DNA of 64,000 bases from Candidatus Poriferisodalis sp. (GTDB lineage: Bacteria > Actinomycetota > Acidimicrobiia > Acidimicrobiales > Poriferisodalaceae): contig NZ_OZ242363.1 in assembly GCF_965208895.1 (NCBI RefSeq), positions 1,307,105-1,371,104 of the forward strand, in the 5' to 3' direction. The notes beneath the pieces are model-generated. The model ran no database searches. It was given only the letters and a program-made list of their open reading frames with translations, and was not told where the DNA came from. Both the position numbers and the translations under genes were made by a program. Below are positions 1-64,000 of this stretch, piece by piece (the first letter of the stretch is position 1; each line of letters begins with the position of its first letter).

Positions 1-1312
1 TCGCGATCGCGCGTTCACGCACCGCCAGCGATTGCTCACCAATCAGGAGTTGGCAACCGATTCCAGAACGCCGCAGTCGCTCGCTGAGCTGCCGCAGCGG
101 ATCGATGGTGAAGGAGAACACCACGGTCTTGCGCCCGCGAGCAGCTGCGGCCTGCACCAGACCGCTCGCACGATCCAGCTTCGCGCTGTCGCCGGATACC
201 GGCTCCCAATCACAGATGGTTCTCAGTCGGCCGAACAATGCCAGGAAGTCGCCCGGGCCGCTCGACGACAGGCTCCGAATCGCCTCGTTGTAAGCAGCGC
301 GCTGCGCCGGGAGCATCTCGCACTCGACTGTGTGCTCGACAGCAGTCGGCAGCTCGGGAAGCACAGATTCCTTCGTGCGTCGCAGCAAGTAGGGACGAGC
401 GCGAGCACGCATCGTTTCTAGTCCGAGCCGGTCATCGTCGATCGAATACAGACGAGGCTCCAACAGCGACAACAGGCAGGCCAGGTCAGCTGCGTCCCGC
501 TCAACGGGCGTGCCGGTCAGCATCCACAGGCGGGGAGTGACGAGTCGGCGCATGGCCTGACTCAACTGAGAGTCCGATTTGCGTAGTCGGTGCGCTTCGT
601 CGGCCACGATCAAACTGGGAGGTTGACGCGCCAAGTGTCGCCAGAGATCGCGTACGTCTTCGTAGCTGGCGAGCACTGCGTGTGCTCGGGCTGCGGCACG
701 GTGCCAGTCACTGTCCGCGAAACCGCCGCCGAGCCGGTCAAGCCCAAGGACCGTCAGTTCGGGCGCCCATCGGTGAAACTCAGCATCCCAATTTGCGATC
801 AGTGTTCGCGGCGCCGCCACGAGACACGTTCTCAATCTTCGAGCGCGGTACAGCCTCCGGATGGCGGCGATCACCTGTACCGTCTTGCCAAGGCCCATAT
901 CGTCGGCAAGCACGGCGCGGTTGCGTTGCAGAAGAAAACCGGTACCGCTTCGTTGGAACGGATACAGGGAGTCTTGAACTCTGCGCGGTAACAACAATGG
1001 CACTACGCGCCGCAATGCGCGGTCGTAGTCACGCTCATGCCCCGGAGCGCAATTGAATGTCCATTCCAAGGTTCCCTCGCGCAAACCGCGAACCTTTCGG
1101 GCAACTGCAGCGTCATTCGCAATGAGCTCAAGAACGGCCGCTACGAGTCGCCGATCGCCCGATGGAACAGCAATCTCGGTGTGCTGCTCGTAGCAAATAT
1201 TGAGGAATCCCCATTCGCCCCGATGCTCTAGTTGCGCGAGCACGACATCCGAATCTGGCCACGGGCGCACATAGGCGCGCTTCATGGCCGGAACATGACG
1301 TAGCGCGCTCAT
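1..1312 (-). CDS. SNF2/Swi2-family helicase, partial (C-terminus runs off the window start); candidate restriction-side helicase of the Ssp locus
   Basis: Absent from the ORF track because it has no stop inside the window. My manual reverse-strand translation is open from ATG 1312 to position 1. It reads ..AVLADDMGLGKTVQVIAAIRRL.. (motif I), ..SLIVADEAHRLRK.. (motif II, DEAH at 590-601), ..RLWMLTGTPVERD.. (motif III) and ..RPYLLRRTKESVLPELP.. (SNF2_N hallmark). Confidence 0.8.
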   Translation of the reverse strand, partial: MSALRHVPAMKRAYVRPWPDSDVVLAQLEHRGEWGFLNICYEQHTEIAVPSGDRRLVAAVLELIANDAAVARKVRGLREGTLEWTFNCAPGHERDYDRALRRVVPLLLPRRVQDSLYPFQRSGTGFLLQRNRAVLADDMGLGKTVQVIAAIRRLYRARRLRTCLVAAPRTLIANWDAEFHRWAPELTVLGLDRLGGGFADSDWHRAAARAHAVLASYEDVRDLWRHLARQPPSLIVADEAHRLRKSDSQLSQAMRRLVTPRLWMLTGTPVERDAADLACLLSLLEPRLYSIDDDRLGLETMRARARPYLLRRTKESVLPELPTAVEHTVECEMLPAQRAAYNEAIRSLSSSGPGDFLALFGRLRTICDWEPVSGDSAKLDRASGLVQAAAARGRKTVVFSFTIDPLRQLSERLRRSGIGCQLLIGEQSLAVRERAIA

Positions 1313-1370
1313 ATCCCTGCAGGAACAGGCTGCTCACAGCATCGTTCGGTAGTGACTGGCACGGGCGTTC

Positions 1371-2777
1371 CTACACGAGGAGCCCGGCCTCGATCTCTGT
1401 CCACAGCGACTCGACCTCCTCGCCGGCGTCAAGCGGAAGCATCATCTCCCACGCGGCGCGCAGCCCGGTGCTGCCGGAAATGTCGTCTTCGGCATGCTGG
1501 TCCAGCCCAAGTTGCCATCGCAGGATCCGCTCGGCTACCCGCAGGCGAGCCTTGCGGTCTTCGTTGGTAATGCGCCAAGCCCCGTCTTCGGCGCGAACTA
1601 GGAGCAGGTGCCTCCACGGCGCTGAGTGAGCCTCCCAATTGATCCGGTCGAGCGGCCGGAGCGCATCCTCAGCCGCCACGGCATCTAGTTCCGCAGCCAC
1701 ACCTGATGTCTGCTGTCGTGCAATCGCCTCGTTCAGCATGTCCCGCGCCAATCCCACTACGAGCAGCTGAACGATCGGCCAAAACAGAACGTTGTCACGC
1801 GTGTCGCCCTCAAGGTCGGCCCCGTGATCGCGCATGCGCGCCGGGTCTTCAGACAAGACCGGCAAAGCGGTTATCAAGCCATCCCAACAAATCGTCAATT
1901 CTGCACCAAGTGCTTCGATCTCGTCGTCGTCTGGCCGAAAACGCTTGTAGTCGCCGAATTTATCGCCGTGTGCGCCCCAGCCAAGATTACGGCGATCCGG
2001 TGTATACAACCATTCAATATTGAGTCGATACAGCATCTCCAGACTCGTCCAGTGGCTCGATCCTGGTCGTACGTTCTTTCCAGGTTCCATTTTGATTCGA
2101 TCAGAGGTGAACTGGTCACTTCCAGCGCGAAAGAACGGATGTTCTGTTACAAGGCGACGTGTGATGATCGCCAATGAGTCATCCTCGTCCATTACAATGT
2201 TCTCAAACTCGGACATATTCTTCGCATAGCGATTGAGATGTCCAAAGAGCCGACGGTAACGGACCATAAACTCTTGAAGATCTTCGTGGTATCGAGGAGT
2301 CACAATGACAACCGAGGCCTCTTCGTCACGGAATCCCTGTGGCGCCGACCAATCACTCTCGCCGTCCACAAGCGAACGGATTGCTGCGAGCCGGTGCTGA
2401 CCATCAAGGGCATAGTACTGTTGTCCGCCATCGAACGTCAGCACCCCGAACGCCTCTGTCAAACGCCGATCGCCACGCAAGATCCGGAACTCCGGAATAT
2501 CTTCGATGCTGACCGGATACCACTGAGGTTCACCGTCAAACGCGGCGACGACAAGCGAGTTGAAGAACCTGTCCTTGTGCTTTGCGAGATAGCTTGCGAT
2601 CTCACCATGGGAACGTGAACGCTTGAGTTGACGTTGGATTGCCGCCGAAAGTTCGGTGGGTCCGTGGATTTCTTCGGCGAACTTGACGTTCTCGGCAAGC
2701 TCGCGCATGGACATCCGCACCATGTAGTATTCCCAGCTTCCCATCTTTGCCCGAATAGCCGGATATATCTGAGTCAC
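1371..2777 (-). CDS. DGQHR-domain protein (DndB-like / ParB-fold family)
   Basis: The 468-aa ORF carries the family signature ..QQYYALDGQHRLAAIRSL... It lies directly upstream of the SNF2 gene on the same strand. Sampled lines are about 47-50% GC. Confidence 0.8.
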   Translation of the reverse strand: MTQIYPAIRAKMGSWEYYMVRMSMRELAENVKFAEEIHGPTELSAAIQRQLKRSRSHGEIASYLAKHKDRFFNSLVVAAFDGEPQWYPVSIEDIPEFRILRGDRRLTEAFGVLTFDGGQQYYALDGQHRLAAIRSLVDGESDWSAPQGFRDEEASVVIVTPRYHEDLQEFMVRYRRLFGHLNRYAKNMSEFENIVMDEDDSLAIITRRLVTEHPFFRAGSDQFTSDRIKMEPGKNVRPGSSHWTSLEMLYRLNIEWLYTPDRRNLGWGAHGDKFGDYKRFRPDDDEIEALGAELTICWDGLITALPVLSEDPARMRDHGADLEGDTRDNVLFWPIVQLLVVGLARDMLNEAIARQQTSGVAAELDAVAAEDALRPLDRINWEAHSAPWRHLLLVRAEDGAWRITNEDRKARLRVAERILRWQLGLDQHAEDDISGSTGLRAAWEMMLPLDAGEEVESLWTEIEAGLLV

Positions 2778-2843
2778 TTCACCTACTCCTAGATTAGTTT
2801 AGGTCTGATTGTGGCTTCGCCATGAGGCTGAACCCAATAGCAC

Positions 2844-3533
2844 TCACACACGTTGAGGCTCGCCAAGTCGAGCGATGAGGGGCCGCCCTCGCGGCATGCT
2901 GCGATTCGCGGGCGGCGACAGCACCCGAACTAACTCCGACTCGGCATCACGAAGCCACGTCGCAGAATCATCAGAGTGAGCATCTGGTACCACTGTGAAT
3001 GCGAAGTTCAAATAGCCGAATATCGTATGGCAACGGACGATCAGGGGGTTCGGTGACTCCGGATTCGCATGCTGCAGAAAGCGGCGCCGCAGGTTGTCGG
3101 AACGACCCGCGTAGATGGCATTGACCAAGTCTGCGGGAATCTGATAGTTCCTCGCGAGACGCTCTCGTTCTGTCAGCAGCAAGTAGACCCCCGGGCGAGT
3201 CGGGATGCTGTCCCGATACAGGCTGTTGAGTGGCTTGCGCCTCCATTGTGCGCCCCGAAGCACCTCGGCCAATTGGCGCCAATCAGCCGGTTCGAGGGAC
3301 CAACCATCGAGAGGCATGCCCTCACCGGCTTCCGTCGTTATGCGGAGGTAGCGAACGCTCATGAGGCCGAGCCATCGCGTGTGCCCCAACTGATTGATTC
3401 GGGGCAGGTGCCACCTCGAGGTGGGTTGAATCCCGCTTCGCAGGCGCGGCAACATGCGCCTGCAACCGCCGTGCTGTTCGAACTCCGCTGAAACGTTGAC
3501 CTGACGCTGTGAATTCAACGTCTCCCGCGGCAA
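2844..3533 (-). CDS. GIY-YIG nuclease-domain ORF, probably the C-terminal part of a frame-shifted larger gene
   Basis: GIY-YIG pattern ..RPGVYLLLTERE..(x)..AIYAGRSDNLRRRFLQH.. followed by ..AESELV.. and ..PPANR... The frame is open up to 3650 with no ATG/GTG/TTG before the TTG at 3533. Confidence 0.65.
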   Translation of the reverse strand: MPRETLNSQRQVNVSAEFEQHGGCRRMLPRLRSGIQPTSRWHLPRINQLGHTRWLGLMSVRYLRITTEAGEGMPLDGWSLEPADWRQLAEVLRGAQWRRKPLNSLYRDSIPTRPGVYLLLTERERLARNYQIPADLVNAIYAGRSDNLRRRFLQHANPESPNPLIVRCHTIFGYLNFAFTVVPDAHSDDSATWLRDAESELVRVLSPPANRSMPRGRPLIARLGEPQRV

Positions 3534-4977
3534 CCGAGATTTGAGCTGCTCGAGTTCGATGCTTGAATTGCTCCGGGCCGAGGAAGGAAACTTCAGCTGA
3601 GCCGTGTACCACGAGCCCGACGCTCGTCCCTGCCCTCGCTCCCAGACCCCTCAGCGCCGCCGCGATTCGGCCAATCTCGGGTCCGTGAATCGATGTCTTG
3701 CGCCAAATCACCGACACGGCAGGGCATCCCGCTGGCGACTTGACCGCAGCCGACGCCTTCCGTCCGAAGCCTGCGCCGAGCGCGACCGATACCTCAGGCG
3801 GAACGTTCGTGAGGCTGTAGCCGTGTAGGAATCTGTCCTCTACCGCGAACGTCCACACGGGTTCGCCCGCGGCCGTGACAGCGTCGGCGATGTCATCGAT
3901 GACGCCCTGCACAGTGGGGGCGTGTGTGGCCTCCCGGACCCATTCATGCTCGACGACGAAGGCCGGTGTCTCCACGTAAGCCCGAACGCTGGCCTCTTTG
4001 ACTCCGAACAACCGCGGGATCTCGTCGAGCAAACGGCTTAGCCTGGTGGAACCGCCGTCCTCGTTGATGCGTTGGCGAATCTCGGCTGGGATCCCCTCGT
4101 ATACGTCGTCAACCCAATCGTCGAAGCCCCAGGTGGTCTTGGAAGCCCGAACTACACCCCCCATCCCCGCGAGCACGGCATCCACCCGAAACATTGGCCC
4201 TTCGATCTCCGGTCGCAGCCGATCCTCGATCTCCGCCTTCGTCGCCGGTCGGCCAATCGACATCAGTGCGGCCGCGACCTGTGCCCGGCGAGTCGACGCG
4301 AGGACCAGCACGCCACACACCCTCGTCAGTCCGGCGACCGACAGCATCTCTGCCCAGTCGTCACTCCAGCGTTGGCCCAACTCCGAGCGGCGCAGTCGTT
4401 CCTCGGCAACGCATCCGAAATCATCGCTGAACTCTCTCGCCAGCGCCGCAAGTTGACGTGCTGCGGCAACGGCTCTGCGACTCGTCCAGATTCCGCCATT
4501 ATCTTGGTAGCCGAGTTCCACCATGAGTCGTCGCGAGATGATGCGGCCCGCGAGGTCGTCAGCCCCTCCCGTGAGCGCAGCGATGGCGCCTCGGAGGCGT
4601 TCATCATCCGCGAAATCGCCCAACCAGTCCGTCAGAGGCGAAATAACTTGGCCAAGAAATGGCCCGAGCGCTTCGTCGATCCGTGACCGCAGTTTCGATT
4701 CGATGCCGCGGACCCGTTCTCCGGTCCGACGAACCCAACGGCCGATTTCGGCCAAGGTTGCCGGCTCTGCAGCGGCGATGCGGTTCTTGAGCACGATTAC
4801 ATCGACGTCATTGGCTTCGGCGATGAGCTGCCTTACTGCGCTGGTTGCATCGCGAATGATGTCGGCAATTTCCGAGTCGTTGTCCTGACGAAGTGCCGAC
4901 AGTGGCGTTGAGCTGGCCGGCTCTACCCGCCTCCCAACTGCGTCACCGTTGCTGTACCGGGACCGACCACTGCTCAC
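3322..4977 (-). CDS. Hypothetical protein with a sigma-70 region-4-like helix-turn-helix; the real coding part probably ends near 3600
   Basis: ..EPATLAEIGRWVRRTGERVRGIESKLRSRI.. resembles sigma-70 region 4.2. GTG 4977 overlaps the sspD stop as GTGA; ATG 4995 is an alternative start. The first 53 codons of the track ORF overlap sspD and look spurious. GC3 collapses downstream of about 3600. Confidence 0.55.
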   Translation of the reverse strand: MSSGRSRYSNGDAVGRRVEPASSTPLSALRQDNDSEIADIIRDATSAVRQLIAEANDVDVIVLKNRIAAAEPATLAEIGRWVRRTGERVRGIESKLRSRIDEALGPFLGQVISPLTDWLGDFADDERLRGAIAALTGGADDLAGRIISRRLMVELGYQDNGGIWTSRRAVAAARQLAALAREFSDDFGCVAEERLRRSELGQRWSDDWAEMLSVAGLTRVCGVLVLASTRRAQVAAALMSIGRPATKAEIEDRLRPEIEGPMFRVDAVLAGMGGVVRASKTTWGFDDWVDDVYEGIPAEIRQRINEDGGSTRLSRLLDEIPRLFGVKEASVRAYVETPAFVVEHEWVREATHAPTVQGVIDDIADAVTAAGEPVWTFAVEDRFLHGYSLTNVPPEVSVALGAGFGRKASAAVKSPAGCPAVSVIWRKTSIHGPEIGRIAAALRGLGARAGTSVGLVVHGSAEVSFLGPEQFKHRTRAAQISVAAGDVEFTASGQRFSGVRTARRLQAHVAAPAKRDSTHLEVAPAPNQSVGAHAMARPHERSLPPHNDGSR

Positions 4978-5822
4978 AGCGCGCACACCGTGCATTGCTC
5001 GTCTGAGTCTTCTTCGTCGAATGCGTCTGCGAGGACTTCGATCAGCGGGATATTGCGTCGGGCAGTCTTGGCGCGGGCTAGAGCGGCTGCGTGGCGATCG
5101 AGGATCTCGGTACGGCGGGAGCGGAGCTGGACGAGCGTTTCGCCTCCGCTCCATGTGTATTGGCGGCCTGCCATGGCTCGATCGCCGAAGTCGGCATTGC
5201 CGTCGACGCCAGCGTCGAGCAACATTTTCTGTTCAATGGCGATGGCTCTCTCGAAGAGTTCGGGATGGCGGTCGGCGAGGCCGATCCACTCGGCCTTTCG
5301 CTGGTAGAAGCAGAAGTAGCAACCTGAGCGCGTCCGCCATTCGTAGTAGGCGGGCAGGCCGATGCCGGCATCGTCGAGGATCTGCATGACGCCGTCGTGA
5401 TCGATACCGTCGTCGACGAATGGGAAACGGCTCTCAATGTTCGGCTTCGTTGAGATGTAGCCCTTGCGGTTCGCTTCGTCTGCTCGGATGGCTACGTAGG
5501 AGATTGCGGGCTCATCGCCGATCCACGCTTCGATCGGCTTGATCTTCATCACCTTGGTGCACCAGCGCATCTGCGGTGACGGCAGCGCCCCGCGGAATAC
5601 CTCGAACCAGTGGTCGAACCCCCGCTCTGAGTTCAGACGGATGATCGGCTTGCCCAGGATGACTTCGAGGCGTGTCAAGAATTCGTAGGTCTCGGGAAGC
5701 TCGGCGCCCGTGTCGCAAAAGAAGTACTCCATCTCCGGCACCCGCTCGCGCAGATAGAGCGCCAGTGCGCTCGAATCCTTGCCACCGGAAATACCGCAGA
5801 TGTGGCGAACCGGCGCGGTCAC
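4974..5822 (-). CDS. sspD: PAPS-reductase-like PP-loop ATP pyrophosphatase (SspD-like; DndC-related)
   Basis: The N-terminal PP-loop reads ..HICGISGGKDSSALALYL... The 282-aa size is right for the family. It has a 4-nt overlap with the upstream ATPase ORF. The operon context includes DUF4007 and a cysteine desulfurase. Confidence 0.8.
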   Translation of the reverse strand: MTAPVRHICGISGGKDSSALALYLRERVPEMEYFFCDTGAELPETYEFLTRLEVILGKPIIRLNSERGFDHWFEVFRGALPSPQMRWCTKVMKIKPIEAWIGDEPAISYVAIRADEANRKGYISTKPNIESRFPFVDDGIDHDGVMQILDDAGIGLPAYYEWRTRSGCYFCFYQRKAEWIGLADRHPELFERAIAIEQKMLLDAGVDGNADFGDRAMAGRQYTWSGGETLVQLRSRRTEILDRHAAALARAKTARRNIPLIEVLADAFDEEDSDEQCTVCAL

Positions 5823-6484
5823 AGCACGCCCTCTGCGATCTTGGCCGACGGCGGGTCGGCATCGGTCCGCGCGGCGCCAGCCGGGGCCAGCAGGCGCTCT
5901 GCGAGAATCGCCAGTGCTGCGTTGTGGGCTCGTTGCGGTGAACCGACTGCTTCGGTGATTCTGGCAAGCAGGTCGTCGACTGCGGGTTCAACGGCGGATC
6001 GCTCATCGTGTGCGACGCCAACGAGGCGCGCCTCTTCGGCGCCTGAGGGATCGGTCACAGAAATGCGCAATGCCTCGAATGGCAGACCGTCGGCTGCTCG
6101 CCGCTCGGCATGCAGCGCCCTCAGCCGGTTGAACGCCGCAAGCCTCTGCGGCAGTCGCGCGCGAACAGCCGCCAAGTCTCGATCGTTCCACTCGGTCGGT
6201 GCCTTGCCTGCGAGCACGGTGGCGACTGACGCCATCCAATCGTGGTCGTCCTCGTAGACGTCGTTGGAGAGCGCCAGCACAAAGCTGCGCATCTGCGGGT
6301 CGAGCACCTCATCTATGAGTCCGACTGCTGGACCCGACACTGCAACGCGAGCACGCTCACCGGCGGCTGCGAGCAGTTCAGCGCATAGCTCGAGAATTAA
6401 CTCGCGGCAGCGTCCGGTGAGCTCGTCGAGGCTGAGCGCGAGGTTGTTCGCGAATTCATCGCGATTACCCCCCCCCCCCCCCCA
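5819..6484 (-). pseudogene. sspC: C-terminal ~220 codons of the SspC-like ATPase, displaced into another frame by the poly-G tract
   Basis: In this frame the tract reads W-GGGGG-NRDEFANNLALSLDELTG.. and stays open to 5819, ending in a 4-nt overlap with sspD. The part of the track ORF upstream of the tract (6485-6562) overlaps the real sspC frame and is junk. Confidence 0.6.
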
Positions 6485-9410
6485 TCTCAGGTGTGCCGAC
6501 AGCGGCATCCGTCGCAGTCGCAGGAATGGGGGCGTATCCGAGAGCATCGGGCAGCGCTTCAAACAGCAGCACGTCTGGCTCAGTCGCCTCGGTGAGCGCG
6601 TCTCGTACAGCGAGCGCCCTATCGCTCAGGTGCGACGTGCAGCGAGTCCAGTTCTCGAGCCTGCGAGTTCGAGCCGCGAAGTGCCGGGTCACCGACAGCA
6701 CATTACCGACCCGGCGATTGCCGATGCCGGCGTCAATGCCAAAGCGTGCCCCAAGCGCATCGAGTGCGGCCTTGCGGGGGCCGGAGACGTTCGCAAAGTG
6801 CTTGACCTCGAAGTGCTCCGGATTGCGCACCATGCGTTCCGAGAGGTCAGCCGACAGGCCGAGCTGGAAGGTGCCGTGCTCGTAGATCGCCATGCGGTCG
6901 GCACGTGCGAGCAACGCGGCGGTGACGATCACGGGGATGACACCGGCCTTCACGCCATACGGAGGCGATGCCAAGGTCATGTACAGGTCTCGGACATTGA
7001 GGCGCTTGGTCTTCGCGGACTCAAATACCTGTTCGATCGCCTGCCATGCAGGGATGAGGCGCAACCGCTCGATTTGTCGGCTGCTTTGCGATGGCTTGCT
7101 GCCGCGGCGCACTCGCGGCTTGCCGAAGATGAGATCACCGCCGGCCTTCTTGGGGCGATGCAGTCCGGCATGTTTCAGCGCCGCCTCGTACATGGCGACC
7201 TCGGGTCCGTAACCCTTGAGGCCGAGCCGATACTCGGCGCTGCGCTCGATCATGGCTTCCAGCAAGATCCGACGGGCCTTGGCTCCTTGCGAAGTCAGAT
7301 CGGAGCGGTTCAGCATCTCGTTGGGTACACGCGGCGCATCTGGGTAGGCGAGATCTGCCGCTTCCGAGAGCGGCGCACTCCCCCGTCCTGGTCGCAGCAC
7401 AACCCCGGCGTCGTCATCGAGCAGCACCCATCGGCAACTGTCTGTGCTGAATGCTGAAGTCACCGCCGCTTCAAGCTGTACGCGCGCCGACGCCAGCCGC
7501 TCGCCCACTTCGCGTCGGGCGACCCAGTCAGTTTCCACCTGTGGAGCCGACAGAACGTCGCTCAACGCAGCCACGGCGCGCGCAGCGCTATCTAGCGCTG
7601 CAACATCTTCGGGCAGAGCCGCAACCACCGGTTTTGACTGCAGCCGACGCACCCGGTCCGAATCGTCCAGTGCACGGCCAGAACTGCGAAGCGCTTCCTC
7701 AGAGAGCCTCGGTAGTCCGTCGCCCGGATTCGCCACCAGCAGCAGCTCACCGTCAATCGGATCGAGCGGCGCCGGCGGCACGACGGTCTCGTCGCCGTTC
7801 ACGAAACGGCGGCTGAACAATCGCACCACGTCGTTCTGGGCGCTGTGTCGAGCAGCAACTACTGGCTCGAGCTCGTAGACGGCGCCGAGCACTCGGTGCA
7901 GCGGCCGATCAGTGGCTCGGTCGTATGCCGCTTCGAGCAGCTCGGAGATATTGACGTCGGATCCTTGCCAGATTCGGTATTCGTCGGCGAATGATCGGTA
8001 CGTCACCAAACCGCGCTGTTCAAGGCCGGCGAGCACATCCTTCGACCCAGAGTCGACGAGGTCGAGGACAGGAGCGCTGGCCCGCACTGCGCCAGAAGCG
8101 GAGACGAGGTTCAGTAGCGCCACTGTCTTGGCGACGCGTTGCTCCGCAGACGACATCCCGTTGGCATCTCGCAGCCGGCTTGCGATCTCGGTCCATCGGC
8201 TTGAGCGACCAACGGCGCTGACGCCGGCGCCGCCCGTGGCCATGAAGTAGTCGTAAACAGCTTCGGGGCCGATCGAAGGCACGTCGTCGGAGCAGTCGAC
8301 CTTGATGTCCGCTGCGAGCGAAGCCACTGTCCCTGACTCGCTGCCGGCCAAGAAGGAGAACAGCGTTCGCTCGTGCTGGCCGAATCGGTTGCACAGCTCG
8401 GGCAGAACAAGCGTCGAGACGGGGTGAAGCGGCCAGCACGCCGCGATCGTTCCTGGGTCACTGAGATCGGTGATGCCTGCCGACGCAAGCAACTTCGCAT
8501 GGTGCGTGGCCCACTTGTCGATGCGCTGGTGCAGCTGTTCGTCGCTGACTCGGAACGCCTGAGCTATCAGCGCTCGCGTCTGAGGGGCCGATTCGGTGAA
8601 CGCGATATCGACGAAGCGGCCTTGCACCTTCGCCCAGTCGCGACGCCGACGATCGTCGACATCGGCGAGGTATTCCTCGAACGACAAGTGCTGCAGGGTG
8701 ACCACGAAGATCGGCAGCCCGGCGCCCTGCCCGGCCTCGGCCAGCCGTTGCAGGAGATAGGTGTCGCTGGACTCGTTGCCGCCTGCGGCCTCGAGGTTCT
8801 TTCCGAACTCATCGATGACGATGAGCAGTGGGTCTTGCGAGGCCATGCAGCGCGCAATCTCTACGAGTTCGCTCACCGATGGGTCAACCGGGTCTTCGGT
8901 TCGCCTGACTCGCCGCTGCGCAAGCTTGAGCAAGGACGATGCCGGGAACTCGGCTGAACCTGGAACCTTGCCGTAGCGGCGCGTCACTGCTCGATGAAGA
9001 CCGCGCAGCACCGTTCGTGCAACTGGTTCACGATCGGCAGTGACCAGCGCTCGATAGAAGCCTCGCGAACGGCTGCGGTGCGCCGAAAGCGCCTGATTCA
9101 GCTTGTTCTTGGCCGTTGGCGATGCTTCTGCGATCTTGTCGAGCGCGCGATCTCGTGCGATACCCGCAGGTCCGAACGCCGCATCGAGCAGCAAACCCAG
9201 CGACGACTTGCCAGAGCCGTACGGTCCTGTGACCGACCACGCACCGCCAGCGGGCCCGAGCGCGGAAGACGCAATGCGTTCGACCACATCGAGCGCCCGC
9301 GCCGTCACTATGTAGCCGTCGAGCGGTTCGGCGTTCTCGGCGTCGCGTTCGAGGTTCGCCGATCGGGCGAACTGACGCCGGACGCTGAGCACGTCAGCCA
9401 GCACGGTCAC
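6465..9410 (-). CDS. sspC: Large P-loop ATPase, SspC-like (N-terminal 981 codons; ends in the poly-G tract)
   Basis: Walker A is ..VTGPYGSGKSSLG.. and Walker B is ..PLLIVIDEFGKNLE... It has a 4-nt overlap with the DUF4007 gene. The product ends ..PEMGGGGG-TAA inside the homopolymer. Confidence 0.7.
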   Translation of the reverse strand: MTVLADVLSVRRQFARSANLERDAENAEPLDGYIVTARALDVVERIASSALGPAGGAWSVTGPYGSGKSSLGLLLDAAFGPAGIARDRALDKIAEASPTAKNKLNQALSAHRSRSRGFYRALVTADREPVARTVLRGLHRAVTRRYGKVPGSAEFPASSLLKLAQRRVRRTEDPVDPSVSELVEIARCMASQDPLLIVIDEFGKNLEAAGGNESSDTYLLQRLAEAGQGAGLPIFVVTLQHLSFEEYLADVDDRRRRDWAKVQGRFVDIAFTESAPQTRALIAQAFRVSDEQLHQRIDKWATHHAKLLASAGITDLSDPGTIAACWPLHPVSTLVLPELCNRFGQHERTLFSFLAGSESGTVASLAADIKVDCSDDVPSIGPEAVYDYFMATGGAGVSAVGRSSRWTEIASRLRDANGMSSAEQRVAKTVALLNLVSASGAVRASAPVLDLVDSGSKDVLAGLEQRGLVTYRSFADEYRIWQGSDVNISELLEAAYDRATDRPLHRVLGAVYELEPVVAARHSAQNDVVRLFSRRFVNGDETVVPPAPLDPIDGELLLVANPGDGLPRLSEEALRSSGRALDDSDRVRRLQSKPVVAALPEDVAALDSAARAVAALSDVLSAPQVETDWVARREVGERLASARVQLEAAVTSAFSTDSCRWVLLDDDAGVVLRPGRGSAPLSEAADLAYPDAPRVPNEMLNRSDLTSQGAKARRILLEAMIERSAEYRLGLKGYGPEVAMYEAALKHAGLHRPKKAGGDLIFGKPRVRRGSKPSQSSRQIERLRLIPAWQAIEQVFESAKTKRLNVRDLYMTLASPPYGVKAGVIPVIVTAALLARADRMAIYEHGTFQLGLSADLSERMVRNPEHFEVKHFANVSGPRKAALDALGARFGIDAGIGNRRVGNVLSVTRHFAARTRRLENWTRCTSHLSDRALAVRDALTEATEPDVLLFEALPDALGYAPIPATATDAAVGTPEMGGGGG
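6468..6483. repeat. Homopolymer: 16 consecutive C (poly-G on the coding strand) at the sspC frame break
   Basis: Direct count in ..gcgatta-cccccccccccccccc-atctcag... Confidence 0.95.
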
Positions 9411-10483
9411 CGCCCCGGCCCCCCGTCGCGTCGCGCCTGCCGCACATGCAAACGAGTCAGAACATCTTCCGTTACGTCGTTGTCGCTCGGTTCGTCTGCG
9501 CGAACCGTCGGCTCGTCGCCCAGAGGCCCGGCAATTGGATCAGGGGGCACGACGCCGTAGTGCTCGGACAGCAGTTCGGCCGCAACCACAGCAGCGTCGC
9601 CCTTCCATGAGAGCTGGGGCACCCCTGTCGGTGTCGTGAAGTCCAACGAGTCCGCGACCTCGACTGCCGGGGTTAGAGCCGTGAACAAGTCGGCGGCATT
9701 CAACTTGAACACGCTCGCCGGCGAGCCGCTCTCCGCGACGATTCGTTCGAGTGTGATCGTCTGGCCCGTCAGGCCGGTGCGCGCGATCCAGTCCAGCACG
9801 GCGTGTGCCGCAACCGCAGATGCCAGTGTCGGCTTCAAACCCAGCTTGTAGCGGTGGGCGCCGGTCGCCTCGGACCGGCCGACCAGACGAAGTTCCCGCA
9901 GAGGGCAGTCTGCTGCATCGTCGACAGTCGCTCGGCTAGTACGAGACGTCGGGCCATACGTGCGCATGAAAGCGCTGAGGTCCTTCTCGACCGCGGACTG
10001 GCTCGGCTCCTTCCAGTCGGGCACCGAACGCAGTTGCGTCATCACGGACCTGCCGAGATCTTCCACCTCGAACTCCACCGCATTGAAGTCGCAGAGCGCC
10101 AACCACCACACTGGCAATCGGCACGGGCGAGCCAGCAGGCGCCAGTGCAGCAGCCACAGCGATGCCGGATCCTCCATCCACGGATCCCAGCCGTCTTCAC
10201 CAAACAGCGCTTCGCCAAAGCGAGTCGGCATCACGATGGTCGGCTTGCGACCCGACCGAGCGTCGGGATCAGGAACTTCGACAACCACCTTGGCCGCGAG
10301 CCCCCAGAAACGAATGGCGCGAACCATGTTCTTGCCCACGCCCAGGCGCACCGGAGCGTCCTCGCTCGCAAAGACACGCGGGTCAGCAGTAGCCGCTACA
10401 TACGCCTTCCTGAACCAGCCGTAGCGAGGATGGAATGTCTCATGGCGTGCGAATACCGGCTCCGCGGCCTCGCTCAGCTGCAC
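9407..10483 (-). CDS. sspB: DUF4007-family protein (SspB-like)
   Basis: ..ARHETFHPRYGWFRKAY.. and ..RLGVGKNMVRAIRFWGLA.. are the motifs I associate with DUF4007. The gene sits between the cysteine desulfurase and the ATPase. Confidence 0.75.
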   Translation of the reverse strand: MQLSEAAEPVFARHETFHPRYGWFRKAYVAATADPRVFASEDAPVRLGVGKNMVRAIRFWGLAAKVVVEVPDPDARSGRKPTIVMPTRFGEALFGEDGWDPWMEDPASLWLLHWRLLARPCRLPVWWLALCDFNAVEFEVEDLGRSVMTQLRSVPDWKEPSQSAVEKDLSAFMRTYGPTSRTSRATVDDAADCPLRELRLVGRSEATGAHRYKLGLKPTLASAVAAHAVLDWIARTGLTGQTITLERIVAESGSPASVFKLNAADLFTALTPAVEVADSLDFTTPTGVPQLSWKGDAAVVAAELLSEHYGVVPPDPIAGPLGDEPTVRADEPSDNDVTEDVLTRLHVRQARRDGGPGR

Positions 10484-10484
10484 G

Positions 10485-11663
10485 TCACGCTGCCTCTGTA
10501 GTCATGAGCCGAACGTAACGAACGGCTGTGACAACCTTCTCGGCGGCGGCGGCAATTTCGCTCGATGTGGTGAATCGTCCGACGCTGAACCGCACCGACT
10601 CGAACGCCGCTTCACGCGACAGCCCCATCGCCGTCAGTACCGGCGACGGTTCGATCGCACCGGTGCTGCAGGCGCTCCCCGCGGATGCTGCGACAGGGTC
10701 CATGTTCACGAGCACGGCATCCGAATCCGTTCCGGCGAAGCGGAGGTTGGCGGTATTGGGGAGCCGACGTTCGATGTCGCCGTTCTGTTCGACCGCAGGC
10801 AGAGCGTCGATCAGCGCATCAACGAATCGATCTCGCAACGCGCCGACTCGCTCGGCTTCCGTTTCCAGCTCATTGGCTGCAAGCTCCGCAGCGACTCCCA
10901 GGCCGACGATGCCCGCGACATTCAGCGAGCCCGAGCGAAGGCCGCGCTCATGGCCACCGCCCCACAGCATCGGGTGCAAAGCAGCGAGGGCTTCACGAGT
11001 CCCGACCAGGGCGCCCACGCCCGTCGGGCCGCAGATCTTGTGACCACTCAGCGAGACCAAGTCACAGCCGAGCGTCGTCATATCGAACGGCAGCCGACCA
11101 ACCATCTGGGTGGCATCGCAGTGGAACAGCGCCCCTGCCTGATGAACGATCTGGGCAATCTCCTCGATGGGATTGAGGACGCCCGTCTCGCTATTGGCAG
11201 CCATGACCGACACCATCACGGGGCGTCCCGTCTCTGCCAGCAAGTCAGCCAGCGCGTCGACGTCAACAAACCCGCCAGGCGTGACGGCGGCAGTGCGGCG
11301 CTTGCAACGACCGGTCGCGGCGAGAGCCTCTGCCGTTCGGCTGACAGATGCATGCTCCACCGCGGAGACCACCAGCATCGTTGTCGTATCCGGCTGAGAT
11401 CCGTGGCTCGCCGGGGCGAATCCGCCGAGAGCGAGGTTGTTGGCCTCCGTAGCGCCGGCGGTGAAGACGACCCCACCCGGTGCTCCGCCCACGAGAGCCG
11501 CCACCTGTTCACGGGCCTCACTGACCGCTGCGGCCTGCCGCTGGCCGAATCGATGGGCTGACGACGCATTGCCGAACCCGTCGGTCATGGCTTTCGTGAC
11601 AGCGTCCGCCACCCGCGGATCGCAAGGCGCGGAGGCGTTGTAGTCGAGATAGATCTCGTTCAC
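10485..11663 (-). CDS. sspA: Class-V aminotransferase-fold cysteine desulfurase (IscS/NifS/DndA-like; SspA by context)
   Basis: ..IYLDYNASAP.., ..SGHKICGPTGVGAL.. (PLP lysine region) and ..AASAGSACSTG.. (active-site Cys loop). It is the first gene of the operon. Confidence 0.8.
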   Translation of the reverse strand: MNEIYLDYNASAPCDPRVADAVTKAMTDGFGNASSAHRFGQRQAAAVSEAREQVAALVGGAPGGVVFTAGATEANNLALGGFAPASHGSQPDTTTMLVVSAVEHASVSRTAEALAATGRCKRRTAAVTPGGFVDVDALADLLAETGRPVMVSVMAANSETGVLNPIEEIAQIVHQAGALFHCDATQMVGRLPFDMTTLGCDLVSLSGHKICGPTGVGALVGTREALAALHPMLWGGGHERGLRSGSLNVAGIVGLGVAAELAANELETEAERVGALRDRFVDALIDALPAVEQNGDIERRLPNTANLRFAGTDSDAVLVNMDPVAASAGSACSTGAIEPSPVLTAMGLSREAAFESVRFSVGRFTTSSEIAAAAEKVVTAVRYVRLMTTEAA

Positions 11664-11682
11664 TCATGACCCCGGGTCGGTG

Positions 11683-11775
11683 GCAGCACTGGCCTTGCGG
11701 CGAGCGTAAGCGAAGCACCTCCGAGCACCGGGGACCCCACGAATTTCGCTGCAGCCGGAGCGAGGTGCCATCAGC
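11683..11775. repeat. Direct repeat copy 1 (core 11687-11744) flanking the DUF3800 cassette
   Basis: The core cactggccttgcggcgagcgtaagcgaagcacctccgagcaccggggaccccacgaat matches 12806-12863 at 55/58 positions. Weaker, gapped similarity continues for about 30 nt. Confidence 0.85.
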
Positions 11776-11851
11776 CCACATCGCAGCGGCGGATCCGGGC
11801 AGCGAGAAATTCTCAGCAGACCGCGAACGCCGGGCTCGTAGTGTCACGTCG

Positions 11852-12562
11852 ATGGCGACCCGACTGCTGTTCTTGGACGACTCGGGCAAGCCTGCGGCGA
11901 ACGACGGCACCATGGCGGTGGTCATCGGCGGTTTCTCGATCGCCGCCGAAGACGTCCCCGATCTCAGTCGGAGAATCGTGGGCGCCAAGGCGCGCTTCTA
12001 TCCAAATCGCGGGAACCCGACGGACTGGGAAGTCAAGTCCACAGACACGATCTCACCGAATGCATGGAGGCGCCGCAAGAACCGCGACTTCATTGACGAG
12101 CTGACCCGCATCCTCGAGCGACTGTCATGCACTTCGTACACCGCAGGCATCCGCAAGGCCAACATGCTGCATCCGATGACGCTCAAGACCACCGTCCCGT
12201 TGCAGCTTCAGGCCCTCGTCGAACACTTCGCCGTGGAGTGCAAGACGCAGCAGGCGACCGGAATCGTGGTGTCGGACTGGTCCAATCATCAACTCGACGA
12301 ACACGCCAGCCGAAGCGTCGCGAGCTATGCCGCGTCCTACCGGCTCAACATCCATCCCGGCGTCTACTACGCCAGCTCCCACACGACTCAAGCCATCCAA
12401 GCCGCCGACCTCATCGCAGGCATTCGACGCAGGGTGCTCGAAGGCGATCAGCGGTTGGCAGCAGTCGGTCGCCGACTCTCATCGCTGAGCGCCGTTGCCG
12501 ACGGAAACGCATATCGCACCCATGCGTGGCGCACATTCACGAACCAGATCCTCCTGTTCTGA
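11852..12562 (+). CDS. DUF3800-family protein
   Basis: ..MATRLLFLDDSGK.. at the N-terminus and ..SHTTQAIQAADLIAG.. near the C-terminus fit DUF3800. The start is trimmed to ATG 11852; the track ORF N-terminal extension covers the repeat. Confidence 0.65.
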   Translation: MATRLLFLDDSGKPAANDGTMAVVIGGFSIAAEDVPDLSRRIVGAKARFYPNRGNPTDWEVKSTDTISPNAWRRRKNRDFIDELTRILERLSCTSYTAGIRKANMLHPMTLKTTVPLQLQALVEHFAVECKTQQATGIVVSDWSNHQLDEHASRSVASYAASYRLNIHPGVYYASSHTTQAIQAADLIAGIRRRVLEGDQRLAAVGRRLSSLSAVADGNAYRTHAWRTFTNQILLF

Positions 12563-12668
12563 GGGTTGCGATCCGGTTGCATCTCTTCGTGCCCGCGCCT
12601 ACAGTGGGCTTCGTCGAATGGTCCGGTTAGTAGGCGCGAGCCGAATGCAACCGACATACCGCGGCGAC

Positions 12669-12698
12669 GGGACCCCGGACCGCACGGGGTCCCTTTTT
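12669..12698 (+). terminator. Rho-independent terminator-like hairpin
   Basis: gggaccccg-gaccgca-cggggtccc gives a 9-bp perfect stem, followed by ttttt. It lies about 105 nt downstream of the DUF3800 stop. Confidence 0.7.
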
Positions 12699-12801
12699 CT
12701 GTCCTGCGCCCAGTGATGCACCAACACTGAGTCGGGCATCACGCGAATAGCCCCGATTCTTCATGAGTCTGTGGGGCGGTGCGGTGTGGGTCCGCGGAAA
12801 A

Positions 12802-12890
12802 GCCCCACTGGCCTTGCGGCGAGCGTAAGCGAAGCACCTCCGAACACCAGGGACCCCATGAATGACTCGCCGCGGCCAGAGTGCATCACC
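12802..12890. repeat. Direct repeat copy 2 (core 12806-12863)
   Basis: See copy 1. The three core mismatches are g>a, g>a and c>t. Confidence 0.85.
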
Positions 12891-13080
12891 GTCGGCCCTC
12901 GAGACAGCTGCGGATCTCCGCAATGAATCGGGGGATGTCCTCGCTGATCCCCTGCCGAGAAGCAGCTACATCAGTCACGGCGCGATTGACTCGGCGCGCA
13001 CCGCCTCCCGAGATGACGGAAGCACGGGCTGGCGACACCAACGCCGCAATTCGCCGCGAGCGATGCGAGAGTAGGGGCAC
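12886..13080 (-). pseudogene. Short high-GC3 ORF (64 codons), possibly the 3' remnant of a gene that once preceded the repeat and sspA
   Basis: GC3 is 16/20 in 12901-12960 for this frame, against 10/20 in the other two. The tail ..AASRQGISEDIPRFIAEIRSCLEG.. loosely recalls class-V aminotransferase C-termini (..SLGRFTTEEEID..). Only 30 nt separate it from the divergent CMD gene. Confidence 0.25.
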
Positions 13081-13109
13081 TTACCGGCGAACGCTCAGGG
13101 GAGAACATC

Positions 13110-13688
13110 ATGCGGTTGGACGACATCACACCTGAAGACTTGACACCGGAGCAGGCAGCGGTGCTCGACGCCATTCGGGGCGGGCCTCGAGCGGCCTCGG
13201 GGCGGGGCCCGAAGTTGCAGGGCCTCGTCGGGCCCTACGGCGTATGGGTGCGGGCGCCAAGTGTGGGCATCGAAGCCCAAGCGTTGGGGGCCGCGGTGCG
13301 GTTCGCGTCGTCGCTGCCCGAGAGCGTCAAGGAGGCGGCCATCTGCACCGTGGGCGCCTTCCACGGGGCCAAGTTCGAATTCGCTGCGCATCGCATCCTC
13401 GGCCTCGAAGCCGGCCTTGACCCAGCCGACCTCGAAGCGCTGCGCGTCGGCGACGCGCCGAGCTTCACCGGCGACGAGGCCACCGCCCACGCCGTCGCCG
13501 CCGAACTTCTCCGCGAGCACCGTCTCAGCGACGCCACCTACGCCACCGCCACAGAAGCCTTCGGCGAAGCAGGCCTCGTCGAGCTCGTCACCACGGTGGG
13601 CTACTACTGCCTGATCTCCCACACGCTCAACGCATTCGAGATCCCCCTGCCCGCCGACTGGGACGACCCCTTCCCCGACCAAGCCTGA
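13110..13688 (+). CDS. Carboxymuconolactone decarboxylase (AhpD-like) family protein
   Basis: The 192-aa ORF has CMD-like helices (..AAICTVGAFHGAKFEFAAH.., ..ELVTTVGYYCLISHTLNAF..). A ggggag RBS precedes the ATG. Confidence 0.6.
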   Translation: MRLDDITPEDLTPEQAAVLDAIRGGPRAASGRGPKLQGLVGPYGVWVRAPSVGIEAQALGAAVRFASSLPESVKEAAICTVGAFHGAKFEFAAHRILGLEAGLDPADLEALRVGDAPSFTGDEATAHAVAAELLREHRLSDATYATATEAFGEAGLVELVTTVGYYCLISHTLNAFEIPLPADWDDPFPDQA

Positions 13689-13814
13689 CCAATCAGCACC
13701 GACCACTCCCTCGAATGAGGCGCGCCGCGAAGCTCCATGAGCCGGTCATGGGACTCGCTACACCCCCACCCCGAATAGTGCGGGAATAGTGGCGGAGCGC
13801 GGCTGCCGACACAC

Positions 13815-13894
13815 AAAACCGCAGGTCAGGGACGTGATACGAACATTTGTTGGTACCCCCTAAAGGTACCGGAATAGTGCGGGAACAGTGCGGG
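13815..13894 (+). repeat. ~80-nt intergenic repeat, unit A
   Basis: aaaaccgcaggtcagg..gaacatttgttggtaccccctaaaggtaccggaatagtgcgggaacagtgcggg. A partial tail copy lies at 13771-13795. Confidence 0.8.
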
Positions 13895-13952
13895 TGGTCG
13901 ATTGCGCGCATAAGTTCGGGGTGAGTCGGGACGCAAAGACCGGGGAGGGCAC

Positions 13953-14459
13953 GTGGGCGAGGCGACTGACGCGCAGGAACGAGAAGTCATGGACTGGCGG
14001 CGCTACGGCATGGCCGTGCGTGGGCTGGCGCAGATGATCGCCGATGACGGCTACCGGCCCCAGATGATCCTGGCCATTGCCCGGGGCGGGCTGTTCTGCG
14101 CGGGCTCGCTCGGCTACGCGTTGTCGGTCAAGAACATCTACGTCATGAACTGCGAGTACTACACCGGCGTCGACGAGCGGCTCCAGGTGCCGATCATGCT
14201 GCCGCCCACGCCCGACCTGGTCGACCACCGCGACTCCGACATCCTCATCGCCGACGACGTGGCCGACACCGGCCACACGCTCAAGCTGGTGTACGACTTC
14301 TGCCTGCCTCGGGTGCGCAGCGTGCGCACCGCTGTGCTGTACGAGAAGCCGTGGTCGACCGTCACCTGCGACTGGGTGTGGCAGCGCACCGACCTGTGGA
14401 TCAACTTCCCTTGGTCCACCGAGCCCCCCGTCGTCACCGACGAGCAAGCCCGCGCCTGA
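13953..14459 (+). CDS. Phosphoribosyltransferase (hypoxanthine/xanthine-guanine PRT-like)
   Basis: The PRPP-binding loop reads ..DSDILIADDVADTGHTLK... The size is 168 aa. Confidence 0.75.
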   Translation: MGEATDAQEREVMDWRRYGMAVRGLAQMIADDGYRPQMILAIARGGLFCAGSLGYALSVKNIYVMNCEYYTGVDERLQVPIMLPPTPDLVDHRDSDILIADDVADTGHTLKLVYDFCLPRVRSVRTAVLYEKPWSTVTCDWVWQRTDLWINFPWSTEPPVVTDEQARA

Positions 14460-14668
14460 AACGCTGCTGCTGACCCTGGAGCCGCGTTCGCACACGGGCC
14501 GTGAGCGTCTCATGCATGACCATGCAGCCGGCGTCCGCGATACGAACGATCGTGGAGGGCCCCACCCGGCCGCCGCTGGCCGCCTGCCCGACAAACGAGG
14601 ACGACCACTTCACCGATGAGACCCCCCGAATAGAACGCGAAGAGAACATGACGACTCGGCTCGTCACG

Positions 14669-14749
14669 AAAAACCGCAGGTCAGAGGCCCGAGACGAACA
14701 CTTGTAGGTACCCCCAAAGGAACCGGAATAGTGCAGGAATAGTGTCGGG
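14669..14749 (+). repeat. ~80-nt intergenic repeat, unit B
   Basis: aaaaaccgcaggtcagaggcccgagacgaacacttgtaggtacccccaaaggaaccggaatagtgcaggaatagtgtcggg. A partial tail copy lies at 14626-14647. Confidence 0.8.
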
Positions 14750-14767
14750 CACTTGCAACGCGACGCG

Positions 14768-14857
14768 AAACCGCAGGTCAGAGGCTTGATGCGAACACTT
14801 GTAGGTACCCCTCAAGGAACCCGAATAGTGCAGGAATAGAGCAGGAATGGTGCGGGG
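14768..14857 (+). repeat. ~80-nt intergenic repeat, unit C
   Basis: aaaccgcaggtcagaggcttgatgcgaacacttgtaggtacccctcaaggaacccgaatagtgcaggaatagagcaggaatggtgcggggg. Confidence 0.8.
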
Positions 14858-14913
14858 GCGCAGCGGGGCGGACTGAACGGCCCCGCGACGCCGCCCCCGG
14901 CCGCCGTGGCAGG

Positions 14914-15843
14914 ATGGCGCCCATGACCGATGCCACCGATTCCGACGCTGCTCCGAGCACGACTGGCTCGCAGGCCGTGACGGCCCACTCTGCGCGCACC
15001 AAGCCGGGCGTGCTCGGCGTGCTAATAGCGCTGGCAGGGCTGGTGGTGGTGGCAGCGGGCATCGTGGGCGTGGCCGTCGTGGCGTGGCCGTTCGTGTTCC
15101 TGCTGCCTGTCGGAGCGATTTTCTTCGTCGGGGCTCTGCCGGGCCAATACCTCGTGCAGCCCAACGAGGCGCTCGTGCTCATTCTGTTCGGCCGGTACCG
15201 GGGCACCGTCGAGCGGCCCGGCTGGCATCTGGCCAATCCCTTCACCCGCATGGAGTCGCGCAAGATCTCCCTGCGGGTACACAACTTCACGACCAGCGTG
15301 TCCAAGGTGAACGACGCCGAGGGGAACCCCATCGAGATCTCTGCGGTGGTCGTGTGGCGAGTGGTGGACACCGCCGCTGCAGTGTTCGAGGTCGACGACT
15401 TCGAGGACTTCGTCTTCGTCCAGAGCGAGACCGCCATTCGCCATCTCGGAACGCAGTACCCCTACGACGACTTCGAAGGCGACCGGGTGTCGCTGCGTTC
15501 GGACCCCGACATCGTCGGCGCCACGCTCCACGAAGAGGTGCAGGAACGCCTCGAACGGGCCGGGGTCGAAGTCATCGAGACCAGGCTCAACCACTTGGCG
15601 TACGCCACCGAGATCGCCGAGGCCATGCTGCGCCGCCAGCAGGCTGCCGCAGTGGTTGCTGCGAGACGCACGATCGTGGAAGGGGCCGTCGGCATGGTGG
15701 AGGATGCGCTGGAGCTGCTTGCGCAGCGCTCGGTGGTCGAACTTGACGAGCAGGCCAAAGCAGCCATGGTGGCCAACCTGCTGGTCGTGCTCACCAGCGA
15801 ACAGCAGACCACCCCGGTCGTCAACACCGGCGCCTCGGCCTAA
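14914..15843 (+). CDS. SPFH/Band-7 (stomatin/prohibitin-like) membrane protein
   Basis: An N-terminal TM segment is followed by ..VQPNEALVLILFGRYRGTVERPGWH.. and a typical SPFH core. Confidence 0.75.
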   Translation: MAPMTDATDSDAAPSTTGSQAVTAHSARTKPGVLGVLIALAGLVVVAAGIVGVAVVAWPFVFLLPVGAIFFVGALPGQYLVQPNEALVLILFGRYRGTVERPGWHLANPFTRMESRKISLRVHNFTTSVSKVNDAEGNPIEISAVVVWRVVDTAAAVFEVDDFEDFVFVQSETAIRHLGTQYPYDDFEGDRVSLRSDPDIVGATLHEEVQERLERAGVEVIETRLNHLAYATEIAEAMLRRQQAAAVVAARRTIVEGAVGMVEDALELLAQRSVVELDEQAKAAMVANLLVVLTSEQQTTPVVNTGASA

Positions 15844-15878
15844 CGCGCCGACACAGCGTTCGCTCCCCTTTCGCCCGG

Positions 15879-16796
15879 CTAGGCGTGCTCGCGGAGGCTG
15901 GCGCGGTCGAGGTGATGATCCTCGGTGCAGTCGGCTTCTGAGGTCTCGAGCTGCAGCGTCACATGCGAGATGCCATGCCGATCCTTCGCGACCTGTCGCA
16001 ACTCGGCGAGGACGGCTCCGTGGTCGGCACCGTGGTCGGGGTCGGTGAGCACGTGAGCGCTCATGGAGACGTAGCCCGAGGTGACGGCCCACACGTGGAT
16101 GTCATGCATCACCGTGACGCCGGGCACATCTTCCATGTCGGCACACAACTCGTCGAGATCCACGTCGGAGGGCACACCGTCGATCAGCACTTCGAAGACC
16201 GACGTCACCAACTTCCACGAACTCAGCACGACGAGCGCTGCGATCAGCAGGCTCAACCCAGGGTCGACCCACCACCAGCCGAAGATGAGGATCGCCGCGG
16301 CAGAGATCATCACAGCCACCGACACCATCAGGTCGGCGAGGACGTGCCGGAACGCCGCCTCCACATTCAGGTTGCCGGGTGAGGAACCGTGCAGCAGGTA
16401 CGCCGCTGCGATGTTCACCGCCAGGCCGGTGCCGCCGACCGCCAGCACCCAACCGCCGGCAACCTCAACCGGATCGCCGCCGAAACCGTCGATGAAGCGT
16501 CCGATGGCGGCCCAGCCGATCCACGCTGCAATCACCCACAACATGAGGGCATTGGCGGCCGCTGCGAGCACCTCGGTTCTCTCAAGACCGAACGTGCGCT
16601 TCATGGAGGCGGGGCGTTGCGCAGCCCACGTGGCCAGCAGGGCCAGACCGATGGCGGCTGAGTCGGTGAATGCGTGACCGGCGTCGGCCAGCAGGGCCAG
16701 GCTTCCAGAGAAGACGGCGCCGACCACCTCGGCCGCAACAATGACGACGGTCAGCGCAAGCGCAGCCTTGAGCCGTCGACGGGACACTTCCCGCAA
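15879..16796 (-). CDS. Cation diffusion facilitator (CzcD/ZitB-like) metal exporter
   Basis: ..SGSLALLADAGHAFTDS.. is the CDF signature. The ORF has six TM-like segments and a C-terminal cytoplasmic domain. Confidence 0.8.
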   Translation of the reverse strand: MREVSRRRLKAALALTVVIVAAEVVGAVFSGSLALLADAGHAFTDSAAIGLALLATWAAQRPASMKRTFGLERTEVLAAAANALMLWVIAAWIGWAAIGRFIDGFGGDPVEVAGGWVLAVGGTGLAVNIAAAYLLHGSSPGNLNVEAAFRHVLADLMVSVAVMISAAAILIFGWWWVDPGLSLLIAALVVLSSWKLVTSVFEVLIDGVPSDVDLDELCADMEDVPGVTVMHDIHVWAVTSGYVSMSAHVLTDPDHGADHGAVLAELRQVAKDRHGISHVTLQLETSEADCTEDHHLDRASLREHA

Positions 16797-16895
16797 GTCG
16801 TGGTGATGCTGGTGTGCGATGCGATTCAGCCTATGACAGGCACTCCGAATCTCTTGGCACGCCCCGAGTCAGCCCGCCGGCCTCAGCGACCGGCC

Positions 16896-17420
16896 TCAGC
16901 GAGCAGCTTCGCAGTCGGCGCAGCGACCGAAAAGGTCCAGGTTGTGGTGCAGCGGCACGAATCCTGCCTCGCTCGCAGCTGCAGCGAGCGAGGCGTCGAT
17001 GCGCGCCTCAGTCTCGCTGTCGAGTTCGACGTCGGTGATCGCACCGCACGCCACACAGATCAGGTGATGGTGATGGCCGAGCAGCGATTCCGCCAGCTCG
17101 AAGTAGGCGCGCTCGCCTCCTGTCTCGAGGCGTTGCACCACTCCGCATCGTTCCAGCGCCTCCAGATTCCGATAGGCCGTGCTGCGGGCGAGATCGGGGG
17201 CCATTGACTCGATGTCCGGCAGCCTGACCGGCCTGGCCGCACGGGCGAGCGCCTCGACGAGTCGGCGGCGGCCACTCGTGTAGCGCTGCTCGGCCTCGCT
17301 CAGGCGGCCTGCGACGGCTTCGTGAAGTTCGCCCAGATTCCTCGACCAGGTGCGCGGGGTGCTGCTGACGTGCGCTTCGCCGCCAGCGTCGGGCGTCGCA
17401 CGCGCCGCCACGCCCGTCAC
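16896..17420 (-). CDS. Fur-family metalloregulator, Zur-like by context
   Basis: ..STAYRNLEALERCGVV.. forms the wHTH. ..HHHHLICVACG.. and ..GRCADC.. are the metal sites. GTG 17420 overlaps the upstream ABC ATPase stop as GTGA. The longer track ORF is a spurious extension. Confidence 0.7.
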   Translation of the reverse strand: MTGVAARATPDAGGEAHVSSTPRTWSRNLGELHEAVAGRLSEAEQRYTSGRRRLVEALARAARPVRLPDIESMAPDLARSTAYRNLEALERCGVVQRLETGGERAYFELAESLLGHHHHLICVACGAITDVELDSETEARIDASLAAAASEAGFVPLHHNLDLFGRCADCEAAR

Positions 17421-18247
17421 GGCCGTGCTCTCGGCCCGAGCGTCCACACCGACTCTCCGGCGATGTGACTGGAGCGGCCGAATTCGGCATCGTGCGTGTG
17501 CCCTGGCTCTTCGAGGACCAAGAGCGATGACGTCGTGTCGCCCTCGCCGACTTCCAGGCGCGTGAGTGCGTTGGCCCCGAACGCTGCGGCCATGTTCTCT
17601 TCGTTGAGCACCTCCGCAGGCGTGCCGTCCGCCAGAACAGCGCCCTTCAGCAGCACGATCCGCTCGCATAGGCGCGCTTCGCTGAGATGGTGCGTCGACA
17701 GCACGACCAGCTTGTTGCGCATCCGCTCGGCATCGACCACTTCGAGCACGATGTCCTGGCTCGGGATGTCGAGGCCCGTGATGGGCTCATCGAGCAGCAA
17801 GCAGTCGGCCTGTGAGGAAAGTGCAGAAGCGATGAGGACCCGTTGGCGCTGCCCGCCCGACAGGTGGCCGAAGGACCGCCGCCGCAGGTCTGCCACCTGC
17901 AGCCTTTCGGCTGCGACGTCCATCGCGTCCCGGTCGGCCTTCCGCATGCGACCCAGCAGGCCGCGCTCTCTGAAGCGCCCGATCATCAGCACTTCGCTCA
18001 CCGTCATCGGCATGAATGCGTGCGGGTGGTGGTGCTGGCTGACGTAGCCGACGGTGATCTCGTAGTCCTTGCGAACACTCCCCGTCGTCGGCGTGAGCAA
18101 TCCGGCAAGCACTCGGAGCAGCGTCGTCTTGCCCGAACCGTTCGAGCCCATGAGAGCCACCGCGGCGCCCGAATCGAGTCTCATCTTCTCGACGGTGAGA
18201 GCTTGTCGATTGCCGAAGGACACCTTGACGTCATCGAGTGTGAACAC
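17417..18247 (-). CDS. Metal (Zn/Mn) ABC transporter ATP-binding protein, ZnuC-like
   Basis: Walker A is GSNGSGKTT, the signature is LSGGQRQR and Walker B is LLLDEP. It is divergent from the SBP and permease genes. Confidence 0.8.
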   Translation of the reverse strand: MFTLDDVKVSFGNRQALTVEKMRLDSGAAVALMGSNGSGKTTLLRVLAGLLTPTTGSVRKDYEITVGYVSQHHHPHAFMPMTVSEVLMIGRFRERGLLGRMRKADRDAMDVAAERLQVADLRRRSFGHLSGGQRQRVLIASALSSQADCLLLDEPITGLDIPSQDIVLEVVDAERMRNKLVVLSTHHLSEARLCERIVLLKGAVLADGTPAEVLNEENMAAAFGANALTRLEVGEGDTTSSLLVLEEPGHTHDAEFGRSSHIAGESVWTLGPRARP

Positions 18248-18287
18248 GTCAGCGCTGTCTTTCTCGGCTCAGGTGGGCCTTGGATTG

Positions 18288-18310
18288 ATAATGGGAATGA
18301 GTCTCACTAT
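18288..18310. promoter_or_regulatory. Candidate Zur/Fur box in the divergent znuC-like / znuA-like promoter region
   Basis: This is an AT-rich imperfect dyad, ATAATGGGA-atgag-TCTCACTAT (half-sites match 7/9), sitting in otherwise GC-rich DNA. Confidence 0.45.
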
Positions 18311-18350
18311 AGTTCTCGCCGTGCGCGTACCCGAACACGACTCCATCAGT

Positions 18351-19448
18351 GTGCCCCCCCTCGACCCCCGTTGCCGCCGTCGGCTCGCGACCCGACGATC
18401 CGGCCGGATCCTGGCGGCAGCCGCCGCATGTGCGTTGATCGCAGCTGCATGTACGGGTGGCGACGACTCATCAGATGCGGCCGCAGATTCGGACGCTCCC
18501 ACCATCGTCGCAACGACGAACATCTGGGCCGATGTCGTCGAGAACGTCACGTGCAACGGCTTGGTGCATGTCAAGTCCCTCATGCCGCCCGGAGCCGATC
18601 CGCACACGTTCGAGCCCTCGCTGCGCGACAGAGCAGACATGGCGAACGCAAGTCTCGTCGTCGCCAATGGCCTGGGTCTTGAGGAGTCGCTCGAGGACAC
18701 CCTCGATGCTGTGGCGGCGGACGGGACACCGGTGTTTTTCATCGGCGACCATCTCGACCCGATAGTCGTCGGCGAATCCGGCTCGGGCGACGGCCACGAC
18801 GAAGACGATCACGACGAGTCAGACCACGACGACGACGGCCACGACAACGACGATCACGACGAGTCAGACCACGACGACGACGGCGAGCACGGCCACGATC
18901 ACGCCGGCGGTGCCGATCCGCACATCTGGTTCGACCCGGTTCGAATCTCAGGCACCCTCGATGAACTCGCCCATGAGATCGCCGAGACGACCGGTCTCAG
19001 CGAGTCGGAAATCGAAGCCTGCGCCTCCAAATACCGTGAGGCGCTCGACGACGCACACCACGAGACACAGGACATCGTGGCCGATCTCGAGCCCAGCCAC
19101 CGGGTGCTCGTCACCAACCACGATGCGCTCGGCTACTTCGCAGACCGCTACGGCTTCCGCGTCGTCGGCTCCGTGATCCCGGCCGCGACGACGGCTGCGG
19201 AAGCCAGCATCGCTCATCTCGAAGCGCTCGCCGAGATCATCGAGCACGAGGGCGTCGCCGCGATCTTCAGCGAGACAACCCACTCCACCGAGACCGCAGA
19301 GCAGTTGGCCGCCGAGATCGGCGATGTCCAGGTTGTCAGCCTGGATACCGGAAGCCTCGGGCCGGCCGGCAGCCCCAGTGACACCTACATCGGGTTGCTG
19401 ACCAGCAATACCGCAGCCATCGTCGCAGCCCTTCAATCGGACGGCTGA
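18351..19448 (+). CDS. Metal ABC substrate-binding lipoprotein, ZnuA-like, with a His/Asp-rich loop
   Basis: The lipobox reads ..ALIAAAC... ..PPGADPHTFEP.. and ..GGADPHIWFDP.. match the family. The loop reads HDEDDHDESDHDDDGHDNDDHDESDHDDDGEHGHDH. The start is uncertain (GTG 18351 or 18321); the track ORF start at 18069 is antisense to znuC. Confidence 0.8.
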   Translation: MPPLDPRCRRRLATRRSGRILAAAAACALIAAACTGGDDSSDAAADSDAPTIVATTNIWADVVENVTCNGLVHVKSLMPPGADPHTFEPSLRDRADMANASLVVANGLGLEESLEDTLDAVAADGTPVFFIGDHLDPIVVGESGSGDGHDEDDHDESDHDDDGHDNDDHDESDHDDDGEHGHDHAGGADPHIWFDPVRISGTLDELAHEIAETTGLSESEIEACASKYREALDDAHHETQDIVADLEPSHRVLVTNHDALGYFADRYGFRVVGSVIPAATTAAEASIAHLEALAEIIEHEGVAAIFSETTHSTETAEQLAAEIGDVQVVSLDTGSLGPAGSPSDTYIGLLTSNTAAIVAALQSDG

Positions 19449-19562
19449 ACACCTCGCCGTCATTGACACACACCCGGCATCTCAGCGTCCGGGTGACCCA
19501 CGAGCGAATACGGTTCCGGGCGGGTGCGCACCGCGCCACGAGGCGCGGTTTCAAGGAGCGAT

Positions 19563-20471
19563 GTGGAATTCCTGACCGATCCGTCCGGGTGGTGGGTCGA
19601 GCCGTTTGTTGACAACGTCTTCATGCGCCGGGCGCTGTGGGCGGCGCTGCTCGCAGTGCTCACGACCTCGGTGGTCGGGACGTGGGTAGTGCTGCGAGGG
19701 CTGACGTTCCTCGGCGACGCCTTCGCCCACGGCGTGCTGCCAGGCATCGCGTTCGCGTACATCATCGGCTTCAGCACGACGCTCGGGGCGCTGGCCGCAG
19801 CTCTGCTGATGGTGGCCGGCGTCCATCTGATACGCAACTTCTCGCCGCTGTCGGAGGAAACCTCGATCGGTGTGCTGTTTGTGGGGTTCCTGGCGCTGGC
19901 GGTCGTGATCATGTCGAGCGGCGCAGGGGCCTACTCCGGCGACCTCACCCGCTTTCTGTTCGGCTCGATCACCGGCATAGACAGCGGCGACCTCCGGCGC
20001 CAAGCCATCGCCGCCGCTGTCTCGGTGGGATGCACCGTCCTCCTGCACCGGGCCCTATTTGTCGCAACGTTCGACGAGGCCCAGGCGCAGCTCGCGGGGA
20101 TGCGGCCGAAACTGGCCCACGCGGCACTGCTGGCCCTGCTGGCCATCGCCATCGTGTCGTCATTCGAAGCTGTGGGCAGCCTGCTCGTGTTCGCCTTCCT
20201 CGTGGCCCCGGCGGCAACGGCAAGCCTGCTGGTGCGCAGAGTGCCGCGCATCATGATGACCGCAGTCGTGCTCGGTGCGATCGCCGCGCTGGTTGGGTTG
20301 CTCGTCAGCTACCACCACGACACGGCCGCCGGTGCCACGATGGCGCTTGCGACAGTGATCATGCTGTTGGTGACGCTGGCAGTGACCGGAGTGGTCAGGG
20401 CATTGCGTCGTCCTCCGCCCGATCAGCAAGACGCTGCGGCGGACGAGCCTGCGCCCCACCACTCGCACTGA
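19563..20471 (+). CDS. Metal ABC transporter permease, ZnuB-like
   Basis: ..FMRRALWAALLAVLTTSVVGTWVVLRGLTFLGDAFAHGVLPG.. is typical of ABC-3 permeases. The start could be 19524 or 19563. Confidence 0.8.
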   Translation: MEFLTDPSGWWVEPFVDNVFMRRALWAALLAVLTTSVVGTWVVLRGLTFLGDAFAHGVLPGIAFAYIIGFSTTLGALAAALLMVAGVHLIRNFSPLSEETSIGVLFVGFLALAVVIMSSGAGAYSGDLTRFLFGSITGIDSGDLRRQAIAAAVSVGCTVLLHRALFVATFDEAQAQLAGMRPKLAHAALLALLAIAIVSSFEAVGSLLVFAFLVAPAATASLLVRRVPRIMMTAVVLGAIAALVGLLVSYHHDTAAGATMALATVIMLLVTLAVTGVVRALRRPPPDQQDAAADEPAPHHSH

Positions 20472-20490
20472 AGGGTGAGCCAGGCGGGCG

Positions 20491-21375
20491 CTAGTCCTCG
20501 CCGTCGGTGAAGCTCGTGAAGATCGTCGGGTTCTCGAGGTCCGCCAGCTGCTGGTTGCGGTGGTTGACCTCAGCGAGCAGCTCGGGATGGGACAGCACCC
20601 AAAAGCGCCGCTCGTACATCGCCTCGATCACCTTCGCGGCGACCTGCGATGGATCCATGCCGCGCTCCAGCGCCGCAGCGATGTTGGCGTTGCGGCGGCG
20701 CGCATCCGCTGTCTCCGACGGTGCCTCGCCCTCGGGGCGCGGCCGACGTTGACGACGCAGCTCTTCTGGACGGTTCCGTTGCGCGGTCGCGATGTTGGTT
20801 CGCACCACCCCAGGGCACAGCACCGACACACCCACATCGGCGTTGCGGTCACGCTGCATCTCGAGGTGCAGCGTCTCCATGATCGCCACCACGCCGTACT
20901 TGGCGGCGTTGTACGGGCCGAGCCCCGGCACCGACATGAGCCCCGCCACCGAGGCAGTGCTCATGATGTGGGATTCCTCCGCCTCGATGAGATGGGGCAG
21001 GAAATGGTGGACGCCGTGGATCACGCCCCACAGGCAGACATCGACCACCCACTGCCAGTCGACGAGCTGCTGGTTTCGGATCAGCCCTCCCCCGCCGACG
21101 CCGGCGTTGTTGCACACCATGTGCACGGCGCCGAAGCGGTCAATGGTGGCTTGCGCCAGTGCGCCGACCGAGTCGGCATCGGTCACGTCGGTGATGACGC
21201 CCAGCGCTTCGACGCCCCGGTCGGCAACCTCGGCCTCGGCGGCACGCAACGGCGCCTCCTCGATATCGGCCAGCACCACATTGGCGCCCTCACCGGCAAA
21301 CCCCAGTGCCAGGGCTTTGCCGATTCCCGAAGCCGCCCCGGTCACCACCGCGACGCGTCCCGTCATCGTCTCCAT
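20491..21375 (-). CDS. Short-chain dehydrogenase/reductase (SDR)
   Basis: TGAASGIGKA (the TGxxxGxG motif), NNAG and the YNAAK catalytic motif are all present. Confidence 0.8.
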   Translation of the reverse strand: METMTGRVAVVTGAASGIGKALALGFAGEGANVVLADIEEAPLRAAEAEVADRGVEALGVITDVTDADSVGALAQATIDRFGAVHMVCNNAGVGGGGLIRNQQLVDWQWVVDVCLWGVIHGVHHFLPHLIEAEESHIMSTASVAGLMSVPGLGPYNAAKYGVVAIMETLHLEMQRDRNADVGVSVLCPGVVRTNIATAQRNRPEELRRQRRPRPEGEAPSETADARRRNANIAAALERGMDPSQVAAKVIEAMYERRFWVLSHPELLAEVNHRNQQLADLENPTIFTSFTDGED

Positions 21376-21412
21376 GTCTGTCCCCCTTTTGCGATGTCTG
21401 CTGAGCCCGGCG

Positions 21413-22549
21413 TCAAGCGTTGAGCTGCTCGAAGCGCTCCATGACGTCGAGATACTCGCTGATCATCTCTTCGACGACCCGCGTGGCCGAGATCGACTCG
21501 TTGAGCTGCCCGACCACCTGGCCCACGAAGTAGTTGGCCAGCTCGACCGCACCCGTGTTGGACGGGTTCATGGCGGCCCGATCGATGCGGCGGCTGGCCG
21601 CGCCGATCAGCATCGGCTGCAGCGGCATCGGCAGCGTTCCCGGCGAGTTCTCGCCCTCCCACTCGTCGGTCCATGCTGAGCGGAGCTGACGTGCTGGCTT
21701 GCCGGTGCGAGACCGTGACCTCAGAGTGTCCGACGAACCGGCCGCCAGGAATTTCTCCTTCACGACCGGGTGCGTCTCGGCTTCCTGGGTGGTGAGCCAC
21801 ACCGAACCGCACCACACGCCCTGCGCGCCCAGTGCCAGCGCGGCTGCGACCTGGCGGCCGTTGCCGATGCCGCCCGCGGCGAGCACAGGCACCGGCGCGA
21901 TGGCATCCACCACTTCGGGCACCAGCACCATCGAGGCGATGTCGCCGGTATGGCCGCCGGCCTCGTGGCCCTGAGCGATCACGATGTCGACGCCGACGGC
22001 AACATGGCGCTCGGCGTGCACCTTCTTGCCCGCCAGCGCTCCCACCAGCACGTCGTTGTCGTGCGCCCGTTTGATCATGTCGGGCGGCGGCGGGCCGAGC
22101 GCGTTCACGGCCAACCGGATCGGGTAAGAGAACGCCACGTCCATCAACGGCACTGCCTGCGCGTAGGTCATGGGCGGCTCGGAGTCGCCGGCGATTGCGC
22201 CGGGCTTGTCTTCAGCCGGCAGCGGCGGCACGTCGTAGCGCTCCATCATGTCGTCGAGGAACTCACGGTGCTGTGGCGGGATCATCGCCTTGAGGTCCTT
22301 GACCGACAGCTCGCCCTCGGTCTTGCCCTCGTATTTGGCGGGCACGATGATGTCCACGCCGAAGGGCCGGCCGCCCACCTCGTCGGTGATCCAGCCCATG
22401 TCGATGTCGAGCTGTTCTGGCGTGTGACCCGCTGCGCCGAGCACGCCGAAGCCGCCCGCCTTGGTCACAGCCGCCACTACGTCCCGGCAATGTGTGAAGG
22501 CGACGATCGGAACGTCGCAGCCGAGCATCTCGCACACAGGAGTCTTCAT
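21413..22549 (-). CDS. Nitronate monooxygenase / NAD(P)H-dependent flavin oxidoreductase family
   Basis: ..PIVAFTHCRDVVAAVTKAGGFGVLG.. and ..AAGGIGNGRQVAAALALGAQGVWCGS.. match the family. Confidence 0.7.
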   Translation of the reverse strand: MKTPVCEMLGCDVPIVAFTHCRDVVAAVTKAGGFGVLGAAGHTPEQLDIDMGWITDEVGGRPFGVDIIVPAKYEGKTEGELSVKDLKAMIPPQHREFLDDMMERYDVPPLPAEDKPGAIAGDSEPPMTYAQAVPLMDVAFSYPIRLAVNALGPPPPDMIKRAHDNDVLVGALAGKKVHAERHVAVGVDIVIAQGHEAGGHTGDIASMVLVPEVVDAIAPVPVLAAGGIGNGRQVAAALALGAQGVWCGSVWLTTQEAETHPVVKEKFLAAGSSDTLRSRSRTGKPARQLRSAWTDEWEGENSPGTLPMPLQPMLIGAASRRIDRAAMNPSNTGAVELANYFVGQVVGQLNESISATRVVEEMISEYLDVMERFEQLNA

Positions 22550-22659
22550 GCCCCGAAACTACCGGCGCACGGCCACCCGCCGCAGCGCCGCCGCAATGAC
22601 CACCGCTTCTGGCAGGACCCGTAGCCCGAGCGGAACCTCAACGCAGCCGCTTGCACGGT

Positions 22660-24582
22660 TCACCGAACTCGGGCGACGAACCAACGCTGGCCCACGGACG
22701 CTGCGCTTCGCTCGATGGACTGCTCCGTCTCGAAGACGGAGTCCCTTCCGTCGGCACTGAGTGCGCCACTGAGTGACCCAGAGTCGCTGGCTCCAACCGA
22801 GGTGAAGGCCCGCACCGACGCGATCACGAAGTCCGAGCCGACGGCGACGACGACGTGCGCCTCGACATCCCCAAGGCCGAAGGCTTCCCGAGCGTCCTGC
22901 CATCCCCAATCAGTGCCGTCGCTCGACCATCCCACCCACAGGTCCATGTCGGGCCAATCTGGCGAGTCCAGCGCGGCACCAACGACGGCTTCGAGATCCG
23001 CAAGCGTGAAGGTCACCAGTTCCTCGCCGGTGACGGGGTCCTCGAACGTCAGCTCAAAGATGTCGCCGTCATCCACCTCTCGCACGCCCTCGGGAAGCTC
23101 ACCGCTCTCGATGATCTCGGGGCCGAACTCGTACACCGGCTCGTCGGCCACCATGTCCCACAGAGAAATCCCGCCCTCTGGCTCTCCGTATCGCAGCTCG
23201 TAGCCGTCCTTGGCGACCCGACCAGTTGGCAGGCCGGAATCGTCGCTGGTGCCCGCCGGGGGATCAGGCGGCGGCGGGAACGCCAACGTCGCGAGGCCCG
23301 CGGGGCCAACGCTGAACTCGCCCGAACTGCTGAGCCTCCCGAGCCAGGTGGTCGTGTGGTCTGCTCCGTCCGTGCCCCATTTCGTGACGTGGCTCTCGGT
23401 TCCGTCGGAGCTGACAATCCACACGGCGCCGTCAGCCCCGAGGGCCGTGGAATTGACCCAGCCTGGTACCAGAGACGGATCGAGCAACTCAGACGTCCAG
23501 TCCTCACCGTCGGGCGACGTGAGCCTTCTGACCTCTTCCCTGCCGGTCAGGGTGAGCAGCACGAAGCCGTCGTCGTTTCCGACAGCGCTGGTGCGCCACC
23601 CCTCGAGCGTCGCCACTTCGGAGAGCTCCGCGCCCGTGCCCGAGTAGACGCGGATGGACTCACCGGAGATCGGACTCCCCATGATTGCAAGCTGTTCGGC
23701 TGACAAGTCGAGTTCATCGACCGTGAACCTCAGTTCGTTCTCGCCTGTCCGCTGCGGGCTCTCGTCGTGCGAGTCGGCCTCCGGGGACTCCTCGAACAAC
23801 CAGACATCGACCTGACCGCCGCCGACCGAGATTCCGTGTACCTCTGCGCCTGCGGGAATCAGTCCCCGATCGGCGAGGAGCGCTTGTATATCCAGGTCGA
23901 GATGGGTGGTGGTGAGCGCAACAACCTGCGCACCTGACGTGGCGACTGCGATCACCCTCACGTATGCGATTGCGTACTCAGGCAGGTCGGGCGGGTCGAT
24001 CTGAAGCGTCGCTTCGGTCCAGCTGACGCCCCGATTGTCGGAGATGTAGATCCGGCCGCTGAGGTCGAAGTCACTCGGATCGTCGTACGACCATCCAGCG
24101 ACCGCCCAGCGAGCACCGGTCAAGTCGAGGGTGTGCGGCGACAGGCCAGACGGCAGCGGCACCGCCGACCAATCGGAGCCGTCTGAAGTGCTCAAGAGCT
24201 GCGACTCACCCGACGGCACTTCGCCGCGGATCACGACCCGGCCGTCGCCGATCGAGAACAACGTGCCAGAACCGTCGATGGCCGGGTCGAATTCGGTCCA
24301 CTGCAGGACCGGACCGGTGGTCATGTCCTCGGGCGACAGAGCTCCCGCAGCAGCGACATTGCCCGTGCTCGATGCCGCATCTGCGTTATCGGACGGCGCG
24401 TCCGCCCGTGACGGCACGACTTCAGCGTCCACCGTCTCGATGCGCTGAGCGGTGCTTTGCTCCGCCTCGACTTCGACAGCCTGCTCGGCCCCGTCGCTCC
24501 CCTCGGCGGAGACAACACCGCTCTCAGTGCCGCCGCATCCCGCCAAGGCCCAAGCCGTAGCCATGACGCCGAGCGCCGCCAT
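22660..24582 (-). CDS. Secreted lipoprotein with BNR/Asp-box-like (beta-propeller) repeats, paralogue 1
   Basis: The signal/lipobox is MAALGVMATAWALAGC. sDGxxW-type repeats are present (STSDGSDWS, SDNRGVSWT, SPDGEDWT, SSDGTDWGW). The start is trimmed to ATG 24582. Confidence 0.5.
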   Translation of the reverse strand: MAALGVMATAWALAGCGGTESGVVSAEGSDGAEQAVEVEAEQSTAQRIETVDAEVVPSRADAPSDNADAASSTGNVAAAGALSPEDMTTGPVLQWTEFDPAIDGSGTLFSIGDGRVVIRGEVPSGESQLLSTSDGSDWSAVPLPSGLSPHTLDLTGARWAVAGWSYDDPSDFDLSGRIYISDNRGVSWTEATLQIDPPDLPEYAIAYVRVIAVATSGAQVVALTTTHLDLDIQALLADRGLIPAGAEVHGISVGGGQVDVWLFEESPEADSHDESPQRTGENELRFTVDELDLSAEQLAIMGSPISGESIRVYSGTGAELSEVATLEGWRTSAVGNDDGFVLLTLTGREEVRRLTSPDGEDWTSELLDPSLVPGWVNSTALGADGAVWIVSSDGTESHVTKWGTDGADHTTTWLGRLSSSGEFSVGPAGLATLAFPPPPDPPAGTSDDSGLPTGRVAKDGYELRYGEPEGGISLWDMVADEPVYEFGPEIIESGELPEGVREVDDGDIFELTFEDPVTGEELVTFTLADLEAVVGAALDSPDWPDMDLWVGWSSDGTDWGWQDAREAFGLGDVEAHVVVAVGSDFVIASVRAFTSVGASDSGSLSGALSADGRDSVFETEQSIERSAASVGQRWFVARVR

Positions 24583-24725
24583 CAGGCACTTCGCAGCTTC
24601 AGTACCTCGACCACACGTCACTGAGCCGAGAATAGCTTCGCACCGATCACCCCGATCAGCAGCTCTCGCACCGTCGGGCGCCAGAAACGCGTCGCATCCA
24701 ACGGTGCCCATTTCTCCAGAAACGG

Positions 24726-26579
24726 TCAGGGCAGCTGGGCGACGAACAGGCGAGGTGCCGCTGGCGGATCCGTGTCGGCGTCGTCATCGGCGCCTGCGGC
24801 GGCGAACCGGGACGGTGCGGAAGGCTGCAGAACTGCGACGACGTATTCGGTGCCGACCGCGAGGCTGAGCTCTGCTCCAGCATCACAGGTGTCGAACGCT
24901 TCGGGGAGCGCTTGCCAGCCCCAGTCGACGCCGTCCGCGGACCAGCCGACCCACGGCCAGAATTCCGGGAAGGTGCCTGCGGCCCATTCCAGCCGCAGCC
25001 CCTGCCGCTGCACAAAGACGCCCGGTCGGCCGGACGTCCACCAGCACGTTCCGAACACCGGCTGGAGATCGAGGGCGTCGAACGAGACGAGTTCATCGGC
25101 CGAGTCGGGATCGTCGAAGACCAGCGTGTATGACGAGCCTTCGCCCCGCTGATGCGTGCCGTCGGGCGTGTCGAGGCCGTCGACAAAGCGACTCTCGAAC
25201 ACATACACCGCCTTGTCCGAGGTCACGTCCCACAACGTCACACCCCCGGGCGGTTCGTCGTAGCGAAGCTCGTAGCCGTCTTTCGCTGCTCGCCCGGCTC
25301 GGGCGTACGACCAGCCATCTGGCATCACCAATCTGGCAGTCGCCGCAAGGCCGGCCGACCCCACCCCCAACAAATCAGTGGAGCTGAGGCGGTCGAACTC
25401 CGCCATCCCAACGGGAGGCTGGCCGGCGGATTCTCGGGTGATGCGCACCCGTCCGCGCTCGGAGCCTTCCCGCCACGAGGACCACACAGCGCCTGTCGGG
25501 TCGACTGCCGATGTCTCTCGACTCGAGCCCTCGGAATACTGCACGAACGGTTCGGACTGCCATTCGCGGCCATCAGGCGAGGTCAGCTTCATCAGTTCTT
25601 CGGTGGTGACGACCAAGATGACGCCGTCGGATGCTGGCCCCGGTGGCGCCTGCGGCTGCGGTGCCACGTGTGACCAGTCGTCAGTCAGCACGGTGAAACC
25701 GCCCTCTGTCCACCTCCCGACTGCGTCCGAGCCTCCTGTTGCCGCCATGTGAGCGAGGGTTGTGCCCTCACCGCCGAAGAGATGAATGCGTGCATCGCTC
25801 TGGTCACGTTCGATGGCGTCTACCTGCTCGGGACTGAGCGCTAGCTCCGCATACGACAGATGGACCTCGGATACGTCGGGAGCATCCGCGTTGTTGCCCA
25901 AGCGACGGAACTCAACGGCGATCGAATCCTCGTCCAGTGTCCAGTAGGCCACGAACATGCCGTCTGGGATCCGACCTCGGTCAGCAAGGAGTGACGCGAG
26001 ATCGAACGTGGTGAAGCTGAGCACAGCAACGACAATCTGACGGCCCGATGTCAGCGCCTCCACCACACGCATTGACCGAGATGCGTATTCCGGCAACGGC
26101 GCGCCCGGCATCTGCTCGAGCGTCGCCTGGGTCCAGTTCACACCGTTGTCGTCACTGACAAACACGTCGCCGAAGGTCTCGGCGTCATCGCTGTGAATGC
26201 CGAGGGGCGCACCGATGAGGACCCATCGATCGCCGTCGGCGTCCGCGGCGAGGGGTACGACACCGTCGGGCACCGGCAGCGCCGTCCACTCTTGTCCGTC
26301 GTCGGTAACGCGAACGGCGAACGCTCCTGTGGGCTCACGACCGCCGACCGCGACGCGACCGTCGCTCGTGGTCTCCGCAAACAACACAGACTCGAGTTCG
26401 AAGTCCAGCTCGGTCCACTGCAGGATTGGACCAGTGGACAGGTCGGCGGGCGCCGGGACCGCCACGTTGCTAGGCGTGCAGCCCGCGAGGCTCGATGCGG
26501 CTGCGGCGACAAGAAGCAGAAGACCCACGCGCCGCCGAGCAGTTCCCGGAGGCGTCACGGAATCTGGGCGATGAACCAA
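24726..26579 (-). CDS. Secreted lipoprotein with BNR/Asp-box-like repeats, paralogue 2
   Basis: The lipobox reads ..AAASSLAGC... It contains VSDDNGVNWT (SxDxGxxW), TDDGQEWT, SPDGREWQ and WSADGVDWGW. It shares the motif GPILQWTELD with its neighbours. Confidence 0.5.
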   Translation of the reverse strand: MVHRPDSVTPPGTARRRVGLLLLVAAAASSLAGCTPSNVAVPAPADLSTGPILQWTELDFELESVLFAETTSDGRVAVGGREPTGAFAVRVTDDGQEWTALPVPDGVVPLAADADGDRWVLIGAPLGIHSDDAETFGDVFVSDDNGVNWTQATLEQMPGAPLPEYASRSMRVVEALTSGRQIVVAVLSFTTFDLASLLADRGRIPDGMFVAYWTLDEDSIAVEFRRLGNNADAPDVSEVHLSYAELALSPEQVDAIERDQSDARIHLFGGEGTTLAHMAATGGSDAVGRWTEGGFTVLTDDWSHVAPQPQAPPGPASDGVILVVTTEELMKLTSPDGREWQSEPFVQYSEGSSRETSAVDPTGAVWSSWREGSERGRVRITRESAGQPPVGMAEFDRLSSTDLLGVGSAGLAATARLVMPDGWSYARAGRAAKDGYELRYDEPPGGVTLWDVTSDKAVYVFESRFVDGLDTPDGTHQRGEGSSYTLVFDDPDSADELVSFDALDLQPVFGTCWWTSGRPGVFVQRQGLRLEWAAGTFPEFWPWVGWSADGVDWGWQALPEAFDTCDAGAELSLAVGTEYVVAVLQPSAPSRFAAAGADDDADTDPPAAPRLFVAQLP

Positions 26580-28465
26580 CGCGGTGCGGGAAGTGGGCTG
26601 CCGAAGTCGGTTCCCTCGTCAAACTCGAGAGGCGGGATGATCGTCACCATCGCGACTACAAAGTCATTTCCGACGGCGAATCTGGGCGCGCCTGCTTGGT
26701 CGCCGAGATCGAAAGCGTCCTGAGCCGATTCCCATCCCCACCGAACACCGTCTGCCGACCAGCCCACCCACACGTCGGGCACATCCGATTCCATCGGCGT
26801 TGGGAGGTCCAGCACCGGAAGCAGTTCTTCGATGGTGAACGTAACGAGGTCCTCGCCGGTCTCGGGATCCTCGAAGGTCATGGTGCCGAGGTCGCCGATC
26901 CCCTCGATACGCACGCCCGGCGGCGCCTCGCTGCCCCCGACGACCTCGGGACCGAAGACGTACACCGCTTCGCCCCTCGACAGGTCCCACAAGGTCAACC
27001 CACCTTCGGGCTCGCCAACGCGCACTTCGTAACCCTCTTTCGTCACCCGCCCGTCAGACCAGAATTCCTCGTTTCCCTCTTCGACCTGCTCCAACTCCGT
27101 GAAACCCGTCACGACGAGTCCTGGAGGGCCCGCCGCGATGTCCGCCAAGGCGTCGATGCTCGGAAAGTTCGCTGTCTGGGCGGATTGCTCGCCGACGCGC
27201 CAGCGGTGTATCGAACCGCCGCCGCCTCCATCGAGGGCAGTCGAGAAACGGACGGTCCACACAGTGCCGTCCCCTGCGAACGCATGCGATTGATGAGATT
27301 CGGCAGTCCTGGCGTGACCGAGCGGATGGACACTCCACGACTCGCCGTCGGGTGATGTCACGAGACTCTCGCCGTCACCGGTAGACAGGATCAGGCGGAA
27401 GCCGTCATCTGATGCGTTGCCCGCATGCAGCCATCCGTCGAATGAAACGACAGCAGCAAGACTTGGCCCGCTGCCGCCGAACAAGAACACCCGCCAGCCG
27501 TGAAGCGGCTCTTCGCGTGCGTCGCTGAGCATTGCTATCTGCGAGTCCGTCAGCGCCAGATCGTCATGTGAGAAGTCGAACTCGGCCTCAGTTCCGTCGC
27601 CGTTGTCGAGCCAGACGCGCACGGAGTTGCCGACCGTCGTCCACCCGACAATGTGAGTATCGGCAGCCACGAGCCCCGCATTGACGAGTAATGACGCGAC
27701 ATCCAGCCGGACCTGACCCTGTGCGGCAGCCAGGACGTAGTCGCCGGACACGTACACCGAAGTCAGACTCAACTCCACCGTCGCGTCGTCGTGCAGATCT
27801 CTGCGGGCGGCTTGAGTGTCGAGCTGCACCCGTGTCCACGTCGCTCCCTCATCGCCGGAGACAAAGACCGGAACACCCATTTCGGCCTCATCGCCTCCGA
27901 CAGGGGGTGCTGTAAGGGGCACTCCGCTCACGGCGATGCGCTGATCGGACATGTCGAGGCCCAACGGGTAAAGCTCATGCGGCAAGGGCACGCGAGTCCA
28001 AGCAGCACCATCCTGCGTCACCAGCAGATGCGATGCACCAGCGAAGGACTCGCCCGGGAGCCGCCCTCCCGCCGCCACGATTCTGCCGTCGCTAGTCGCA
28101 TGAAGGGCGATGCCATAGGGAATATCGAGCTCGATCTCGGTCCACTGCAGGACCGGACCGGTGGACATGTCCTCGGGCGAGGGAACCGCGGCCACTGCGC
28201 CGTCGTCGAGACTTCCGGTTGCATCCGCCTGATCGGACTGCACTGCTGGCTGCGAGGACGCGGCATCGGTATCGACCGTTTCGATCCGCTGGGAAGTGCC
28301 TTGCTGCGCCTCGACGTCAACAACCTGCTCGGCCCCGTCGCTCCCCTCAGCCGCGACCACACCGCTCTCATCGCCGCCACAACCCGTCAATGCCCATGCC
28401 GTGACCATGACGCCGAGCGACACGAACAGCCACCTCACTACCCCCGAGCGTCGCTGACGAACCAC
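26555..28465 (-). CDS. Secreted lipoprotein with BNR/Asp-box-like repeats, paralogue 3
   Basis: The lipobox reads ..VTAWALTGC... It contains [10 protein letters not shown] (a perfect Asp-box), SPDGESWS and [10 protein letters not shown]. The N-terminal ~150 codons are near-identical to paralogue 1. Confidence 0.5.
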
Positions 28466-28578
28466 CGGGTCGAGCCTATGACTGGGCGTCTTGCGGGAAG
28501 CGTCGCGCGAGCGAAGACAGCGTCTTCGCGAAGGGAATTCAGCGACGGGTTGGCGGCTCGTGCTGGCAGGATGCGCCC

Positions 28579-29496
28579 ATGAGCATCTCGGGGAGCATCA
28601 CCGCAGTTGGGCACAGCTATGTGGACGCGGCGACAGGGACACCGCTCGACGCATGGTTCCCGGCAGGGGCTACCGCCGAGAAGCCACCGGCCCGGTCGTG
28701 CCTGGCCGTCGAACTCGGCGTGATCGCGGGCGAGGCGGTGACGGTCACCATCGACGATCTTGACACCCCGCCCGCCGATTTGGCTGATGCATACCTGCGG
28801 CTTCATCTGCTCAGCCGCCGGGCGATCAAGCCCCACGACGCCAACCTCGACGGCATCTTCGGCCTGCTGACCAACTGTGCGTGGACCAGCGCCGGGCCGG
28901 TACTGCCCGAACGCGTCGACGACCTGCGCTCTATGGCGGCTGCGAGTGGCCAGGCGGTGACTGTCACCGCGGTCGACAAGATTCCTCGCATGGTCGACTA
29001 CGTCATCCCGTCGGGCGTGCGCATCGGCGACGCCGACAGAGTGCGGCTGGGCGCTCACGTGGCAGATGGCACCACGGTGATGCACGAAGGGTTCATCAAC
29101 TTCAATGCCGGAACACTCGGGCCTGCGATGGTCGAGGGTCGCATTTCTGCGGGCGTCGTCGTCGGAGCGCACTCGGACCTCGGCGGCAGCGCCTCCACCA
29201 TGGGCACGCTGTCGGGTGGCGGCAAGGAACGGGTGTCCATCGGCGAGCACTGCCTGCTGGGCGCAAACTCAGGTATCGGCATCGCGCTCGGCGACAACTG
29301 CACCGTCGAGGCGGGCCTGTACGTCACTGCCGGAAGCCGGGTCACTCTGCCCGATGGCTCGGTCGTCAAGGGTCGCGACATCTCGGGCCGCTCGGGGATG
29401 CTGCTCATTCGCAACAGCACCAGCGGTGCCATAGAGATGCGGGTCGCCGACCCCAGTCGCTGGGAAGGCATCAACCCCGAACTCCACAAGAACTGA
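28579..29496 (+). CDS. dapD: 2,3,4,5-tetrahydropyridine-2,6-dicarboxylate N-succinyltransferase
   Basis: It is colinear with actinobacterial DapD as I remember it: ..AYLRLHLLS.., ..[28 protein letters not shown].., ..[15 protein letters not shown].. and ..MGTLSGGG... Confidence 0.9.
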
Positions 29497-29635
29497 ATTG
29501 CGGCGCCCAATATCAGGTCATACCGGCCAAGCCGAGTGACACCTTGATTGACATTGGTTAGGTCAAAACTAGATACCAATAGTGCATTACACCTGATTAC
29601 ACTGCACCGATGAGCGCTCATTATCAGGCGGAACT

Positions 29636-30838
29636 GTGGTGACCTGCCGCGACGAGACTTGTGAGTACCTCAGAACGCATCCATGGATCGACTTCGATGC
29701 GAGTATCGCGAACCGGCTGGGCGCTCGTTCGTGGATGCAAATTGGCGAGGCATACGCGAGGTGCGCAGAACTCTCAGGAACACCCCTCGCCCCGGCCGTT
29801 GCTGAAACGCTTCACCAACATGCACTCATCCGAGGAGCCCAGGCCACGGTGGCCATCGAGGGCAACACGCTGACCCTCGAGCAGGTGCAGAGCATCTACG
29901 CCGGAGATTTCTCCGCACCCCAATCCCGCGCGTATCAGGAGCGCGAGGTCCGCAACGTCCTCGAAGCGTTCGAACGACTCGACGACATGGTGACCGAAGA
30001 TGGCGACCTCCGCCTGAGCGCCGAGTTGATCTGCGATCTGAACCGATGGGTGCTTGAAGGAGTCGACCCCGACGCTGCGCTGAAACCGGGTGCCACCAGA
30101 ACGCACTCAGTTGTCGTCGGCTCATATGTCGGTCCTTCCGCACGTGACTGCTGGCACCTGCTGGAACGGTTAGCCGACTGGCTCGATGGCGACGACTTCC
30201 GACCCAGCGGCAGCGAGGGTGACGACAGCCGCGAGGCTTTCGCTCGCACCGTGCTGAGCGCCTTGCTCGCGCACCTGTACATCGCTTGGATCCACCCGTT
30301 CGGCGATGGCAACGGCCGTACTGCACGGTTGCTTGAATACCTGATCCTCGCCAGATCGGGCAGGGTCCCGCTGGCTGCGGCGAATCTGATGGCCAATCAC
30401 TTCAACCTCACGCGTGACAGGTACTACTCGCGGCTCGCGGCGGCCAGTCGCGAACGAGATGTCCTGGGATTCTTGGAATACGGAATCGAAGGGCTCGTGG
30501 ACGGACTCGTCGAGCACTCGGCGGCTGTGAGAGCGCAGCACCTAGGTCTTGCGTGGCAGGGCTACGTCGCGGAAACGATGGCACGGTTCCCGACAAGTCC
30601 CGCATCGGAACGCCAACGCGCGCTGGTAATGGCGTTGGAGCCAGCGGTGAGAGTTCCACGGCCAGATGTCGCCGGTTTGACCCCGCAACTGGCGCAGATG
30701 TATGCACGCACCGGGCCTCGCACGCTCGCTCGCGACCTCAACCGACTTGAGGACGCGGGACTCATCGAGGTCTCGAAGGAAGGCATTCGTGCCCGGATTG
30801 ATCTGATGTCTGCTTTCCTGCTGCCCACGTCGACCTGA
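29636..30838 (+). CDS. Fic-family protein (class II, with N-terminal inhibitory helix)
   Basis: The canonical Fic motif HPFGDGNGRTARLL is present. The upstream ..ATVAIEGNTL.. fits the (S/T)xxxE(G/N) inhibitory motif. Confidence 0.85.
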   Translation: MVTCRDETCEYLRTHPWIDFDASIANRLGARSWMQIGEAYARCAELSGTPLAPAVAETLHQHALIRGAQATVAIEGNTLTLEQVQSIYAGDFSAPQSRAYQEREVRNVLEAFERLDDMVTEDGDLRLSAELICDLNRWVLEGVDPDAALKPGATRTHSVVVGSYVGPSARDCWHLLERLADWLDGDDFRPSGSEGDDSREAFARTVLSALLAHLYIAWIHPFGDGNGRTARLLEYLILARSGRVPLAAANLMANHFNLTRDRYYSRLAAASRERDVLGFLEYGIEGLVDGLVEHSAAVRAQHLGLAWQGYVAETMARFPTSPASERQRALVMALEPAVRVPRPDVAGLTPQLAQMYARTGPRTLARDLNRLEDAGLIEVSKEGIRARIDLMSAFLLPTST

Positions 30839-30880
30839 ACGACGAAATTCGGGCCGACCCCCGACCCGGCATGCCAGACC

Positions 30881-31741
30881 TCAAGGTTGGTCTCGTTGCG
30901 CCCATATGGTCCCGTCGCGCTCGAGCATCTGCACCGCCTCATGAATGTCCGCGTCCAGGGCATCTTCGAATTGATCTCGCAGGACATCCTCGGCGTCGTA
31001 AGGACCATTGTTGTCCCAGATATGTCTGCCGAGATCACTGGCGTACGGCACGCCAACATCCTCAGGCAAGGCGTAGTTCGCGCGAAACCACTCCGCCATG
31101 TCATGCAGGTCGGCGTGTTGATCCCGTGCAACAGCGATGACGAATCGACAGAGCCAGTCAAACTGCTCGGCAGCAGGCGGATTGGCGGCCATTCCGTGCG
31201 CAATCGCGTCACGACGTATCGCAAAGTCCCTGAGTTCTGACGCTTGATTGTCGCTGAGCACGCCGTCGATGGTGAGTTGCTTGACGAGGCTGCGCGGCGG
31301 CAACGAACGCGTCGGGGCGACTTGTCGCTTGTTGGCTTCCCAGAGCAAGGCGCCTTCGACTGCTGACCACAGCAACAGGCAGGCGGCGTCAGGCGACGCC
31401 TCGGCGAGTTGCTGTGCCTCACGAACTCGCTGGTCCACGAGTTTCAGATCCGGCATCGACGGGGACGGCTCGCGCTCGTAGGTGACGATGTCGAGACGCC
31501 AACCGCATTCGGTTCGCAGGATCTCTGTGAGTTCCTCAAGCCTCCCGCGTGACCAATCATTCATGTTCGCCGACTTGACCTCGACCACCACGACGTCATC
31601 GCCCCGGCGAGCGATCGCGTCCGCCGTAAACGCATCGAAGGGTCTCGGCAAACTCTCGGACAGGCTCACCATGTAGCCCTCGGCCTCGTACTTCGCCTTG
31701 GCGTCGAGCAGCGCCTCGTGGGCCTCGCCTGCCATGCTCAT
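30881..31741 (-). CDS. Hypothetical two-domain protein: N-terminal PD-(D/E)xK-like nuclease fold and C-terminal HEPN-like region
   Basis: ..FTADAIARRGDDVVVVEVKS.. gives the D..EVK pattern. ..FAIRRDAIAHG.. fits Rx4-6H. ATG 31741 overlaps the RusA-like stop as ATGA. The track ORF extension to 32062 is spurious. Confidence 0.4.
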   Translation of the reverse strand: MSMAGEAHEALLDAKAKYEAEGYMVSLSESLPRPFDAFTADAIARRGDDVVVVEVKSANMNDWSRGRLEELTEILRTECGWRLDIVTYEREPSPSMPDLKLVDQRVREAQQLAEASPDAACLLLWSAVEGALLWEANKRQVAPTRSLPPRSLVKQLTIDGVLSDNQASELRDFAIRRDAIAHGMAANPPAAEQFDWLCRFVIAVARDQHADLHDMAEWFRANYALPEDVGVPYASDLGRHIWDNNGPYDAEDVLRDQFEDALDADIHEAVQMLERDGTIWAQRDQP

Positions 31742-32121
31742 GAGAATGTCACTTCCGGTTGGGCCGTGGCGACGCGTATGTATACGAAGTCGCCTGGACG
31801 CAGTGCAAGGGCGTCGCTCAGCATCGTCGACGGATCGATGATCGGCGGCAGATGTTGTTGGTTGATCTTTCTGGCACAGACATCCACGACATGCTCGTCG
31901 TCCACGTAGACGATGCCCTCGAGTGCGTCCTGGATTGACTTGATGATGTTGTCTGCATCCAGGTCGGTTGTGTCCTCGAAGAAGAAATCGATGCGCAGCC
32001 GTAGGGCTCCGGCGAGAACACCGACATGTGCTGGAACGGCGTTCTTCACGGTGGCCTGCCACTGTGATCGGGAACGAGCCCTATGACTCCTTGGCGTTCC
32101 GACCACGACGAATTCGATCAT
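31738..32121 (-). CDS. RusA-like Holliday-junction resolvase family protein
   Basis: ..LRLRIDFFFEDTTDLDADNIIKSIQDALEGIVYVDDEHVVDV.. matches the RusA D-x-DN..K..DAL...DD pattern. The size is 127 aa. Confidence 0.6.
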   Translation of the reverse strand: MIEFVVVGTPRSHRARSRSQWQATVKNAVPAHVGVLAGALRLRIDFFFEDTTDLDADNIIKSIQDALEGIVYVDDEHVVDVCARKINQQHLPPIIDPSTMLSDALALRPGDFVYIRVATAQPEVTFS

Positions 32122-32380
32122 GCTTGTGACTGCACCTCCGCCACGTGCGGCGAGGCTATGCGCACACTCCGAATTGTCACGAGGAATTTTCGGGTCTCAC
32201 GGTGCTTTCTGCGCGACACGCTGGCTCGAAGCCGCCCAGGCAGGCGCCCCTTCTCCAGTCGTCGTGCGATGACCGCCGTGATGCTGAGCGCGCGTCTGCC
32301 CAGCCGATCCGAGCCCGGAAGCGGCGGCGATGGGAGCGGTATCGTCGAATGCGCCGCTGGGAATACAGGGAGGCACTGCC

Positions 32381-33568
32381 ATGGCTTACGTCGAGGACCG
32401 GATCATCCACGATGCGGACGCGCACACCATGGAGCCGCCGGAGTGGCTGGAGCCGTTCGCTTCCGCTGAGGTGGCGCGGTACGCGCTCGACCATTTCTCC
32501 ATAGGCGACAACGAGAAGGCGTTCGCCGACATCGAAACGGCCCGGGCTCGCCAGGCCGACCCGGAGTTCCGTGCCGGCGCCGCCGCAGAGGTGATGCTGC
32601 GCAAGAACTACATCGCGCCCGGCGCCTGGGATCCCGCTGACCGGTCCCAAGCCCTCGACGACCTGGGATTCTCCAGCCAGCTCATCTTCCCCTCCATGCC
32701 CAACACGCTGATCGAGGAGATGGAGCACACCGCCGAACCCGATCTCACCTACGCCACGGCAACGGCGGCGAACCGGGCCCAGATCGCATTCTGCTCGGTC
32801 GATCCGCGGCTGCTGCCGGTGTGCTCGGTGCCGCTGCAGTCGATCGAACACGCCGGCCCCCATGCCCGTCAGGCCATCGACGACGGCGCAGCGGCGCTGC
32901 TCATCCCCAACCGCATGCCGAAGCTCCACGCCCACAGTCACGTCGGCTTCGACCCCGTCTGGGCAGCCGCCCAGGAGGCAGGCATCCCCGTCGTGATGCA
33001 CGTGGCCACGCCCGACCTGGTGATGCCGCCTCAGCATCGCAACAACGGCTTGCCGCCCGAGCCCGACTTCCACGGCGGCGGCGAGAACTTCCGCTCCGTG
33101 TCGTACATGGCCATCTCCGCCGCACCGCTGCAGGCGCTGTCGATGCTGATCTTCGACGGCGTGCTCGAGCGGTTTCCCGACCTGAAGATCGGCGTGATCG
33201 AACTGGGAGCGGTGTGGCTGCCGGGATTCATGCGCCAGCTCGAAGCGGCATTCGATGCGTTCGAGCGTCACGAGCAGCGGCTCGGCAATCTCAGCCTGCG
33301 CCCCTCGCAGTACGTGCACCGCCAGGTCCGAGTCACCCCCTATCCCACCGAGCCGACTGGCTGGATCATCGAGAACACCGCACCGGAGATCTGCATGTTC
33401 AGCTCCGACTATCCCCACGTGGAGGGCGGCCGCAACCCGCTGAGGCGCTTCGACCGCGAGGTGGAGCACCTGCCCGCCGACGTGCAGGAGCGGTTCTTCC
33501 GGCTGAATTTCGAGGACCTGATGGGTACCGCGGCGGCGGACGTGCCCGTCGTGGCAGCTGCTGCGTAA
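32381..33568 (+). CDS. Amidohydrolase-2 (ACMSD-like) family metal-dependent hydrolase
   Basis: ..IIHDADAHTMEP.. near the N-terminus and ..FSSDYPHVEGG.. near the C-terminus match the family. An agggagg RBS precedes ATG 32381. Confidence 0.7.
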   Translation: MAYVEDRIIHDADAHTMEPPEWLEPFASAEVARYALDHFSIGDNEKAFADIETARARQADPEFRAGAAAEVMLRKNYIAPGAWDPADRSQALDDLGFSSQLIFPSMPNTLIEEMEHTAEPDLTYATATAANRAQIAFCSVDPRLLPVCSVPLQSIEHAGPHARQAIDDGAAALLIPNRMPKLHAHSHVGFDPVWAAAQEAGIPVVMHVATPDLVMPPQHRNNGLPPEPDFHGGGENFRSVSYMAISAAPLQALSMLIFDGVLERFPDLKIGVIELGAVWLPGFMRQLEAAFDAFERHEQRLGNLSLRPSQYVHRQVRVTPYPTEPTGWIIENTAPEICMFSSDYPHVEGGRNPLRRFDREVEHLPADVQERFFRLNFEDLMGTAAADVPVVAAAA

Positions 33569-33644
33569 TCCCGAAACGCGCAGGACGCCGACCGAAAAAA
33601 TCAGACGTCAGAAACACGATCCTTGGAAGAGAGGTCATCGCTTA

Positions 33645-33980
33645 ATGGGAATCCGGCTCGACAAGCCCTGGCAGCGACTCGACAACGCTGCAATCGAAGC
33701 GTTGCCGTCGCAGCTCGGCGTGTACCACGTCGCCGATTCGGATGGCACAGTGCTGTCGGTCGGCTTTGCCGGCGCACGAGAGCCGTTCGGGATGCAGTCA
33801 GCGCTCCGCCGCGAGACCGAACAGCTCGGCCAAGCTGCCACCCAGTTTCGCTACGAGTTCACGTCGAACTACCGCAGCCGCTGGGACGAGTTGCTGATGC
33901 TGCACCTCGCCGACCATGGCGAATTGCCCGAGCCCCAGACCGACCAAGCACAGCGAATCGGTCGCCTCTCCCCCGCCTGA
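33645..33980 (+). CDS. Small hypothetical protein with a GIY-YIG-like N-terminal segment
   Basis: ..LPSQLGVYHVADSDGTVLSVGFAG.. is present and a gaagagagg RBS precedes the ATG. No other motifs were recognised. Confidence 0.35.
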   Translation: MGIRLDKPWQRLDNAAIEALPSQLGVYHVADSDGTVLSVGFAGAREPFGMQSALRRETEQLGQAATQFRYEFTSNYRSRWDELLMLHLADHGELPEPQTDQAQRIGRLSPA

Positions 33981-34094
33981 CAAGGTGGCGTTTGACGAAC
34001 CTGACAGACCCAGCCTCGGGCGGCTACCGTGTCCGAACAGAATGAAGGCGCAGTAGAGCGCTCGACGCAAGCACCCCTCCACGCCGACATTCAG

Positions 34095-34958
34095 TTATTC
34101 GCAACCGGTGATCGAACTTCGCGCCGAACCATTTTGCATCTGTTCAGCCGGGGTCTTCATCAAATCTCGGTGCCGGTCCGAAGCTCCGACCAATATCCGA
34201 ATATCGTCATAGCCTTCAACAACTGCCTGCGCGATTTCACTTGGCTCGGTCCCACCGATAAGAAACAAACGAGCGCCGAAGAATGGTCTGTGACAGATAC
34301 CCCAAGCGGCGACACGATCAGCCTCGATGACTCGCAGCTCATCGAGCAACGATACGAGTTCCGGAATCCGGTCTAAGCGACACTGTGCCTCGGATTCATC
34401 CAATGCGAATAACGATGCATAGTCGCTGTCTGTGCATAGCCGAGGCCGACTGCTTTTGTCACATCGGGACAGTCCATGTGAGACGAAGGCCGCTTGCCCA
34501 ATACAGACTTCGTCAGTCAGTTCCCGGGGCGAACCACCAGCCAGGACGAAGTCGCCGTCTTCGAAGGGGCCTCGCGCACTTCCGTCATCTTCCACGAAAT
34601 ATATCCTCTCACGGGCCACGTCATACCGAGTACGGCTGCGTGGAAATGACAGGACGCTCCGTAGTGAGCTCGATAGACCCGGTTCGGGAGAATGGAATGA
34701 GTCCAAATAGACGCAATCATCCTCGATGCGTAAGTATCCAGGCAAACCCATGTTGTCATAATCCTCCGTCGGGATATGCATTATGCGAAACTCAGCCGCG
34801 GCGAACGCGACTGGAACAGAGCCGATTTCGGTTGTCCCTGACGCGTTCGGATCTATTGGAGGATGTCGGGAAGGCCGCGTGACTTCCTTAGTCGGACTCA
34901 ACAGAGCCTCCAACCGCTGGCGAGAACTCGTTGGTGCCCCGTATTCTGTTGACGCCAC
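34095..34958 (-). CDS. Hypothetical protein in a lower-GC patch
   Basis: The 287-codon ORF starts at a GTG. I recognise no motif. It overlaps the upstream signal-peptide ORF by 61 nt. Confidence 0.4.
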   Translation of the reverse strand: MASTEYGAPTSSRQRLEALLSPTKEVTRPSRHPPIDPNASGTTEIGSVPVAFAAAEFRIMHIPTEDYDNMGLPGYLRIEDDCVYLDSFHSPEPGLSSSLRSVLSFPRSRTRYDVARERIYFVEDDGSARGPFEDGDFVLAGGSPRELTDEVCIGQAAFVSHGLSRCDKSSRPRLCTDSDYASLFALDESEAQCRLDRIPELVSLLDELRVIEADRVAAWGICHRPFFGARLFLIGGTEPSEIAQAVVEGYDDIRILVGASDRHRDLMKTPAEQMQNGSARSSITGCE

Positions 34959-35122
34959 GACGCTGCCTTGGTGGCGAGATCTCTACCCGATACCGATGAC
35001 GGTGCAGAGGCTCTTTCATCGCCAGTGCGGCAGCCAAGTAGCAGCAAAACACACAGGCCGACCAAGGATGCTGTTAGGCACCAACCGACACGGTCTTTCG
35101 CCGTCTTGCGCGCGGACATCAA
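34898..35122 (-). CDS. Short ORF encoding a lipoprotein-type signal peptide, possibly the detached N-terminus of 34095-34958
   Basis: MMSARKTAKDRVGWCLTASLVGLCVLLLLGC.. has a positive n-region, an h-region and a lipobox. It is then out of frame with the next ORF. Confidence 0.3.
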   Translation of the reverse strand: MMSARKTAKDRVGWCLTASLVGLCVLLLLGCRTGDERASAPSSVSGRDLATKAASWRQQNTGHQRVLASGWRLC

Positions 35123-35423
35123 AACTACAAGACATCCGTAGTCCAGTTGGCAACGACTTGTGCTCGCAACACAATCTGAACCCGTCGAATGCCGCTGAAG
35201 AATGCGTCCACACCTGAGAGGTTACAGTTGTCACCAGAGGGACAGTTGTGGCGTTGATGACGCGTCGTGGACTCCTGTCGAGCATCGAGTTGTGGTGAGA
35301 CGGCTCGTTGCAAGCCGTCCGCTGACCAGTGGCTACCACACCCTCCATATGCTCGATGATGCATGGCTCGAAGTGATGAGCGGCGGCGGCCGGGTCGGGG
35401 CTCCTACCCCGCGTCCGAATCGC

Positions 35424-36578
35424 TCACTTGAAGCTGCCGCCGAGGATGTCGCGGGCCATGATCAAGCGCTGCACCTCGCTGGGGCCTTCGCCGATACGGC
35501 GGATCCGCAACTCCCGGTACCAGCGCTCAAGCGGAAGGTCCTTGGTGACGCCGATGCCGCCGTGAATCTGGATGCACCGGTCGACCACCCGACCAGCGGC
35601 CTCGGAGGCAACGAGCTTGGCCATTGCCGCCTCGGTGCGGAACCGCTCGCCTTGGTCGGCTTTCTGGGCAGCCTCCAGCACGCACCAGCGCCCGTGGCGG
35701 ATGTCGATCTCGTTGTCGACGATCATCCACTGGACCGCCTGCTTCTCAGCCAGCACCGAGCCGAAGGTCTCACGGCTGCGGGCCCAATCGATCGCCATCT
35801 CCTGGGCCATGATCGCGGGGCCCAAACAGCCCGCCGCGTACGGGATGCGCTGGCGGCTCAGCCGGTCGTTGGCGATGCCGAACCCGCCGTTCACCTCGCC
35901 CAGCACGTGGCTCTCGGGCACCCGCATGTCGACGAACTCGAGCTCGGTGGCATAGCGCGTCGCACGCAGCGTGTGCACCACTCGGCGCACGTTGAATCCA
36001 GGCGTGTCGGTGTCGACGATGAAGGCAGTGACGCCGTTGCGCCCCGGATCGTCGGATGTGCGAGCGAACAGCAGCGCATAGTCGGCCTTGTCGGCACCGG
36101 AGATGAACAGCTTCGAGCCGTTCAACACCCACTCGTCGCCGTCCTTGAAGCCCCGGGTGCGAATGGCCCGACCGGGATCGGAGCCGCCAGACGGCTCGGT
36201 CAGGGCGAAGCAGCCCATCTTCTCGCCGCGCAGGGTCGGGTACAGCCACCGCTCCTTCTGCTCGTCGGTGGCCTCGTACAGCTGCGCCAGCCCGGCGCCG
36301 CCGAATACCCCGTAGCACGGGTTGTAGAGCCCGGCCCGGTGCTTGGACATCTCGATGGCCATGAGCGCCCGGGTGGTCGTGTCGAGGCCCGGTCCGCCGT
36401 ACTCGGCGGGGATGTCGAGGCCGTAGAAGCCCATGTCACGGGTCATCTGGGTGAGGCGGGCGGCATCATCGGGCTTCAGCTCGCCGGCGTCAGGATCGAG
36501 GTCAGCTTCCAGCGGGATGATCTCGCTCTCCACAAAGCGCTGCACCGTCTCGACGATCAGCGCCTGCTCGTCGCTCAT
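35424..36578 (-). CDS. Acyl-CoA dehydrogenase
   Basis: The ACAD family layout is present (..CFALTEPSGGSDP.., ..IHGGIGVTKDLPLERWYR..). The start is trimmed to ATG 36578 (MSDEQALIVE..). Confidence 0.85.
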   Translation of the reverse strand: MSDEQALIVETVQRFVESEIIPLEADLDPDAGELKPDDAARLTQMTRDMGFYGLDIPAEYGGPGLDTTTRALMAIEMSKHRAGLYNPCYGVFGGAGLAQLYEATDEQKERWLYPTLRGEKMGCFALTEPSGGSDPGRAIRTRGFKDGDEWVLNGSKLFISGADKADYALLFARTSDDPGRNGVTAFIVDTDTPGFNVRRVVHTLRATRYATELEFVDMRVPESHVLGEVNGGFGIANDRLSRQRIPYAAGCLGPAIMAQEMAIDWARSRETFGSVLAEKQAVQWMIVDNEIDIRHGRWCVLEAAQKADQGERFRTEAAMAKLVASEAAGRVVDRCIQIHGGIGVTKDLPLERWYRELRIRRIGEGPSEVQRLIMARDILGGSFK

Positions 36579-36697
36579 GGAGAAGTCCACGTTGTGCCCC
36601 CTTGCTTCGGCCCCGTGTCGGCGCCCGATGCTAGGTCCCGGCGCTGAGTCCAGCCGTTCCATGCCGGCTGCCGCAGCGGAGGCTGCGTCAGTTTCGC

Positions 36698-38470
36698 CTA
36701 TGGCCGCGGCAGGCGGCGATACTGCAGCAGCGCCGAGCGTCCGACGATGTCCACGACAACGATCTCGAATCGGTTGCCGTCGGCGTCGACCATCTCCAGC
36801 GGCTCTCCGTACATGAAGTTCACCGGTTGGGGCTGGCCGTCGTTGACAGCGACGTTGTCGGCATACACGTAAGTGCGGCCGTGCGTATCCAGCTTCAGGT
36901 TCAGTCGCCCGTTCAAGCCCGGGACTTGCCCCGTTGCCTCAGCAAGAATCGCCGAACCGCCCTCGTCGAGACCGTCCATCTCGACAGTCAGCGCCCCCTC
37001 GGCAGGTACCCACCGCTCGATGTGACCCGCGCAGCGACCCGGCGCGGCGGCAAAAACGGTCATCGGCAGGTGCGTGGCATACAAGTCGAGCACTGCTTCG
37101 CCGTTGTCGTCGGTGGTGACCCGGTTCCACGTCCTGTTGGGGAACAACGCCACCACATCGACTCCCCCTTGGGGCCGGCTATTCGAGTACACGCTGACGA
37201 CGGCCGCGGCCGGAGAACTCTCGAGGGTCGCGGCGGGAATCGTCAGAATGAGGTCCGTGTCATCGACAAGCCGGTAGGTCGCTTCCTTGCCGCTCACAGC
37301 GCGCGTCTCTTCCAAGATGATCGGCACACCATCGCCGCGTCGTTCCATGAGAAACTGCCGATCCCCGGCACCTTCGATGTCCGTGGCCTCGACGCGCTGC
37401 ACGACAGACGCCAGGGCTTGGTTGCGGGTGACTTGGCGTGACGCCAAGCCCTCCGGCGTCAGCCCGTTGGGCAAGCTGCCGGGCGAGACCACTTCGAGAC
37501 GGTCATTGAAGATCATCAAGCGGATCGCGCTGCCCGTCAGGGAGTAGTCGCGATGCACCACGGCATTCACGACGGCTTCGAACACTGCTCTCGTGCTGTA
37601 TTCGGGCATGTCTATTCGGGCCGGCGTCTTGCGGGCTGCGACCCGGTTGTGGCGCCGCACGAAGGCCATGGCTTCGGTTATCTGGGTCCGCAGCGGACCG
37701 TCGATTTCGCGAGTGTCAGATTGACCAGATGCCTGCGATCTGCCTGAGTATCGGGTTGCCGTGATGCGGGCTTGGGGAAGCCAGTCCTGCGGAGTCTGAC
37801 TGCACAGCAGGACTCCTGCCACTGACGCCCGCGGAATGCCTTGTGCATCGTCGCTCAAGATGCCCATCTGGCGCAACGCGCGTTCGGGATCGGCAGAGCC
37901 CCGCGCACTGAGCAACGGACGCCACAGTGTCGGATCGAGGCTGGCAATGCCAGTATGCGACACCGGTTGCTCGTCGAACCACATGTGCCGCGACTGTGCG
38001 CGGCGTTCGGCGAGGCGATGTCGCTCGTCGCTGGTCATCAGGCGCGCTGAGCTGCCGATACGCACGAAGCACCGGCCCTTGACTTCGTGAGCACTCGCCC
38101 CTGGAGGAATCTCGACAATGAGCAATATCCGAGCATCCAGCTCCCGACGGTGGATCTGCGGCGCCAGCGGCGGCTCAATCGAATCGCGGCTGATCTCGAC
38201 GATGAGCGTCTCCACGCTGTCGAGCTGCGGCCGACTCATCGGCTGGATGGTCCCATCGTCGGTGACGCCGCAGAGCAGCGCGCCGCCTTGAGCGTTCGCG
38301 AAAGCCGCAATTTCCTGCGCCAGATCGTCACGCTGCGGCGACGTGGGCCGGTCTTCGCGGAATTCGAATTGCTTGAACTCCCAGCGCGAATCCTCTCCGA
38401 GTTGCAGGCGCGTCCGCAGTTCGTCGTCGCTGAGTGGCACCTGAGTGTCCTCCGAGATGGCTCGCAGCAA
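36698..38470 (-). CDS. AlbA_2 (Schlafen-type) DNA-binding domain plus HATPase_c_4-like protein with an extra ~170-aa C-terminal extension
   Basis: ..GEDSRWEFKQFEF.. and ..EIAAFANAQGGALLCGVTDDG.. indicate AlbA_2. ..AVFEAVVNAVVHRDY.. is the RecG-related ATP-binding-like region. I do not recognise the C-terminal ~170 aa. Confidence 0.6.
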   Translation of the reverse strand: MLRAISEDTQVPLSDDELRTRLQLGEDSRWEFKQFEFREDRPTSPQRDDLAQEIAAFANAQGGALLCGVTDDGTIQPMSRPQLDSVETLIVEISRDSIEPPLAPQIHRRELDARILLIVEIPPGASAHEVKGRCFVRIGSSARLMTSDERHRLAERRAQSRHMWFDEQPVSHTGIASLDPTLWRPLLSARGSADPERALRQMGILSDDAQGIPRASVAGVLLCSQTPQDWLPQARITATRYSGRSQASGQSDTREIDGPLRTQITEAMAFVRRHNRVAARKTPARIDMPEYSTRAVFEAVVNAVVHRDYSLTGSAIRLMIFNDRLEVVSPGSLPNGLTPEGLASRQVTRNQALASVVQRVEATDIEGAGDRQFLMERRGDGVPIILEETRAVSGKEATYRLVDDTDLILTIPAATLESSPAAAVVSVYSNSRPQGGVDVVALFPNRTWNRVTTDDNGEAVLDLYATHLPMTVFAAAPGRCAGHIERWVPAEGALTVEMDGLDEGGSAILAEATGQVPGLNGRLNLKLDTHGRTYVYADNVAVNDGQPQPVNFMYGEPLEMVDADGNRFEIVVVDIVGRSALLQYRRLPRP

Positions 38471-38527
38471 GGTTATGGCGGGTTGGCTCGGGAATTGAGC
38501 GAAGGCGACAGCGGGCTGCGAGAGGTG

Positions 38528-39523
38528 TCAGCCCGAGGTCCAGGCCAACTGGGCGAAGGCGGGCGCCACCACAATCCGGTCACCGACTGAGACCGACAGG
38601 TCGACGCTGAAGCCTGCATCGTCGGACGTCGCAATCGTGCCGGAGCAGACCACCGTCTCCCCGGCGTACACCGGTGCACGATTGCGGTACGCGAGCCGGA
38701 CGAGCCGGGCGCCAGCACCCGCATCTCGCACGACGCACTCGGCCAGCAGTGCGCCGAGCATCTGACCGTCGACAACGGGTGCCGGCGCTCCCAGACGGCG
38801 GGCGTGAGCCTCGTCGTAATGGAGGCGGTGCCAGTCCCAGGTGGCGGCGCCGTAGGCGACCATGTCTGCCAGCGCGATGCGCCTGCGCAGCGGCCGAAGG
38901 GGCCGACCGGGCCGCAACGCGGCTCTGGGCAGCGGTTCTGGTATATCCGAAGTACCAGCGGCGTCCGGGGCGTCGTCATCGGGCTGCGATGTCGCAGGCG
39001 CGGTGTCCGCTGCGGGCTCGTGGTCCGCTTCTTCAGGTCGGGCATCGCGATCGGGCTGAGCGGCACCGAGCGGGCGGAAGATCATCGTCTCGGCGTTGGT
39101 CGCCAACCGATCGCCGCCGACGGAATAGACCGCCTCGGCGGTGACGACCAACAGCGGGTCGCCGTCGCGGTCGCGGCGCTCGGTCGCATCGGTCAAGGTC
39201 CACGTCGTGTCGATGACGTCATCGAACCGCGCAGGCCGATCGAACCGGTAGTCGTTGCCGCCGCGGAACATGGCGCAGCGCACCGGCAGCGGCAGCTCCC
39301 ACACGTGCCCGAGATATGAGTTTCGGTCGGGAACAGCGCGCCCGGTGAGCTGTGCCGTCTCGCAGATCAGCGTCGGCGGCGCCTCGTCACGCCAACGCTG
39401 CGGATCGGCACCGATAGCCAGTGCGAAGTAGCGGATCGAGGCCCGGCTCAGCGATTCCGGTGCCGTGTAGGTCACCGTCCAACCGAGTGCTGCACGCACT
39501 TGTTCGGTCAGCAGCTGGCTCAT
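38528..39523 (-). CDS. Double hot-dog (MaoC-like dehydratase) protein with a P/A/D-rich linker
   Basis: The start is trimmed to ATG 39523 (MSQLLTEQV..). There are two hot-dog-like halves. The C-terminal half has the MaoC-like segment ..GAPAPVVDGQMLGALL... Confidence 0.55.
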   Translation of the reverse strand: MSQLLTEQVRAALGWTVTYTAPESLSRASIRYFALAIGADPQRWRDEAPPTLICETAQLTGRAVPDRNSYLGHVWELPLPVRCAMFRGGNDYRFDRPARFDDVIDTTWTLTDATERRDRDGDPLLVVTAEAVYSVGGDRLATNAETMIFRPLGAAQPDRDARPEEADHEPAADTAPATSQPDDDAPDAAGTSDIPEPLPRAALRPGRPLRPLRRRIALADMVAYGAATWDWHRLHYDEAHARRLGAPAPVVDGQMLGALLAECVVRDAGAGARLVRLAYRNRAPVYAGETVVCSGTIATSDDAGFSVDLSVSVGDRIVVAPAFAQLAWTSG

Positions 39524-39543
39524 GAGACTGCTCGGGCCAAGTC

Positions 39544-40668
39544 TCAGGGCATCGAGACGATGGCTTCCACCTCGATCAGCCAACGGCGGCTCAGCAAGCC
39601 GCCGACCACTACTCCGGTCGACGCCGGGAACGGCCTGCCGAGCACCTGCTGACGCACATCGCCCACAGCGCGGTAGCCCTCGACTCCGTCGGGCGTCACG
39701 TACTCGACGGTCTTGACGAGGTTGTCGATGGAAGTTCCGGCCATCTCGCAGATCGCGGCGATCTCGCCGTACACGAACTCGGCCTGTCCGCCGATGTCGC
39801 CTTCCGCCACCGTCTCGCCCGATGACATGTCGAACGCCGTCGTACCGGAGACGAACAGCAGTCCGCCGGCTTCCACTGCGGGGCTGAAGGTCAGCGACGA
39901 GTACGCCTCGGGCCGGAAAGGCACCACCGTCTTGGGATGCGCAGACGCCCACATGTCAAGCACGACGAGTGCATCGGGATGAGGCAGCTGCCCCATCAGC
40001 AACCCGGTTGAGGACGGGAATTGCGGGCTGAGCAGCCGCCGCCGTGCTTCTGCGGTCTCGTTGTACTGGCGGCGGGTGGCTGCGGTGGTCTGCTGCACCA
40101 CCCGCACCACGTTGGACAGATCCATGCCGTGGGGCTCGAGCCGACGGCCGGCCTCTTCGAGGGCCCACTCGCACTGTCCGACGAAATCGCCGGGCAGCAC
40201 CACGTTGCCGTCGTCGTCGACGGGCATCACCTGCGGGACACGGACCAAGCCGTCAACCTGGCCCGCCACCACCTCCACCTCGACCAGTGCCTCGGGCCGC
40301 ACGAGCGATTCCACGATGAACGTCGAGGGGCGGACCCCGCCCACCGACGAACCGAGACTGTGCGGCCGCTGCCCCGCGATCGCATCGCTCTCGGGCGCCC
40401 CTTCCACGGTGATGTATTCGGTCACCTCCGAGCAGTCGCTGACATCCCGGCCGGCCGCGTCGAGCACGGCTTCCACCTTGGCCCAGCACACGCTGGCCTG
40501 CTCGGCACCGTCGCCGCGCACCGTGACGCGGCCCGATTCGGCGTCGTACGCGCCTGCCGTCTGCCCTGCCAGCCACGCCGCGCCATGTGCGTCTATGCCC
40601 GGTGAGAAGGAATACCGGCTGGTGTCCAGCCACGGAAAATGCTCCGGCGTGATCTCCTGTGGCGGCAT
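39544..40668 (-). CDS. Tandem RidA/YjgF/L-PSP-domain protein
   Basis: There are two RidA-like modules, each ending in a ..VE(V/A)E(V/A)(V/I).. strand (LVEVEVVAG and LIEVEAIVS). Confidence 0.55.
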   Translation of the reverse strand: MPPQEITPEHFPWLDTSRYSFSPGIDAHGAAWLAGQTAGAYDAESGRVTVRGDGAEQASVCWAKVEAVLDAAGRDVSDCSEVTEYITVEGAPESDAIAGQRPHSLGSSVGGVRPSTFIVESLVRPEALVEVEVVAGQVDGLVRVPQVMPVDDDGNVVLPGDFVGQCEWALEEAGRRLEPHGMDLSNVVRVVQQTTAATRRQYNETAEARRRLLSPQFPSSTGLLMGQLPHPDALVVLDMWASAHPKTVVPFRPEAYSSLTFSPAVEAGGLLFVSGTTAFDMSSGETVAEGDIGGQAEFVYGEIAAICEMAGTSIDNLVKTVEYVTPDGVEGYRAVGDVRQQVLGRPFPASTGVVVGGLLSRRWLIEVEAIVSMP

Positions 40669-40933
40669 GGTGCGTGTTCCTCGCGCGCGAACGGCGACAC
40701 GACCGATGTCGCCCGCGCCTTGTCTAGTGCGCGCAAGCGTTCGACGCTAGGACCGGTGCTGCCCCCATGTGCCCAACGCTGATGCGCCGTGCCGACGCTG
40801 AGCTGCCGCCCTGCATCTGAGGGCGAGGGTCGATGGCGTATCAGCAGGCGCCTGCGCGGTCGCGGACTCTCTCGCTGCTTGCGGCTGGCGACTCAGGCAG
40901 TCCCGAGCGGCGCGTACCTTGCCCGAGACGGCG

Positions 40934-41722
40934 CTATCTCCCGGTGAAGTTCGGCGCGCGACGCTCCACGAACGCTGCGATGCCTTCGCGGCCGTCGTGG
41001 GTCTGCATGGCGTTGGTGATCATCTTGCCTTCGAACTCGCCTGCCTGTTCCAGCGGCGAGTCGATGCCGGCGTAGACCACCCGCTTGGCGTGGCCCAGTG
41101 CCCAGGCCGGGCCGTCGGCCAGCGCCTGGGCGAGCTCGGCTGCGGCTGAGTCGACTTCATCGTCGGGAACAACACGGTTGACCAACCCCCATTGCTCGGC
41201 CTCCTGCGCGGAGAGCACCCGGTTGGTGAGGGTCAGGTCGAGCATCCGGCGCAGCCCGATGTGGCGCGCCAAGAAGTACGACGACGTGCCGTCGGGCGTG
41301 ACGCCGGCCCGCGTGTAGGCCATGGTGAACTTTGCAGATTCGCCTGCGACCACCAGGTCGAATGAGGCGGCCAGCGACATGCCGGCTCCGCCGACGCTTC
41401 CGCCCACACCTGCAACGAACGGCTTCGGCGTGCGGTTCATCTTGTTGATCGCTGCGTGGAGGTCGATGACCATGTCCGATGCGAGCTGCGGCAGGCCGTC
41501 GCCTGCCGCATGGAACTCTTTGAGGTCGCCGCCTGCGGAGAACACCCGTCCTTCCGCCGTGACCGACGCTGCCTTGACCGCGTCGTCGAACTCGATTGCA
41601 AGCATGACAGCCCGCAGCTCGCGCGAGAACTGCGGATTCACTGCGTTGGCGCCTTCCGGGCGGTTGAACCGCACATGGGCAACGCCGTCGCGAACGTCGT
41701 AGGTGATCGTCTCCAAATCCAT
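40934..41722 (-). CDS. Enoyl-CoA hydratase/isomerase (crotonase) family
   Basis: ..FSAGGDLKEF.. and ..FVAGVGGSVGGAGMSLA.. are oxyanion-hole segments. Confidence 0.85.
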   Translation of the reverse strand: MDLETITYDVRDGVAHVRFNRPEGANAVNPQFSRELRAVMLAIEFDDAVKAASVTAEGRVFSAGGDLKEFHAAGDGLPQLASDMVIDLHAAINKMNRTPKPFVAGVGGSVGGAGMSLAASFDLVVAGESAKFTMAYTRAGVTPDGTSSYFLARHIGLRRMLDLTLTNRVLSAQEAEQWGLVNRVVPDDEVDSAAAELAQALADGPAWALGHAKRVVYAGIDSPLEQAGEFEGKMITNAMQTHDGREGIAAFVERRAPNFTGR

Positions 41723-41797
41723 GACTGCTCCTGTGGTGCGTCCGTTTGGGGGCTCATCGGGAGGTTACGCGCCCCGATTGGCGGGCATTCGTGCGAG

Positions 41798-42784
41798 CTA
41801 GCCACGGGCTGCGGGCGAAAGGTCTCGGGCGGCCTGGACTGGGTCGATGCCGCCAAAGGGCATGATCGAGATGGCCGAGACGTCGACGCCGTTGGCGTGA
41901 TAGCGGTCGATGTGCTCCCGGCACGCTTCCGGGGGCCCGTGCACCAGCAGTTCGTCGACGAGGTCGTCATCGATGACTTCGAGCGCGCCGCGACGGTCGC
42001 CCTCAGACCACCGCTCCCACATGGCGGCGAGCAGTTCGCCTCGGCCGAGCCAACGATGGAATTCGGCATAGACCGGCACGTTCAGGTACGCAGCCATCGC
42101 CCGTTTGAAGCCGGTCCGGACCGTGTCGGCGTCGGGATTGGGGCACACGAAGATGCGCGCCACCACTTCCTTGCCCTCGCCGCCCTCGTCGACGTAGGGG
42201 CGGACCGTGGCAACGTCGTCGGCAGAGAGCCAGTTGATGATCGCGCCGTCAGCCTCGCTGCCCGCCAGCCGCAGCATGCCGGGGCGCAGGGCGGCCAGCA
42301 GGATCGGCGGCTGGACCTCGGGCGGTCGGCCGAGACGGAAGCCCTGCACCTCGAAGGTGTCGTAGGTCTCGCTGATCCGCTCGCCGGTCAGGGCCCGGCG
42401 CAAGAACCGCGCCGTGTCACGCGTTCGTTTGAACGGCTCGTCGAAGGGGATGCCGTTCCAGCGTTCGACGATGACGTTGGAGGATGCGCCGATGCCCATG
42501 GCGAAGCGACCGGGCGCGGCCTCACAGATGGACGCCGTCTGCTGGGCCAACAGGGCAGGCCCACGGGTGAACACCGGGATGATGGCGATGCCCAGTCGCA
42601 CCTCAGGTACCCATTGGCTGGCCAGGACGAGCGGGGTGAACCCGTCTGTGCCGTCCGCTTCAGAGCTCCAGAACTCCGTGTAGCCAAGGTCGGCGAATTC
42701 GCGATAGAGGTCGGCTTGGGCGTGGAGGGGATCGCCGAAGGGAACCGTGATGCCGTAGCGCCAGCCGTGTCGATTGTCGGTCAC
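41798..42784 (-). CDS. Luciferase-like monooxygenase (LLM) class, F420-dependent oxidoreductase-like
   Basis: ..YTEFWSSEADGTDGF.., ..FAMGIGASS.. and ..RLAGSEADGAIINW.. are typical of the LLM F420 subgroup. Confidence 0.75.
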   Translation of the reverse strand: MTDNRHGWRYGITVPFGDPLHAQADLYREFADLGYTEFWSSEADGTDGFTPLVLASQWVPEVRLGIAIIPVFTRGPALLAQQTASICEAAPGRFAMGIGASSNVIVERWNGIPFDEPFKRTRDTARFLRRALTGERISETYDTFEVQGFRLGRPPEVQPPILLAALRPGMLRLAGSEADGAIINWLSADDVATVRPYVDEGGEGKEVVARIFVCPNPDADTVRTGFKRAMAAYLNVPVYAEFHRWLGRGELLAAMWERWSEGDRRGALEVIDDDLVDELLVHGPPEACREHIDRYHANGVDVSAISIMPFGGIDPVQAARDLSPAARG

Positions 42785-42820
42785 GGCGCGCAGGCTAGTG
42801 AGCCGTGACGAGACGTATCT

Positions 42821-42868
42821 CTGTGACGTCTGGTTGCTGTGACGTCTGGACTCTGTGACATCTGGTCG
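42821..42868. repeat. Three tandem 16-bp direct repeats (CTGTGACRTCTGGnnn)
   Basis: The units are ctgtgacgtctggttg, ctgtgacgtctggact and ctgtgacatctggtcg. Confidence 0.9.
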
Positions 42869-42935
42869 GCCGCGCGGCAGTACGGCGCAACCCGATGCAG
42901 GCTTTCGTGTAACACCCCCTGATCACACTGGGCAC

Positions 42936-43106
42936 ATGACAGAACAGCTTGATCTCGTACCCCAGCTCAGACTGGTGTCAACCAGCCGGATGCCCCACCG
43001 GCTGACCCGCGCGACCCGTCAGGAAGGACTGCGTGGCGTCGCCCGGGCACGGCTGGCGCTGGCCGCTACGGCACCTCCCCCTGAAATCGACCTTGACGCC
43101 GCCTGA
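42936..43106 (+). CDS. Possible small protein (56 aa), hypothetical
   Basis: GC3 is 17/20 for this frame in 42961-43020. It starts at an ATG (MTEQLDLVPQLRLV..) and has no recognisable motif. Confidence 0.35.
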   Translation: MTEQLDLVPQLRLVSTSRMPHRLTRATRQEGLRGVARARLALAATAPPPEIDLDAA

Positions 43107-43179
43107 TGTTGGCGGAGGCAGGCCGACGTCGGGCAATCCGTTGGGCAGGCTGTGCAGGGTCGCAAGTACAGTGCCGGCC

Positions 43180-44373
43180 ATGAGCAGCGCATCTGTGACC
43201 CCGCACTCCGACGACATCGTCATTGTCGACGCCGTCCGATCCCCCGTCGGCCGACGCGGCGGGGATCTGAGCGGCATGCATCCGTCCGACTTGCTCAGTG
43301 ATGTGATGACGTCGCTGATGGAGCGCACGCAAGTCGACCCCGCCAGCATCGGCCAGCTTGTGGGCGGCTGTGTCAGCCAAGCCGGCGAGCAGACGGCGAA
43401 CATCGCACGCACGGCGTGGCTCGGCGCCGGCTACCCGTTGTCGGTTGCCGCCACCACGGTCGACGCACAGTGCGGTTCGAGCCAGCAGGCAACCACGCTG
43501 GCGTATGGCTTGGTGGCCAGCGGCGTGGTCGACTCTGCCATCGGCTGCGGTGTCGAGTCCATGACGCGCAACCCGATGGGCTCGAGCTACAAGAAGGGGC
43601 AGCGCACCGCGACCTCCCGCTACAAGGAGCACTACGAGTACACCACGCAGTTCCAGGGCGCCGAGCTCATGGCCAAGCAGTGGGGCATCAGCCGGGAAGA
43701 ATGCGACGCCTTCGGCCTGCGCAGCCAGAACAACGCCGCCCGGGCGTGGGAAGAAGATCGTTTCGGCACCCAGATCGTCGAGATCGATGCGCCGGTGCTC
43801 GACGAAGACGGCAAGCCCACCGATGAGGTTCGCCACGTCGTGCGAGACGGCGGAATCAGGCCCACGACGGCGGAGGGGCTTGCGGGCCTCACGCCGGTGA
43901 TGGAAGGCGGCGTGCACACAGCGGGCGCCTCCTCGCAGATCAGCGACGGATCGGGCGCGGTGCTGCTCATGCGTGCCGGCCGAGCCGCCGAACTGGGTCT
44001 GCGACCGCTCGCCCGCATCGTCGATACCTGCCTGGTCGGCAGCGACCCCGTGCTGATGCTGACGGGGCCGATCGAGGCCACGAACTACCTGCTCGAACGC
44101 AACGGCATGCAAATGTCCGACATTGACATCGTCGAGATCAACGAGGCATTCGCGTCGGTCGTGCTGGCCTGGCAGCGTGAGGTGAACCCTGACATGGACG
44201 GGGTCAACCCCAACGGCGGCGCGATCGCGCTGGGTCATCCGCTGGGCGGCACCGGTGCGATCCTGCTGACCAAGGCGGTGCACGAGCTGCACCGAGCCGA
44301 CCGCAGCACCGCGCTCGTCACGATGTGCTGCGGCGGCGGGCTGGGCACCGGCACCCTTCTCGAGCGACTCTGA
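43180..44373 (+). CDS. Acetyl-CoA C-acyltransferase (thiolase)
   Basis: ..VIVDAVRSPVGRRGG.., ..TTVDAQCGSSQQA.. (active-site Cys) and ..MCCGGGLGTG.. at the C-terminus match thiolase. The start is trimmed to ATG 43180. Confidence 0.9.
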   Translation: MSSASVTPHSDDIVIVDAVRSPVGRRGGDLSGMHPSDLLSDVMTSLMERTQVDPASIGQLVGGCVSQAGEQTANIARTAWLGAGYPLSVAATTVDAQCGSSQQATTLAYGLVASGVVDSAIGCGVESMTRNPMGSSYKKGQRTATSRYKEHYEYTTQFQGAELMAKQWGISREECDAFGLRSQNNAARAWEEDRFGTQIVEIDAPVLDEDGKPTDEVRHVVRDGGIRPTTAEGLAGLTPVMEGGVHTAGASSQISDGSGAVLLMRAGRAAELGLRPLARIVDTCLVGSDPVLMLTGPIEATNYLLERNGMQMSDIDIVEINEAFASVVLAWQREVNPDMDGVNPNGGAIALGHPLGGTGAILLTKAVHELHRADRSTALVTMCCGGGLGTGTLLERL

Positions 44374-44469
44374 TCTGCGCCAATCGAGCATCGTCGAATC
44401 CGCCAAGGCGAGACGTGCCAACGCGTTGGTCGCCGACCGCCGGGTGACATACCGAGGCGCCCTCGTCCA

Positions 44470-45234
44470 ATGTCTTGGCCAGCATCGCCCGACCATGCCG
44501 ATCATCGTGTCGGGCCCGGTGCCCGTGACGTTCGGCCCGCTCGACGGCGTCGCAACACAGCGGTCGCGCGCATCGGTGTGTTCGCCGCGGCGTGTGCAGC
44601 AGCGTGGGGCGGGTGGCAGTACTTCGGCGCATCCGACGAGGCAGCGCAGACGTCGTCGGCACAGCGCCTGCCGGACACGGCCTCGGTCAGCCCCGCCGGC
44701 AGCGCCCCTCAACAGCCGCAGCCCCAAGCCGCCGCCGGTTCGGCCCAGCAGGGCGAACCGGCACCCGGAGCGGAAGTCGCAAGTTCCGCTCTCGAGTCGA
44801 ATGCTGTCGTGCTGGCAGTGATCGACGGCGACACGATGGACGTCGATCTCGGCGGGCGCCGTGCGACCGTGAGATTTCTCGGCATCGACACGCCGGAGAA
44901 AACCGGCGGCTACTTGCCGGCGGAGTGCGGCGGCGATGCGGCCACTCAGCGAACGGCGGAGCTGCTCCCGCCTGGCACCGATGTGCTGTTGCAGCGCGAC
45001 ATCGAGCTGTACGACCGGTATGACCGAGTACTGGCGTACGTCTACCGGGCAGCCGACGGACTGTTCGTGAATCGCTACCTCGTGCTCGACGGCTACGCCG
45101 GCACCATGCACTTCGAGCCGAACACCGAGCACCGGGCCGTGCTCGACGCTGCCGAGGCCGAGGCGCGCGCTGCCCGCAGGGGAATCTGGGCCGACTGCGG
45201 CGGTCCGAACCGGCAGCTCGAAGGCGCCAGTTAG
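44470..45234 (+). CDS. Thermonuclease (staphylococcal nuclease-like) family protein, membrane-anchored or secreted
   Basis: ..VIDGDTMDV..VRFLGIDTPE.. and ..YDRYDRVLAYVY.. form the SNase core. An N-terminal hydrophobic segment is present. Confidence 0.8.
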   Translation: MSWPASPDHADHRVGPGARDVRPARRRRNTAVARIGVFAAACAAAWGGWQYFGASDEAAQTSSAQRLPDTASVSPAGSAPQQPQPQAAAGSAQQGEPAPGAEVASSALESNAVVLAVIDGDTMDVDLGGRRATVRFLGIDTPEKTGGYLPAECGGDAATQRTAELLPPGTDVLLQRDIELYDRYDRVLAYVYRAADGLFVNRYLVLDGYAGTMHFEPNTEHRAVLDAAEAEARAARRGIWADCGGPNRQLEGAS

Positions 45235-45243
45235 CGTGTCGGC

Positions 45244-46098
45244 GTGGCACCGCTGCCGCAGCGGCTCGGATACGGCCCCGACGACAGACTGCTGATCATC
45301 AGCGCGGCCGGACTCGGCGGCTGCCACGCAATGAACGAAGGCGTGTACGCCGCTCTGCGAGACGGCTTGGCAACGACCGGAACGCTGCTCGTGCCGTGCC
45401 CATGGTCGCGCGAGGCCGCGGCGAGGTTCCGGGGCGAGGACATCGGCGTCTCGCTCACGCTCAATGCCGAGTTCGAGCTGTACCGGTGGGGACCGATCAC
45501 CTACGCCCCGTCGCTGCTCGACGGCAACGGCGGGATGCCCAGCACCGTGAGCGACGTGTGGGACCACGCCGATCTCGATGAGGTCCGACGGGAATGCCGA
45601 GCGCAGATCGAACGGGCAATCCTGTGGGGCTTCGACGTCACACACCTCGACAGCCACCTCGACGTGCTGAGCGTGCGTCCCGAGTTCTTCGACGTGTACT
45701 TGGAACTTGCGGTCGAGTTCGGGCTGCCTGTGCGGCTCATCTCTACCGAGGCTCGACGTCAGCTGGGATTTCCTGCTGAAGACCTGATCGAGTCCGAGGG
45801 CGTCGTGACACCAGATCGGGTCGTGCGCATTGCGCCCGGAGCCATGGGGCGATACCGGCGTATCGAGGCGCTGCTGGACTCGCTCGAACCGGGGTTGACC
45901 GAGCTGCAACTGCAACCCGCCGCGGACTTGCCTGAGCTGCGGTCGCTGACCGCCGAATGGGGCTCGCGCGTCGAAGACCTGCTGCACCTGCGTGACAACG
46001 CCGAGCTGCGCACACATATCGAGCGCAGCGGGATCCGGCTCGTGGGCTACCGGGAGCTGCGGGGGCTGCAGCGGTCCGAAGCCAGCACCCTGAGCTAG
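45244..46098 (+). CDS. ChbG/YdjC-family carbohydrate deacetylase
   Basis: ..LIISAAGLGGCHAMNEG.. and ..THLDSHLDV.. match the family. The last ~50 codons lie in direct repeat DR-L. Confidence 0.7.
   Translation: MAPLPQRLGYGPDDRLLIISAAGLGGCHAMNEGVYAALRDGLATTGTLLVPCPWSREAAARFRGEDIGVSLTLNAEFELYRWGPITYAPSLLDGNGGMPSTVSDVWDHADLDEVRRECRAQIERAILWGFDVTHLDSHLDVLSVRPEFFDVYLELAVEFGLPVRLISTEARRQLGFPAEDLIESEGVVTPDRVVRIAPGAMGRYRRIEALLDSLEPGLTELQLQPAADLPELRSLTAEWGSRVEDLLHLRDNAELRTHIERSGIRLVGYRELRGLQRSEASTLS
45941..46078. repeat. 138-bp direct repeat DR-L (3' end of the ChbG-like gene)
   Basis: It matches 49579-49716 with about 5-6 mismatches by hand alignment. Confidence 0.9.
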
Positions 46099-46145
46099 CT
46101 TCAACTAGTTACCAGAGAGGCTACCTGAAAGTCTCACACCAGATT

Positions 46146-46988
46146 TCAGAGTAGCTCGAAGACGGCGACACCATCAATAAGACCCCGCTCAGCAGCGCTC
46201 GAAACTGTTGTGGGCATCATCGCCGCGATCGGACTTCGAGGACGATATCGCCGCAGAGCCGTCATCATCGGCCAGTAGTCAATACAGAGCCACCCGGCGC
46301 GCTCGAATATCTGCAAGTCTTCTAACCCATAAAAACCGAATCGAGTTCCTAAACGCTCTGCAGTATCCCGCAGTTTCCGCAGCTGGCCGGGCGAAACAAG
46401 ATCTCCTACGAGATAGCGGCAGCGTCCTGACCGCGCAAGTTCTTCCATCAGAACCTGGGCCTCAGGACGACTAAGGTATATGAAGAATCCCTCTGCAACG
46501 ACAGCAGCGCCGTCAATGTCCGGTACATGTTCAAGGAGCGCGTCAAACCAACCCGAGCATCCCACATCAAGTGCACATCGCACGAGTCTCGTCGTCGACG
46601 AGTGATTCACCAACAACTGCGTTTTGCATTCAAGGACTCTGGGATCATCAACCTCTATAAGTCTAACTTCATCGGCAAAGCGCATTCGGTAGGGTCTGGT
46701 ATCGAAGCCTGCGCCCACATTAAGGATATCACTGATGCGAGCTTCACTAATCGAATCAGCAATGAGCTTGTCGAACATAAGCGATCTCAATGCAATTAGA
46801 TCTGCGCTATCACCAAGCAGAGCAACCAACCGTGAGTAGGCGACTGGTGAGTCGGCGAGAAACAGGGCTGCCAAGTTATCTACCACCAAGGCATCCGCTC
46901 TCTTAGCCTCAAATGACCGAGCTAGCGCGGCAGCATACGCCGCATGAAACGTCTCGATACGAGGCCAACTAGCTAGGTTATCGCGCAT
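46146..46988 (-). CDS. Class I SAM-dependent methyltransferase (leucine carboxyl / mycobacterial O-methyltransferase-like family)
   Basis: ..ILNVGAGFDTRPYRM.. is the SAM-binding signature. Confidence 0.65.
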   Translation of the reverse strand: MRDNLASWPRIETFHAAYAAALARSFEAKRADALVVDNLAALFLADSPVAYSRLVALLGDSADLIALRSLMFDKLIADSISEARISDILNVGAGFDTRPYRMRFADEVRLIEVDDPRVLECKTQLLVNHSSTTRLVRCALDVGCSGWFDALLEHVPDIDGAAVVAEGFFIYLSRPEAQVLMEELARSGRCRYLVGDLVSPGQLRKLRDTAERLGTRFGFYGLEDLQIFERAGWLCIDYWPMMTALRRYRPRSPIAAMMPTTVSSAAERGLIDGVAVFELL

Positions 46989-46997
46989 AGGACGTGT

Positions 46998-47735
46998 TCA
47001 ATCCCATCGAAAACAGCGGATTGACAGCACAGAACAGACGAATGTAGATCCCGCCAAGATCGCGGTTCCAGTAGTCCAGTTTGGATCGATAGCCTCAAGC
47101 CAGACGCCTTGCAAAAGATCGATACCCCACGCTAACGGCAGTGCTTTAGCTACGGTCTGGAACGCCGGCGGCATCAGTTCTAAGGGATATGTAGCACCCG
47201 ACAAGAAGATCATGGGAAAATAGACGAGCATAGCGACAACGGTGGCAGTTCGCTCGTTCGGTGCATATGATGCGATGAGGAAACCGATCGAATAGGTTGA
47301 CATCAACACCAACAGCAGTGCCGGTACCAATCCGAACCAGTTGTCAGCCATGCGAAGATCCAGAAAAAGGGCCCCGACCACCACCAAGAGGATCAGTCCC
47401 ACAAGTGTAAGTACCAGATTGACGATCAACTGTGCCAACAGTAACGTCGATGGCTTCGCCGGCGTCACCAACAGGCGACGCAGAACTCCTTTGTCACGAT
47501 ATTCTGCCATAGTCAGCGGAAAACTCATCACTCCGGTAACAGCAATTACTAATGCCATATAGGCGGGGACCGTGATGTCTACCGTACCGAGGCCATCGAA
47601 TATTTCGGCTGGCCCGTTGCCGAATATCGAACCGAAAATCAGCAACATCATAACTGGAAATGCCAGCGAGAAGAAAACGGTGGGAAAGAAGCGCAGGATT
47701 CGACGCCACTCAAAGCGGATAGCACTAACGAGCAT
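46998..47735 (-). CDS. ABC-2 type transporter permease
   Basis: The 245-aa ORF has six hydrophobic segments and overlaps the ATPase gene by 11 nt. Confidence 0.7.
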   Translation of the reverse strand: MLVSAIRFEWRRILRFFPTVFFSLAFPVMMLLIFGSIFGNGPAEIFDGLGTVDITVPAYMALVIAVTGVMSFPLTMAEYRDKGVLRRLLVTPAKPSTLLLAQLIVNLVLTLVGLILLVVVGALFLDLRMADNWFGLVPALLLVLMSTYSIGFLIASYAPNERTATVVAMLVYFPMIFLSGATYPLELMPPAFQTVAKALPLAWGIDLLQGVWLEAIDPNWTTGTAILAGSTFVCSVLSIRCFRWD

Positions 47736-48681
47736 TGGAGCCTTCCTCTGGCGCTAAACCCGTGAGATAGATGAAGGCATCCTCCATACTCGGTGACTTA
47801 TGACGAATCTGGCTTGGGTCGCCTCCATGGTCACGCACGGCGGCCGCTATCGCGTCGTGGCCAGCCGGATATGGCCCACGCAGGACGATACGACGGCCTT
47901 GACGTTCTGCTGCCGTGACATGATTGAGGCGCTGGAGCGTATCGAGATCAAGCCTGTCACCAATATTCGCATCCAAAACGTAATGATTCCAATCTGAACA
48001 CTGATCGATAAAGTGCTTTACCGTTCCGCTCTCGCGTACGGCGCCGTCTACGAGCAACATGACGCGATCACAGAGTGTTTCGACTTCATCCATATGGTGC
48101 GATGTGAGCACAATCGCTGTGCCGGCTTCGCTCAGCGTCCGTAGTATCTCCCAGGTCGCACGGCGCGCCACCGGGTCGAGGCCTGTCGTGAGTTCGTCCA
48201 GAAACAGAATCTCGGGTCGTCCAATCAAGGCCAAGACGAGTGACAGCTTCTGTTGCTCACCGCCTGAGAGCCTGTCTACGTACTCGGTTCGCCGTGCATC
48301 TAGCCCAAACTGAGCGAGCAGATCGGCGAAGGAACGCGGAGACTCATAGAAGCCGGTGAACAATTCGCATAGTTCATTCACTCTTGTACGCGACGGGTAA
48401 GATGTCGGCTGGAGCTGTACACCGATCCGAGCGGCCAACTTGCCCCGATGCTTGATGGGATCCAGGCCGAAGAGCCTGATTTCGCCAGCCGATCCTTTAC
48501 GTAATCCTTCAATGCACTCAATTAACGATGTCTTGCCCGCGCCGTTGGGTCCGATGATGCCCAGGATTTCGCCAGGATCAAGATCGACATCCACGTCACG
48601 TACACCATATAGATCGCCGTATTTGACGCTTACCTTTCGTGCCCGCAGGGGCGGTGATGTATTGAGCTTCACGATGGCCAC
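47725..48681 (-). CDS. ABC transporter ATP-binding protein (ABC-2 partner)
   Basis: Walker A is GPNGAGKTS, the signature is LSGGEQQK and Walker B is LFLDELTTGLD. Confidence 0.85.
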   Translation of the reverse strand: MAIVKLNTSPPLRARKVSVKYGDLYGVRDVDVDLDPGEILGIIGPNGAGKTSLIECIEGLRKGSAGEIRLFGLDPIKHRGKLAARIGVQLQPTSYPSRTRVNELCELFTGFYESPRSFADLLAQFGLDARRTEYVDRLSGGEQQKLSLVLALIGRPEILFLDELTTGLDPVARRATWEILRTLSEAGTAIVLTSHHMDEVETLCDRVMLLVDGAVRESGTVKHFIDQCSDWNHYVLDANIGDRLDLDTLQRLNHVTAAERQGRRIVLRGPYPAGHDAIAAAVRDHGGDPSQIRHKSPSMEDAFIYLTGLAPEEGSNAR

Positions 48682-48727
48682 GGTCTCCGGGCGGCCCGGC
48701 GCAAAAAGCAGGTGGCAACCGAACAGG

Positions 48728-49474
48728 TCACGATTGGCGGCTCATCTCGCCAGAATAGAAAGACATACTTGAATAGTAGCATGCAAATGACATATGAACT
48801 GCCAGGGCCGGGAGGACGTTGTTGTAGGCGACCACCAGAATACCACCGAAGACCGAAATAACTAGGCTCGCCGAACCGATCACCAAGGCAGCCACCTTGT
48901 TATCGCAAAACATGACCTAGCCTGCCGTAAACAATAGCGCGCCCGTCGCAAAAGCAAGCCATGCGCTGCCACCCGCGGCATCAACTGCTGCATATACCAC
49001 GCCACGGAAGTAGATTTCCTCAACCAAGGCGCCCAGCATCGGTGCAGCAAATCGCACTCTCAGCGGGATCGCATCGAGTACGGCCAACCAACGTACCTTA
49101 CAAATCGAATTCCGGAGGTCAGTAGCCGGTCGAATCGCCATCACAGTACCCACACCCATGGCTACCCAAGACAAACTACCGATCAGACCTAGACATGTTG
49201 AAGCCAGCAGCTCTAAACTGAGATTCGTTAGGAAAAGATCCGTGAACGATATGCGTGCGAGATCAGCAACAATTATGCATGCTCCCATACCTAGAGCGGC
49301 ATAGAGGATCGTGCCAGATATGGCGTATGCCAACGCGGGGCGAAGCGAAGTGATCGTACCCAACACCAAGGCAACGCGATTCGCGCGCTGTCGATCGGCT
49401 AACGGCAGTCGATATATTGCAAACCAAGCGGCAGCAACGCTAGTCGTTAGTACGAGCGTCGGTAGCAATGTCAT
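48728..49474 (-). pseudogene. CPBP-family (CAAX/Abi) intramembrane protease interrupted by an in-frame TAG at 48917-48919
   Basis: Motif 1 is ..LVEEIYFRG... The reading is ..ALLFTAG-TAG-VMFCDNK.., which continues in the same frame as track ORF 48728-48913. The start is trimmed to ATG 49474. Confidence 0.6.
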
Positions 49475-49578
49475 GCTGTTCGGTTCCCCACCACAGCTAG
49501 TGTCGCGTTTTGGGCCAGATGTACTAGTATCGGCACGATCAACGCATACCCGGCTGCAACGAACAGTGAACCGTAGGA

Positions 49579-49716
49579 GGTCGCTGACCGCCGAATGGGG
49601 TTCGCGCGTCGAAGACCTGCTGCACCTGCGTGACAACGCCGAGCTGCGCACACATATCGAGCGCAGCGGGATCTGGCTCGTGGGCTATCGGGAGCTGCGG
49701 GCGCTACAGCGGTCCG
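49579..49716. repeat. 138-bp direct repeat DR-R (displaced copy of the ChbG-like 3' end; reading frame continues to a TGA at 49725-49727)
   Basis: See DR-L. It translates to ..LTAEWGSRVEDLLHLRDNAELRTHIERSGIWLVGYRELRALQRSGAG. Confidence 0.9.
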
Positions 49717-49743
49717 GCGCTGGCTGACCCACGCCGGCTCTGC

Positions 49744-50097
49744 TCAGTTTGGTGCGCCCAGTGAGCCCGCGGCGCGCCATGCCGGCAGGAGCTCCAGCCA
49801 CAGCGCCATATCGCCGGACACCTTGAGATCCCCGGCCATGTAGTACCGGGCGGGATCGGCATCGCCGTAAACCACGTCGGCTGCGAGCTGCCACGGGGCT
49901 TCGAGCGTCAGGTCGGCACCCCGGGTGGTTCCCGCAGACGCCGACGTCAAAACGCCGGATTCGAACAACAGGCTGACGGCGACCTTGCCGTCGGGGCCGC
50001 CGGCAGTCTTCATCACGATCGTGCCCGACACCGTCCCGAGAGGCTCATGGCCAGCGTCTGCCCACGTCGCCAGGAACTCGTCGTCGAGGAAGCTCAC
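49744..50097 (-). CDS. SCP2 sterol-binding-domain protein
   Basis: The 117-aa ORF contains ..YYMAGDLKVSGDMALWLEL... It has a 4-nt overlap with mca, a pairing common in Actinobacteria. Confidence 0.6.
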   Translation of the reverse strand: MSFLDDEFLATWADAGHEPLGTVSGTIVMKTAGGPDGKVAVSLLFESGVLTSASAGTTRGADLTLEAPWQLAADVVYGDADPARYYMAGDLKVSGDMALWLELLPAWRAAGSLGAPN

Positions 50098-50951
50098 CGG
50101 CGCAGTCCGGCAAACAGATCGCTCTCCATCGGCTCGGTCGAGATGCGCGACTCGAGCAACATGTACTCCTCGTACGGATGGATCGAATCGGCAACGTTGT
50201 CAGGCAATCCGAACCAGAACGGCGAGTCGGGGTCGACTTGGGTGGCGTGGGCCAGCAGCGCCTTGCGCCGCACCGCGTTGTCGACCTCGACGACCGCGGT
50301 GATGCGGTCGTCCCGACTCGGCCTTCCGAGCCATTTCTCGTCGAACGGAGACTCCAATTCCAGGTCCAGGAAGGCTTGGTGGATGAGGCGCATCCGCTTG
50401 TGGGACCAGACGGGCGCGTACATCTTCATCGGCGTGAAGGCCGGTCCGCACTCGGGGCGCCAGGCCGGCTCGCCGGCGTGAGCGAAGGCAGGAATGCAGA
50501 TTGCGGTGACCTGCAGGTGATCGGGATGCGGGTAGCGCGATTGCACCAGCGGGTAGGTCAGGATGACGTGCGGGCGCACTCGGCGGATCACGGTCACGAG
50601 CCGGGCAACGGCTTCGTCGAGGTCTGCGTTGGCGAAAGCGTCGGGATGGGCGTTGGCTTCGGTGTCGGGCATTCCGGAGTCGCGGTAGCCCAGCATGACC
50701 ACCTCGTCGTATCCGATCTCCGCTGCGGACGCATCCAGCTCTGCGCGCCGGACCTCAGCCAGATTGTCCTTCACCTCGGGCCGGTCCATCGCCGGGTTCA
50801 GGATGTCGCCTTCTTCGCCGCCGGTGCAGCACACGAGCGTGGTGCGGATGCCCTCATCGGCGTACCGGCGGACCGTGCCCGCGCCCTTCGATGCTTCGTC
50901 GTCGGGATGAGCATGAACCGCGAGAATTGACAGACCTGTGTCCTGCGACAT
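50094..50951 (-). CDS. mca: Mycothiol conjugate amidase (PIG-L/LmbE family)
   Basis: ..ILAVHAHPDDEASKGAGTVRRYADEG.., ..GGEEGDILNPAM.., ..YPHPDH.., ..AHATQVDP.. and the terminal ..DLFAGLRR are colinear with mycobacterial Mca as I remember it. Confidence 0.8.
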   Translation of the reverse strand: MSQDTGLSILAVHAHPDDEASKGAGTVRRYADEGIRTTLVCCTGGEEGDILNPAMDRPEVKDNLAEVRRAELDASAAEIGYDEVVMLGYRDSGMPDTEANAHPDAFANADLDEAVARLVTVIRRVRPHVILTYPLVQSRYPHPDHLQVTAICIPAFAHAGEPAWRPECGPAFTPMKMYAPVWSHKRMRLIHQAFLDLELESPFDEKWLGRPSRDDRITAVVEVDNAVRRKALLAHATQVDPDSPFWFGLPDNVADSIHPYEEYMLLESRISTEPMESDLFAGLRR

Positions 50952-51022
50952 CGGCGGTCAAGCTATCGGCATGAGCGCTGCGCCGACTGTCTGTCGGAGG
51001 CCGCCGGAGAGAGTCACGGCGG

Positions 51023-52276
51023 TCATCCGGTCGGTGTCAGCTCGATGTGCCCGGTTTCCTCATCGACGTCTATGGAGTAGCCGCAGATCGCAGCGAGGCG
51101 GTCGCGCCCCTCCTCGGGCCCCGATGCGAGCAGCTCGTCTCCGACCCACAGCCGCACCGTGCGCGGCGGGTTGTATATGTAGCTGGCGGCACGGCGAATG
51201 GCCAGCACGTGATAACCGGGGTCCACCGCCAAACCCAGTGACGCGAGCGTCGAGTCGTCGGCCTCAGAGCCGGGTGCGACCGGCACCTGAACCACCACGT
51301 CATCGGTGTCGCCGAGTGCGAGCGCCAGCACGGGGTGTATGTCCTCGTCTTCGAGGACGAGGGAGGTGATGTTGCGAGCCTGATCACCGATGTCTTCCGC
51401 TGCTTCGGCCACGTGCAGCAGGCCGCGCAGGCCCGCGGGATCGGCGTCTGGGGCATCGGCGGCCATATCCGCCGCTGCGCGCAGCACCCACGTCTGCATG
51501 GAGACCTTCATGCCGTCAAGCCGCTCCTGCATGGACCGCACCTCGCGGGCCAGCGACAGGTCGTGCAACACGAGCGAGGAATATGCCAGTCCGATGGCCG
51601 CTTCGGACAGGTTCTTCATCTCGACCAGCGTGTCGACGGCCCGATCGAGGTCGCTGAGCGCATGCTCTTCGTCGGGCTCGGGAGGGTTCCAGCGCTCCAT
51701 GGCGGCCAGTTCCCGCAGCCGCACGATGCCCGCTGGGTCGCCGCGCATGAACAGCACGTCGCCGGGCTCCACGATGCTGTCGCCGCCGACGTCGGTCAGC
51801 CAGTGACGTCCTCGCTGAATGGCGACCACGCGCATGCCGACGGCTACCGGCAGCTCCATGTCACGCAGCGGCCGGTTCGCCAAGTGGCTGCCGGCGGCTA
51901 CGACCAACCGGTGCGATACCTCGGCCGCTTGCGCCAGATCCACGATGAGCGCACGAGGAATGCCCAGGTGGTGCAGCACCGTCTTGGAGATGTCCACTGC
52001 CGCATTGGCAATCTGCTCAATGGATGACACCACCTGCAGGACCGAGCTCATTCCGTCCACCTCGCGCGGGTGCCGCACAGCCAGCATCGCCAGCGACCGC
52101 ATCTCGTGCACCAAGGCGGACATGTCTTTTTCGAGACCCAGCACCGCGTCGGCCATGCCCTCGTCGTCGAAGTAGAGCGCGGCGTAGGCCAGATCGACCA
52201 TGAGCTCGGACGCGTCCTTGGCCTCCGCGAGCATGGATTTCAGATTTCGGGGTTTGTCTTCAGGGTCTGATCGCAT
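51023..52276 (-). CDS. PhoU-like plus TrkA-C (RCK_C) domain regulatory protein
   Basis: There are two repeats of a PhoU-like helical segment (..ELMVDLAYAALYF.. and ..EAAIGLAYSSLVL..), each followed by a TrkA-C-like segment (..GSHLANRPLRDMELP.., ..IVEPGDVLFMRG..). Confidence 0.6.
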   Translation of the reverse strand: MRSDPEDKPRNLKSMLAEAKDASELMVDLAYAALYFDDEGMADAVLGLEKDMSALVHEMRSLAMLAVRHPREVDGMSSVLQVVSSIEQIANAAVDISKTVLHHLGIPRALIVDLAQAAEVSHRLVVAAGSHLANRPLRDMELPVAVGMRVVAIQRGRHWLTDVGGDSIVEPGDVLFMRGDPAGIVRLRELAAMERWNPPEPDEEHALSDLDRAVDTLVEMKNLSEAAIGLAYSSLVLHDLSLAREVRSMQERLDGMKVSMQTWVLRAAADMAADAPDADPAGLRGLLHVAEAAEDIGDQARNITSLVLEDEDIHPVLALALGDTDDVVVQVPVAPGSEADDSTLASLGLAVDPGYHVLAIRRAASYIYNPPRTVRLWVGDELLASGPEEGRDRLAAICGYSIDVDEETGHIELTPTG

Positions 52277-52393
52277 TTCAGATCGTCAGCGGGCGACGCG
52301 ACGAGCTCCATTCAGCTTGGGGACACGATTGCGCCGCCGCCCACAGCGTAGGCACAGCGGCACGGGAAGGAAGATTGAATTCATGACAGCTGC

Positions 52394-52474
52394 CACATCG
52401 CGCCTGTCACGACTGGCCGTTGCACTGCGCCTGTCATGACAGGCTGCTGCACTGCGCCTGTCATGACAGGCCGA
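52394..52474. repeat. Three tandem 27-nt repeats; the last two each contain the perfect 16-bp palindrome GCCTGTCATGACAGGC
   Basis: The palindromes are at 52429-52444 and 52456-52471. A degenerate first unit lies at 52394-52420. The MgtE-like stop codon (52461-52463) lies inside the second palindrome. Confidence 0.9.
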
Positions 52475-53813
52475 CCCAGCTGACGGCCAGCACGAGCGCC
52501 GCGGCACCGGCGAGGTCGACCGTGCTGTTGACGAGCGGGATGCCATAGGTGTCCGGGTCGACGCCGATACGAGTGGCAACAACCGTGCCGTAATAGGCGA
52601 TGACCCCGGCCAGCGCCGTGGCGATCATGCCGCCGATGAGCGAGATGGCCACGAGCCGAGCCACACCCGGTGTCGACATCGAGAACACGGTTGCTGCTGC
52701 GCTGGCGAGCACGCCGTTCAGCACAAACACCGGCACGGTCAGGGTGAAGGCAAACAGAATGTCGAGCCGAGCGCCGCGTTGAGGCAGCGCCCGGGGCTCG
52801 ATGACGCCGAGATGCAGCTTGGTCGACAGCCGGCTCGACAAGATGCCGCCGATGGCACCCGCGGCTGCCAGACACGCGGGCACCAAGATGAGCACCGCCC
52901 GCTTGTCGATGAAGTCATCGAGACGGTGTTCGATCACCACGCCGGCCACGATGAGCACGAGGCCGCCGACGCACAGTACCGGTATGGATTCGCGCAGGAT
53001 CTGCCAGAGCTGTTCCAGTCCCGAACGCCACGCCCAAGCCATCGCAGCAGCGGCCCCGATGGCGCTGACGATCGCGATAAGCGGCGTGAGGGCGGTGATC
53101 CCGACGAGGTAACTGGCCAGGAACAGCGCCGGAAGCGTCACGACGTCGCCCATCGCGGAGATGAGGGGCGCGCTGACATTGTCCAGGTCCCAGCCTCGCC
53201 GTGTGGAACTCGCTGCGAGCCCAAGTGTCACGACGAGCACGACGATGGAAGCGAGCTGCGCTCCGACGACGGAGACCACGATGAGATCGGTGACACCGAT
53301 GATGTCGGAGAGCCCGAACACCGGCGCCAGCACCTTGGCCATCACGCCGAGCGCCACCGCCGTCACGAGTGTCAGCACGGCTGCGGCAATCACGTTCTGA
53401 CCGACGATCGTGTCGCTCCGAGCCGTCGCGCGGAACGTCCCTGCGTGAATGGTCGTGGCGAGACGGCTGCCGAGCGCGCCGAAGATGTCGCCCCGCATGC
53501 CGATCGCAGCAGGAACCAGCACGAGCAGGCCCGGCAGGCGCTCGAGCGTCCCGGTGACCGCGGCCAGCAGCACACCTGCCGCTGTGGCGGTCAAGCTGCT
53601 GACCGCGAGCGCCGTGAGGCTCTGGCGGGCGCCGGTGATGTCGGGGCCGAGCAAGCCGCGCAAGAAGCCGAACGGGTGCAGCCTGGCCACCGGACGGAGT
53701 AATGCGCGGCCAGCAGGCCGCCCGCGGGCGGCCCCTGCGAGGGCGCGCCAAGTCTGCGTGCCGGTGCGCCTCAGGGCGCGGCGCGGCGCAGCTTCGCCCT
53801 CTGCCATAGGCAA
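52461..53813 (-). CDS. MgtE-like divalent-cation transporter (two MgtE-type TM domains, no N-terminal CBS part)
   Basis: ..LVLVPAAIGMRGDIFGALGSRLAT.. and ..LILVPACLAAAGAIGGILSSRLST.. are duplicated MgtE-TM-like motifs. The start is uncertain. Confidence 0.55.
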   Translation of the reverse strand: MPMAEGEAAPRRALRRTGTQTWRALAGAARGRPAGRALLRPVARLHPFGFLRGLLGPDITGARQSLTALAVSSLTATAAGVLLAAVTGTLERLPGLLVLVPAAIGMRGDIFGALGSRLATTIHAGTFRATARSDTIVGQNVIAAAVLTLVTAVALGVMAKVLAPVFGLSDIIGVTDLIVVSVVGAQLASIVVLVVTLGLAASSTRRGWDLDNVSAPLISAMGDVVTLPALFLASYLVGITALTPLIAIVSAIGAAAAMAWAWRSGLEQLWQILRESIPVLCVGGLVLIVAGVVIEHRLDDFIDKRAVLILVPACLAAAGAIGGILSSRLSTKLHLGVIEPRALPQRGARLDILFAFTLTVPVFVLNGVLASAAATVFSMSTPGVARLVAISLIGGMIATALAGVIAYYGTVVATRIGVDPDTYGIPLVNSTVDLAGAAALVLAVSWVGLS

Positions 53814-53888
53814 AGAGTGGCAGCCCTGCTCGTGGTCGCGCGCGTTGGTGCGCCCGCTATGGCATCTGCGTCTCGCAGCTCAAACCCT

Positions 53889-54635
53889 CTAGGAGGGGGG
53901 TTCGAGCAGAAAGGTGAACAATGCGGCGAGTTCCGGCGGGCCGCCGGGAATGTTGCCGGCGAACCGCAGGACCACCTCGTTGTTTGCATCGACGGCAACG
54001 AGGTACGGCACCGACTGAAGACCGAATGCATCGACGACTGACAGCGCCGGCGTGTCGGCAACGACGGGATGCTGCCAGCCTTTGTCTCGCAGCCACTTCT
54101 CCGGCGGATGGTTGCCGCGGGTGGGATCTTCGAGCACCGAGACGGCGTAGAAGTCGACGCCGGCGGGCAGCTCATTGGATTCCAGCCACTTGGTGAGATC
54201 GTCCACCTCGGCTTGGCAGTGCGGGCACCAGTGGGCATAGAAGGCCACGACCATCGGCCGTCCTTGACTCTCGATGCGCACAGATTCGCCGGTGAGCAGG
54301 TCTGGGCCGACCACCACCGGCGGCGTTCGCCCGACGGCGGGGTCGTCTTCCAGTTGCTCGAACTGCGGCAGCGCCGTGCCGAACACCTCCGTCTGGCCAG
54401 GCGGCGCGTCTGAAGCGGACGTGGCCTCCGCCGAAGTAGCCGGCGCATCAACTGGCGCGGTGACCACGGGCGCGTCAGCGGATTCGGTGCCGGCTGGCGC
54501 AGTGGTGGTCGGTGTTGTCACATCGCCGCCACAAGCGGCGACGAGAACCGATGCACACAGGACAATGGCCGCTCGCCGCACAACGGCCAAGGCTAGACAC
54601 CGCGCGGGATTTCGGTTTCTCAGGCTTGGCGGCAA
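53889..54635 (-). CDS. TlpA/ResA-like thioredoxin-fold lipoprotein
   Basis: The lipobox reads ..VLVAAC.. and the CxxC site reads ..FYAHWCPHCQAE... Confidence 0.8.
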   Translation of the reverse strand: MPPSLRNRNPARCLALAVVRRAAIVLCASVLVAACGGDVTTPTTTAPAGTESADAPVVTAPVDAPATSAEATSASDAPPGQTEVFGTALPQFEQLEDDPAVGRTPPVVVGPDLLTGESVRIESQGRPMVVAFYAHWCPHCQAEVDDLTKWLESNELPAGVDFYAVSVLEDPTRGNHPPEKWLRDKGWQHPVVADTPALSVVDAFGLQSVPYLVAVDANNEVVLRFAGNIPGGPPELAALFTFLLEPPS

Positions 54636-55375
54636 GGCTGACTGGGCTCATCTGCCAAGAGTGCTGCGGCTGGAGGATCCACGACGACGGTGACGTCGGG
54701 ATGCAGTTGCAGCGCCGAGGCAGGCACTGATCTGGTGACCGGTCCCTCGAGAGCCCGGGCGACCGGGCGGGCTTTTGGTTGTCCGCATGCGACCAGGAGC
54801 AGCTTGCGGGCCAGGAGGATCGTGGCGATTCCCTGTGTGATTGCCGCTCTTGGCGGGCAGGTGCCGTCGGGGAAGGCGCGGGCGTTGTCGCTGCGGGTCT
54901 GCTCGTTGAGCTGGACCACGCGCGTGCTGCTGGCGAGAGACGAACCTGGTTCGTTGAAGGCGATGTGACCGTTGGTTCCGATGCCGAGCAGTTGGAGCCC
55001 GATGCGGGCGGCGCGTACACGTCGTTCGTAGTCGGCGCACTCGGCGTACAGGTCCGGGTTGTGCGGGTTGGGCCCGTGCATGGCGCCCGGCGAGAGATCG
55101 GTGGGCTGGACAAGCAGCCGGTTGACGGTGCTGGCAAATGAGCAGGGATCGTCGGGTTTGAGGCCGACGTACTCGTCGAGCAGATACACCTCGGTATGAG
55201 CCAAGCTCAGTGCCCCCCGCTGACAGCGTCCGGCGATCTCGGCGAGAGGTCCTTCCATGGTTTCGCCGGTGGCGATGCCCAGCGCTGTCGCTACGGCGCT
55301 GTTGACGAATCGTTCGACGATGTCCGCCGCGTGCTGCGCCGCCGCAGCCCGGTCGGGGGCCACGACGATTCTCAT
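54620..55375 (-). CDS. nagB: Glucosamine-6-phosphate deaminase
   Basis: ..LLGIGTNGHIAFNEPGSSLASSTRV.. and ..YLLDEYVG.. match NagB. Confidence 0.85.
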   Translation of the reverse strand: MRIVVAPDRAAAAQHAADIVERFVNSAVATALGIATGETMEGPLAEIAGRCQRGALSLAHTEVYLLDEYVGLKPDDPCSFASTVNRLLVQPTDLSPGAMHGPNPHNPDLYAECADYERRVRAARIGLQLLGIGTNGHIAFNEPGSSLASSTRVVQLNEQTRSDNARAFPDGTCPPRAAITQGIATILLARKLLLVACGQPKARPVARALEGPVTRSVPASALQLHPDVTVVVDPPAAALLADEPSQPCRQA

Positions 55376-56202
55376 CGCCGATCCGATGGCCTACCCGATA
55401 GGCCAGACCGTTCGACGGCGGCTGCGGCACCGACGATTCCGGCATGCATGCCGAGGTGCGCAATGTCCACCGGCTTGGACAACTTCAGCCGAGACGAATA
55501 CTTCTCGAAGCTCTCGCTGAGCCCGCCTCCGAGAACCCACCGACCCGGGTTGAGCATTGCTTCGAGCTGATCGAAGTACGGCTGGGCGCGTTCGGCCCAC
55601 CCCGCAGGCGTGAGCTCGTCGTCGGAGATGGCACGTCCCGACGCGACATCTTCGAACCGGACGGCGTCAACCGCGAGTCCGCCCAGTTCGGAGTTGGCGA
55701 TGAGGTTGCCGTCGTGGAGCAGGGCGCTTCCGATGCCGGTGCCGAACGTGAGCACGACGGTGAGACCGTTGTCGGGTCTGTCGGGTTGTCCGTAGGTGAG
55801 TTCGGCGAGTCCGGCGGCGTCTGCATCATTGATGAGCACGATTTCCGCGTCGCCTGGCGTCCGGAGCCGATCCAGTGCGCCCTCACGCTCCCACGCACTG
55901 GAGAGGTTCGGTGCGTGGCGCAGACACGATCCGACGATCACGCCCGGCAATGCGACTCCGACTGGCTCTGTCCAGTGCTCTGCCGCAGCCATCTGCCGGA
56001 CGAGTGCCGATACTTGTTCTGGTGTCGCCGTGCCCGGTGTCTGCGCGCTGTGGATCGGCCCCGCGAGCTGGCCGGTGTGCAGGTCGACGATGGCTCCCTT
56101 GATGCTGGTGCCGCCGACGTCAATGCCGAGTTGCGCGGCCAGGCCGTCGCGATCGGCGGGTGGCGAGTCGTTGAGAGGGTCGGCGGCGGCGATGGTGCTC
56201 AT
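55372..56202 (-). CDS. ROK-family sugar kinase, polyphosphate/ATP glucokinase (PpgK)-like
   Basis: ..LGIDVGGTSIKGAIVDL.., ..LINDADAAGLAE.. and ..LTFGTGIGSAL.. match the family. ATG 56202 overlaps the upstream stop as ATGA. The longer track ORF is spurious. Confidence 0.8.
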   Translation of the reverse strand: MSTIAAADPLNDSPPADRDGLAAQLGIDVGGTSIKGAIVDLHTGQLAGPIHSAQTPGTATPEQVSALVRQMAAAEHWTEPVGVALPGVIVGSCLRHAPNLSSAWEREGALDRLRTPGDAEIVLINDADAAGLAELTYGQPDRPDNGLTVVLTFGTGIGSALLHDGNLIANSELGGLAVDAVRFEDVASGRAISDDELTPAGWAERAQPYFDQLEAMLNPGRWVLGGGLSESFEKYSSRLKLSKPVDIAHLGMHAGIVGAAAAVERSGLSGRPSDRR

Positions 56203-56978
56203 CGGAAGACCTGCTGGGTCTTGGCGCCGGTGATGTAGGCGACGAGGTCGTCCTTGGTGACGTCGGCGACGGCGACCTCGGCGGTCTTGCGCCCTTGGCG
56301 CAGCACGACCGCCCGGTCGCAGACGTCGCTGACCCGATCCATGTTGTGGGTGATGAGCAGCACCGCCGCTCCGCCGTCGCGCAGGTTCCGTATCAGGTCG
56401 AGCACTCGGGCCGCCTGTTCCACCCCAAGGGCTGCTGCGGGCTCGTCGAGCATGACGATCTGGCGGCCCCAGGCGGTGGCTCGTCCGATGGCGACAGCTT
56501 GGCGTTGGCCGCCTGACAGCGCGCCCATGGAATGTCGCAGCGACGGAATGCGAATGCCGAGCCGTTCGAGTATGTGCTCGGTCTCGCTTCGCATGCGCTT
56601 CTTGTCGAGCACGCCGAGCCACGCGCCGATTGGCCCCCCACGGGTGTGCTCGCGGTTGAGGAAGAGGTTCTCTGCGACGTCGAGCGTGTCGATGACGGCC
56701 AGCGTCTGATGGACGGTTTCGATGCCCAGCGCTCGGGCTGCGTCGGGGGTGGTGATCGACGTCTCGGCGCCGTCGACCCTCATCATTCCCGCATCGGGCG
56801 CGTACACCCCGGCGACGCATTTCACGAGCGTCGACTTGCCCGCGCCGTTATCGCCCAGCAGGGCTGTGACCTCGCCGTAGCGGAGCACGAGATCTACGTG
56901 GTCCAGGGCCTGCACCGCCCGGAAGGATTTGCACAGGCCCTCCACCTCGAGGGCGGCGACCGTTGCTCCGGCGTTCAT
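56199..56978 (-). CDS. Sugar ABC transporter ATP-binding protein (single-cassette, ribose-type family)
   Basis: Walker A is GDNGAGKST, the signature is LSGGQRQ and Walker B is VMLDEP. The start is trimmed to ATG 56978. Confidence 0.8.
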   Translation of the reverse strand: MNAGATVAALEVEGLCKSFRAVQALDHVDLVLRYGEVTALLGDNGAGKSTLVKCVAGVYAPDAGMMRVDGAETSITTPDAARALGIETVHQTLAVIDTLDVAENLFLNREHTRGGPIGAWLGVLDKKRMRSETEHILERLGIRIPSLRHSMGALSGGQRQAVAIGRATAWGRQIVMLDEPAAALGVEQAARVLDLIRNLRDGGAAVLLITHNMDRVSDVCDRAVVLRQGRKTAEVAVADVTKDDLVAYITGAKTQQVFR

Positions 56979-58183
56979 GCCGGCTCCTCGAACTGGACCG
57001 GGTCGCCGAAGCCATTCCAGACGCCGACGACGCGAGGCCTGCGGTGGGCAACACCGGCGACGCAGGCGACGAACGCACGGGTGACGAAGGCCTGCACCCG
57101 AAAACCGAATATGACCGTCGAGCCTTCCTTGAAGGTGCGCTCGCCCGCGGGGACCAGCTTGGCGTAGTAGTCGATCGCAGCCGGGCTGGGCATCTCGACC
57201 GGCACGGGCGGCGTCGCGATCTCCGAAGGATCGTCGGCCACGACAGCGCGCACCTGGTAGTCGCCGAACACCGGGTCGATGTACAGGCCGCCGCCGAAGC
57301 ACAGCGGAACTCCGTGGTGCAGGTGGGCGATCTCGCTGAGGTAGAGCACTGCAGGCAGCTCGGGGAGTTCGCGCACCGCATGCAGCGGTGTGGTGCCGCT
57401 GAGGCCGTGGCCAGGTTCCACCTGGGTCGCACCGGCCTCGGCCAGCAACCGCAGCACCTCGGTTGAGGTGGTGCCGGGGGCGTTGAGCTGCAGCTGGCTT
57501 GGGGCCCCATGACGGCGATGGGCGACGGCGGCGGCCCGAGCAAGGGTGCTCATGTTCGGGGTGATGCGAGCGCTCTGAGACGACCCGTCGTACAGCAGTG
57601 CAGGGAAGGTGGTGAGCCCGGCGAAGGTCGCGCCGTCAAGCGAGGCGATGTGGTCGATCATGGCCGGCAGGTCGCTCAGCGGAATCCCTCCCTCGTGACC
57701 TGCGTAGAACTCGTCGCCATCGTCGAAGACGCGCACCAGCAGCGGCTGCGAGCGGCCACGGCTGCGAGCGGCCGCGGCAGCTTCGTCCGCCTTGTTGCGC
57801 GAGAACACCGTCCAGTAGTCGGGCGCCAAGCCGGCCGCCTCGGGAGCCTCCCCGCGAGGCACCTGCACGAGGTGGCCGAGATGACCGAGGCTGTGGCCGC
57901 GGCGCACAATCGGGCGCGCACACGCCATGTCCACCGCGACGAACCCGTCGGCGCCTCCTGCCGCGATCGCGTCGAGTGCTGCGGGTGCGCGACCGATCTG
58001 TTTGGTCATCGCGTACACGGTGAGGTCCAGATCTCGGGCATGGCTGCACAGACCGGCTGTGTTGGCTTCGATCGCGTCGAGGTCGAGCACGTAGCTGTTG
58101 GCAGGGATCACGCCGGCTTGGTGCAGATCGACGGCAGCGCGCACGAATCCGGGGTTGCGCTGCAGGAGCGTGCGCAGGAACAC
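56975..58183 (-). CDS. Alanine-racemase-fold (type III PLP, YhfX-like) protein
   Basis: ..NSYVLDLDAIEANT.., ..VYAMTKQIGR.. (a candidate PLP lysine) and the barrel plus C-terminal beta domain layout fit this fold. The assignment is by resemblance only. Confidence 0.5.
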   Translation of the reverse strand: MFLRTLLQRNPGFVRAAVDLHQAGVIPANSYVLDLDAIEANTAGLCSHARDLDLTVYAMTKQIGRAPAALDAIAAGGADGFVAVDMACARPIVRRGHSLGHLGHLVQVPRGEAPEAAGLAPDYWTVFSRNKADEAAAAARSRGRSQPLLVRVFDDGDEFYAGHEGGIPLSDLPAMIDHIASLDGATFAGLTTFPALLYDGSSQSARITPNMSTLARAAAVAHRRHGAPSQLQLNAPGTTSTEVLRLLAEAGATQVEPGHGLSGTTPLHAVRELPELPAVLYLSEIAHLHHGVPLCFGGGLYIDPVFGDYQVRAVVADDPSEIATPPVPVEMPSPAAIDYYAKLVPAGERTFKEGSTVIFGFRVQAFVTRAFVACVAGVAHRRPRVVGVWNGFGDPVQFEEPA

Positions 58184-58184
58184 C

Positions 58185-59156
58185 TCAGGCCTCCTTGTGC
58201 TCTCGCATGCTCAGCGCAACGGCGAGGATGATGATCACCCCACGGGCGATGAGCTGATCAGCGACGCGCAAACCCATCAGGATCAGGCCGTTGTTGAGCA
58301 TCGCCATGACGATCGATCCAGTGATGGCGCCTGCGACCGAGGCGCGCCCGCCGAAGAGGTTGGTACCCCCGATGACCACCGCGGCGATCACCGTCAGCAG
58401 CAGGTTCTCGCCGAGGTCATGGCGGCCGATAGCGAGCCGGCCGGCCAGCAGCATCCCCGCAAGCGAGGCAGCCGAGGCGCTGGCGACGAGCGCGGTGATA
58501 CGGACCCGATCCGTCTTGATCCCCAACGCCCCAGCAGCGGAACGATCTGCGCCGACGGCGAGCACATGTCGGCCCCAGCGCAAGTGGTGCAGCACCAGAT
58601 GGCCGACGGCACCGACGATGACGGTCCAGATCAGCAGCGACGAGATCGGTCCCAGCGATCCGGCGCCGAACACGTTCAGGTAGGTGTCGTTGCGGATCGG
58701 CAGCGACTGCAGGTTGTTGAGGTTGCGGGCGATGCCGCTGACAATGCCGAGCGTCCCCAGCGTGACCAGAAACGACGGGATGCGGACCTTGACGGCGATC
58801 AGCCCGTTGACGGCCCCGATCCCGACGCCGATCGCCAACGTGATCGCGACACCGGCAGCGAACCCGAAGCTGCCGACAGCGTCAGCCACCACCAGCGACG
58901 ACAGCGCCGCAACCGAGCCGATGGACAGATCGATCTCGGCTGCGCCGAGCGCGAACGCCATTCCGACCGCCATCACAGCGATCGGCGCCGCCTGACGGCC
59001 GATGTTCAACAGGTTCGAGACGGTGACAAACCCGTCGTCACGCAGCACGACAGCGAACAGGACGAAGATGAGGCCCGCGGCGGCATAGACCACATACTGG
59101 CGAGGCGCGGCGAACTGCCTGCGCTGGGCGAACCGTCTGATCGAAGATTCAGTCAA
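58185..59156 (-). CDS. Sugar ABC transporter permease (RbsC/branched-type family)
   Basis: The 323-aa ORF is multi-TM and contains ..TGGIDLSIGS-like ..AAEIDLSIGSVAAL... Confidence 0.8.
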   Translation of the reverse strand: MTESSIRRFAQRRQFAAPRQYVVYAAAGLIFVLFAVVLRDDGFVTVSNLLNIGRQAAPIAVMAVGMAFALGAAEIDLSIGSVAALSSLVVADAVGSFGFAAGVAITLAIGVGIGAVNGLIAVKVRIPSFLVTLGTLGIVSGIARNLNNLQSLPIRNDTYLNVFGAGSLGPISSLLIWTVIVGAVGHLVLHHLRWGRHVLAVGADRSAAGALGIKTDRVRITALVASASAASLAGMLLAGRLAIGRHDLGENLLLTVIAAVVIGGTNLFGGRASVAGAITGSIVMAMLNNGLILMGLRVADQLIARGVIIILAVALSMREHKEA

Positions 59157-59256
59157 CTGACCGACCGCAACTCACTCATGTAGACGACGATGGAATTCTC
59201 GTGCCCCGCCGACGAGTCTCGCCGACGGGGCACGAGCCACGGGGAGGGATTCCTCG

Positions 59257-60447
59257 TCAGCGGTCCAGCGCGTCGAGCACTTCTTGGGGGGGATCGGCCG
59301 CGAGCGATTGCTGGTAGCCCTCCACGATGTTGTCGGCGGTGACACCGATCGCAGGCACCACGACGAACGCCGGTGCCGATTTGCCCAACAGCCCGTAGGC
59401 CCCTTCCAGCGCCATCGTGCGACCGAGGTTGTATGCCTCGTCGGCTGCGATTCCCACGACGTTGCCGCCCTCGACGAGATCGAGGGACACGTTGGTGTCG
59501 AGGTCCATCGTCACCAGCGCTACATCGGAGGCGCCCGCAGCACGCAGGGCGGCCAGCACCCCGTCGGCTGGGCCGGCCGACCACGGGGCGTAGATGCCAT
59601 CCAGATCAGGGTGGCGGGTCAGCATCGCCGTGGCGATCTCCTCAGCGGCGGCCGGGTCGGCGAGCCCCTGCTCCGCGACGATCGTGATGCCGGGATAGTT
59701 GATCTCGATCCAGGACTTGAACGCCTGATCCCGTTGGTTGGTGACGTAGTACGCAGCATCGTGGAAGATGTAGCCCACCTCGCCTTCGCCGCCGAGGGCT
59801 TCAGCAAGCAGGTCTGCCGCGGTGATGCCCATGGCGGCCAAGTCATCAGTCACGATGCCCACGTAGTCCTCGCCGTGCACGTAACCCTGCGGGATGTTGG
59901 ACAGGAACACGAGCTGCACCCCCGCCTCCACCGCCGGGCGGAACGCCTCCGCACCCGCATCGGGGCCGATGGCGAGGCTGATGATGACGTCCGGCTGCTG
60001 GGCCATGACCGTTTCGACGTCATTGGCCTGCTGGGCTGCGTCGAAGTTCGCGTTCGTCTCGGCGACCACCTCGATTCCCAGTTCTGCAAATGCGTCGCGG
60101 GCGCCCTGGCTCACCGCGTCGGTGAACGCGCCGGCCGTGTGCCACAGCAGCGCCGCTGTGTAGCCCCCCTGCTGCACCTCGGCGATCTCGTCGTCGCTCA
60201 GCGTGATCTGGCCCGACGCGATGGCTTCTTCGCCGCCGGGGCCTTGTGTCTTCGGCGGCTCGGGTGCCGGCTCGGGTTCGGGCTCAGGTTCCGGTTCGGG
60301 TTCCGTCGCTGCTGGCGCGGCGGCGGTCGCCGGAGTTGCACCGTCGCCGTCACCGCCGTCATCGCCGCACGACGCGGCGAACAGTGTGAATGCCGCGATC
60401 AGCGACACCCACAACAGCAGCCGGGGTGTCCGTGTGTTGTTGATCAT
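59257..60447 (-). CDS. Sugar ABC substrate-binding lipoprotein (periplasmic-binding-protein type I) with an (EP)n linker
   Basis: The lipobox is ..LFAASC.. and the linker is EPEPEPEPEPEPAPEP. A PBP-like core follows. Confidence 0.75.
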   Translation of the reverse strand: MINNTRTPRLLLWVSLIAAFTLFAASCGDDGGDGDGATPATAAAPAATEPEPEPEPEPEPAPEPPKTQGPGGEEAIASGQITLSDDEIAEVQQGGYTAALLWHTAGAFTDAVSQGARDAFAELGIEVVAETNANFDAAQQANDVETVMAQQPDVIISLAIGPDAGAEAFRPAVEAGVQLVFLSNIPQGYVHGEDYVGIVTDDLAAMGITAADLLAEALGGEGEVGYIFHDAAYYVTNQRDQAFKSWIEINYPGITIVAEQGLADPAAAEEIATAMLTRHPDLDGIYAPWSAGPADGVLAALRAAGASDVALVTMDLDTNVSLDLVEGGNVVGIAADEAYNLGRTMALEGAYGLLGKSAPAFVVVPAIGVTADNIVEGYQQSLAADPPQEVLDALDR

Positions 60448-60467
60448 GTCCCCTCCCAGGGTTCCGT

Positions 60468-61757
60468 TTATGGATCAGTGGTCTCGCACCACGCAGCGAT
60501 GAAGTGCGCGAGGGTGCGGGTCGCCGTCACGAGCTCGTCGATGCCGAGCCGCTCGAATGGCGTATGGCAATTCGAGATGTCGCCCGGAGCGAAATAGACG
60601 CTGGGAATCCCCAGGTCTGCCAGGAACGACTTCTCTGACCAGTAGGGAGCGCCGTCGACACGTGCAGGTTCGCCGGTCACGGCCTCGATCGAGTCAGCCA
60701 GCGCCCGCACTCCGGGATGGCCGGCGCCGATCTCGTCGGGCGTGCCGCCCACCGGGTGGTCGCGAGCGGCGTTGAACTCGACGGCGCAGTCGACACCGTG
60801 GGCCTCCGCTGCGTCCACAGCGATCGAGCGGATCTGCTCTGCCGCATCGTCGAGGCTCTCGCCCGGCAGGAGCTTGCGAATCAGCGACAGGTCGAACCGG
60901 CCCGGCACGGCGATGTTGCCGCCAGCAGAGACCGACGTGACCAGCAGGAACGCCTCACCCAGCAATTCGTGAGACGGCACAGACTTCCGCAGCCCCTCAG
61001 AGCATTCCCACAGCCGCGCCAGCAGCGAATGACCTGCCCGCAACGCATCGACGCCCAGCTCGGGCCGGCCGAAATAGGCCGACACTCCGGTGAGTGTGAT
61101 GTCGGCGATCAAGAAACCCATCTGCGCCGTGTAGATCGCGGAAGTTGTGGGCTCGGTGTAAATCGCAAAGTCCGCGCTCGGGACCGGGCCGCTGCGTCCC
61201 TGCACAGCCGCACGTATGCCGGCCGACACACCGCTGCCGGGCTGGCCCGACTCCTCGTCGCACACGAACAGCGCCGACACATTGCCGGCGGGCCGAAGCC
61301 CGGCACGCCGGACCGCGCTGACCGCTTCGACGATGGCGCAGATCCCTGCCTTCTGGTCTGCCACGCCGCGGCCCCAGATCTCGCCGTCGATCACATGAGC
61401 GCCGAATGGATCCGCGCGCTCGGTGCCCTTCCAGTGTTGGGACCAATCCTGCGTGGCCACCGTGTCCAGGTGGCCGGCAAGCAGCAGGGACCGGCCTTCC
61501 GAACCCCCCACCGAGCCCCACACGTTGGGCCTGCCGGGCTCGAACGCAGCCGAACCGGTGTCGTCGAAAGCGCCGGCGGCGTTCATGGCGTCAAGCACCC
61601 ACTCGGCGAAGGGCCCTTCGTTGGGCGTCACGCTGGGAATGGCGGTGGCTTCCCGCACCAACCGAACGACCTCGTCGCCGTCGACGGTCGCCGCGGCGCG
61701 TTCTGGCGCGGTCGCGGGGGCGGGGGCGGGTGGGGCGCGGTCGGGCGCCGGGCTCAC
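60468..61757 (-). CDS. M20-family metallopeptidase / ArgE-DapE-like deacylase
   Basis: ..LLLAGHLDTVA.., ..RGVADQKAG.. and ..LFVCDEESG.. are the metal-ligand motifs. Confidence 0.8.
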   Translation of the reverse strand: MSPAPDRAPPAPAPATAPERAAATVDGDEVVRLVREATAIPSVTPNEGPFAEWVLDAMNAAGAFDDTGSAAFEPGRPNVWGSVGGSEGRSLLLAGHLDTVATQDWSQHWKGTERADPFGAHVIDGEIWGRGVADQKAGICAIVEAVSAVRRAGLRPAGNVSALFVCDEESGQPGSGVSAGIRAAVQGRSGPVPSADFAIYTEPTTSAIYTAQMGFLIADITLTGVSAYFGRPELGVDALRAGHSLLARLWECSEGLRKSVPSHELLGEAFLLVTSVSAGGNIAVPGRFDLSLIRKLLPGESLDDAAEQIRSIAVDAAEAHGVDCAVEFNAARDHPVGGTPDEIGAGHPGVRALADSIEAVTGEPARVDGAPYWSEKSFLADLGIPSVYFAPGDISNCHTPFERLGIDELVTATRTLAHFIAAWCETTDP

Positions 61758-62944
61758 TGCTGCTCCCCGAGGAATTCCGTAATCAGCGATTCGCGCACGT
61801 GCCGCAGGGACATGGACGCCGCGCCGATGAGCGTTGCCCGATCTCCAAGACTGGAAGCGATCAATTCCGGAGCCGTCGTGACGAGGCTCGACAGGCCATC
61901 CCGCACGGCGTCGATGAAGACGAGATCAGCGCCGACCGGTCCGCCGAACACGATGCGAGTCGGATCCGCGATGAGGCACAGATGCGATACCGCGAACGCC
62001 ATCGCGCCCGCGACCTCGCTCAGCACCATGGTGGCCGCTGTGTCGCCACGTCCCGCTGCGGCGAGAATCTCTGCGATGTCGGCGCCTGGATCGAGCGTCG
62101 AGGGGCGACCATCCTCGATGGCCCTTCCCAGGCGCTTGCGGATCGACGGGGCCGACGCCACGTCTTCGAGCGTGACGGGGGTCGCATCGCGCTGCGGAAC
62201 GGCCACTGCCAGCGAGCCCAGCTCGCCCGCCGAGCCTGTGCCGCCGCGATACAGCTCTCCCCCGACCACCAAGCCCAAACCGATGCCGGTACCAGCGAAC
62301 ACCGCAGCGAAGTCTCCGCCTGCTTCCTCATCGCTCAAGCGAGCAAGCTCGCCCAAGGCGGCCAAGTTGACGTCGTTCTCCACGAACGCGGGGACACCGA
62401 AGCGCTCGCTCAGGTAGGCGCCGACCTCGAGACCGTCGAAGCCGGGCAGGTTGAGAGCCTGCTCAACCTGGTCCTGCTCGGGCCGGTAGATCCCCGGCAC
62501 GCCGACGCACACCGCATGGCAGGGCCGTCCGGATTCCGCGAGCATCGACGACGCCGCCGTCACGAGCCGCTCCAACGCCGTATGCGCATCGGGACCAGTT
62601 TCGAGCTCTACCTCTGTGACCACGTTGCCCAGCAGGTCTGCCAGGCCGATGAGCATCCGCGTCGCTCCCATATCGGCCACGACGCAGTGACGGGCCGACG
62701 GAACGAGCTCGTAGAGCGATGCGGGTCGACCAATCGAACCCGACCGGGCACTCGCCTCGGCCATCCGAACCAGGCCGACCGACTCCATGTCGGCCATCAG
62801 CGCCGACACCGTCGGCTTCGACAGCCCGGTGGCGCGAGCGATATCCGCACGCGACATCCGACCCGGATGCGCAGCGAAGAGCGCGTCGGCGATTCGCTGC
62901 CCGCTGAGCAGTCTCAGCACGGCGGTACCCGATGCCTCTGCCAT
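61754..62944 (-). CDS. ROK-family transcriptional regulator (NagC/Mlc-like)
   Basis: The N-terminal wHTH is ..MSRADIARATGLSKPTVSALMADM... A ROK sugar-binding body follows. Confidence 0.8.
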   Translation of the reverse strand: MAEASGTAVLRLLSGQRIADALFAAHPGRMSRADIARATGLSKPTVSALMADMESVGLVRMAEASARSGSIGRPASLYELVPSARHCVVADMGATRMLIGLADLLGNVVTEVELETGPDAHTALERLVTAASSMLAESGRPCHAVCVGVPGIYRPEQDQVEQALNLPGFDGLEVGAYLSERFGVPAFVENDVNLAALGELARLSDEEAGGDFAAVFAGTGIGLGLVVGGELYRGGTGSAGELGSLAVAVPQRDATPVTLEDVASAPSIRKRLGRAIEDGRPSTLDPGADIAEILAAAGRGDTAATMVLSEVAGAMAFAVSHLCLIADPTRIVFGGPVGADLVFIDAVRDGLSSLVTTAPELIASSLGDRATLIGAASMSLRHVRESLITEFLGEQQ

Positions 62945-63060
62945 ATTGTTAGTAACACTACCTTACAAATAGTGCATGTCAAGACACCGGCCGCCCCGCG
63001 GACGCAGTTCCATCTGCGAGCACTCAGGGATTGTCGGGCGGGCAGTGGCAGACTTGGCCT

Positions 63061-64000
63061 GTGGAGACCCGCCAGCTCGAATCGACACCCGGCTTTGTCA
63101 TCTATGACCTGCCCGGCGCCCAGCACTACGTCGGGGAGACCCGACTCGGCAGCCGCCTCATCCCCGGCAATGCGACGATGCTCGTGCGACACCTCACCTA
63201 TGTGTTCGCCACCCTCGAGCAGCAGCGCAGCGGCGCGAGCATCGGCCTGAAGTCCGACCCGTCCGAGGCTGCCACCGCTGTTGAGGCGCTGGCATCGGAG
63301 CTCGTCGACGACTTCGCCACCGGCAGGCTCTCCACCAGCCCCGGCCTGCGACTCGACGCTGACGTGCTGGCGCCGGTGCTGACCCACGATCAGCGCAACC
63401 TCATCGGCAACGACGACCGCGACGGAATCTCGTTCAACCACGAGCTCATCGGCGTCGGCGCTACCGCAGCGGCTTCCAGCCTCGTCGGCGGCCTCGATGG
63501 CAAGCGCATCGCCGTCGAGGGATTCGGCCCTGCGGGCATGGGCATCGCACGCGAGGCAGCGGCGGCCGGCGCCGCCGTCGTCCGCGTCGCGACCGCGAAG
63601 GGCTGCACTGGCGACCGGATTGACGGCGGCATGCTGGACCCCGTGGCGCTCACCGAAGCGTGGCTCGCTGACGGCGACATGTGCGTGGCCACGCTGTCAG
63701 GCGACGGCGAACCGGCGAAACCGTGGACGGTCTGGAGAGACGACGTCGACGTGCTGTTCTGCGGCTCGAAGCCCGGCGCCATGTCTGGTGACGGCGCTTC
63801 GATGGCCGGTGCCACACCGGTCGTGGCGTTCTCGCCGGCCGCAGTGTCGTCCAAGGCACTGGCCGTGCTGCGCGCTGCGGGCACCGCAGTCGCGGCTGAC
63901 TTCGTGACCGCCGTCGGTCCGGCATTGGGCTGGTGGGCCGATCCGGTGCTCACTCACGACGACCTGCGTTCGGCGACATCGGACACCGTGAACGCTGTCA
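63061..64000 (+). CDS. Glu/Leu/Phe/Val-dehydrogenase-like protein, partial (continues past the window end)
   Basis: It is not in the ORF track because there is no stop in the window. My manual translation is open from 62956. The candidate start is GTG 63061 (TTG 63031 is an alternative). It reads ..VIYDLPGAQHYVGETRLGS.. and ..KRIAVEGFGPAGMGIAREAAAAG.. (Rossmann GxGxxG). Confidence 0.45.
   Translation, partial: METRQLESTPGFVIYDLPGAQHYVGETRLGSRLIPGNATMLVRHLTYVFATLEQQRSGASIGLKSDPSEAATAVEALASELVDDFATGRLSTSPGLRLDADVLAPVLTHDQRNLIGNDDRDGISFNHELIGVGATAAASSLVGGLDGKRIAVEGFGPAGMGIAREAAAAGAAVVRVATAKGCTGDRIDGGMLDPVALTEAWLADGDMCVATLSGDGEPAKPWTVWRDDVDVLFCGSKPGAMSGDGASMAGATPVVAFSPAAVSSKALAVLRAAGTAVAADFVTAVGPALGWWADPVLTHDDLRSATSDTVNAV

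Follow-up and report, generated by a model that had tools for sequence, protein, structure and literature searches.

A Conserved GIY-YIG, DGQHR and SNF2 Gene Trio in an SspABCD Operon with a Candidate Phase-Variable sspC from a Sponge-Symbiont Actinobacterium

We consider it probable that one operon unites a writer of phosphorothioate (PT) marks on DNA, a helix-turn-helix (HTH) protein, and a trio of GIY-YIG, DGQHR, and SNF2 proteins that would act as a PT-dependent effector resembling a split SspE, with a run of 16 G residues (G16) switching the writer gene sspC. As judged from sequence comparison, the trio is a conserved and widely distributed partner of sspBCD.

Operon Layout and the Ssp Modification Genes

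The window, i.e. the whole 64-kb stretch of DNA analyzed, comes from Candidatus Poriferisodalis sp., a sponge-symbiont actinobacterium. Positions 1-11663 hold, on the minus strand, a single tightly packed operon in the order sspA-sspB-sspC-sspD-HTH-GIY-YIG-DGQHR-SNF2:

10485..11663, minus strand: sspA, class-V cysteine desulfurase, 392 aa (PADLOC SspA 1.4e-124, DndA 1.1e-120; PF00266 1.6e-69)
9407..10483, minus strand: sspB, DUF4007 protein, 358 aa (PF13182 2.3e-72; PADLOC SspB 3.5e-91)
5819..9410, minus strand: sspC, BrxC/PglY-like P-loop ATPase (PADLOC SspC 6.5e-271; Walker A GPYGSGKS)
4974..5822, minus strand: sspD, PP-loop PAPS-reductase-like enzyme, 282 aa (PADLOC SspD 9.8e-108; PF01507 4.5e-10; SGGKDS)
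3322..4977, minus strand: multi-domain DNA-binding HTH protein, 551 aa (homologues with PF04545; AF2 model; Foldseek)
2844..3317, minus strand: small GIY-YIG nuclease, 157 aa (ATG at 3317, 4 nt past the HTH stop; PF01541)
1371..2777, minus strand: DGQHR-domain (DndB/ParB-superfamily) protein, 468 aa (PF14072 1.8e-24; TIGR03187)
1..1312, minus strand: SNF2-family ATPase, N-terminal 437 aa (PF00176 8.4e-43; the gene exceeds the window start)
6468..6483, minus strand: G16 homopolymer within sspC (C16 on the plus strand), frameshift site and candidate phase-variation tract

The eight genes named in the first-pass annotation of this DNA, which as a whole is supported in part, all lie on the minus strand where it had placed them, and its three 4-nt overlaps (9407-9410, 5819-5822, and 4974-4977) are borne out; the remaining junctions measure 1-66 nt. 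Through the ssp genes and the HTH gene, neighbors either overlap or lie a few nucleotides apart; the gaps ahead of the trio genes measure 58-66 nt. GC3 is lower in the effector half (0.63-0.67) than in the ssp half (0.69-0.77). In a 98%-identical contig (L085), an HNH gene follows the SNF2 gene, in the part corresponding to the sequence left of the window.

The first four genes can be assigned as sspABCD, the predicted machinery for writing single-strand PT marks. The set is complete in one cluster (cysteine desulfurase, DUF4007 protein, BrxC-like ATPase, and PAPS-reductase-like PP-loop enzyme), PADLOC and Pfam are concordant, and the E values listed above uphold the original identification. 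The first-pass annotation had allowed that the ATPase and PAPS-reductase genes might instead be components of BREX type 4; this assignment was rejected, the Ssp models being far ahead (SspC 6.5e-271 versus BrxC 5.7e-91; SspD 9.8e-108 versus BrxP 4.4e-10), and PADLOC found neither PglZ nor BrxL in the operon.

The HTH Protein and the Trio

The predicted structure of the HTH protein (AF2, pLDDT 81) comprises a sigma-70 region-4-like HTH, about four winged helices, and a C-terminal B3-like beta barrel. Foldseek gave local matches to tandem winged-helix arrays, sigma region 4, and the B3/LlaJI.R1 N-domain, and no catalytic domain was detected in the protein. It has 129 homologues, many with PF04545, is confined to the sponge-symbiont lineage, and in loci L001-L081 always lies between the PT-modification and effector modules; PbeABCD comes after this protein in about 50 sister loci (PbeA 1.6e-148, PbeC 6.8e-44).

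The GIY-YIG open reading frame, with its true start at 3317 and stop at 2844, proved to be a genuine gene that is conserved and encodes an intact active site. Across 17 loci the protein has 157-167 residues, with Y58, Y69-G71, R79, E126, and N138 invariant and H83 present in at least 90%, so that the GIY/YIG tyrosines, Arg, His/Tyr, catalytic Glu, and Asn of a GIY-YIG nuclease are all found. All 17 sequences match PF01541 (best 1.4e-7; the window protein by itself 0.014), and their profile aligns to I-TevI and UvrC along the GIY-YIG-Arg-His stretch. Homologues form 229 representative clusters, those listed being about 100-255 aa and mostly 140-170 aa long.

The DGQHR protein scores 92.3 bits against TIGR03187, above the cut-off of 58.85, and D125-G-Q-H-R129 is invariant in 17 sequences; at least 1581 homologous clusters were found. 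Assignment as a DndB equivalog was rejected (TIGR03233, 61.9 bits versus a cut-off of 328). The best relevant Foldseek match of its model is a ParB N-domain (probability 0.96), a weak match at E 0.25; the same search gave no match to SspE, and its profile found nothing among PDB sequences. The motif at 2405 is the single DGQ[QH]R in six frames of the 64-kb window, and Walker A is absent from the HTH, GIY-YIG, and DGQHR proteins. The SNF2 protein matches Snf2/Rad54 sequences in the PDB down to 6e-27, with GLGKT and DEAH motifs intact. Its full-length orthologue in L085 (about 570 aa) consists of SNF2_N and Helicase_C only, as in SWI2/SNF2 ATPases; Helicase_C is read there, being cut off in the window.

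The arrangement, at first treated as peculiar to this locus, is not so. The order sspABCD-HTH-GIY-DGQHR-SNF2 was seen in 18 of 81 genome loci spanning several phyla, one of which (L041) has an inverted arrangement. In 76 of 83 further independent loci, the GIY-YIG gene immediately precedes the DGQHR gene, at a median distance of 44 nt. Of the 46 in which an SNF2 gene would fit, 44 have one, and all 15 trio loci whose flanks extend 3 kb or more in each direction contain ssp genes, in co-directional or convergent orientation. Other neighbors of trio loci are ScoMcrA-like SBD-HNH genes and toxin-antitoxin pairs, among others. A more distant GIY-like and DndB-like pair lies immediately upstream of sspFGH on a plasmid of Rhizobium sp. 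K1/93, and such a pair flanks dndBCDE in Rhizobium plasmids, where the dnd cluster has its own dndB besides.

Comparison with Known PT Partners and Proposed Role of the Trio

The genes downstream of sspABCD map onto no described Ssp partner, as had been suspected. No DUF262 or DUF1524 (SspE-type) domain was found by Pfam or PADLOC in the ten proteins scanned (nine operon open reading frames and a divergent DUF3800 gene), pointing to the absence of SspE, as noted at first. No window protein matched the PADLOC SspF, SspG, or SspH models at E <= 0.01, so that no one-to-one mapping onto SspFGH exists; a Rhizobium plasmid locus (L166), used as a control, matched them at 4e-237, 1e-217, and 0. Pbe models were likewise missing from the listed PADLOC matches of the window proteins (for SNF2, the best 25 of 39), the control here being a sister locus (L038) with PbeA and PbeC matches at the E values given above. 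The suggestion that SspFGH includes DndB-like and helicase components holds only insofar as the GIY-YIG-like and DndB-like pair precedes sspFGH in Rhizobium sp. K1/93; SspF itself carries Walker A, and the C terminus of SspH is FtsK-like (PMC8092258).

By analogy, the trio is probably a PT-coupled effector resembling a split SspE (a ParB-like NTPase and a separate nuclease) with an added translocase, filling the slot held elsewhere by SspE, SspFGH, or PbeABCD. SspE is the DndB/ParB-superfamily equivalent in Ssp systems (PMC10853773), and the DGQHR protein would be the counterpart of its ParB-like NTPase domain, sensing nucleotide state or DNA that bears PT marks; nicking or cleavage, the task of a fused HNH domain in SspE, would fall to the GIY-YIG protein, and SNF2, a minimal double-strand-DNA translocase, would move the complex along DNA. 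The operon shares with SspABCD-SspE (Xiong et al. 2020; PMC8092258, PMC9646914) the same four modification genes, a partner combining a ParB-superfamily NTPase-type protein with a nuclease, and a proposed dependence on PT instead of blockage by it. However, the trio has neither DUF262 nor DUF1524, its NTPase-like part being a DGQHR/DndB-family protein, its nuclease is a GIY-YIG enzyme on a separate polypeptide rather than a fused HNH domain, and it adds the SNF2 translocase. With DndCDEA-PbeABCD, the CxC ABC-ATPase system (PMC6459918, PMC10853773), it shares the slot after the HTH protein in the sister loci and the combination of helicase and nuclease, in a system that requires PT and is non-toxic without it. 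In contrast to PbeABCD, the trio has no HKD-helicase fusion, CxC ABC ATPase, or DndE-like subunit; its nuclease (GIY-YIG) and helicase (SNF2) are distinct polypeptides, and where PbeABCD has the ABC ATPase the trio has a ParB-like protein. SspFGH, too, is a partner made up of several genes that includes a DNA motor and is linked to sspBCD, and in Rhizobium sp. K1/93 the related pair precedes it (SspE is also known to co-occur with SspFGH; PMC8092258), but no window protein matches the SspFGH models and the motors differ (SNF2 versus FtsK-like).

The GIY-YIG and DGQHR proteins, perhaps with SNF2, could instead serve the modification side, the DGQHR protein acting in a DndB-like manner to limit or pattern PT incorporation, and the nuclease and translocase opening or nicking DNA for sulfur insertion or repairing PT-related damage. 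The DGQHR protein is a full-length PF14072 DndB-family member sharing the DGQHR motif, and it could be regulatory because DndB has been described as negatively regulating PT modification (PMC4507180, PMC10853773), reportedly acting on the PT level and not as an effector. The pair also adjoins three module types (SNF2, SspFGH, and dndBCDE), as a general PT accessory would, and its position beside SspFGH and dnd clusters is as compatible with a regulatory or accessory function as with an effector one. However, sspBCD and a desulfurase are enough for PT in E. coli without GIY-YIG, DGQHR, or SNF2 genes (PMC8092258), and the Rhizobium dnd cluster already holds its own dndB besides the pair. The DGQHR protein lies far under the DndB equivalog cut-off (62 versus 328 bits), is longer than DndB, and is always paired with a small GIY-YIG protein and linked to ssp, not dndCDE. 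Effectors are typically built from parts such as a conserved nuclease whose active site is intact and an SNF2 motor, and the sponge-symbiont trio sits exactly in the PbeABCD slot of the sister loci. We regard a modification-side role as unlikely.

The G Tract in sspC and Its Bearing on the Effector

The first-pass annotation listed one large P-loop ATPase here and overlooked that sspC (5819-9410) is split at G16. As assembled, its reading frame is broken there into two open reading frames, 6465-9410 (981 aa) and 5819-6562 (or 5819-6466), and the SspC profile (length 1104) runs across both, positions 2-934 matching the first (6.5e-271) and 938-1104 the second (4.5e-23). G16 is the sole homopolymer of at least 8 nt within the 64-kb window, and it is a coding simple repeat whose length sets the frame: G15 or G18 would be in frame (1196 and 1197 aa), G16 and G17 truncated. 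With one G removed, the 1196-aa product aligns end to end with SspC of a relative (L003) at 78% identity. Tracts at the identical position are G17 (L002), G14, in frame (L003), G16 (L004), and G15 (L005) in relatives. Length also varies among near-identical alleles (99.9-100% identical across 960 aa), with five in-frame Gly residues in P0405, six in P0400 and P0403, and P0406 out of frame, although sequencing error may contribute to these differences. In different lineages, including seemingly short-read assemblies, sspC tracts occur at varying positions, and 21 of 31 G/C runs of at least 9 nt fall within sspC, which makes up 9.5% of the DNA (p = 6e-15). That such tracts cluster in sspC among sponge symbionts suggests phase variation, an on/off switch of a modification gene.

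The same frameshift could mean that the locus is decaying, as an inactivating mutation, or be mere sequencing error, in either case with no switching role. In its favor, sspC is also out of frame in several relatives, the in-frame share (roughly 7/24) is near the 1 in 3 expected by chance, and the assemblies appear to be long-read ones, which mis-call long homopolymers. Against it, the frameshift is the sole lesion, every other gene being intact; the tract itself, the only long homopolymer in 64 kb, cannot be an error; tracts recur, strongly enriched, at different sspC positions across lineages and also in apparent short-read assemblies; and the near-identical alleles include two in-frame lengths one codon apart. 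Decay or error without switching seems quite improbable.

On the phase-variation reading, slippage would alter the length of G16 and toggle PT writing on and off, and writing would be off in the present assembly. The off state of this genome is uncertain, since the window and several relatives seem, by accession and contig-name style, to be long-read metagenome-assembled genomes, in which long-homopolymer length is error-prone. A precedent is the Pgl system of Streptomyces coelicolor, where a pglX G tract drives phase variation (PMC4365076, citing Sumby and Smith 2003): both involve poly-G in a modification-side defense gene of a high-GC actinobacterium, and SspC is related to BrxC/PglY. However, pglX encodes a methyltransferase, whereas the gene with the candidate tract here encodes the ATPase of a PT system, and such tracts are found at several sspC positions among many uncultured sponge symbionts.

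The apparent tolerance of an out-of-frame sspC beside intact effector genes suggests that the effector is harmless without PT. It would then depend on PT, as SspE and PbeABCD do, and not be blocked by it, as SspFGH and DndFGH are; when PT is absent, SspE and PbeABCD show neither activity nor toxicity, whereas SspFGH is toxic (PMC8092258, PMC6459918).

Defense genes generally cluster, and the trio could be an independent system merely neighboring ssp in defense islands, with SBD-HNH, toxin-antitoxin, and other genes near the loci and with the lower GC3 of the effector half suggesting a separate history, but this is highly improbable given that ssp genes accompany every trio locus with sufficient flank, that the linkage persists through orientation changes and across many phyla and habitats, that ssp and HTH junctions overlap or span a few nucleotides with the trio close behind, and that even the more distant pair adjoins PT genes. 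We found no description of the GIY-YIG, DGQHR, and SNF2 trio in the searchable literature. By gene content and position, it appears as a widespread yet undescribed set in the usual Ssp restriction-partner slot, where the multi-winged-helix protein may be a DNA-recognition adaptor or regulator that couples the PT writer to whichever effector comes next, the trio or, in sister loci, PbeABCD.

Organization of the ssp operon

Judged from its sequence, the operon encodes a phosphorothioate (PT)-based Ssp system with a predicted effector module that is undescribed. ORF listing and translation place its genes co-directionally on the minus strand, from 11663 to the window start:

Genes of the ssp operon (window coordinates, strand, assignment)
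10485–11663, minus strand: sspA, SspA profile 1.4e-124
9407–10483, minus strand: sspB, DUF4007 2.3e-72
5819–9410, minus strand: sspC, SspC profile 6.5e-271, Walker A GPYGSGKS
4974–5822, minus strand: sspD, SspD profile 9.8e-108, SGGKDS
3322–4977, minus strand: 551-aa HTH protein, weak sigma region-4 signal, without Pfam or PADLOC match
2844–3317, minus strand: GIY-YIG ORF, weak GIY-YIG signal in a single-sequence profile scan
1371–2777, minus strand: DGQHR/DndB-family protein, PF14072 1.8e-24
1–1312, minus strand: SNF2 ATPase, first 437 residues, by profile scan

The 4-nt start/stop overlaps listed in the first-pass annotation were borne out, and the other junctions in the operon measure 1 to 66 nt; the GIY-YIG ORF starts with an ATG at 3317, four bases past the preceding stop. 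No terminator-like sites stood out within the operon, the promoter/terminator scan being no better than shuffles, and tRNA and Rfam scans of the whole window found nothing. A divergent DUF3800 gene without a PADLOC match (11666–12562, plus strand) has its annotated start 3 nt from the sspA start codon, leaving no promoter space between the two; a terminator-like site (12669–12693) lies by this gene. The right-hand neighbours of the defence locus are ordinary metal-homeostasis genes (cation efflux, Fur-family regulator, ZnuA, and ABC-3 permease; 15879–20471). The DGQHR and GIY-YIG genes (1371–3317) have a GC content of 0.57–0.60 (GC3 0.63–0.65), and the ssp genes are richer in GC (0.61–0.66, GC3 0.69–0.77); this lower GC suggests that the effector half may be of separate origin. 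The genus name of Candidatus Poriferisodalis (Acidimicrobiia) implies a sponge symbiont.

The GIY-YIG, DGQHR, and SNF2 proteins and known PT-linked systems

A word-indexed search with the GIY-YIG protein returned 3 relatives, and the wider set was obtained from an exhaustive search and from the compared loci. The exhaustive search gave 229 representative clusters, of which those listed are ~100–255 aa and mostly 140–170 aa long. Orthologues of 157–167 aa are encoded in 17 related loci, and all 17 match PF01541. Residues Y58, Y69–G71, R79, E126, and N138 are invariant in the 17 sequences and H83 is retained in at least 90%; the conserved residues map to the GIY, YIG, Arg, His, Glu, and Asn positions of I-TevI and UvrC.

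The SNF2 protein carries motifs I and II and matches Snf2/Rad54 ATPases. Its end beyond the window start was taken from the relatives L001 and L085 (loci compared here carry L numbers); the full-length orthologue on a 98%-identical contig has ~570 aa and two helicase lobes only. Genes for ScoMcrA-like sulfur-binding-domain HNH endonucleases, which are PT-dependent type IV enzymes, often follow SNF2 (L001 16320–18284 and 20033–21037; L084 13284–15479; L085 6486–7469; further loci L002, L004, L006, L008, L011, L012, and L050). As the 98%-identical contig L085 has an HNH_2 ORF after SNF2, a gene of this kind is probable immediately beyond the left edge of the window.

The DGQHR protein scores above the cut-off of the DGQHR domain model, and its D125–R129 motif is invariant. 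In the closest genome relative (L002, 12042–14507) the DGQHR frame is ~350 codons longer and contains a 337-aa opposite-strand ORF, which may be an insertion that interrupts the gene. SspE is described as a DndB/ParB-superfamily component of Ssp systems (PMC10853773), so a ParB-like DGQHR protein with a separate nuclease would resemble a split SspE, in which SNF2 would act as motor. This analogy was tested by structure and by profile: Foldseek with the DGQHR model gave a weak match to a ParB N-domain and none to SspE, and the DGQHR profile found nothing among PDB sequences. The DGQHR protein may instead be a DndB-like regulator, in keeping with its family assignment, a reading against which its score far under the DndB equivalog cut-off has to be weighed.

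Membership of a described system was considered for the downstream genes. The first-pass annotation had ascribed DndB-like and helicase components to SspFGH and proposed that part of the set is perhaps SspFGH-like. The ascription was mistaken, as SspFGH is made up of SspG, a protein bearing Walker A, and one whose C-terminus is FtsK-like, and has no DndB-like or helicase part (PMC8092258). PADLOC SspF, SspG, and SspH models, which gave 4e-237, 1e-217, and 0 on a control Rhizobium plasmid, match no window protein, and SspFGH was rejected. PbeABCD was rejected because the PbeA and PbeC models work on a sister locus and are absent among the window proteins' matches listed. SspE was also discarded, and its absence as noted at first pass was upheld, since no DUF262 or DUF1524 domain was found in the scanned operon proteins. 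BREX type 4, raised earlier as an alternative for the ATPase and PAPS-reductase genes, can be dismissed because Ssp models score far above Brx models and the operon has no PglZ or BrxL. No description of the GIY-YIG–DGQHR–SNF2 trio as a system was found in the openly searchable literature, including PMC8092258, PMC6459918, PMC10853773, PMC12839542, and PMC12914056.

Distribution of the trio and of the HTH protein

The DGQHR subfamily extends far beyond the window lineage, with at least 1581 clusters. We compared 83 DGQHR loci, comprising three contexts of ~50%-identical homologues from other bacteria and 80 metagenome loci from apparently varied environments. GIY-YIG lies directly upstream of DGQHR in 76 of the 83, and of the 46 loci long enough to include SNF2, 44 have it; wherever both flanks measure at least 3 kb (15 loci), ssp genes are found without exception, co-directional or convergent. 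The trio is thus a widespread, conserved companion of sspBCD. The HTH protein is missing from these 83 loci except L085 and L107, close kin of the window lineage.

More distant pairs of GIY-like and DndB-like genes (hhalign probability 92.5% and 90.4%) occur in Rhizobium: on pTiK1_93 of Rhizobium sp. K1/93 (L166, 12868–23598) such a pair immediately precedes sspFGH, and in Rhizobium sp. NXC14 (L165, 7412–9288) one adjoins a complete dndBCDE-A cluster. The former arrangement parallels the co-occurrence of SspE and SspFGH, reported together in 36 genomes (PMC8092258). From gene neighborhood, the pair appears to be a PT-associated cassette beyond the SNF2 context, and its presence with SspFGH and dnd clusters points to a putative general PT-associated unit.

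Scanning genomes with the HTH family yielded 80 loci, which were compared by tblastn and ORF clustering. They derive mostly from MAGs of Acidimicrobiia, Gamma- and Alphaproteobacteria, Acidobacteriota, Chloroflexota, and others, and many bear sponge-derived taxon names (Poriferisodalis, Poriferisocius, Spongiisociaceae). The window order sspABCD-HTH-GIY-DGQHR-SNF2 is found in 18 loci, with the ssp genes inverted in one (L041). In ~50 loci (within L017–L081) the HTH protein is followed by PbeABCD, often after sspABCD, as in L038 (9233–16647; PbeA 1.6e-148, PbeC 6.8e-44); no description of the sspABCD-HTH-pbeABCD arrangement was found in the literature. In the writer position upstream of the HTH gene stands sspABCD or a third gene set, which encodes a PAPS-reductase-like protein (weak SspD/BrxP signal), a cysteine desulfurase, PDC-M33A/B-like and DUF6339 proteins, and a ~500-aa protein. 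This set, which may be another sulfur-modification module, precedes HTH-PbeABCD in L048 (1450–9323) and in L042, L046, L049, L058–L062, L070, L073, L077, and L081.

The HTH protein has 129 detectable homologues, many of them longer at the N-terminus and many with a Pfam Sigma70_r4 match. In its AlphaFold model, confident over residues 32–480 (pLDDT 81), a sigma-4-like HTH is accompanied by approximately four winged helices and by a beta domain at the C-terminus. Foldseek with this model gave local matches to tandem winged-helix arrays, sigma region 4, and B3-like barrels (At1g16640, LlaJI.R1 N-domain), and neither a whole-chain match nor an enzyme fold. Long forms (700–920 aa) have an N-terminal extension with a helix-hairpin-helix like that of the RNA-polymerase alpha-CTD (PF03118, E 0.0018; residues 227–275 of the long form P0116, and the consensus of the family alignment A1), which the short form in the window lacks. 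Kept while writers and downstream modules vary, the HTH protein is thus the constant link that joins a PT writer to either of two modules exchanged at the downstream position; no description of such a putative HTH adaptor was found in the openly searchable literature.

Homopolymer tracts in sspC and the proposed role of the trio

Two ORFs share the SspC profile between them, 6465–9410 matching its positions 2–934 and 5819–6562 its positions 938–1104. The break is a G16 tract on the coding strand (6468–6483), the sole homopolymer of at least 8 nt in the entire 64-kb window. With 15 or 18 G, sspC would encode 1196 or 1197 aa, and the G15 protein can be aligned over its whole length with SspC of a relative (78% identity), which marks tract length as the sole lesion of the gene. 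In the four genome loci closest to the window, the same site carries G17 (L002, 8470), G14, in frame (L003, 8422), G16 (L004, 8424), and G15 (L005, 8325); L085, whose sequence begins downstream of this site, within the C-terminal part of sspC, was left out of this comparison.

Tracts also occur elsewhere in the gene. Other lineages have C9–C14 near nt ~445, G11–G34 near the 5′ end, or C18 mid-gene, with mixed frame states. These independent poly-C/poly-G tracts of other sponge-symbiont lineages span 9 to 34 nt and are found in L001, L006–L010, L012, L013, L016, and L017 (nt ~445) and in L034, L038, L045, L064, L068, L078, and L050 (6707). Across 1.6 Mb of loci, 21 of the 31 G/C runs of at least 9 nt fall within sspC, which makes up 9.5% of the DNA (p = 6e-15). 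None was found in sspC of L082–L164, a set outside the window lineage except for L085 and L107.

Tract state was compared among the 13 members of the 90%-identity cluster of the window SspC. Six alleles have no tract and are all full length (1194 aa); the seven with a tract comprise three in frame (one with 5 Gly, two with 6 Gly) and four out of frame, in two frames. The in-frame allele P0405 and the out-of-frame P0406 are identical across their first 960 residues, and P0400 and P0403, one codon longer, are 99.9–100% identical to them. Long-read homopolymer error may blur the tract length of any one assembly, yet the tracts themselves, their clustering within a single gene, and in-frame variants that differ by a whole codon cannot be its product. 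The pglX G tract of Streptomyces coelicolor Pgl offers a precedent (PMC4365076), and transcriptional slippage could also supply some full-length SspC. No description of phase-variable ssp genes was found in the openly searchable literature.

Out-of-frame consensus states of sspC stand beside intact effector genes, and among the known partners SspE and PbeABCD do no harm when PT is lacking, in contrast to the toxic SspFGH (PMC8092258, PMC6459918); from this we infer that the trio would be PT-dependent, not PT-blocked. The domain content of the trio, its conserved active-site motifs, its strict genomic linkage to PT writers, and its positional equivalence with PbeABCD are matters of observation. 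The full reading goes further and is tentative, in our estimate somewhat short of an even chance: that trio and pair form a new, widespread class of PT-sensing restriction effector, a “split SspE with a motor”; that sponge-symbiont PT epigenomes are switched by hypermutable sspC G/C tracts; and that a multi-winged-helix adaptor couples the PT writer to the trio or PbeABCD.

Two points make the locus of specialist interest: most sspBCD clusters have no known partner, a restriction partner being known for only ~15% of 2,678 (PMC8092258), and the tract leads to a testable phase-variation hypothesis. That the trio accompanies sspBCD in soil, lake, and ocean settings as well as in sponge symbionts would explain some “orphan” Ssp systems, and the trio would add a new predicted effector architecture to PT-based immunity. 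If phase-variable, the homopolymer concentration in sspC would be, as far as we found, the first sign of phase-variable DNA backbone modification, a hypothesis directly testable on existing sponge metagenome reads.

Follow-up and report, generated by a model that had tools for sequence, protein, structure and literature searches.

Phase variation through simple repeats is well known in methylation-based restriction-modification and in Streptomyces Pgl, and the Type I and Type III restriction-modification genes (mod/hsd) of Haemophilus, Neisseria and Helicobacter are phase-variable via such sequences. The Streptomyces Pgl/BREX system (BREX type 2) owes its phase variation to a pglX G tract (PMC4365076, citing Sumby & Smith 2003), and for a G11 tract of Bifidobacterium breve, 63% of the molecules of a culture deviated from the annotated length (PMC9187656). 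BrxC of Salmonella BREX requires its C-terminus for restriction, while its N-terminal part is enough for methylation (PMC9009780). A 2018 review of DNA phosphorothioation (PT) described the dnd genes as being without simple sequence repeats, and PT modification as puzzlingly partial and heterogeneous (PMC6435447). The initial annotation of the locus described here knew of no report of slipped-strand switching for an Ssp or Dnd gene, and our full-text search found none either; a search for 'Poriferisodalis' returned no paper.

In this study, we analysed a 64-kb stretch of DNA (the window) from an uncultured bacterium in the Acidimicrobiia, a near relative of Ca. Poriferisodalis, in which sspA, sspB, sspC and sspD are contiguous on the minus strand (4974–11663) and constitute an SspABCD module according to PADLOC (Table 1). 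The genes are closely packed, with sspC stop and sspD start overlapping in GTGA at 5819–5822, a GAGGG Shine-Dalgarno-like motif upstream of the sspD GTG start, a 4-nt overlap of sspB and sspC (9407–9410) and a 1-nt spacer between the adjacent sspA and sspB. The 4-nt overlap of sspC and sspD had been described as like the other junctions of the operon, which is correct for sspB/sspC and incorrect for sspA/sspB. On a crude GC3-based gene map, GC3 of the ssp island lies below that of the rest of the window. A promoter and terminator scan of the operon gave nothing informative close to the tract discussed below, and an Rfam search of the window gave no match.

Table 1 Features of the ssp locus, in positions of the window
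Feature	Position	Strand	Evidence and remarks
SNF2-family helicase, cut by window edge	2..1333	-	Pfam SNF2-rel_dom E 8.8e-43
DndB-like / DGQHR-domain protein	1371..2777	-	Pfam DndB E 1.8e-24; NCBIfam DGQHR E 4.2e-26
Small protein, possibly GIY-YIG-like	2844..3533	-	Weak NCBIfam group I intron endonuclease match, E 2.6e-4
Protein X, conserved	3322..5154 (homologous part ~3442-4995)	-	First gene of downstream partner module
sspD (PAPS-reductase-like)	4974..5822	-	PADLOC SspD E 9.8e-108; Pfam PAPS_reduct; GTG start
sspC 3' part	5819..6466	-	215 codons + stop; +1 frame relative to 5' part; C-terminal helical domain
Poly-G tract	6468..6483	-	16 G; putative slippage-prone switch; direct read and related loci
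sspC 5' part	6465..9410	-	981 codons + premature TAA 6465-6467; BrxC-like AAA+ ATPase
sspB (DUF4007)	9407..10483	-	Pfam DUF4007 E 2.3e-72; PADLOC SspB E 3.5e-91
sspA (cysteine desulfurase)	10485..11663	-	PADLOC SspA E 1.4e-124; Pfam Aminotran_5

The downstream genes were compared with those of related loci (L numbers), the tract-bearing ones from uncultured sponge/marine Acidimicrobiia including Ca. Poriferisodalis. Protein X, for which neither Pfam nor PADLOC gave a match, shares 60–72% identity with the gene following sspD in the tract-bearing loci L001, L008, L009 and L004, and the small ORFs of L009 and L007 equivalent to 2844..3533 match Pfam GIY-YIG. In L001, L133, L004, L009 and L138, the SNF2 helicase is followed in synteny by a ScoMcrA-type SBD-HNH nuclease. 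Among the three complete downstream ORFs of the window, PADLOC gave no match to SspE (a DUF262/DUF1524 protein), SspF, SspG or SspH and DndB was the sole defence-family match, so that the adjoining cognate effector by which SspABCD-SspE and SspABCD-SspFGH are assigned was not found among these ORFs, while the tract-less relatives L130–L132 have a GmrSD_N/GmrSD_C (SspE-type) gene. A rule by which the C-terminal type of SspC tracks the effector type was tried and is partly true, SspE-linked loci being without the tract, but it is contradicted by L006 and L007, which are tract-less and carry the GIY-YIG/DndB-like/helicase module. Membership in BREX was rejected as well: SspC is a homologous ATPase by BrxC profile and fold, but Pfam and PADLOC gave no match to PglZ or PglX among the operon ORFs scanned.

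From a direct read of the plus strand, the sixteen consecutive C listed at 6468–6483 in the initial annotation could be confirmed, corresponding to 16 G on the coding minus strand in the count as assembled, flanked by tta at 6465–6467 (TAA on the minus strand) and by atctca on the other side. The tract is the only homopolymer of at least 8 nt in the window, the next longest being two 7-mers. With C runs of lengths 4 to 7 numbering 170, 31, 8 and 1, a drop of about 4–5-fold per added base, a run of this length is, as had been argued before, improbable by chance. Codon usage does not explain it either, because GGG makes up just 14% of the Gly codons of sspC (GGC 53%); across eight loci examined, sspC has no other run of at least 6. 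The translations agree with the frames first described: the 981-codon ORF, 6465–9410(-), terminates in ..TPEMGGGGG directly before the stop, while the neighbouring frame, 5819–6562(-), reads ..RWGGGGGNRDEFANNLALSLDELTG.. and remains open for about 215 codons as far as 5819. In-silico rebuilding with 15 or 18 G, the lengths predicted to fuse both parts, and likewise with 12 G, yields a single ORF of 1196, 1197 and 1195 aa, respectively. Over the tested range of 12–20 G, a stop follows directly after the tract with 13, 16 or 19 G, and a 23-aa tail is added after it with 14, 17 or 20 G. The tract sits at 82% of sspC, in comparison to a position near the 5' end in most contingency genes.

The two parts belong to one protein. 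PADLOC SspC (PDLC02781) matches the 5' part over profile positions 2–934 of 1104 (E 6.5e-271) and the 3' part over 938–1104 (E 4.5e-23). The alignment of both halves to full-length SspC suggested in the initial annotation is thus collinear, and unsplit homologues of 1192–1198 aa exist, which together rule out that SspC normally ends at the Gly run and is followed by a separate gene. The 5' part additionally matches PADLOC BrxC (PDLC02478, E 5.7e-91) and is a P-loop ATPase by its Walker A (GPYGSGKS) and Walker B-like (VIDEFGKN) motifs, with G62, P63, G65, S66, G67 and K68 as well as D200, E201, F202, G203 and K204 invariant across 40 homologues. A fold search with the AF2 model of the homologue P0003 matched the BrxC AAA+ structures 9zll/9zdx over the N-terminal ~570 aa; BrxC was found by the fold search alone, since phmmer with fused SspC gave no match among PDB sequences. 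An exact-protein look-up of the 981-aa product returned no record. In the P0003 model, a disordered linker or coil at residues 957–984 (pLDDT <50 at 967–981) precedes a helical domain at 985–1175, and this stretch is the least conserved of SspC (majority fraction 0.32). Taking the model into account, the Gly run, aa 979–982 of P0003, is predicted to lie within this disordered, length-variable linker ahead of the C-terminal helical domain. Translation of the 3' part alone, as a separate subunit, is extremely improbable. Gene callers do predict ORFs of 157–220 aa 3' of the tract in out-of-frame (OFF) loci, several of them beginning at a conserved in-frame codon (MSGPAVGL.., 173 aa), but this start would drop the first long helix of the domain (985–1017 in P0003) and has no ribosome-binding site evident on inspection, the called starts vary between loci, and fused full-length alleles occur in the same lineages.

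All 14 tract-clade loci with DNA (window included) have a pure G run, 8–26 long, at this linker position, with lengths taken from assemblies, not from reads, whereas relatives outside the tract clade have unrelated sequence there; four further tract loci were deduced from proteins. The assembled lengths are out of frame in the window (16), L008 (17), L002 (11), L003 (15), L009 (16), L004 (14), L139 (15), L134 (26) and L138 (16), and in frame (ON) in L001 (11), L005 (14), L133 (11), L135/L136 (8) and L137 (15). The census over DNA and protein-deduced loci comes to about 6 ON and about 12 OFF, matching the 1:2 ratio to be expected from lengths that are random relative to frame. Length is also polymorphic at close range: 14 versus 15 G is the sole difference between L004 and L139 across 19,036 bp, L001, L005 and L135 have 11, 14 and 8 G within common flanks (L001 and L005 being 98.2% identical), and one 90%-identity protein cluster contains full-length proteins of 1196/1197/1197/1198 aa together with truncated ones of 997/998/1005/1005/1010 aa. 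A scan of metagenome contigs with a loose pattern (GGGGGGGG N{34,62} GAYGARCTCAC) yielded at least 120 stretches, none of which was sspC among the matches listed (tblastn). The locus displays four features of a contingency locus, namely a simple repeat within coding sequence, a repeat length polymorphic among near-identical genomes, a selected ORF toggled in and out of frame, and maintenance of the repeat beyond neutral expectation, the G run being uninterrupted in 14 of 14 loci at dS up to 1.7. We propose, with a probability of roughly 60%, that the 16-G run is a conserved slipped-strand contingency (phase-variable) switch in the phosphorothioation gene sspC, assembled in the OFF state in the window.

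It is possible, though we consider it unlikely, that the homopolymer was miscounted, so that the true length would be 15 (or 18) G, sspC would be intact and the frameshift would be an artefact of sequencing or assembly. Long homopolymers are a weak spot for every sequencing platform, and any ±1 error alters the frame. All long-read-style assemblies of the tract clade (contigs ctg..x_l/c, OZ accessions: L004, L139, L138, L008, L009) are out of frame, and the in-frame alleles come only from the remaining, mostly short-read-style assemblies; this could reflect a platform-specific homopolymer error, while zero ON among 5–6 long-read-style loci is not significant against the expected 1/3. In addition, L004 and L139, which differ at the tract alone, were assembled at 3x and 161x coverage, the database protein P0129 has an assembly glitch at the tract, and random miscounting would likewise produce a 1:2 ratio of ON to OFF. 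However, short-read-style assemblies are also out of frame with just 11–15 G (L002, L003, P0130/P0131), the circular 161x genome of L139 is itself out of frame, and the range of 8–26 G far exceeds ±1 noise. A miscount would moreover bear on the state of the window only: the tract is conserved, length-polymorphic and hypermutable even if the count in the window is wrong.

The reading frame downstream of the tract is under strong purifying selection, with dN/dS of the 215 C-terminal codons at 0.04–0.15 for dS of 0.6–1.7 (8 loci, OFF-OFF pairs included), which argues against decay. The initial annotation had considered the ATPase switched off by a phase-variable or decaying tract; the first is favoured by a conserved, polymorphic tract with ON and OFF alleles, the second is at odds with these dN/dS values. 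Loss does occur in the lineage, as sspC of the closest relative L008 (OZ246894.1, ~92% nt identity) is broken not only by a 17-G tract but also by a 1.85-kb insertion at codon ~108 carrying a 523-aa transposase-like ORF (IS element), a point in favour of a frameshift having inactivated sspC in the lineage of the window while the Ssp system is being lost. We nevertheless regard this as very improbable, considering that dN/dS of the window against L008 amounts to 0.16 in the 5' part of sspC, 0.15 in its 3' part and 0.03–0.20 in sspA, sspB and sspD, that sspC of the window bears no second lesion and sspA, sspB, sspD, X and the DndB-like gene are intact, and that tract and intact downstream frame persist across dS > 1. 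Conservation of the tract, purifying selection downstream and a neutral 1:2 ratio of ON to OFF would jointly be accounted for by slippage at the level of expression, in which RNA polymerase (or the ribosome) slips and each DNA length gives a mix of truncated and full-length SspC, the DNA frame being nearly neutral and the tract kept for two isoforms. Transcriptional slippage at long homopolymers is established for A/T runs, but reports generally describe slippage as weaker on G/C runs, and there is no classical programmed recoding site at the tract: in-frame, +1 and +2 alleles are all present and their flanks differ. We therefore rejected a programmed frameshift or programmed transcriptional slippage site, which would have a fixed frame, and consider expression-level slippage in general quite improbable.

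In the proposed contingency switch, slipped-strand mispairing at replication would lead to gain or loss of G. Lengths of 3n (12, 15 and 18 here) would give full-length SspC of ~1196 aa, while all others would lead to a stop at or just past the tract and to a protein of 981–1004 aa without the C-terminal helical domain. As it codes for a short stretch of Gly within a disordered linker that tolerates variation in length, the tract would render in-frame length changes harmless, and it is this combination with 3n/non-3n frame toggling by which the locus would behave as a simple-sequence contingency switch. Switching would be expected to be reversible and frequent within a population, with the OFF state probably altering modification and/or defence. 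Since the tract is placed so late in the gene, OFF may not be a null allele; by analogy to BrxC, truncated SspC might keep modification and lose coupling to the downstream effector genes. A further, tentative and rather doubtful extension is that a selected domain-toggle takes the place of a plain on/off switch, via DNA- and/or RNA-level slippage, between full-length SspC (modification and coupling to X, DndB-like protein, SNF2 helicase and SBD-HNH nuclease) and 981-aa SspC (phosphorothioation, no licensing of restriction), in line with the tract lying precisely within the linker that leads to the C-terminal domain, where slippage would alternate two SspC products. If true, this would constitute a safe phase switch (r-/m+ versus r+/m+) in PT-based immunity and could add to the long-noted partial and heterogeneous PT modification in populations.

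With the poly-G tract in sspC, a PT system would have its first candidate contingency locus, and the linker position of the tract suggests, by analogy, that SspC may, like BrxC, combine a core responsible for modification with a separable domain that couples it to defence. As a practical warning, annotation pipelines divide sspC into two 'hypothetical proteins' in most assemblies.

In comparison to the described SspABCD-SspE and SspABCD-SspFGH systems (Xiong 2020; PMC8092258), for which no homopolymer switch is described, the locus has the same sspA-B-C-D set and order, but X, the possibly GIY-YIG-like protein, the DndB-like protein and the SNF2 helicase take the place of SspE or SspFGH, with SBD-HNH in relatives. 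Like BrxC of type 1 BREX (PMC9009780, PMC13326643), SspC is a large AAA+ ATPase whose C-terminal region is separable, yet sequence similarity is at profile level only, PglX/PglZ partners are missing among the operon ORFs scanned and the functional split of SspC would hold by analogy. As in the mod/hsd genes, ON and OFF alleles in a population would arise here through slipped-strand mispairing at a repeat within the coding sequence of a modification component; chemistry and protein family differ, the repeats of mod/hsd usually sit close to the 5' end, where they produce null alleles, and their hosts are pathogens in culture whose switching rates have been measured, whereas the host here is uncultured. 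The pilus genes of B. breve offer an actinobacterial parallel, in which an intragenic tract (G10–G11), very heterogeneous in length within a clonal culture (PMC9187656), likewise splits a gene annotated as two ORFs; there the target is a pilus subunit, here a defence/epigenetic gene with a longer tract (8–26 G) conserved over species-level divergence. Pgl of S. coelicolor carries its tract in a methyltransferase gene and acts by methylation, in contrast to an ATPase gene and phosphorothioation here, where the tract is found 82% of the way along the gene, ahead of a C-terminal domain, and switching is deduced from comparative genomics. Both are nevertheless cases of an intragenic poly-G tract, shifting frame with its length, in a modification-based anti-phage gene of a high-GC actinobacterium, and SspC is by PADLOC profile homologous to the PglY/BrxC ATPase of the Pgl superfamily.

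The gene sspC, which encodes the ATPase of the phosphorothioation (PT) operon sspABCD, is split by sixteen consecutive C at 6468–6483 of the plus strand, directly preceded by tta at 6465–6467. On the coding minus strand, an ORF of 981 codons (6465–9410) ends in ..TPEMGGGGG with TAA immediately after, while the +1 frame (..WGGGGGNRDEFANNLALSLDELTG..) stays open for a further 215 codons as far as 5819, where its stop overlaps the GTG start of sspD as GTGA. Direct reading and translation thus bear out the 16-nt tract, both frames and the split of an SspC-like ATPase described in the initial annotation. To test the frame outcome, we rebuilt the gene in silico with 12–20 G: 12, 15 or 18 G gave a single ORF of 1195–1197 aa, 13, 16 or 19 G a stop directly after the tract, and 14, 17 or 20 G an extra tail of 23 aa. 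In the window, with a G+C content of 64.9%, the tract is the only homopolymer of at least 8 nt; two 7-mers rank next in length, and each added base cuts run counts about 4–5-fold.

Both halves align with full-length SspC, lying collinear on the best SspC profile (2–934 and 938–1104 of 1104; PADLOC). SspC also matches the BrxC/PglY profile (E 6e-91), and in a fold search the model of an intact homologue matched the solved BrxC AAA+ domain (9zll and 9zdx). Since intact homologues are 1192–1198 aa long, a protein ending normally at the glycine run is ruled out. The sspD gene has its own upstream GAGGG Shine-Dalgarno-like motif and therefore need not rely on coupling to sspC. Divergent from sspA, a DUF3800 protein is encoded at 11666–12562 (plus strand), with a strong hairpin resembling a terminator beyond it (12669–12693).

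Genes of the ssp operon and its downstream neighbours in the window
Feature	Position	Strand	Support
sspA	10485–11663	minus	PADLOC E 1e-124
sspB	9407–10483	minus	PADLOC E 4e-91
sspC, split in two	5819–9410	minus	PADLOC E 7e-271
sspD	4974–5822	minus	PADLOC E 1e-107
X, conserved protein without family match	downstream of sspD	minus	
Small protein	downstream of sspD	minus	weak GIY-YIG-type (group I intron endonuclease) match
DndB-like/DGQHR protein	downstream of sspD	minus	
SNF2 helicase, cut by window edge	downstream of sspD	minus	

In an AlphaFold2 model of P0003, an intact homologue that served as structural reference (mean pLDDT 76.7), the glycines (aa 979–982) lie inside a coil (957–984, pLDDT below 50) that follows a conserved helix and precedes the C-terminal helical domain (985–1175). 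No part of the alignment is less conserved or varies more in length than this coil. In-frame length changes therefore alter nothing but the number of linker glycines, whereas a whole domain is lost at out-of-frame lengths.

The closest SspC homologues come from uncultured Acidimicrobiia, Candidatus Poriferisodalis among them. We compared the DNA of 13 related loci from independent assemblies and found a pure G run at exactly the same position in 13/13, with diverged flanks; relatives outside this clade carry unrelated sequence at the site. The tract is out of frame, truncating SspC, in the window (16 G), its closest relative L008 (17 G), L002 (11 G), L003 (15 G), L009 (16 G), L004 (14 G), L139 (15 G), L134 (26 G) and L138 (16 G), and in frame in L001 (11 G), L005 (14 G), L133 (11 G), L135/L136 (8 G) and L137 (15 G). 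Database proteins contribute one further in-frame and three out-of-frame alleles, giving a census of about 6 in frame vs about 12 out of frame; this 1:2 ratio is as expected for a tract length random with respect to frame. Close pairs differ at the tract itself: across 19,036 bp, a single G in the tract is all that separates L004 from L139, L001 and L005 (98.2% identity across 10.3 kb) have tracts 3 G apart, and L135 combines the same flanks as these two with 8 G. One protein cluster at 90% identity holds four full-length variants with single-glycine differences (SGGGP, SGGGGP, SGGGGGP) and five truncated variants covering both wrong frames. The best-supported reading is that the tract is a slipped-strand contingency locus, in which replication slippage would alter the G count and thereby toggle full-length SspC on and off.

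One alternative is a homopolymer miscount, in which a true window count of 15 would leave sspC intact. The 1:2 ratio is equally expected from random miscounting, and the loci from long-read-style assemblies are all out of frame. One database protein, P0129, a 540-aa fragment of the P0003 cluster, reads ..SGGAPPPEGGGGG.. at the tract, corresponding to a G run, then a C run, then G; this has the appearance of a chimera created in assembly of the homopolymer, a glitch indicating that assemblers struggle here. However, short-read-style assemblies, too, contain out-of-frame alleles, at tracts of 11–15 G, tract lengths span 8 to 26, and a circular genome at 161x coverage is out of frame as well, which argues against a pure artefact, and we consider a miscount in the window unlikely. 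Frame-agnostic slippage of RNA polymerase on the tract would account for the same pattern and appears less probable still. Classical programmed recoding is unlikely, since the frame relation is not conserved among loci.

The initial annotation also allowed for a decaying gene, a suggestion at odds with the selection data. Between pairs of related loci, the 215 post-tract codons show dN/dS of 0.04–0.15 at dS of 0.6–1.7, including pairs in which both alleles are out of frame (L002–L003, 0.044); between the window and L008, the two parts of sspC give values of 0.16 and 0.15. That loss does happen is seen in L008 itself (OZ246894.1, an Acidimicrobiales MAG with about 92% nucleotide identity to the window), whose sspC, besides its out-of-frame tract, carries an IS element of 1.85 kb (4054–5904) at codon ~108, equivalent to window ~9075–9085, with a 523-aa transposase-like ORF. 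As an account of the split gene in the window, decay is nevertheless highly improbable. Glycine codons in sspC are 53% GGC and just 14% GGG, and no other run of at least 6 was found in the gene at eight loci examined. For an uninterrupted G run to persist across synonymous saturation, the run must therefore be selected for or, at a minimum, its mutability not be selected against.

The window SspC is a recombinant mosaic: over residues 1–840 its identity to the P0001 type is 86–98%, and over residues 850–1196 its identity to the tract-bearing P0003 type is 91–96%; the switch-over lies at window ~6700–6900 (codons ~840–900). SspD tracks the C-terminal type of SspC (92–94% vs 83% identity). P0001-type loci are without the tract and have an SspE-like GmrSD gene after sspD, while a DndB-like gene is present in every tract-bearing locus whose contig reaches past sspD. 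Most of these also have X, the small GIY-YIG-like protein, the SNF2 helicase and SBD-HNH; L003 and L134 have a shorter set (GIY-YIG, DndB-like and SBD-HNH). The association is no strict rule, as a related set of GIY-YIG, DndB-like and helicase genes is present in the tract-less L006 and L007. In the window, X, the small, possibly GIY-YIG-like protein, the DndB-like/DGQHR protein and the SNF2 helicase make up a conserved partner module distinct from both SspE and SspFGH. It spans window 2–4995 (minus strand) and L001 14418–20738 and in relatives also includes a ScoMcrA-type SBD-HNH nuclease, an intriguing pairing of a PT writer with an adjoining PT-binding nuclease. The second SBD-HNH gene of L004 has another homopolymer (C x11, 22155–22165) 7 nt past its stop, intergenic and ahead of a 680-aa ORF; sspC tracts aside, it is the only run of at least 8 among the related ssp loci scanned. 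Third-position G+C of the ssp island (window 1–12600) is 0.62–0.75 compared to about 0.8 for most other window genes, and relatives carry alternative ssp cassettes at the same chromosomal site, by znuA/ABC/Fur and a phosphoribosyltransferase gene. Both features fit a horizontally exchanged defence island.

In full-text literature searches, no account of a switch mediated by repeats came up for Ssp or Dnd genes. The proposed switch would be a variant on a known mechanism, with an unusual siting before the C-terminal domain that makes the proposal testable. Precedents come from the same phylum: in the Streptomyces Pgl system, a G tract in pglX gives phase variation at 1e-2 to 1e-4 (PMC4365076), and at a G11 tract of Bifidobacterium breve 63% of molecules in a culture deviate from the annotated length (PMC9187656). 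A run of 16 G can be expected to be no more stable than these tracts. For BrxC, a homologue of SspC, the N-terminal part is enough for methylation in Salmonella BREX, while the C-terminus is required only for restriction (PMC9009780); by analogy, truncated SspC could keep modification but lose defence coupling.
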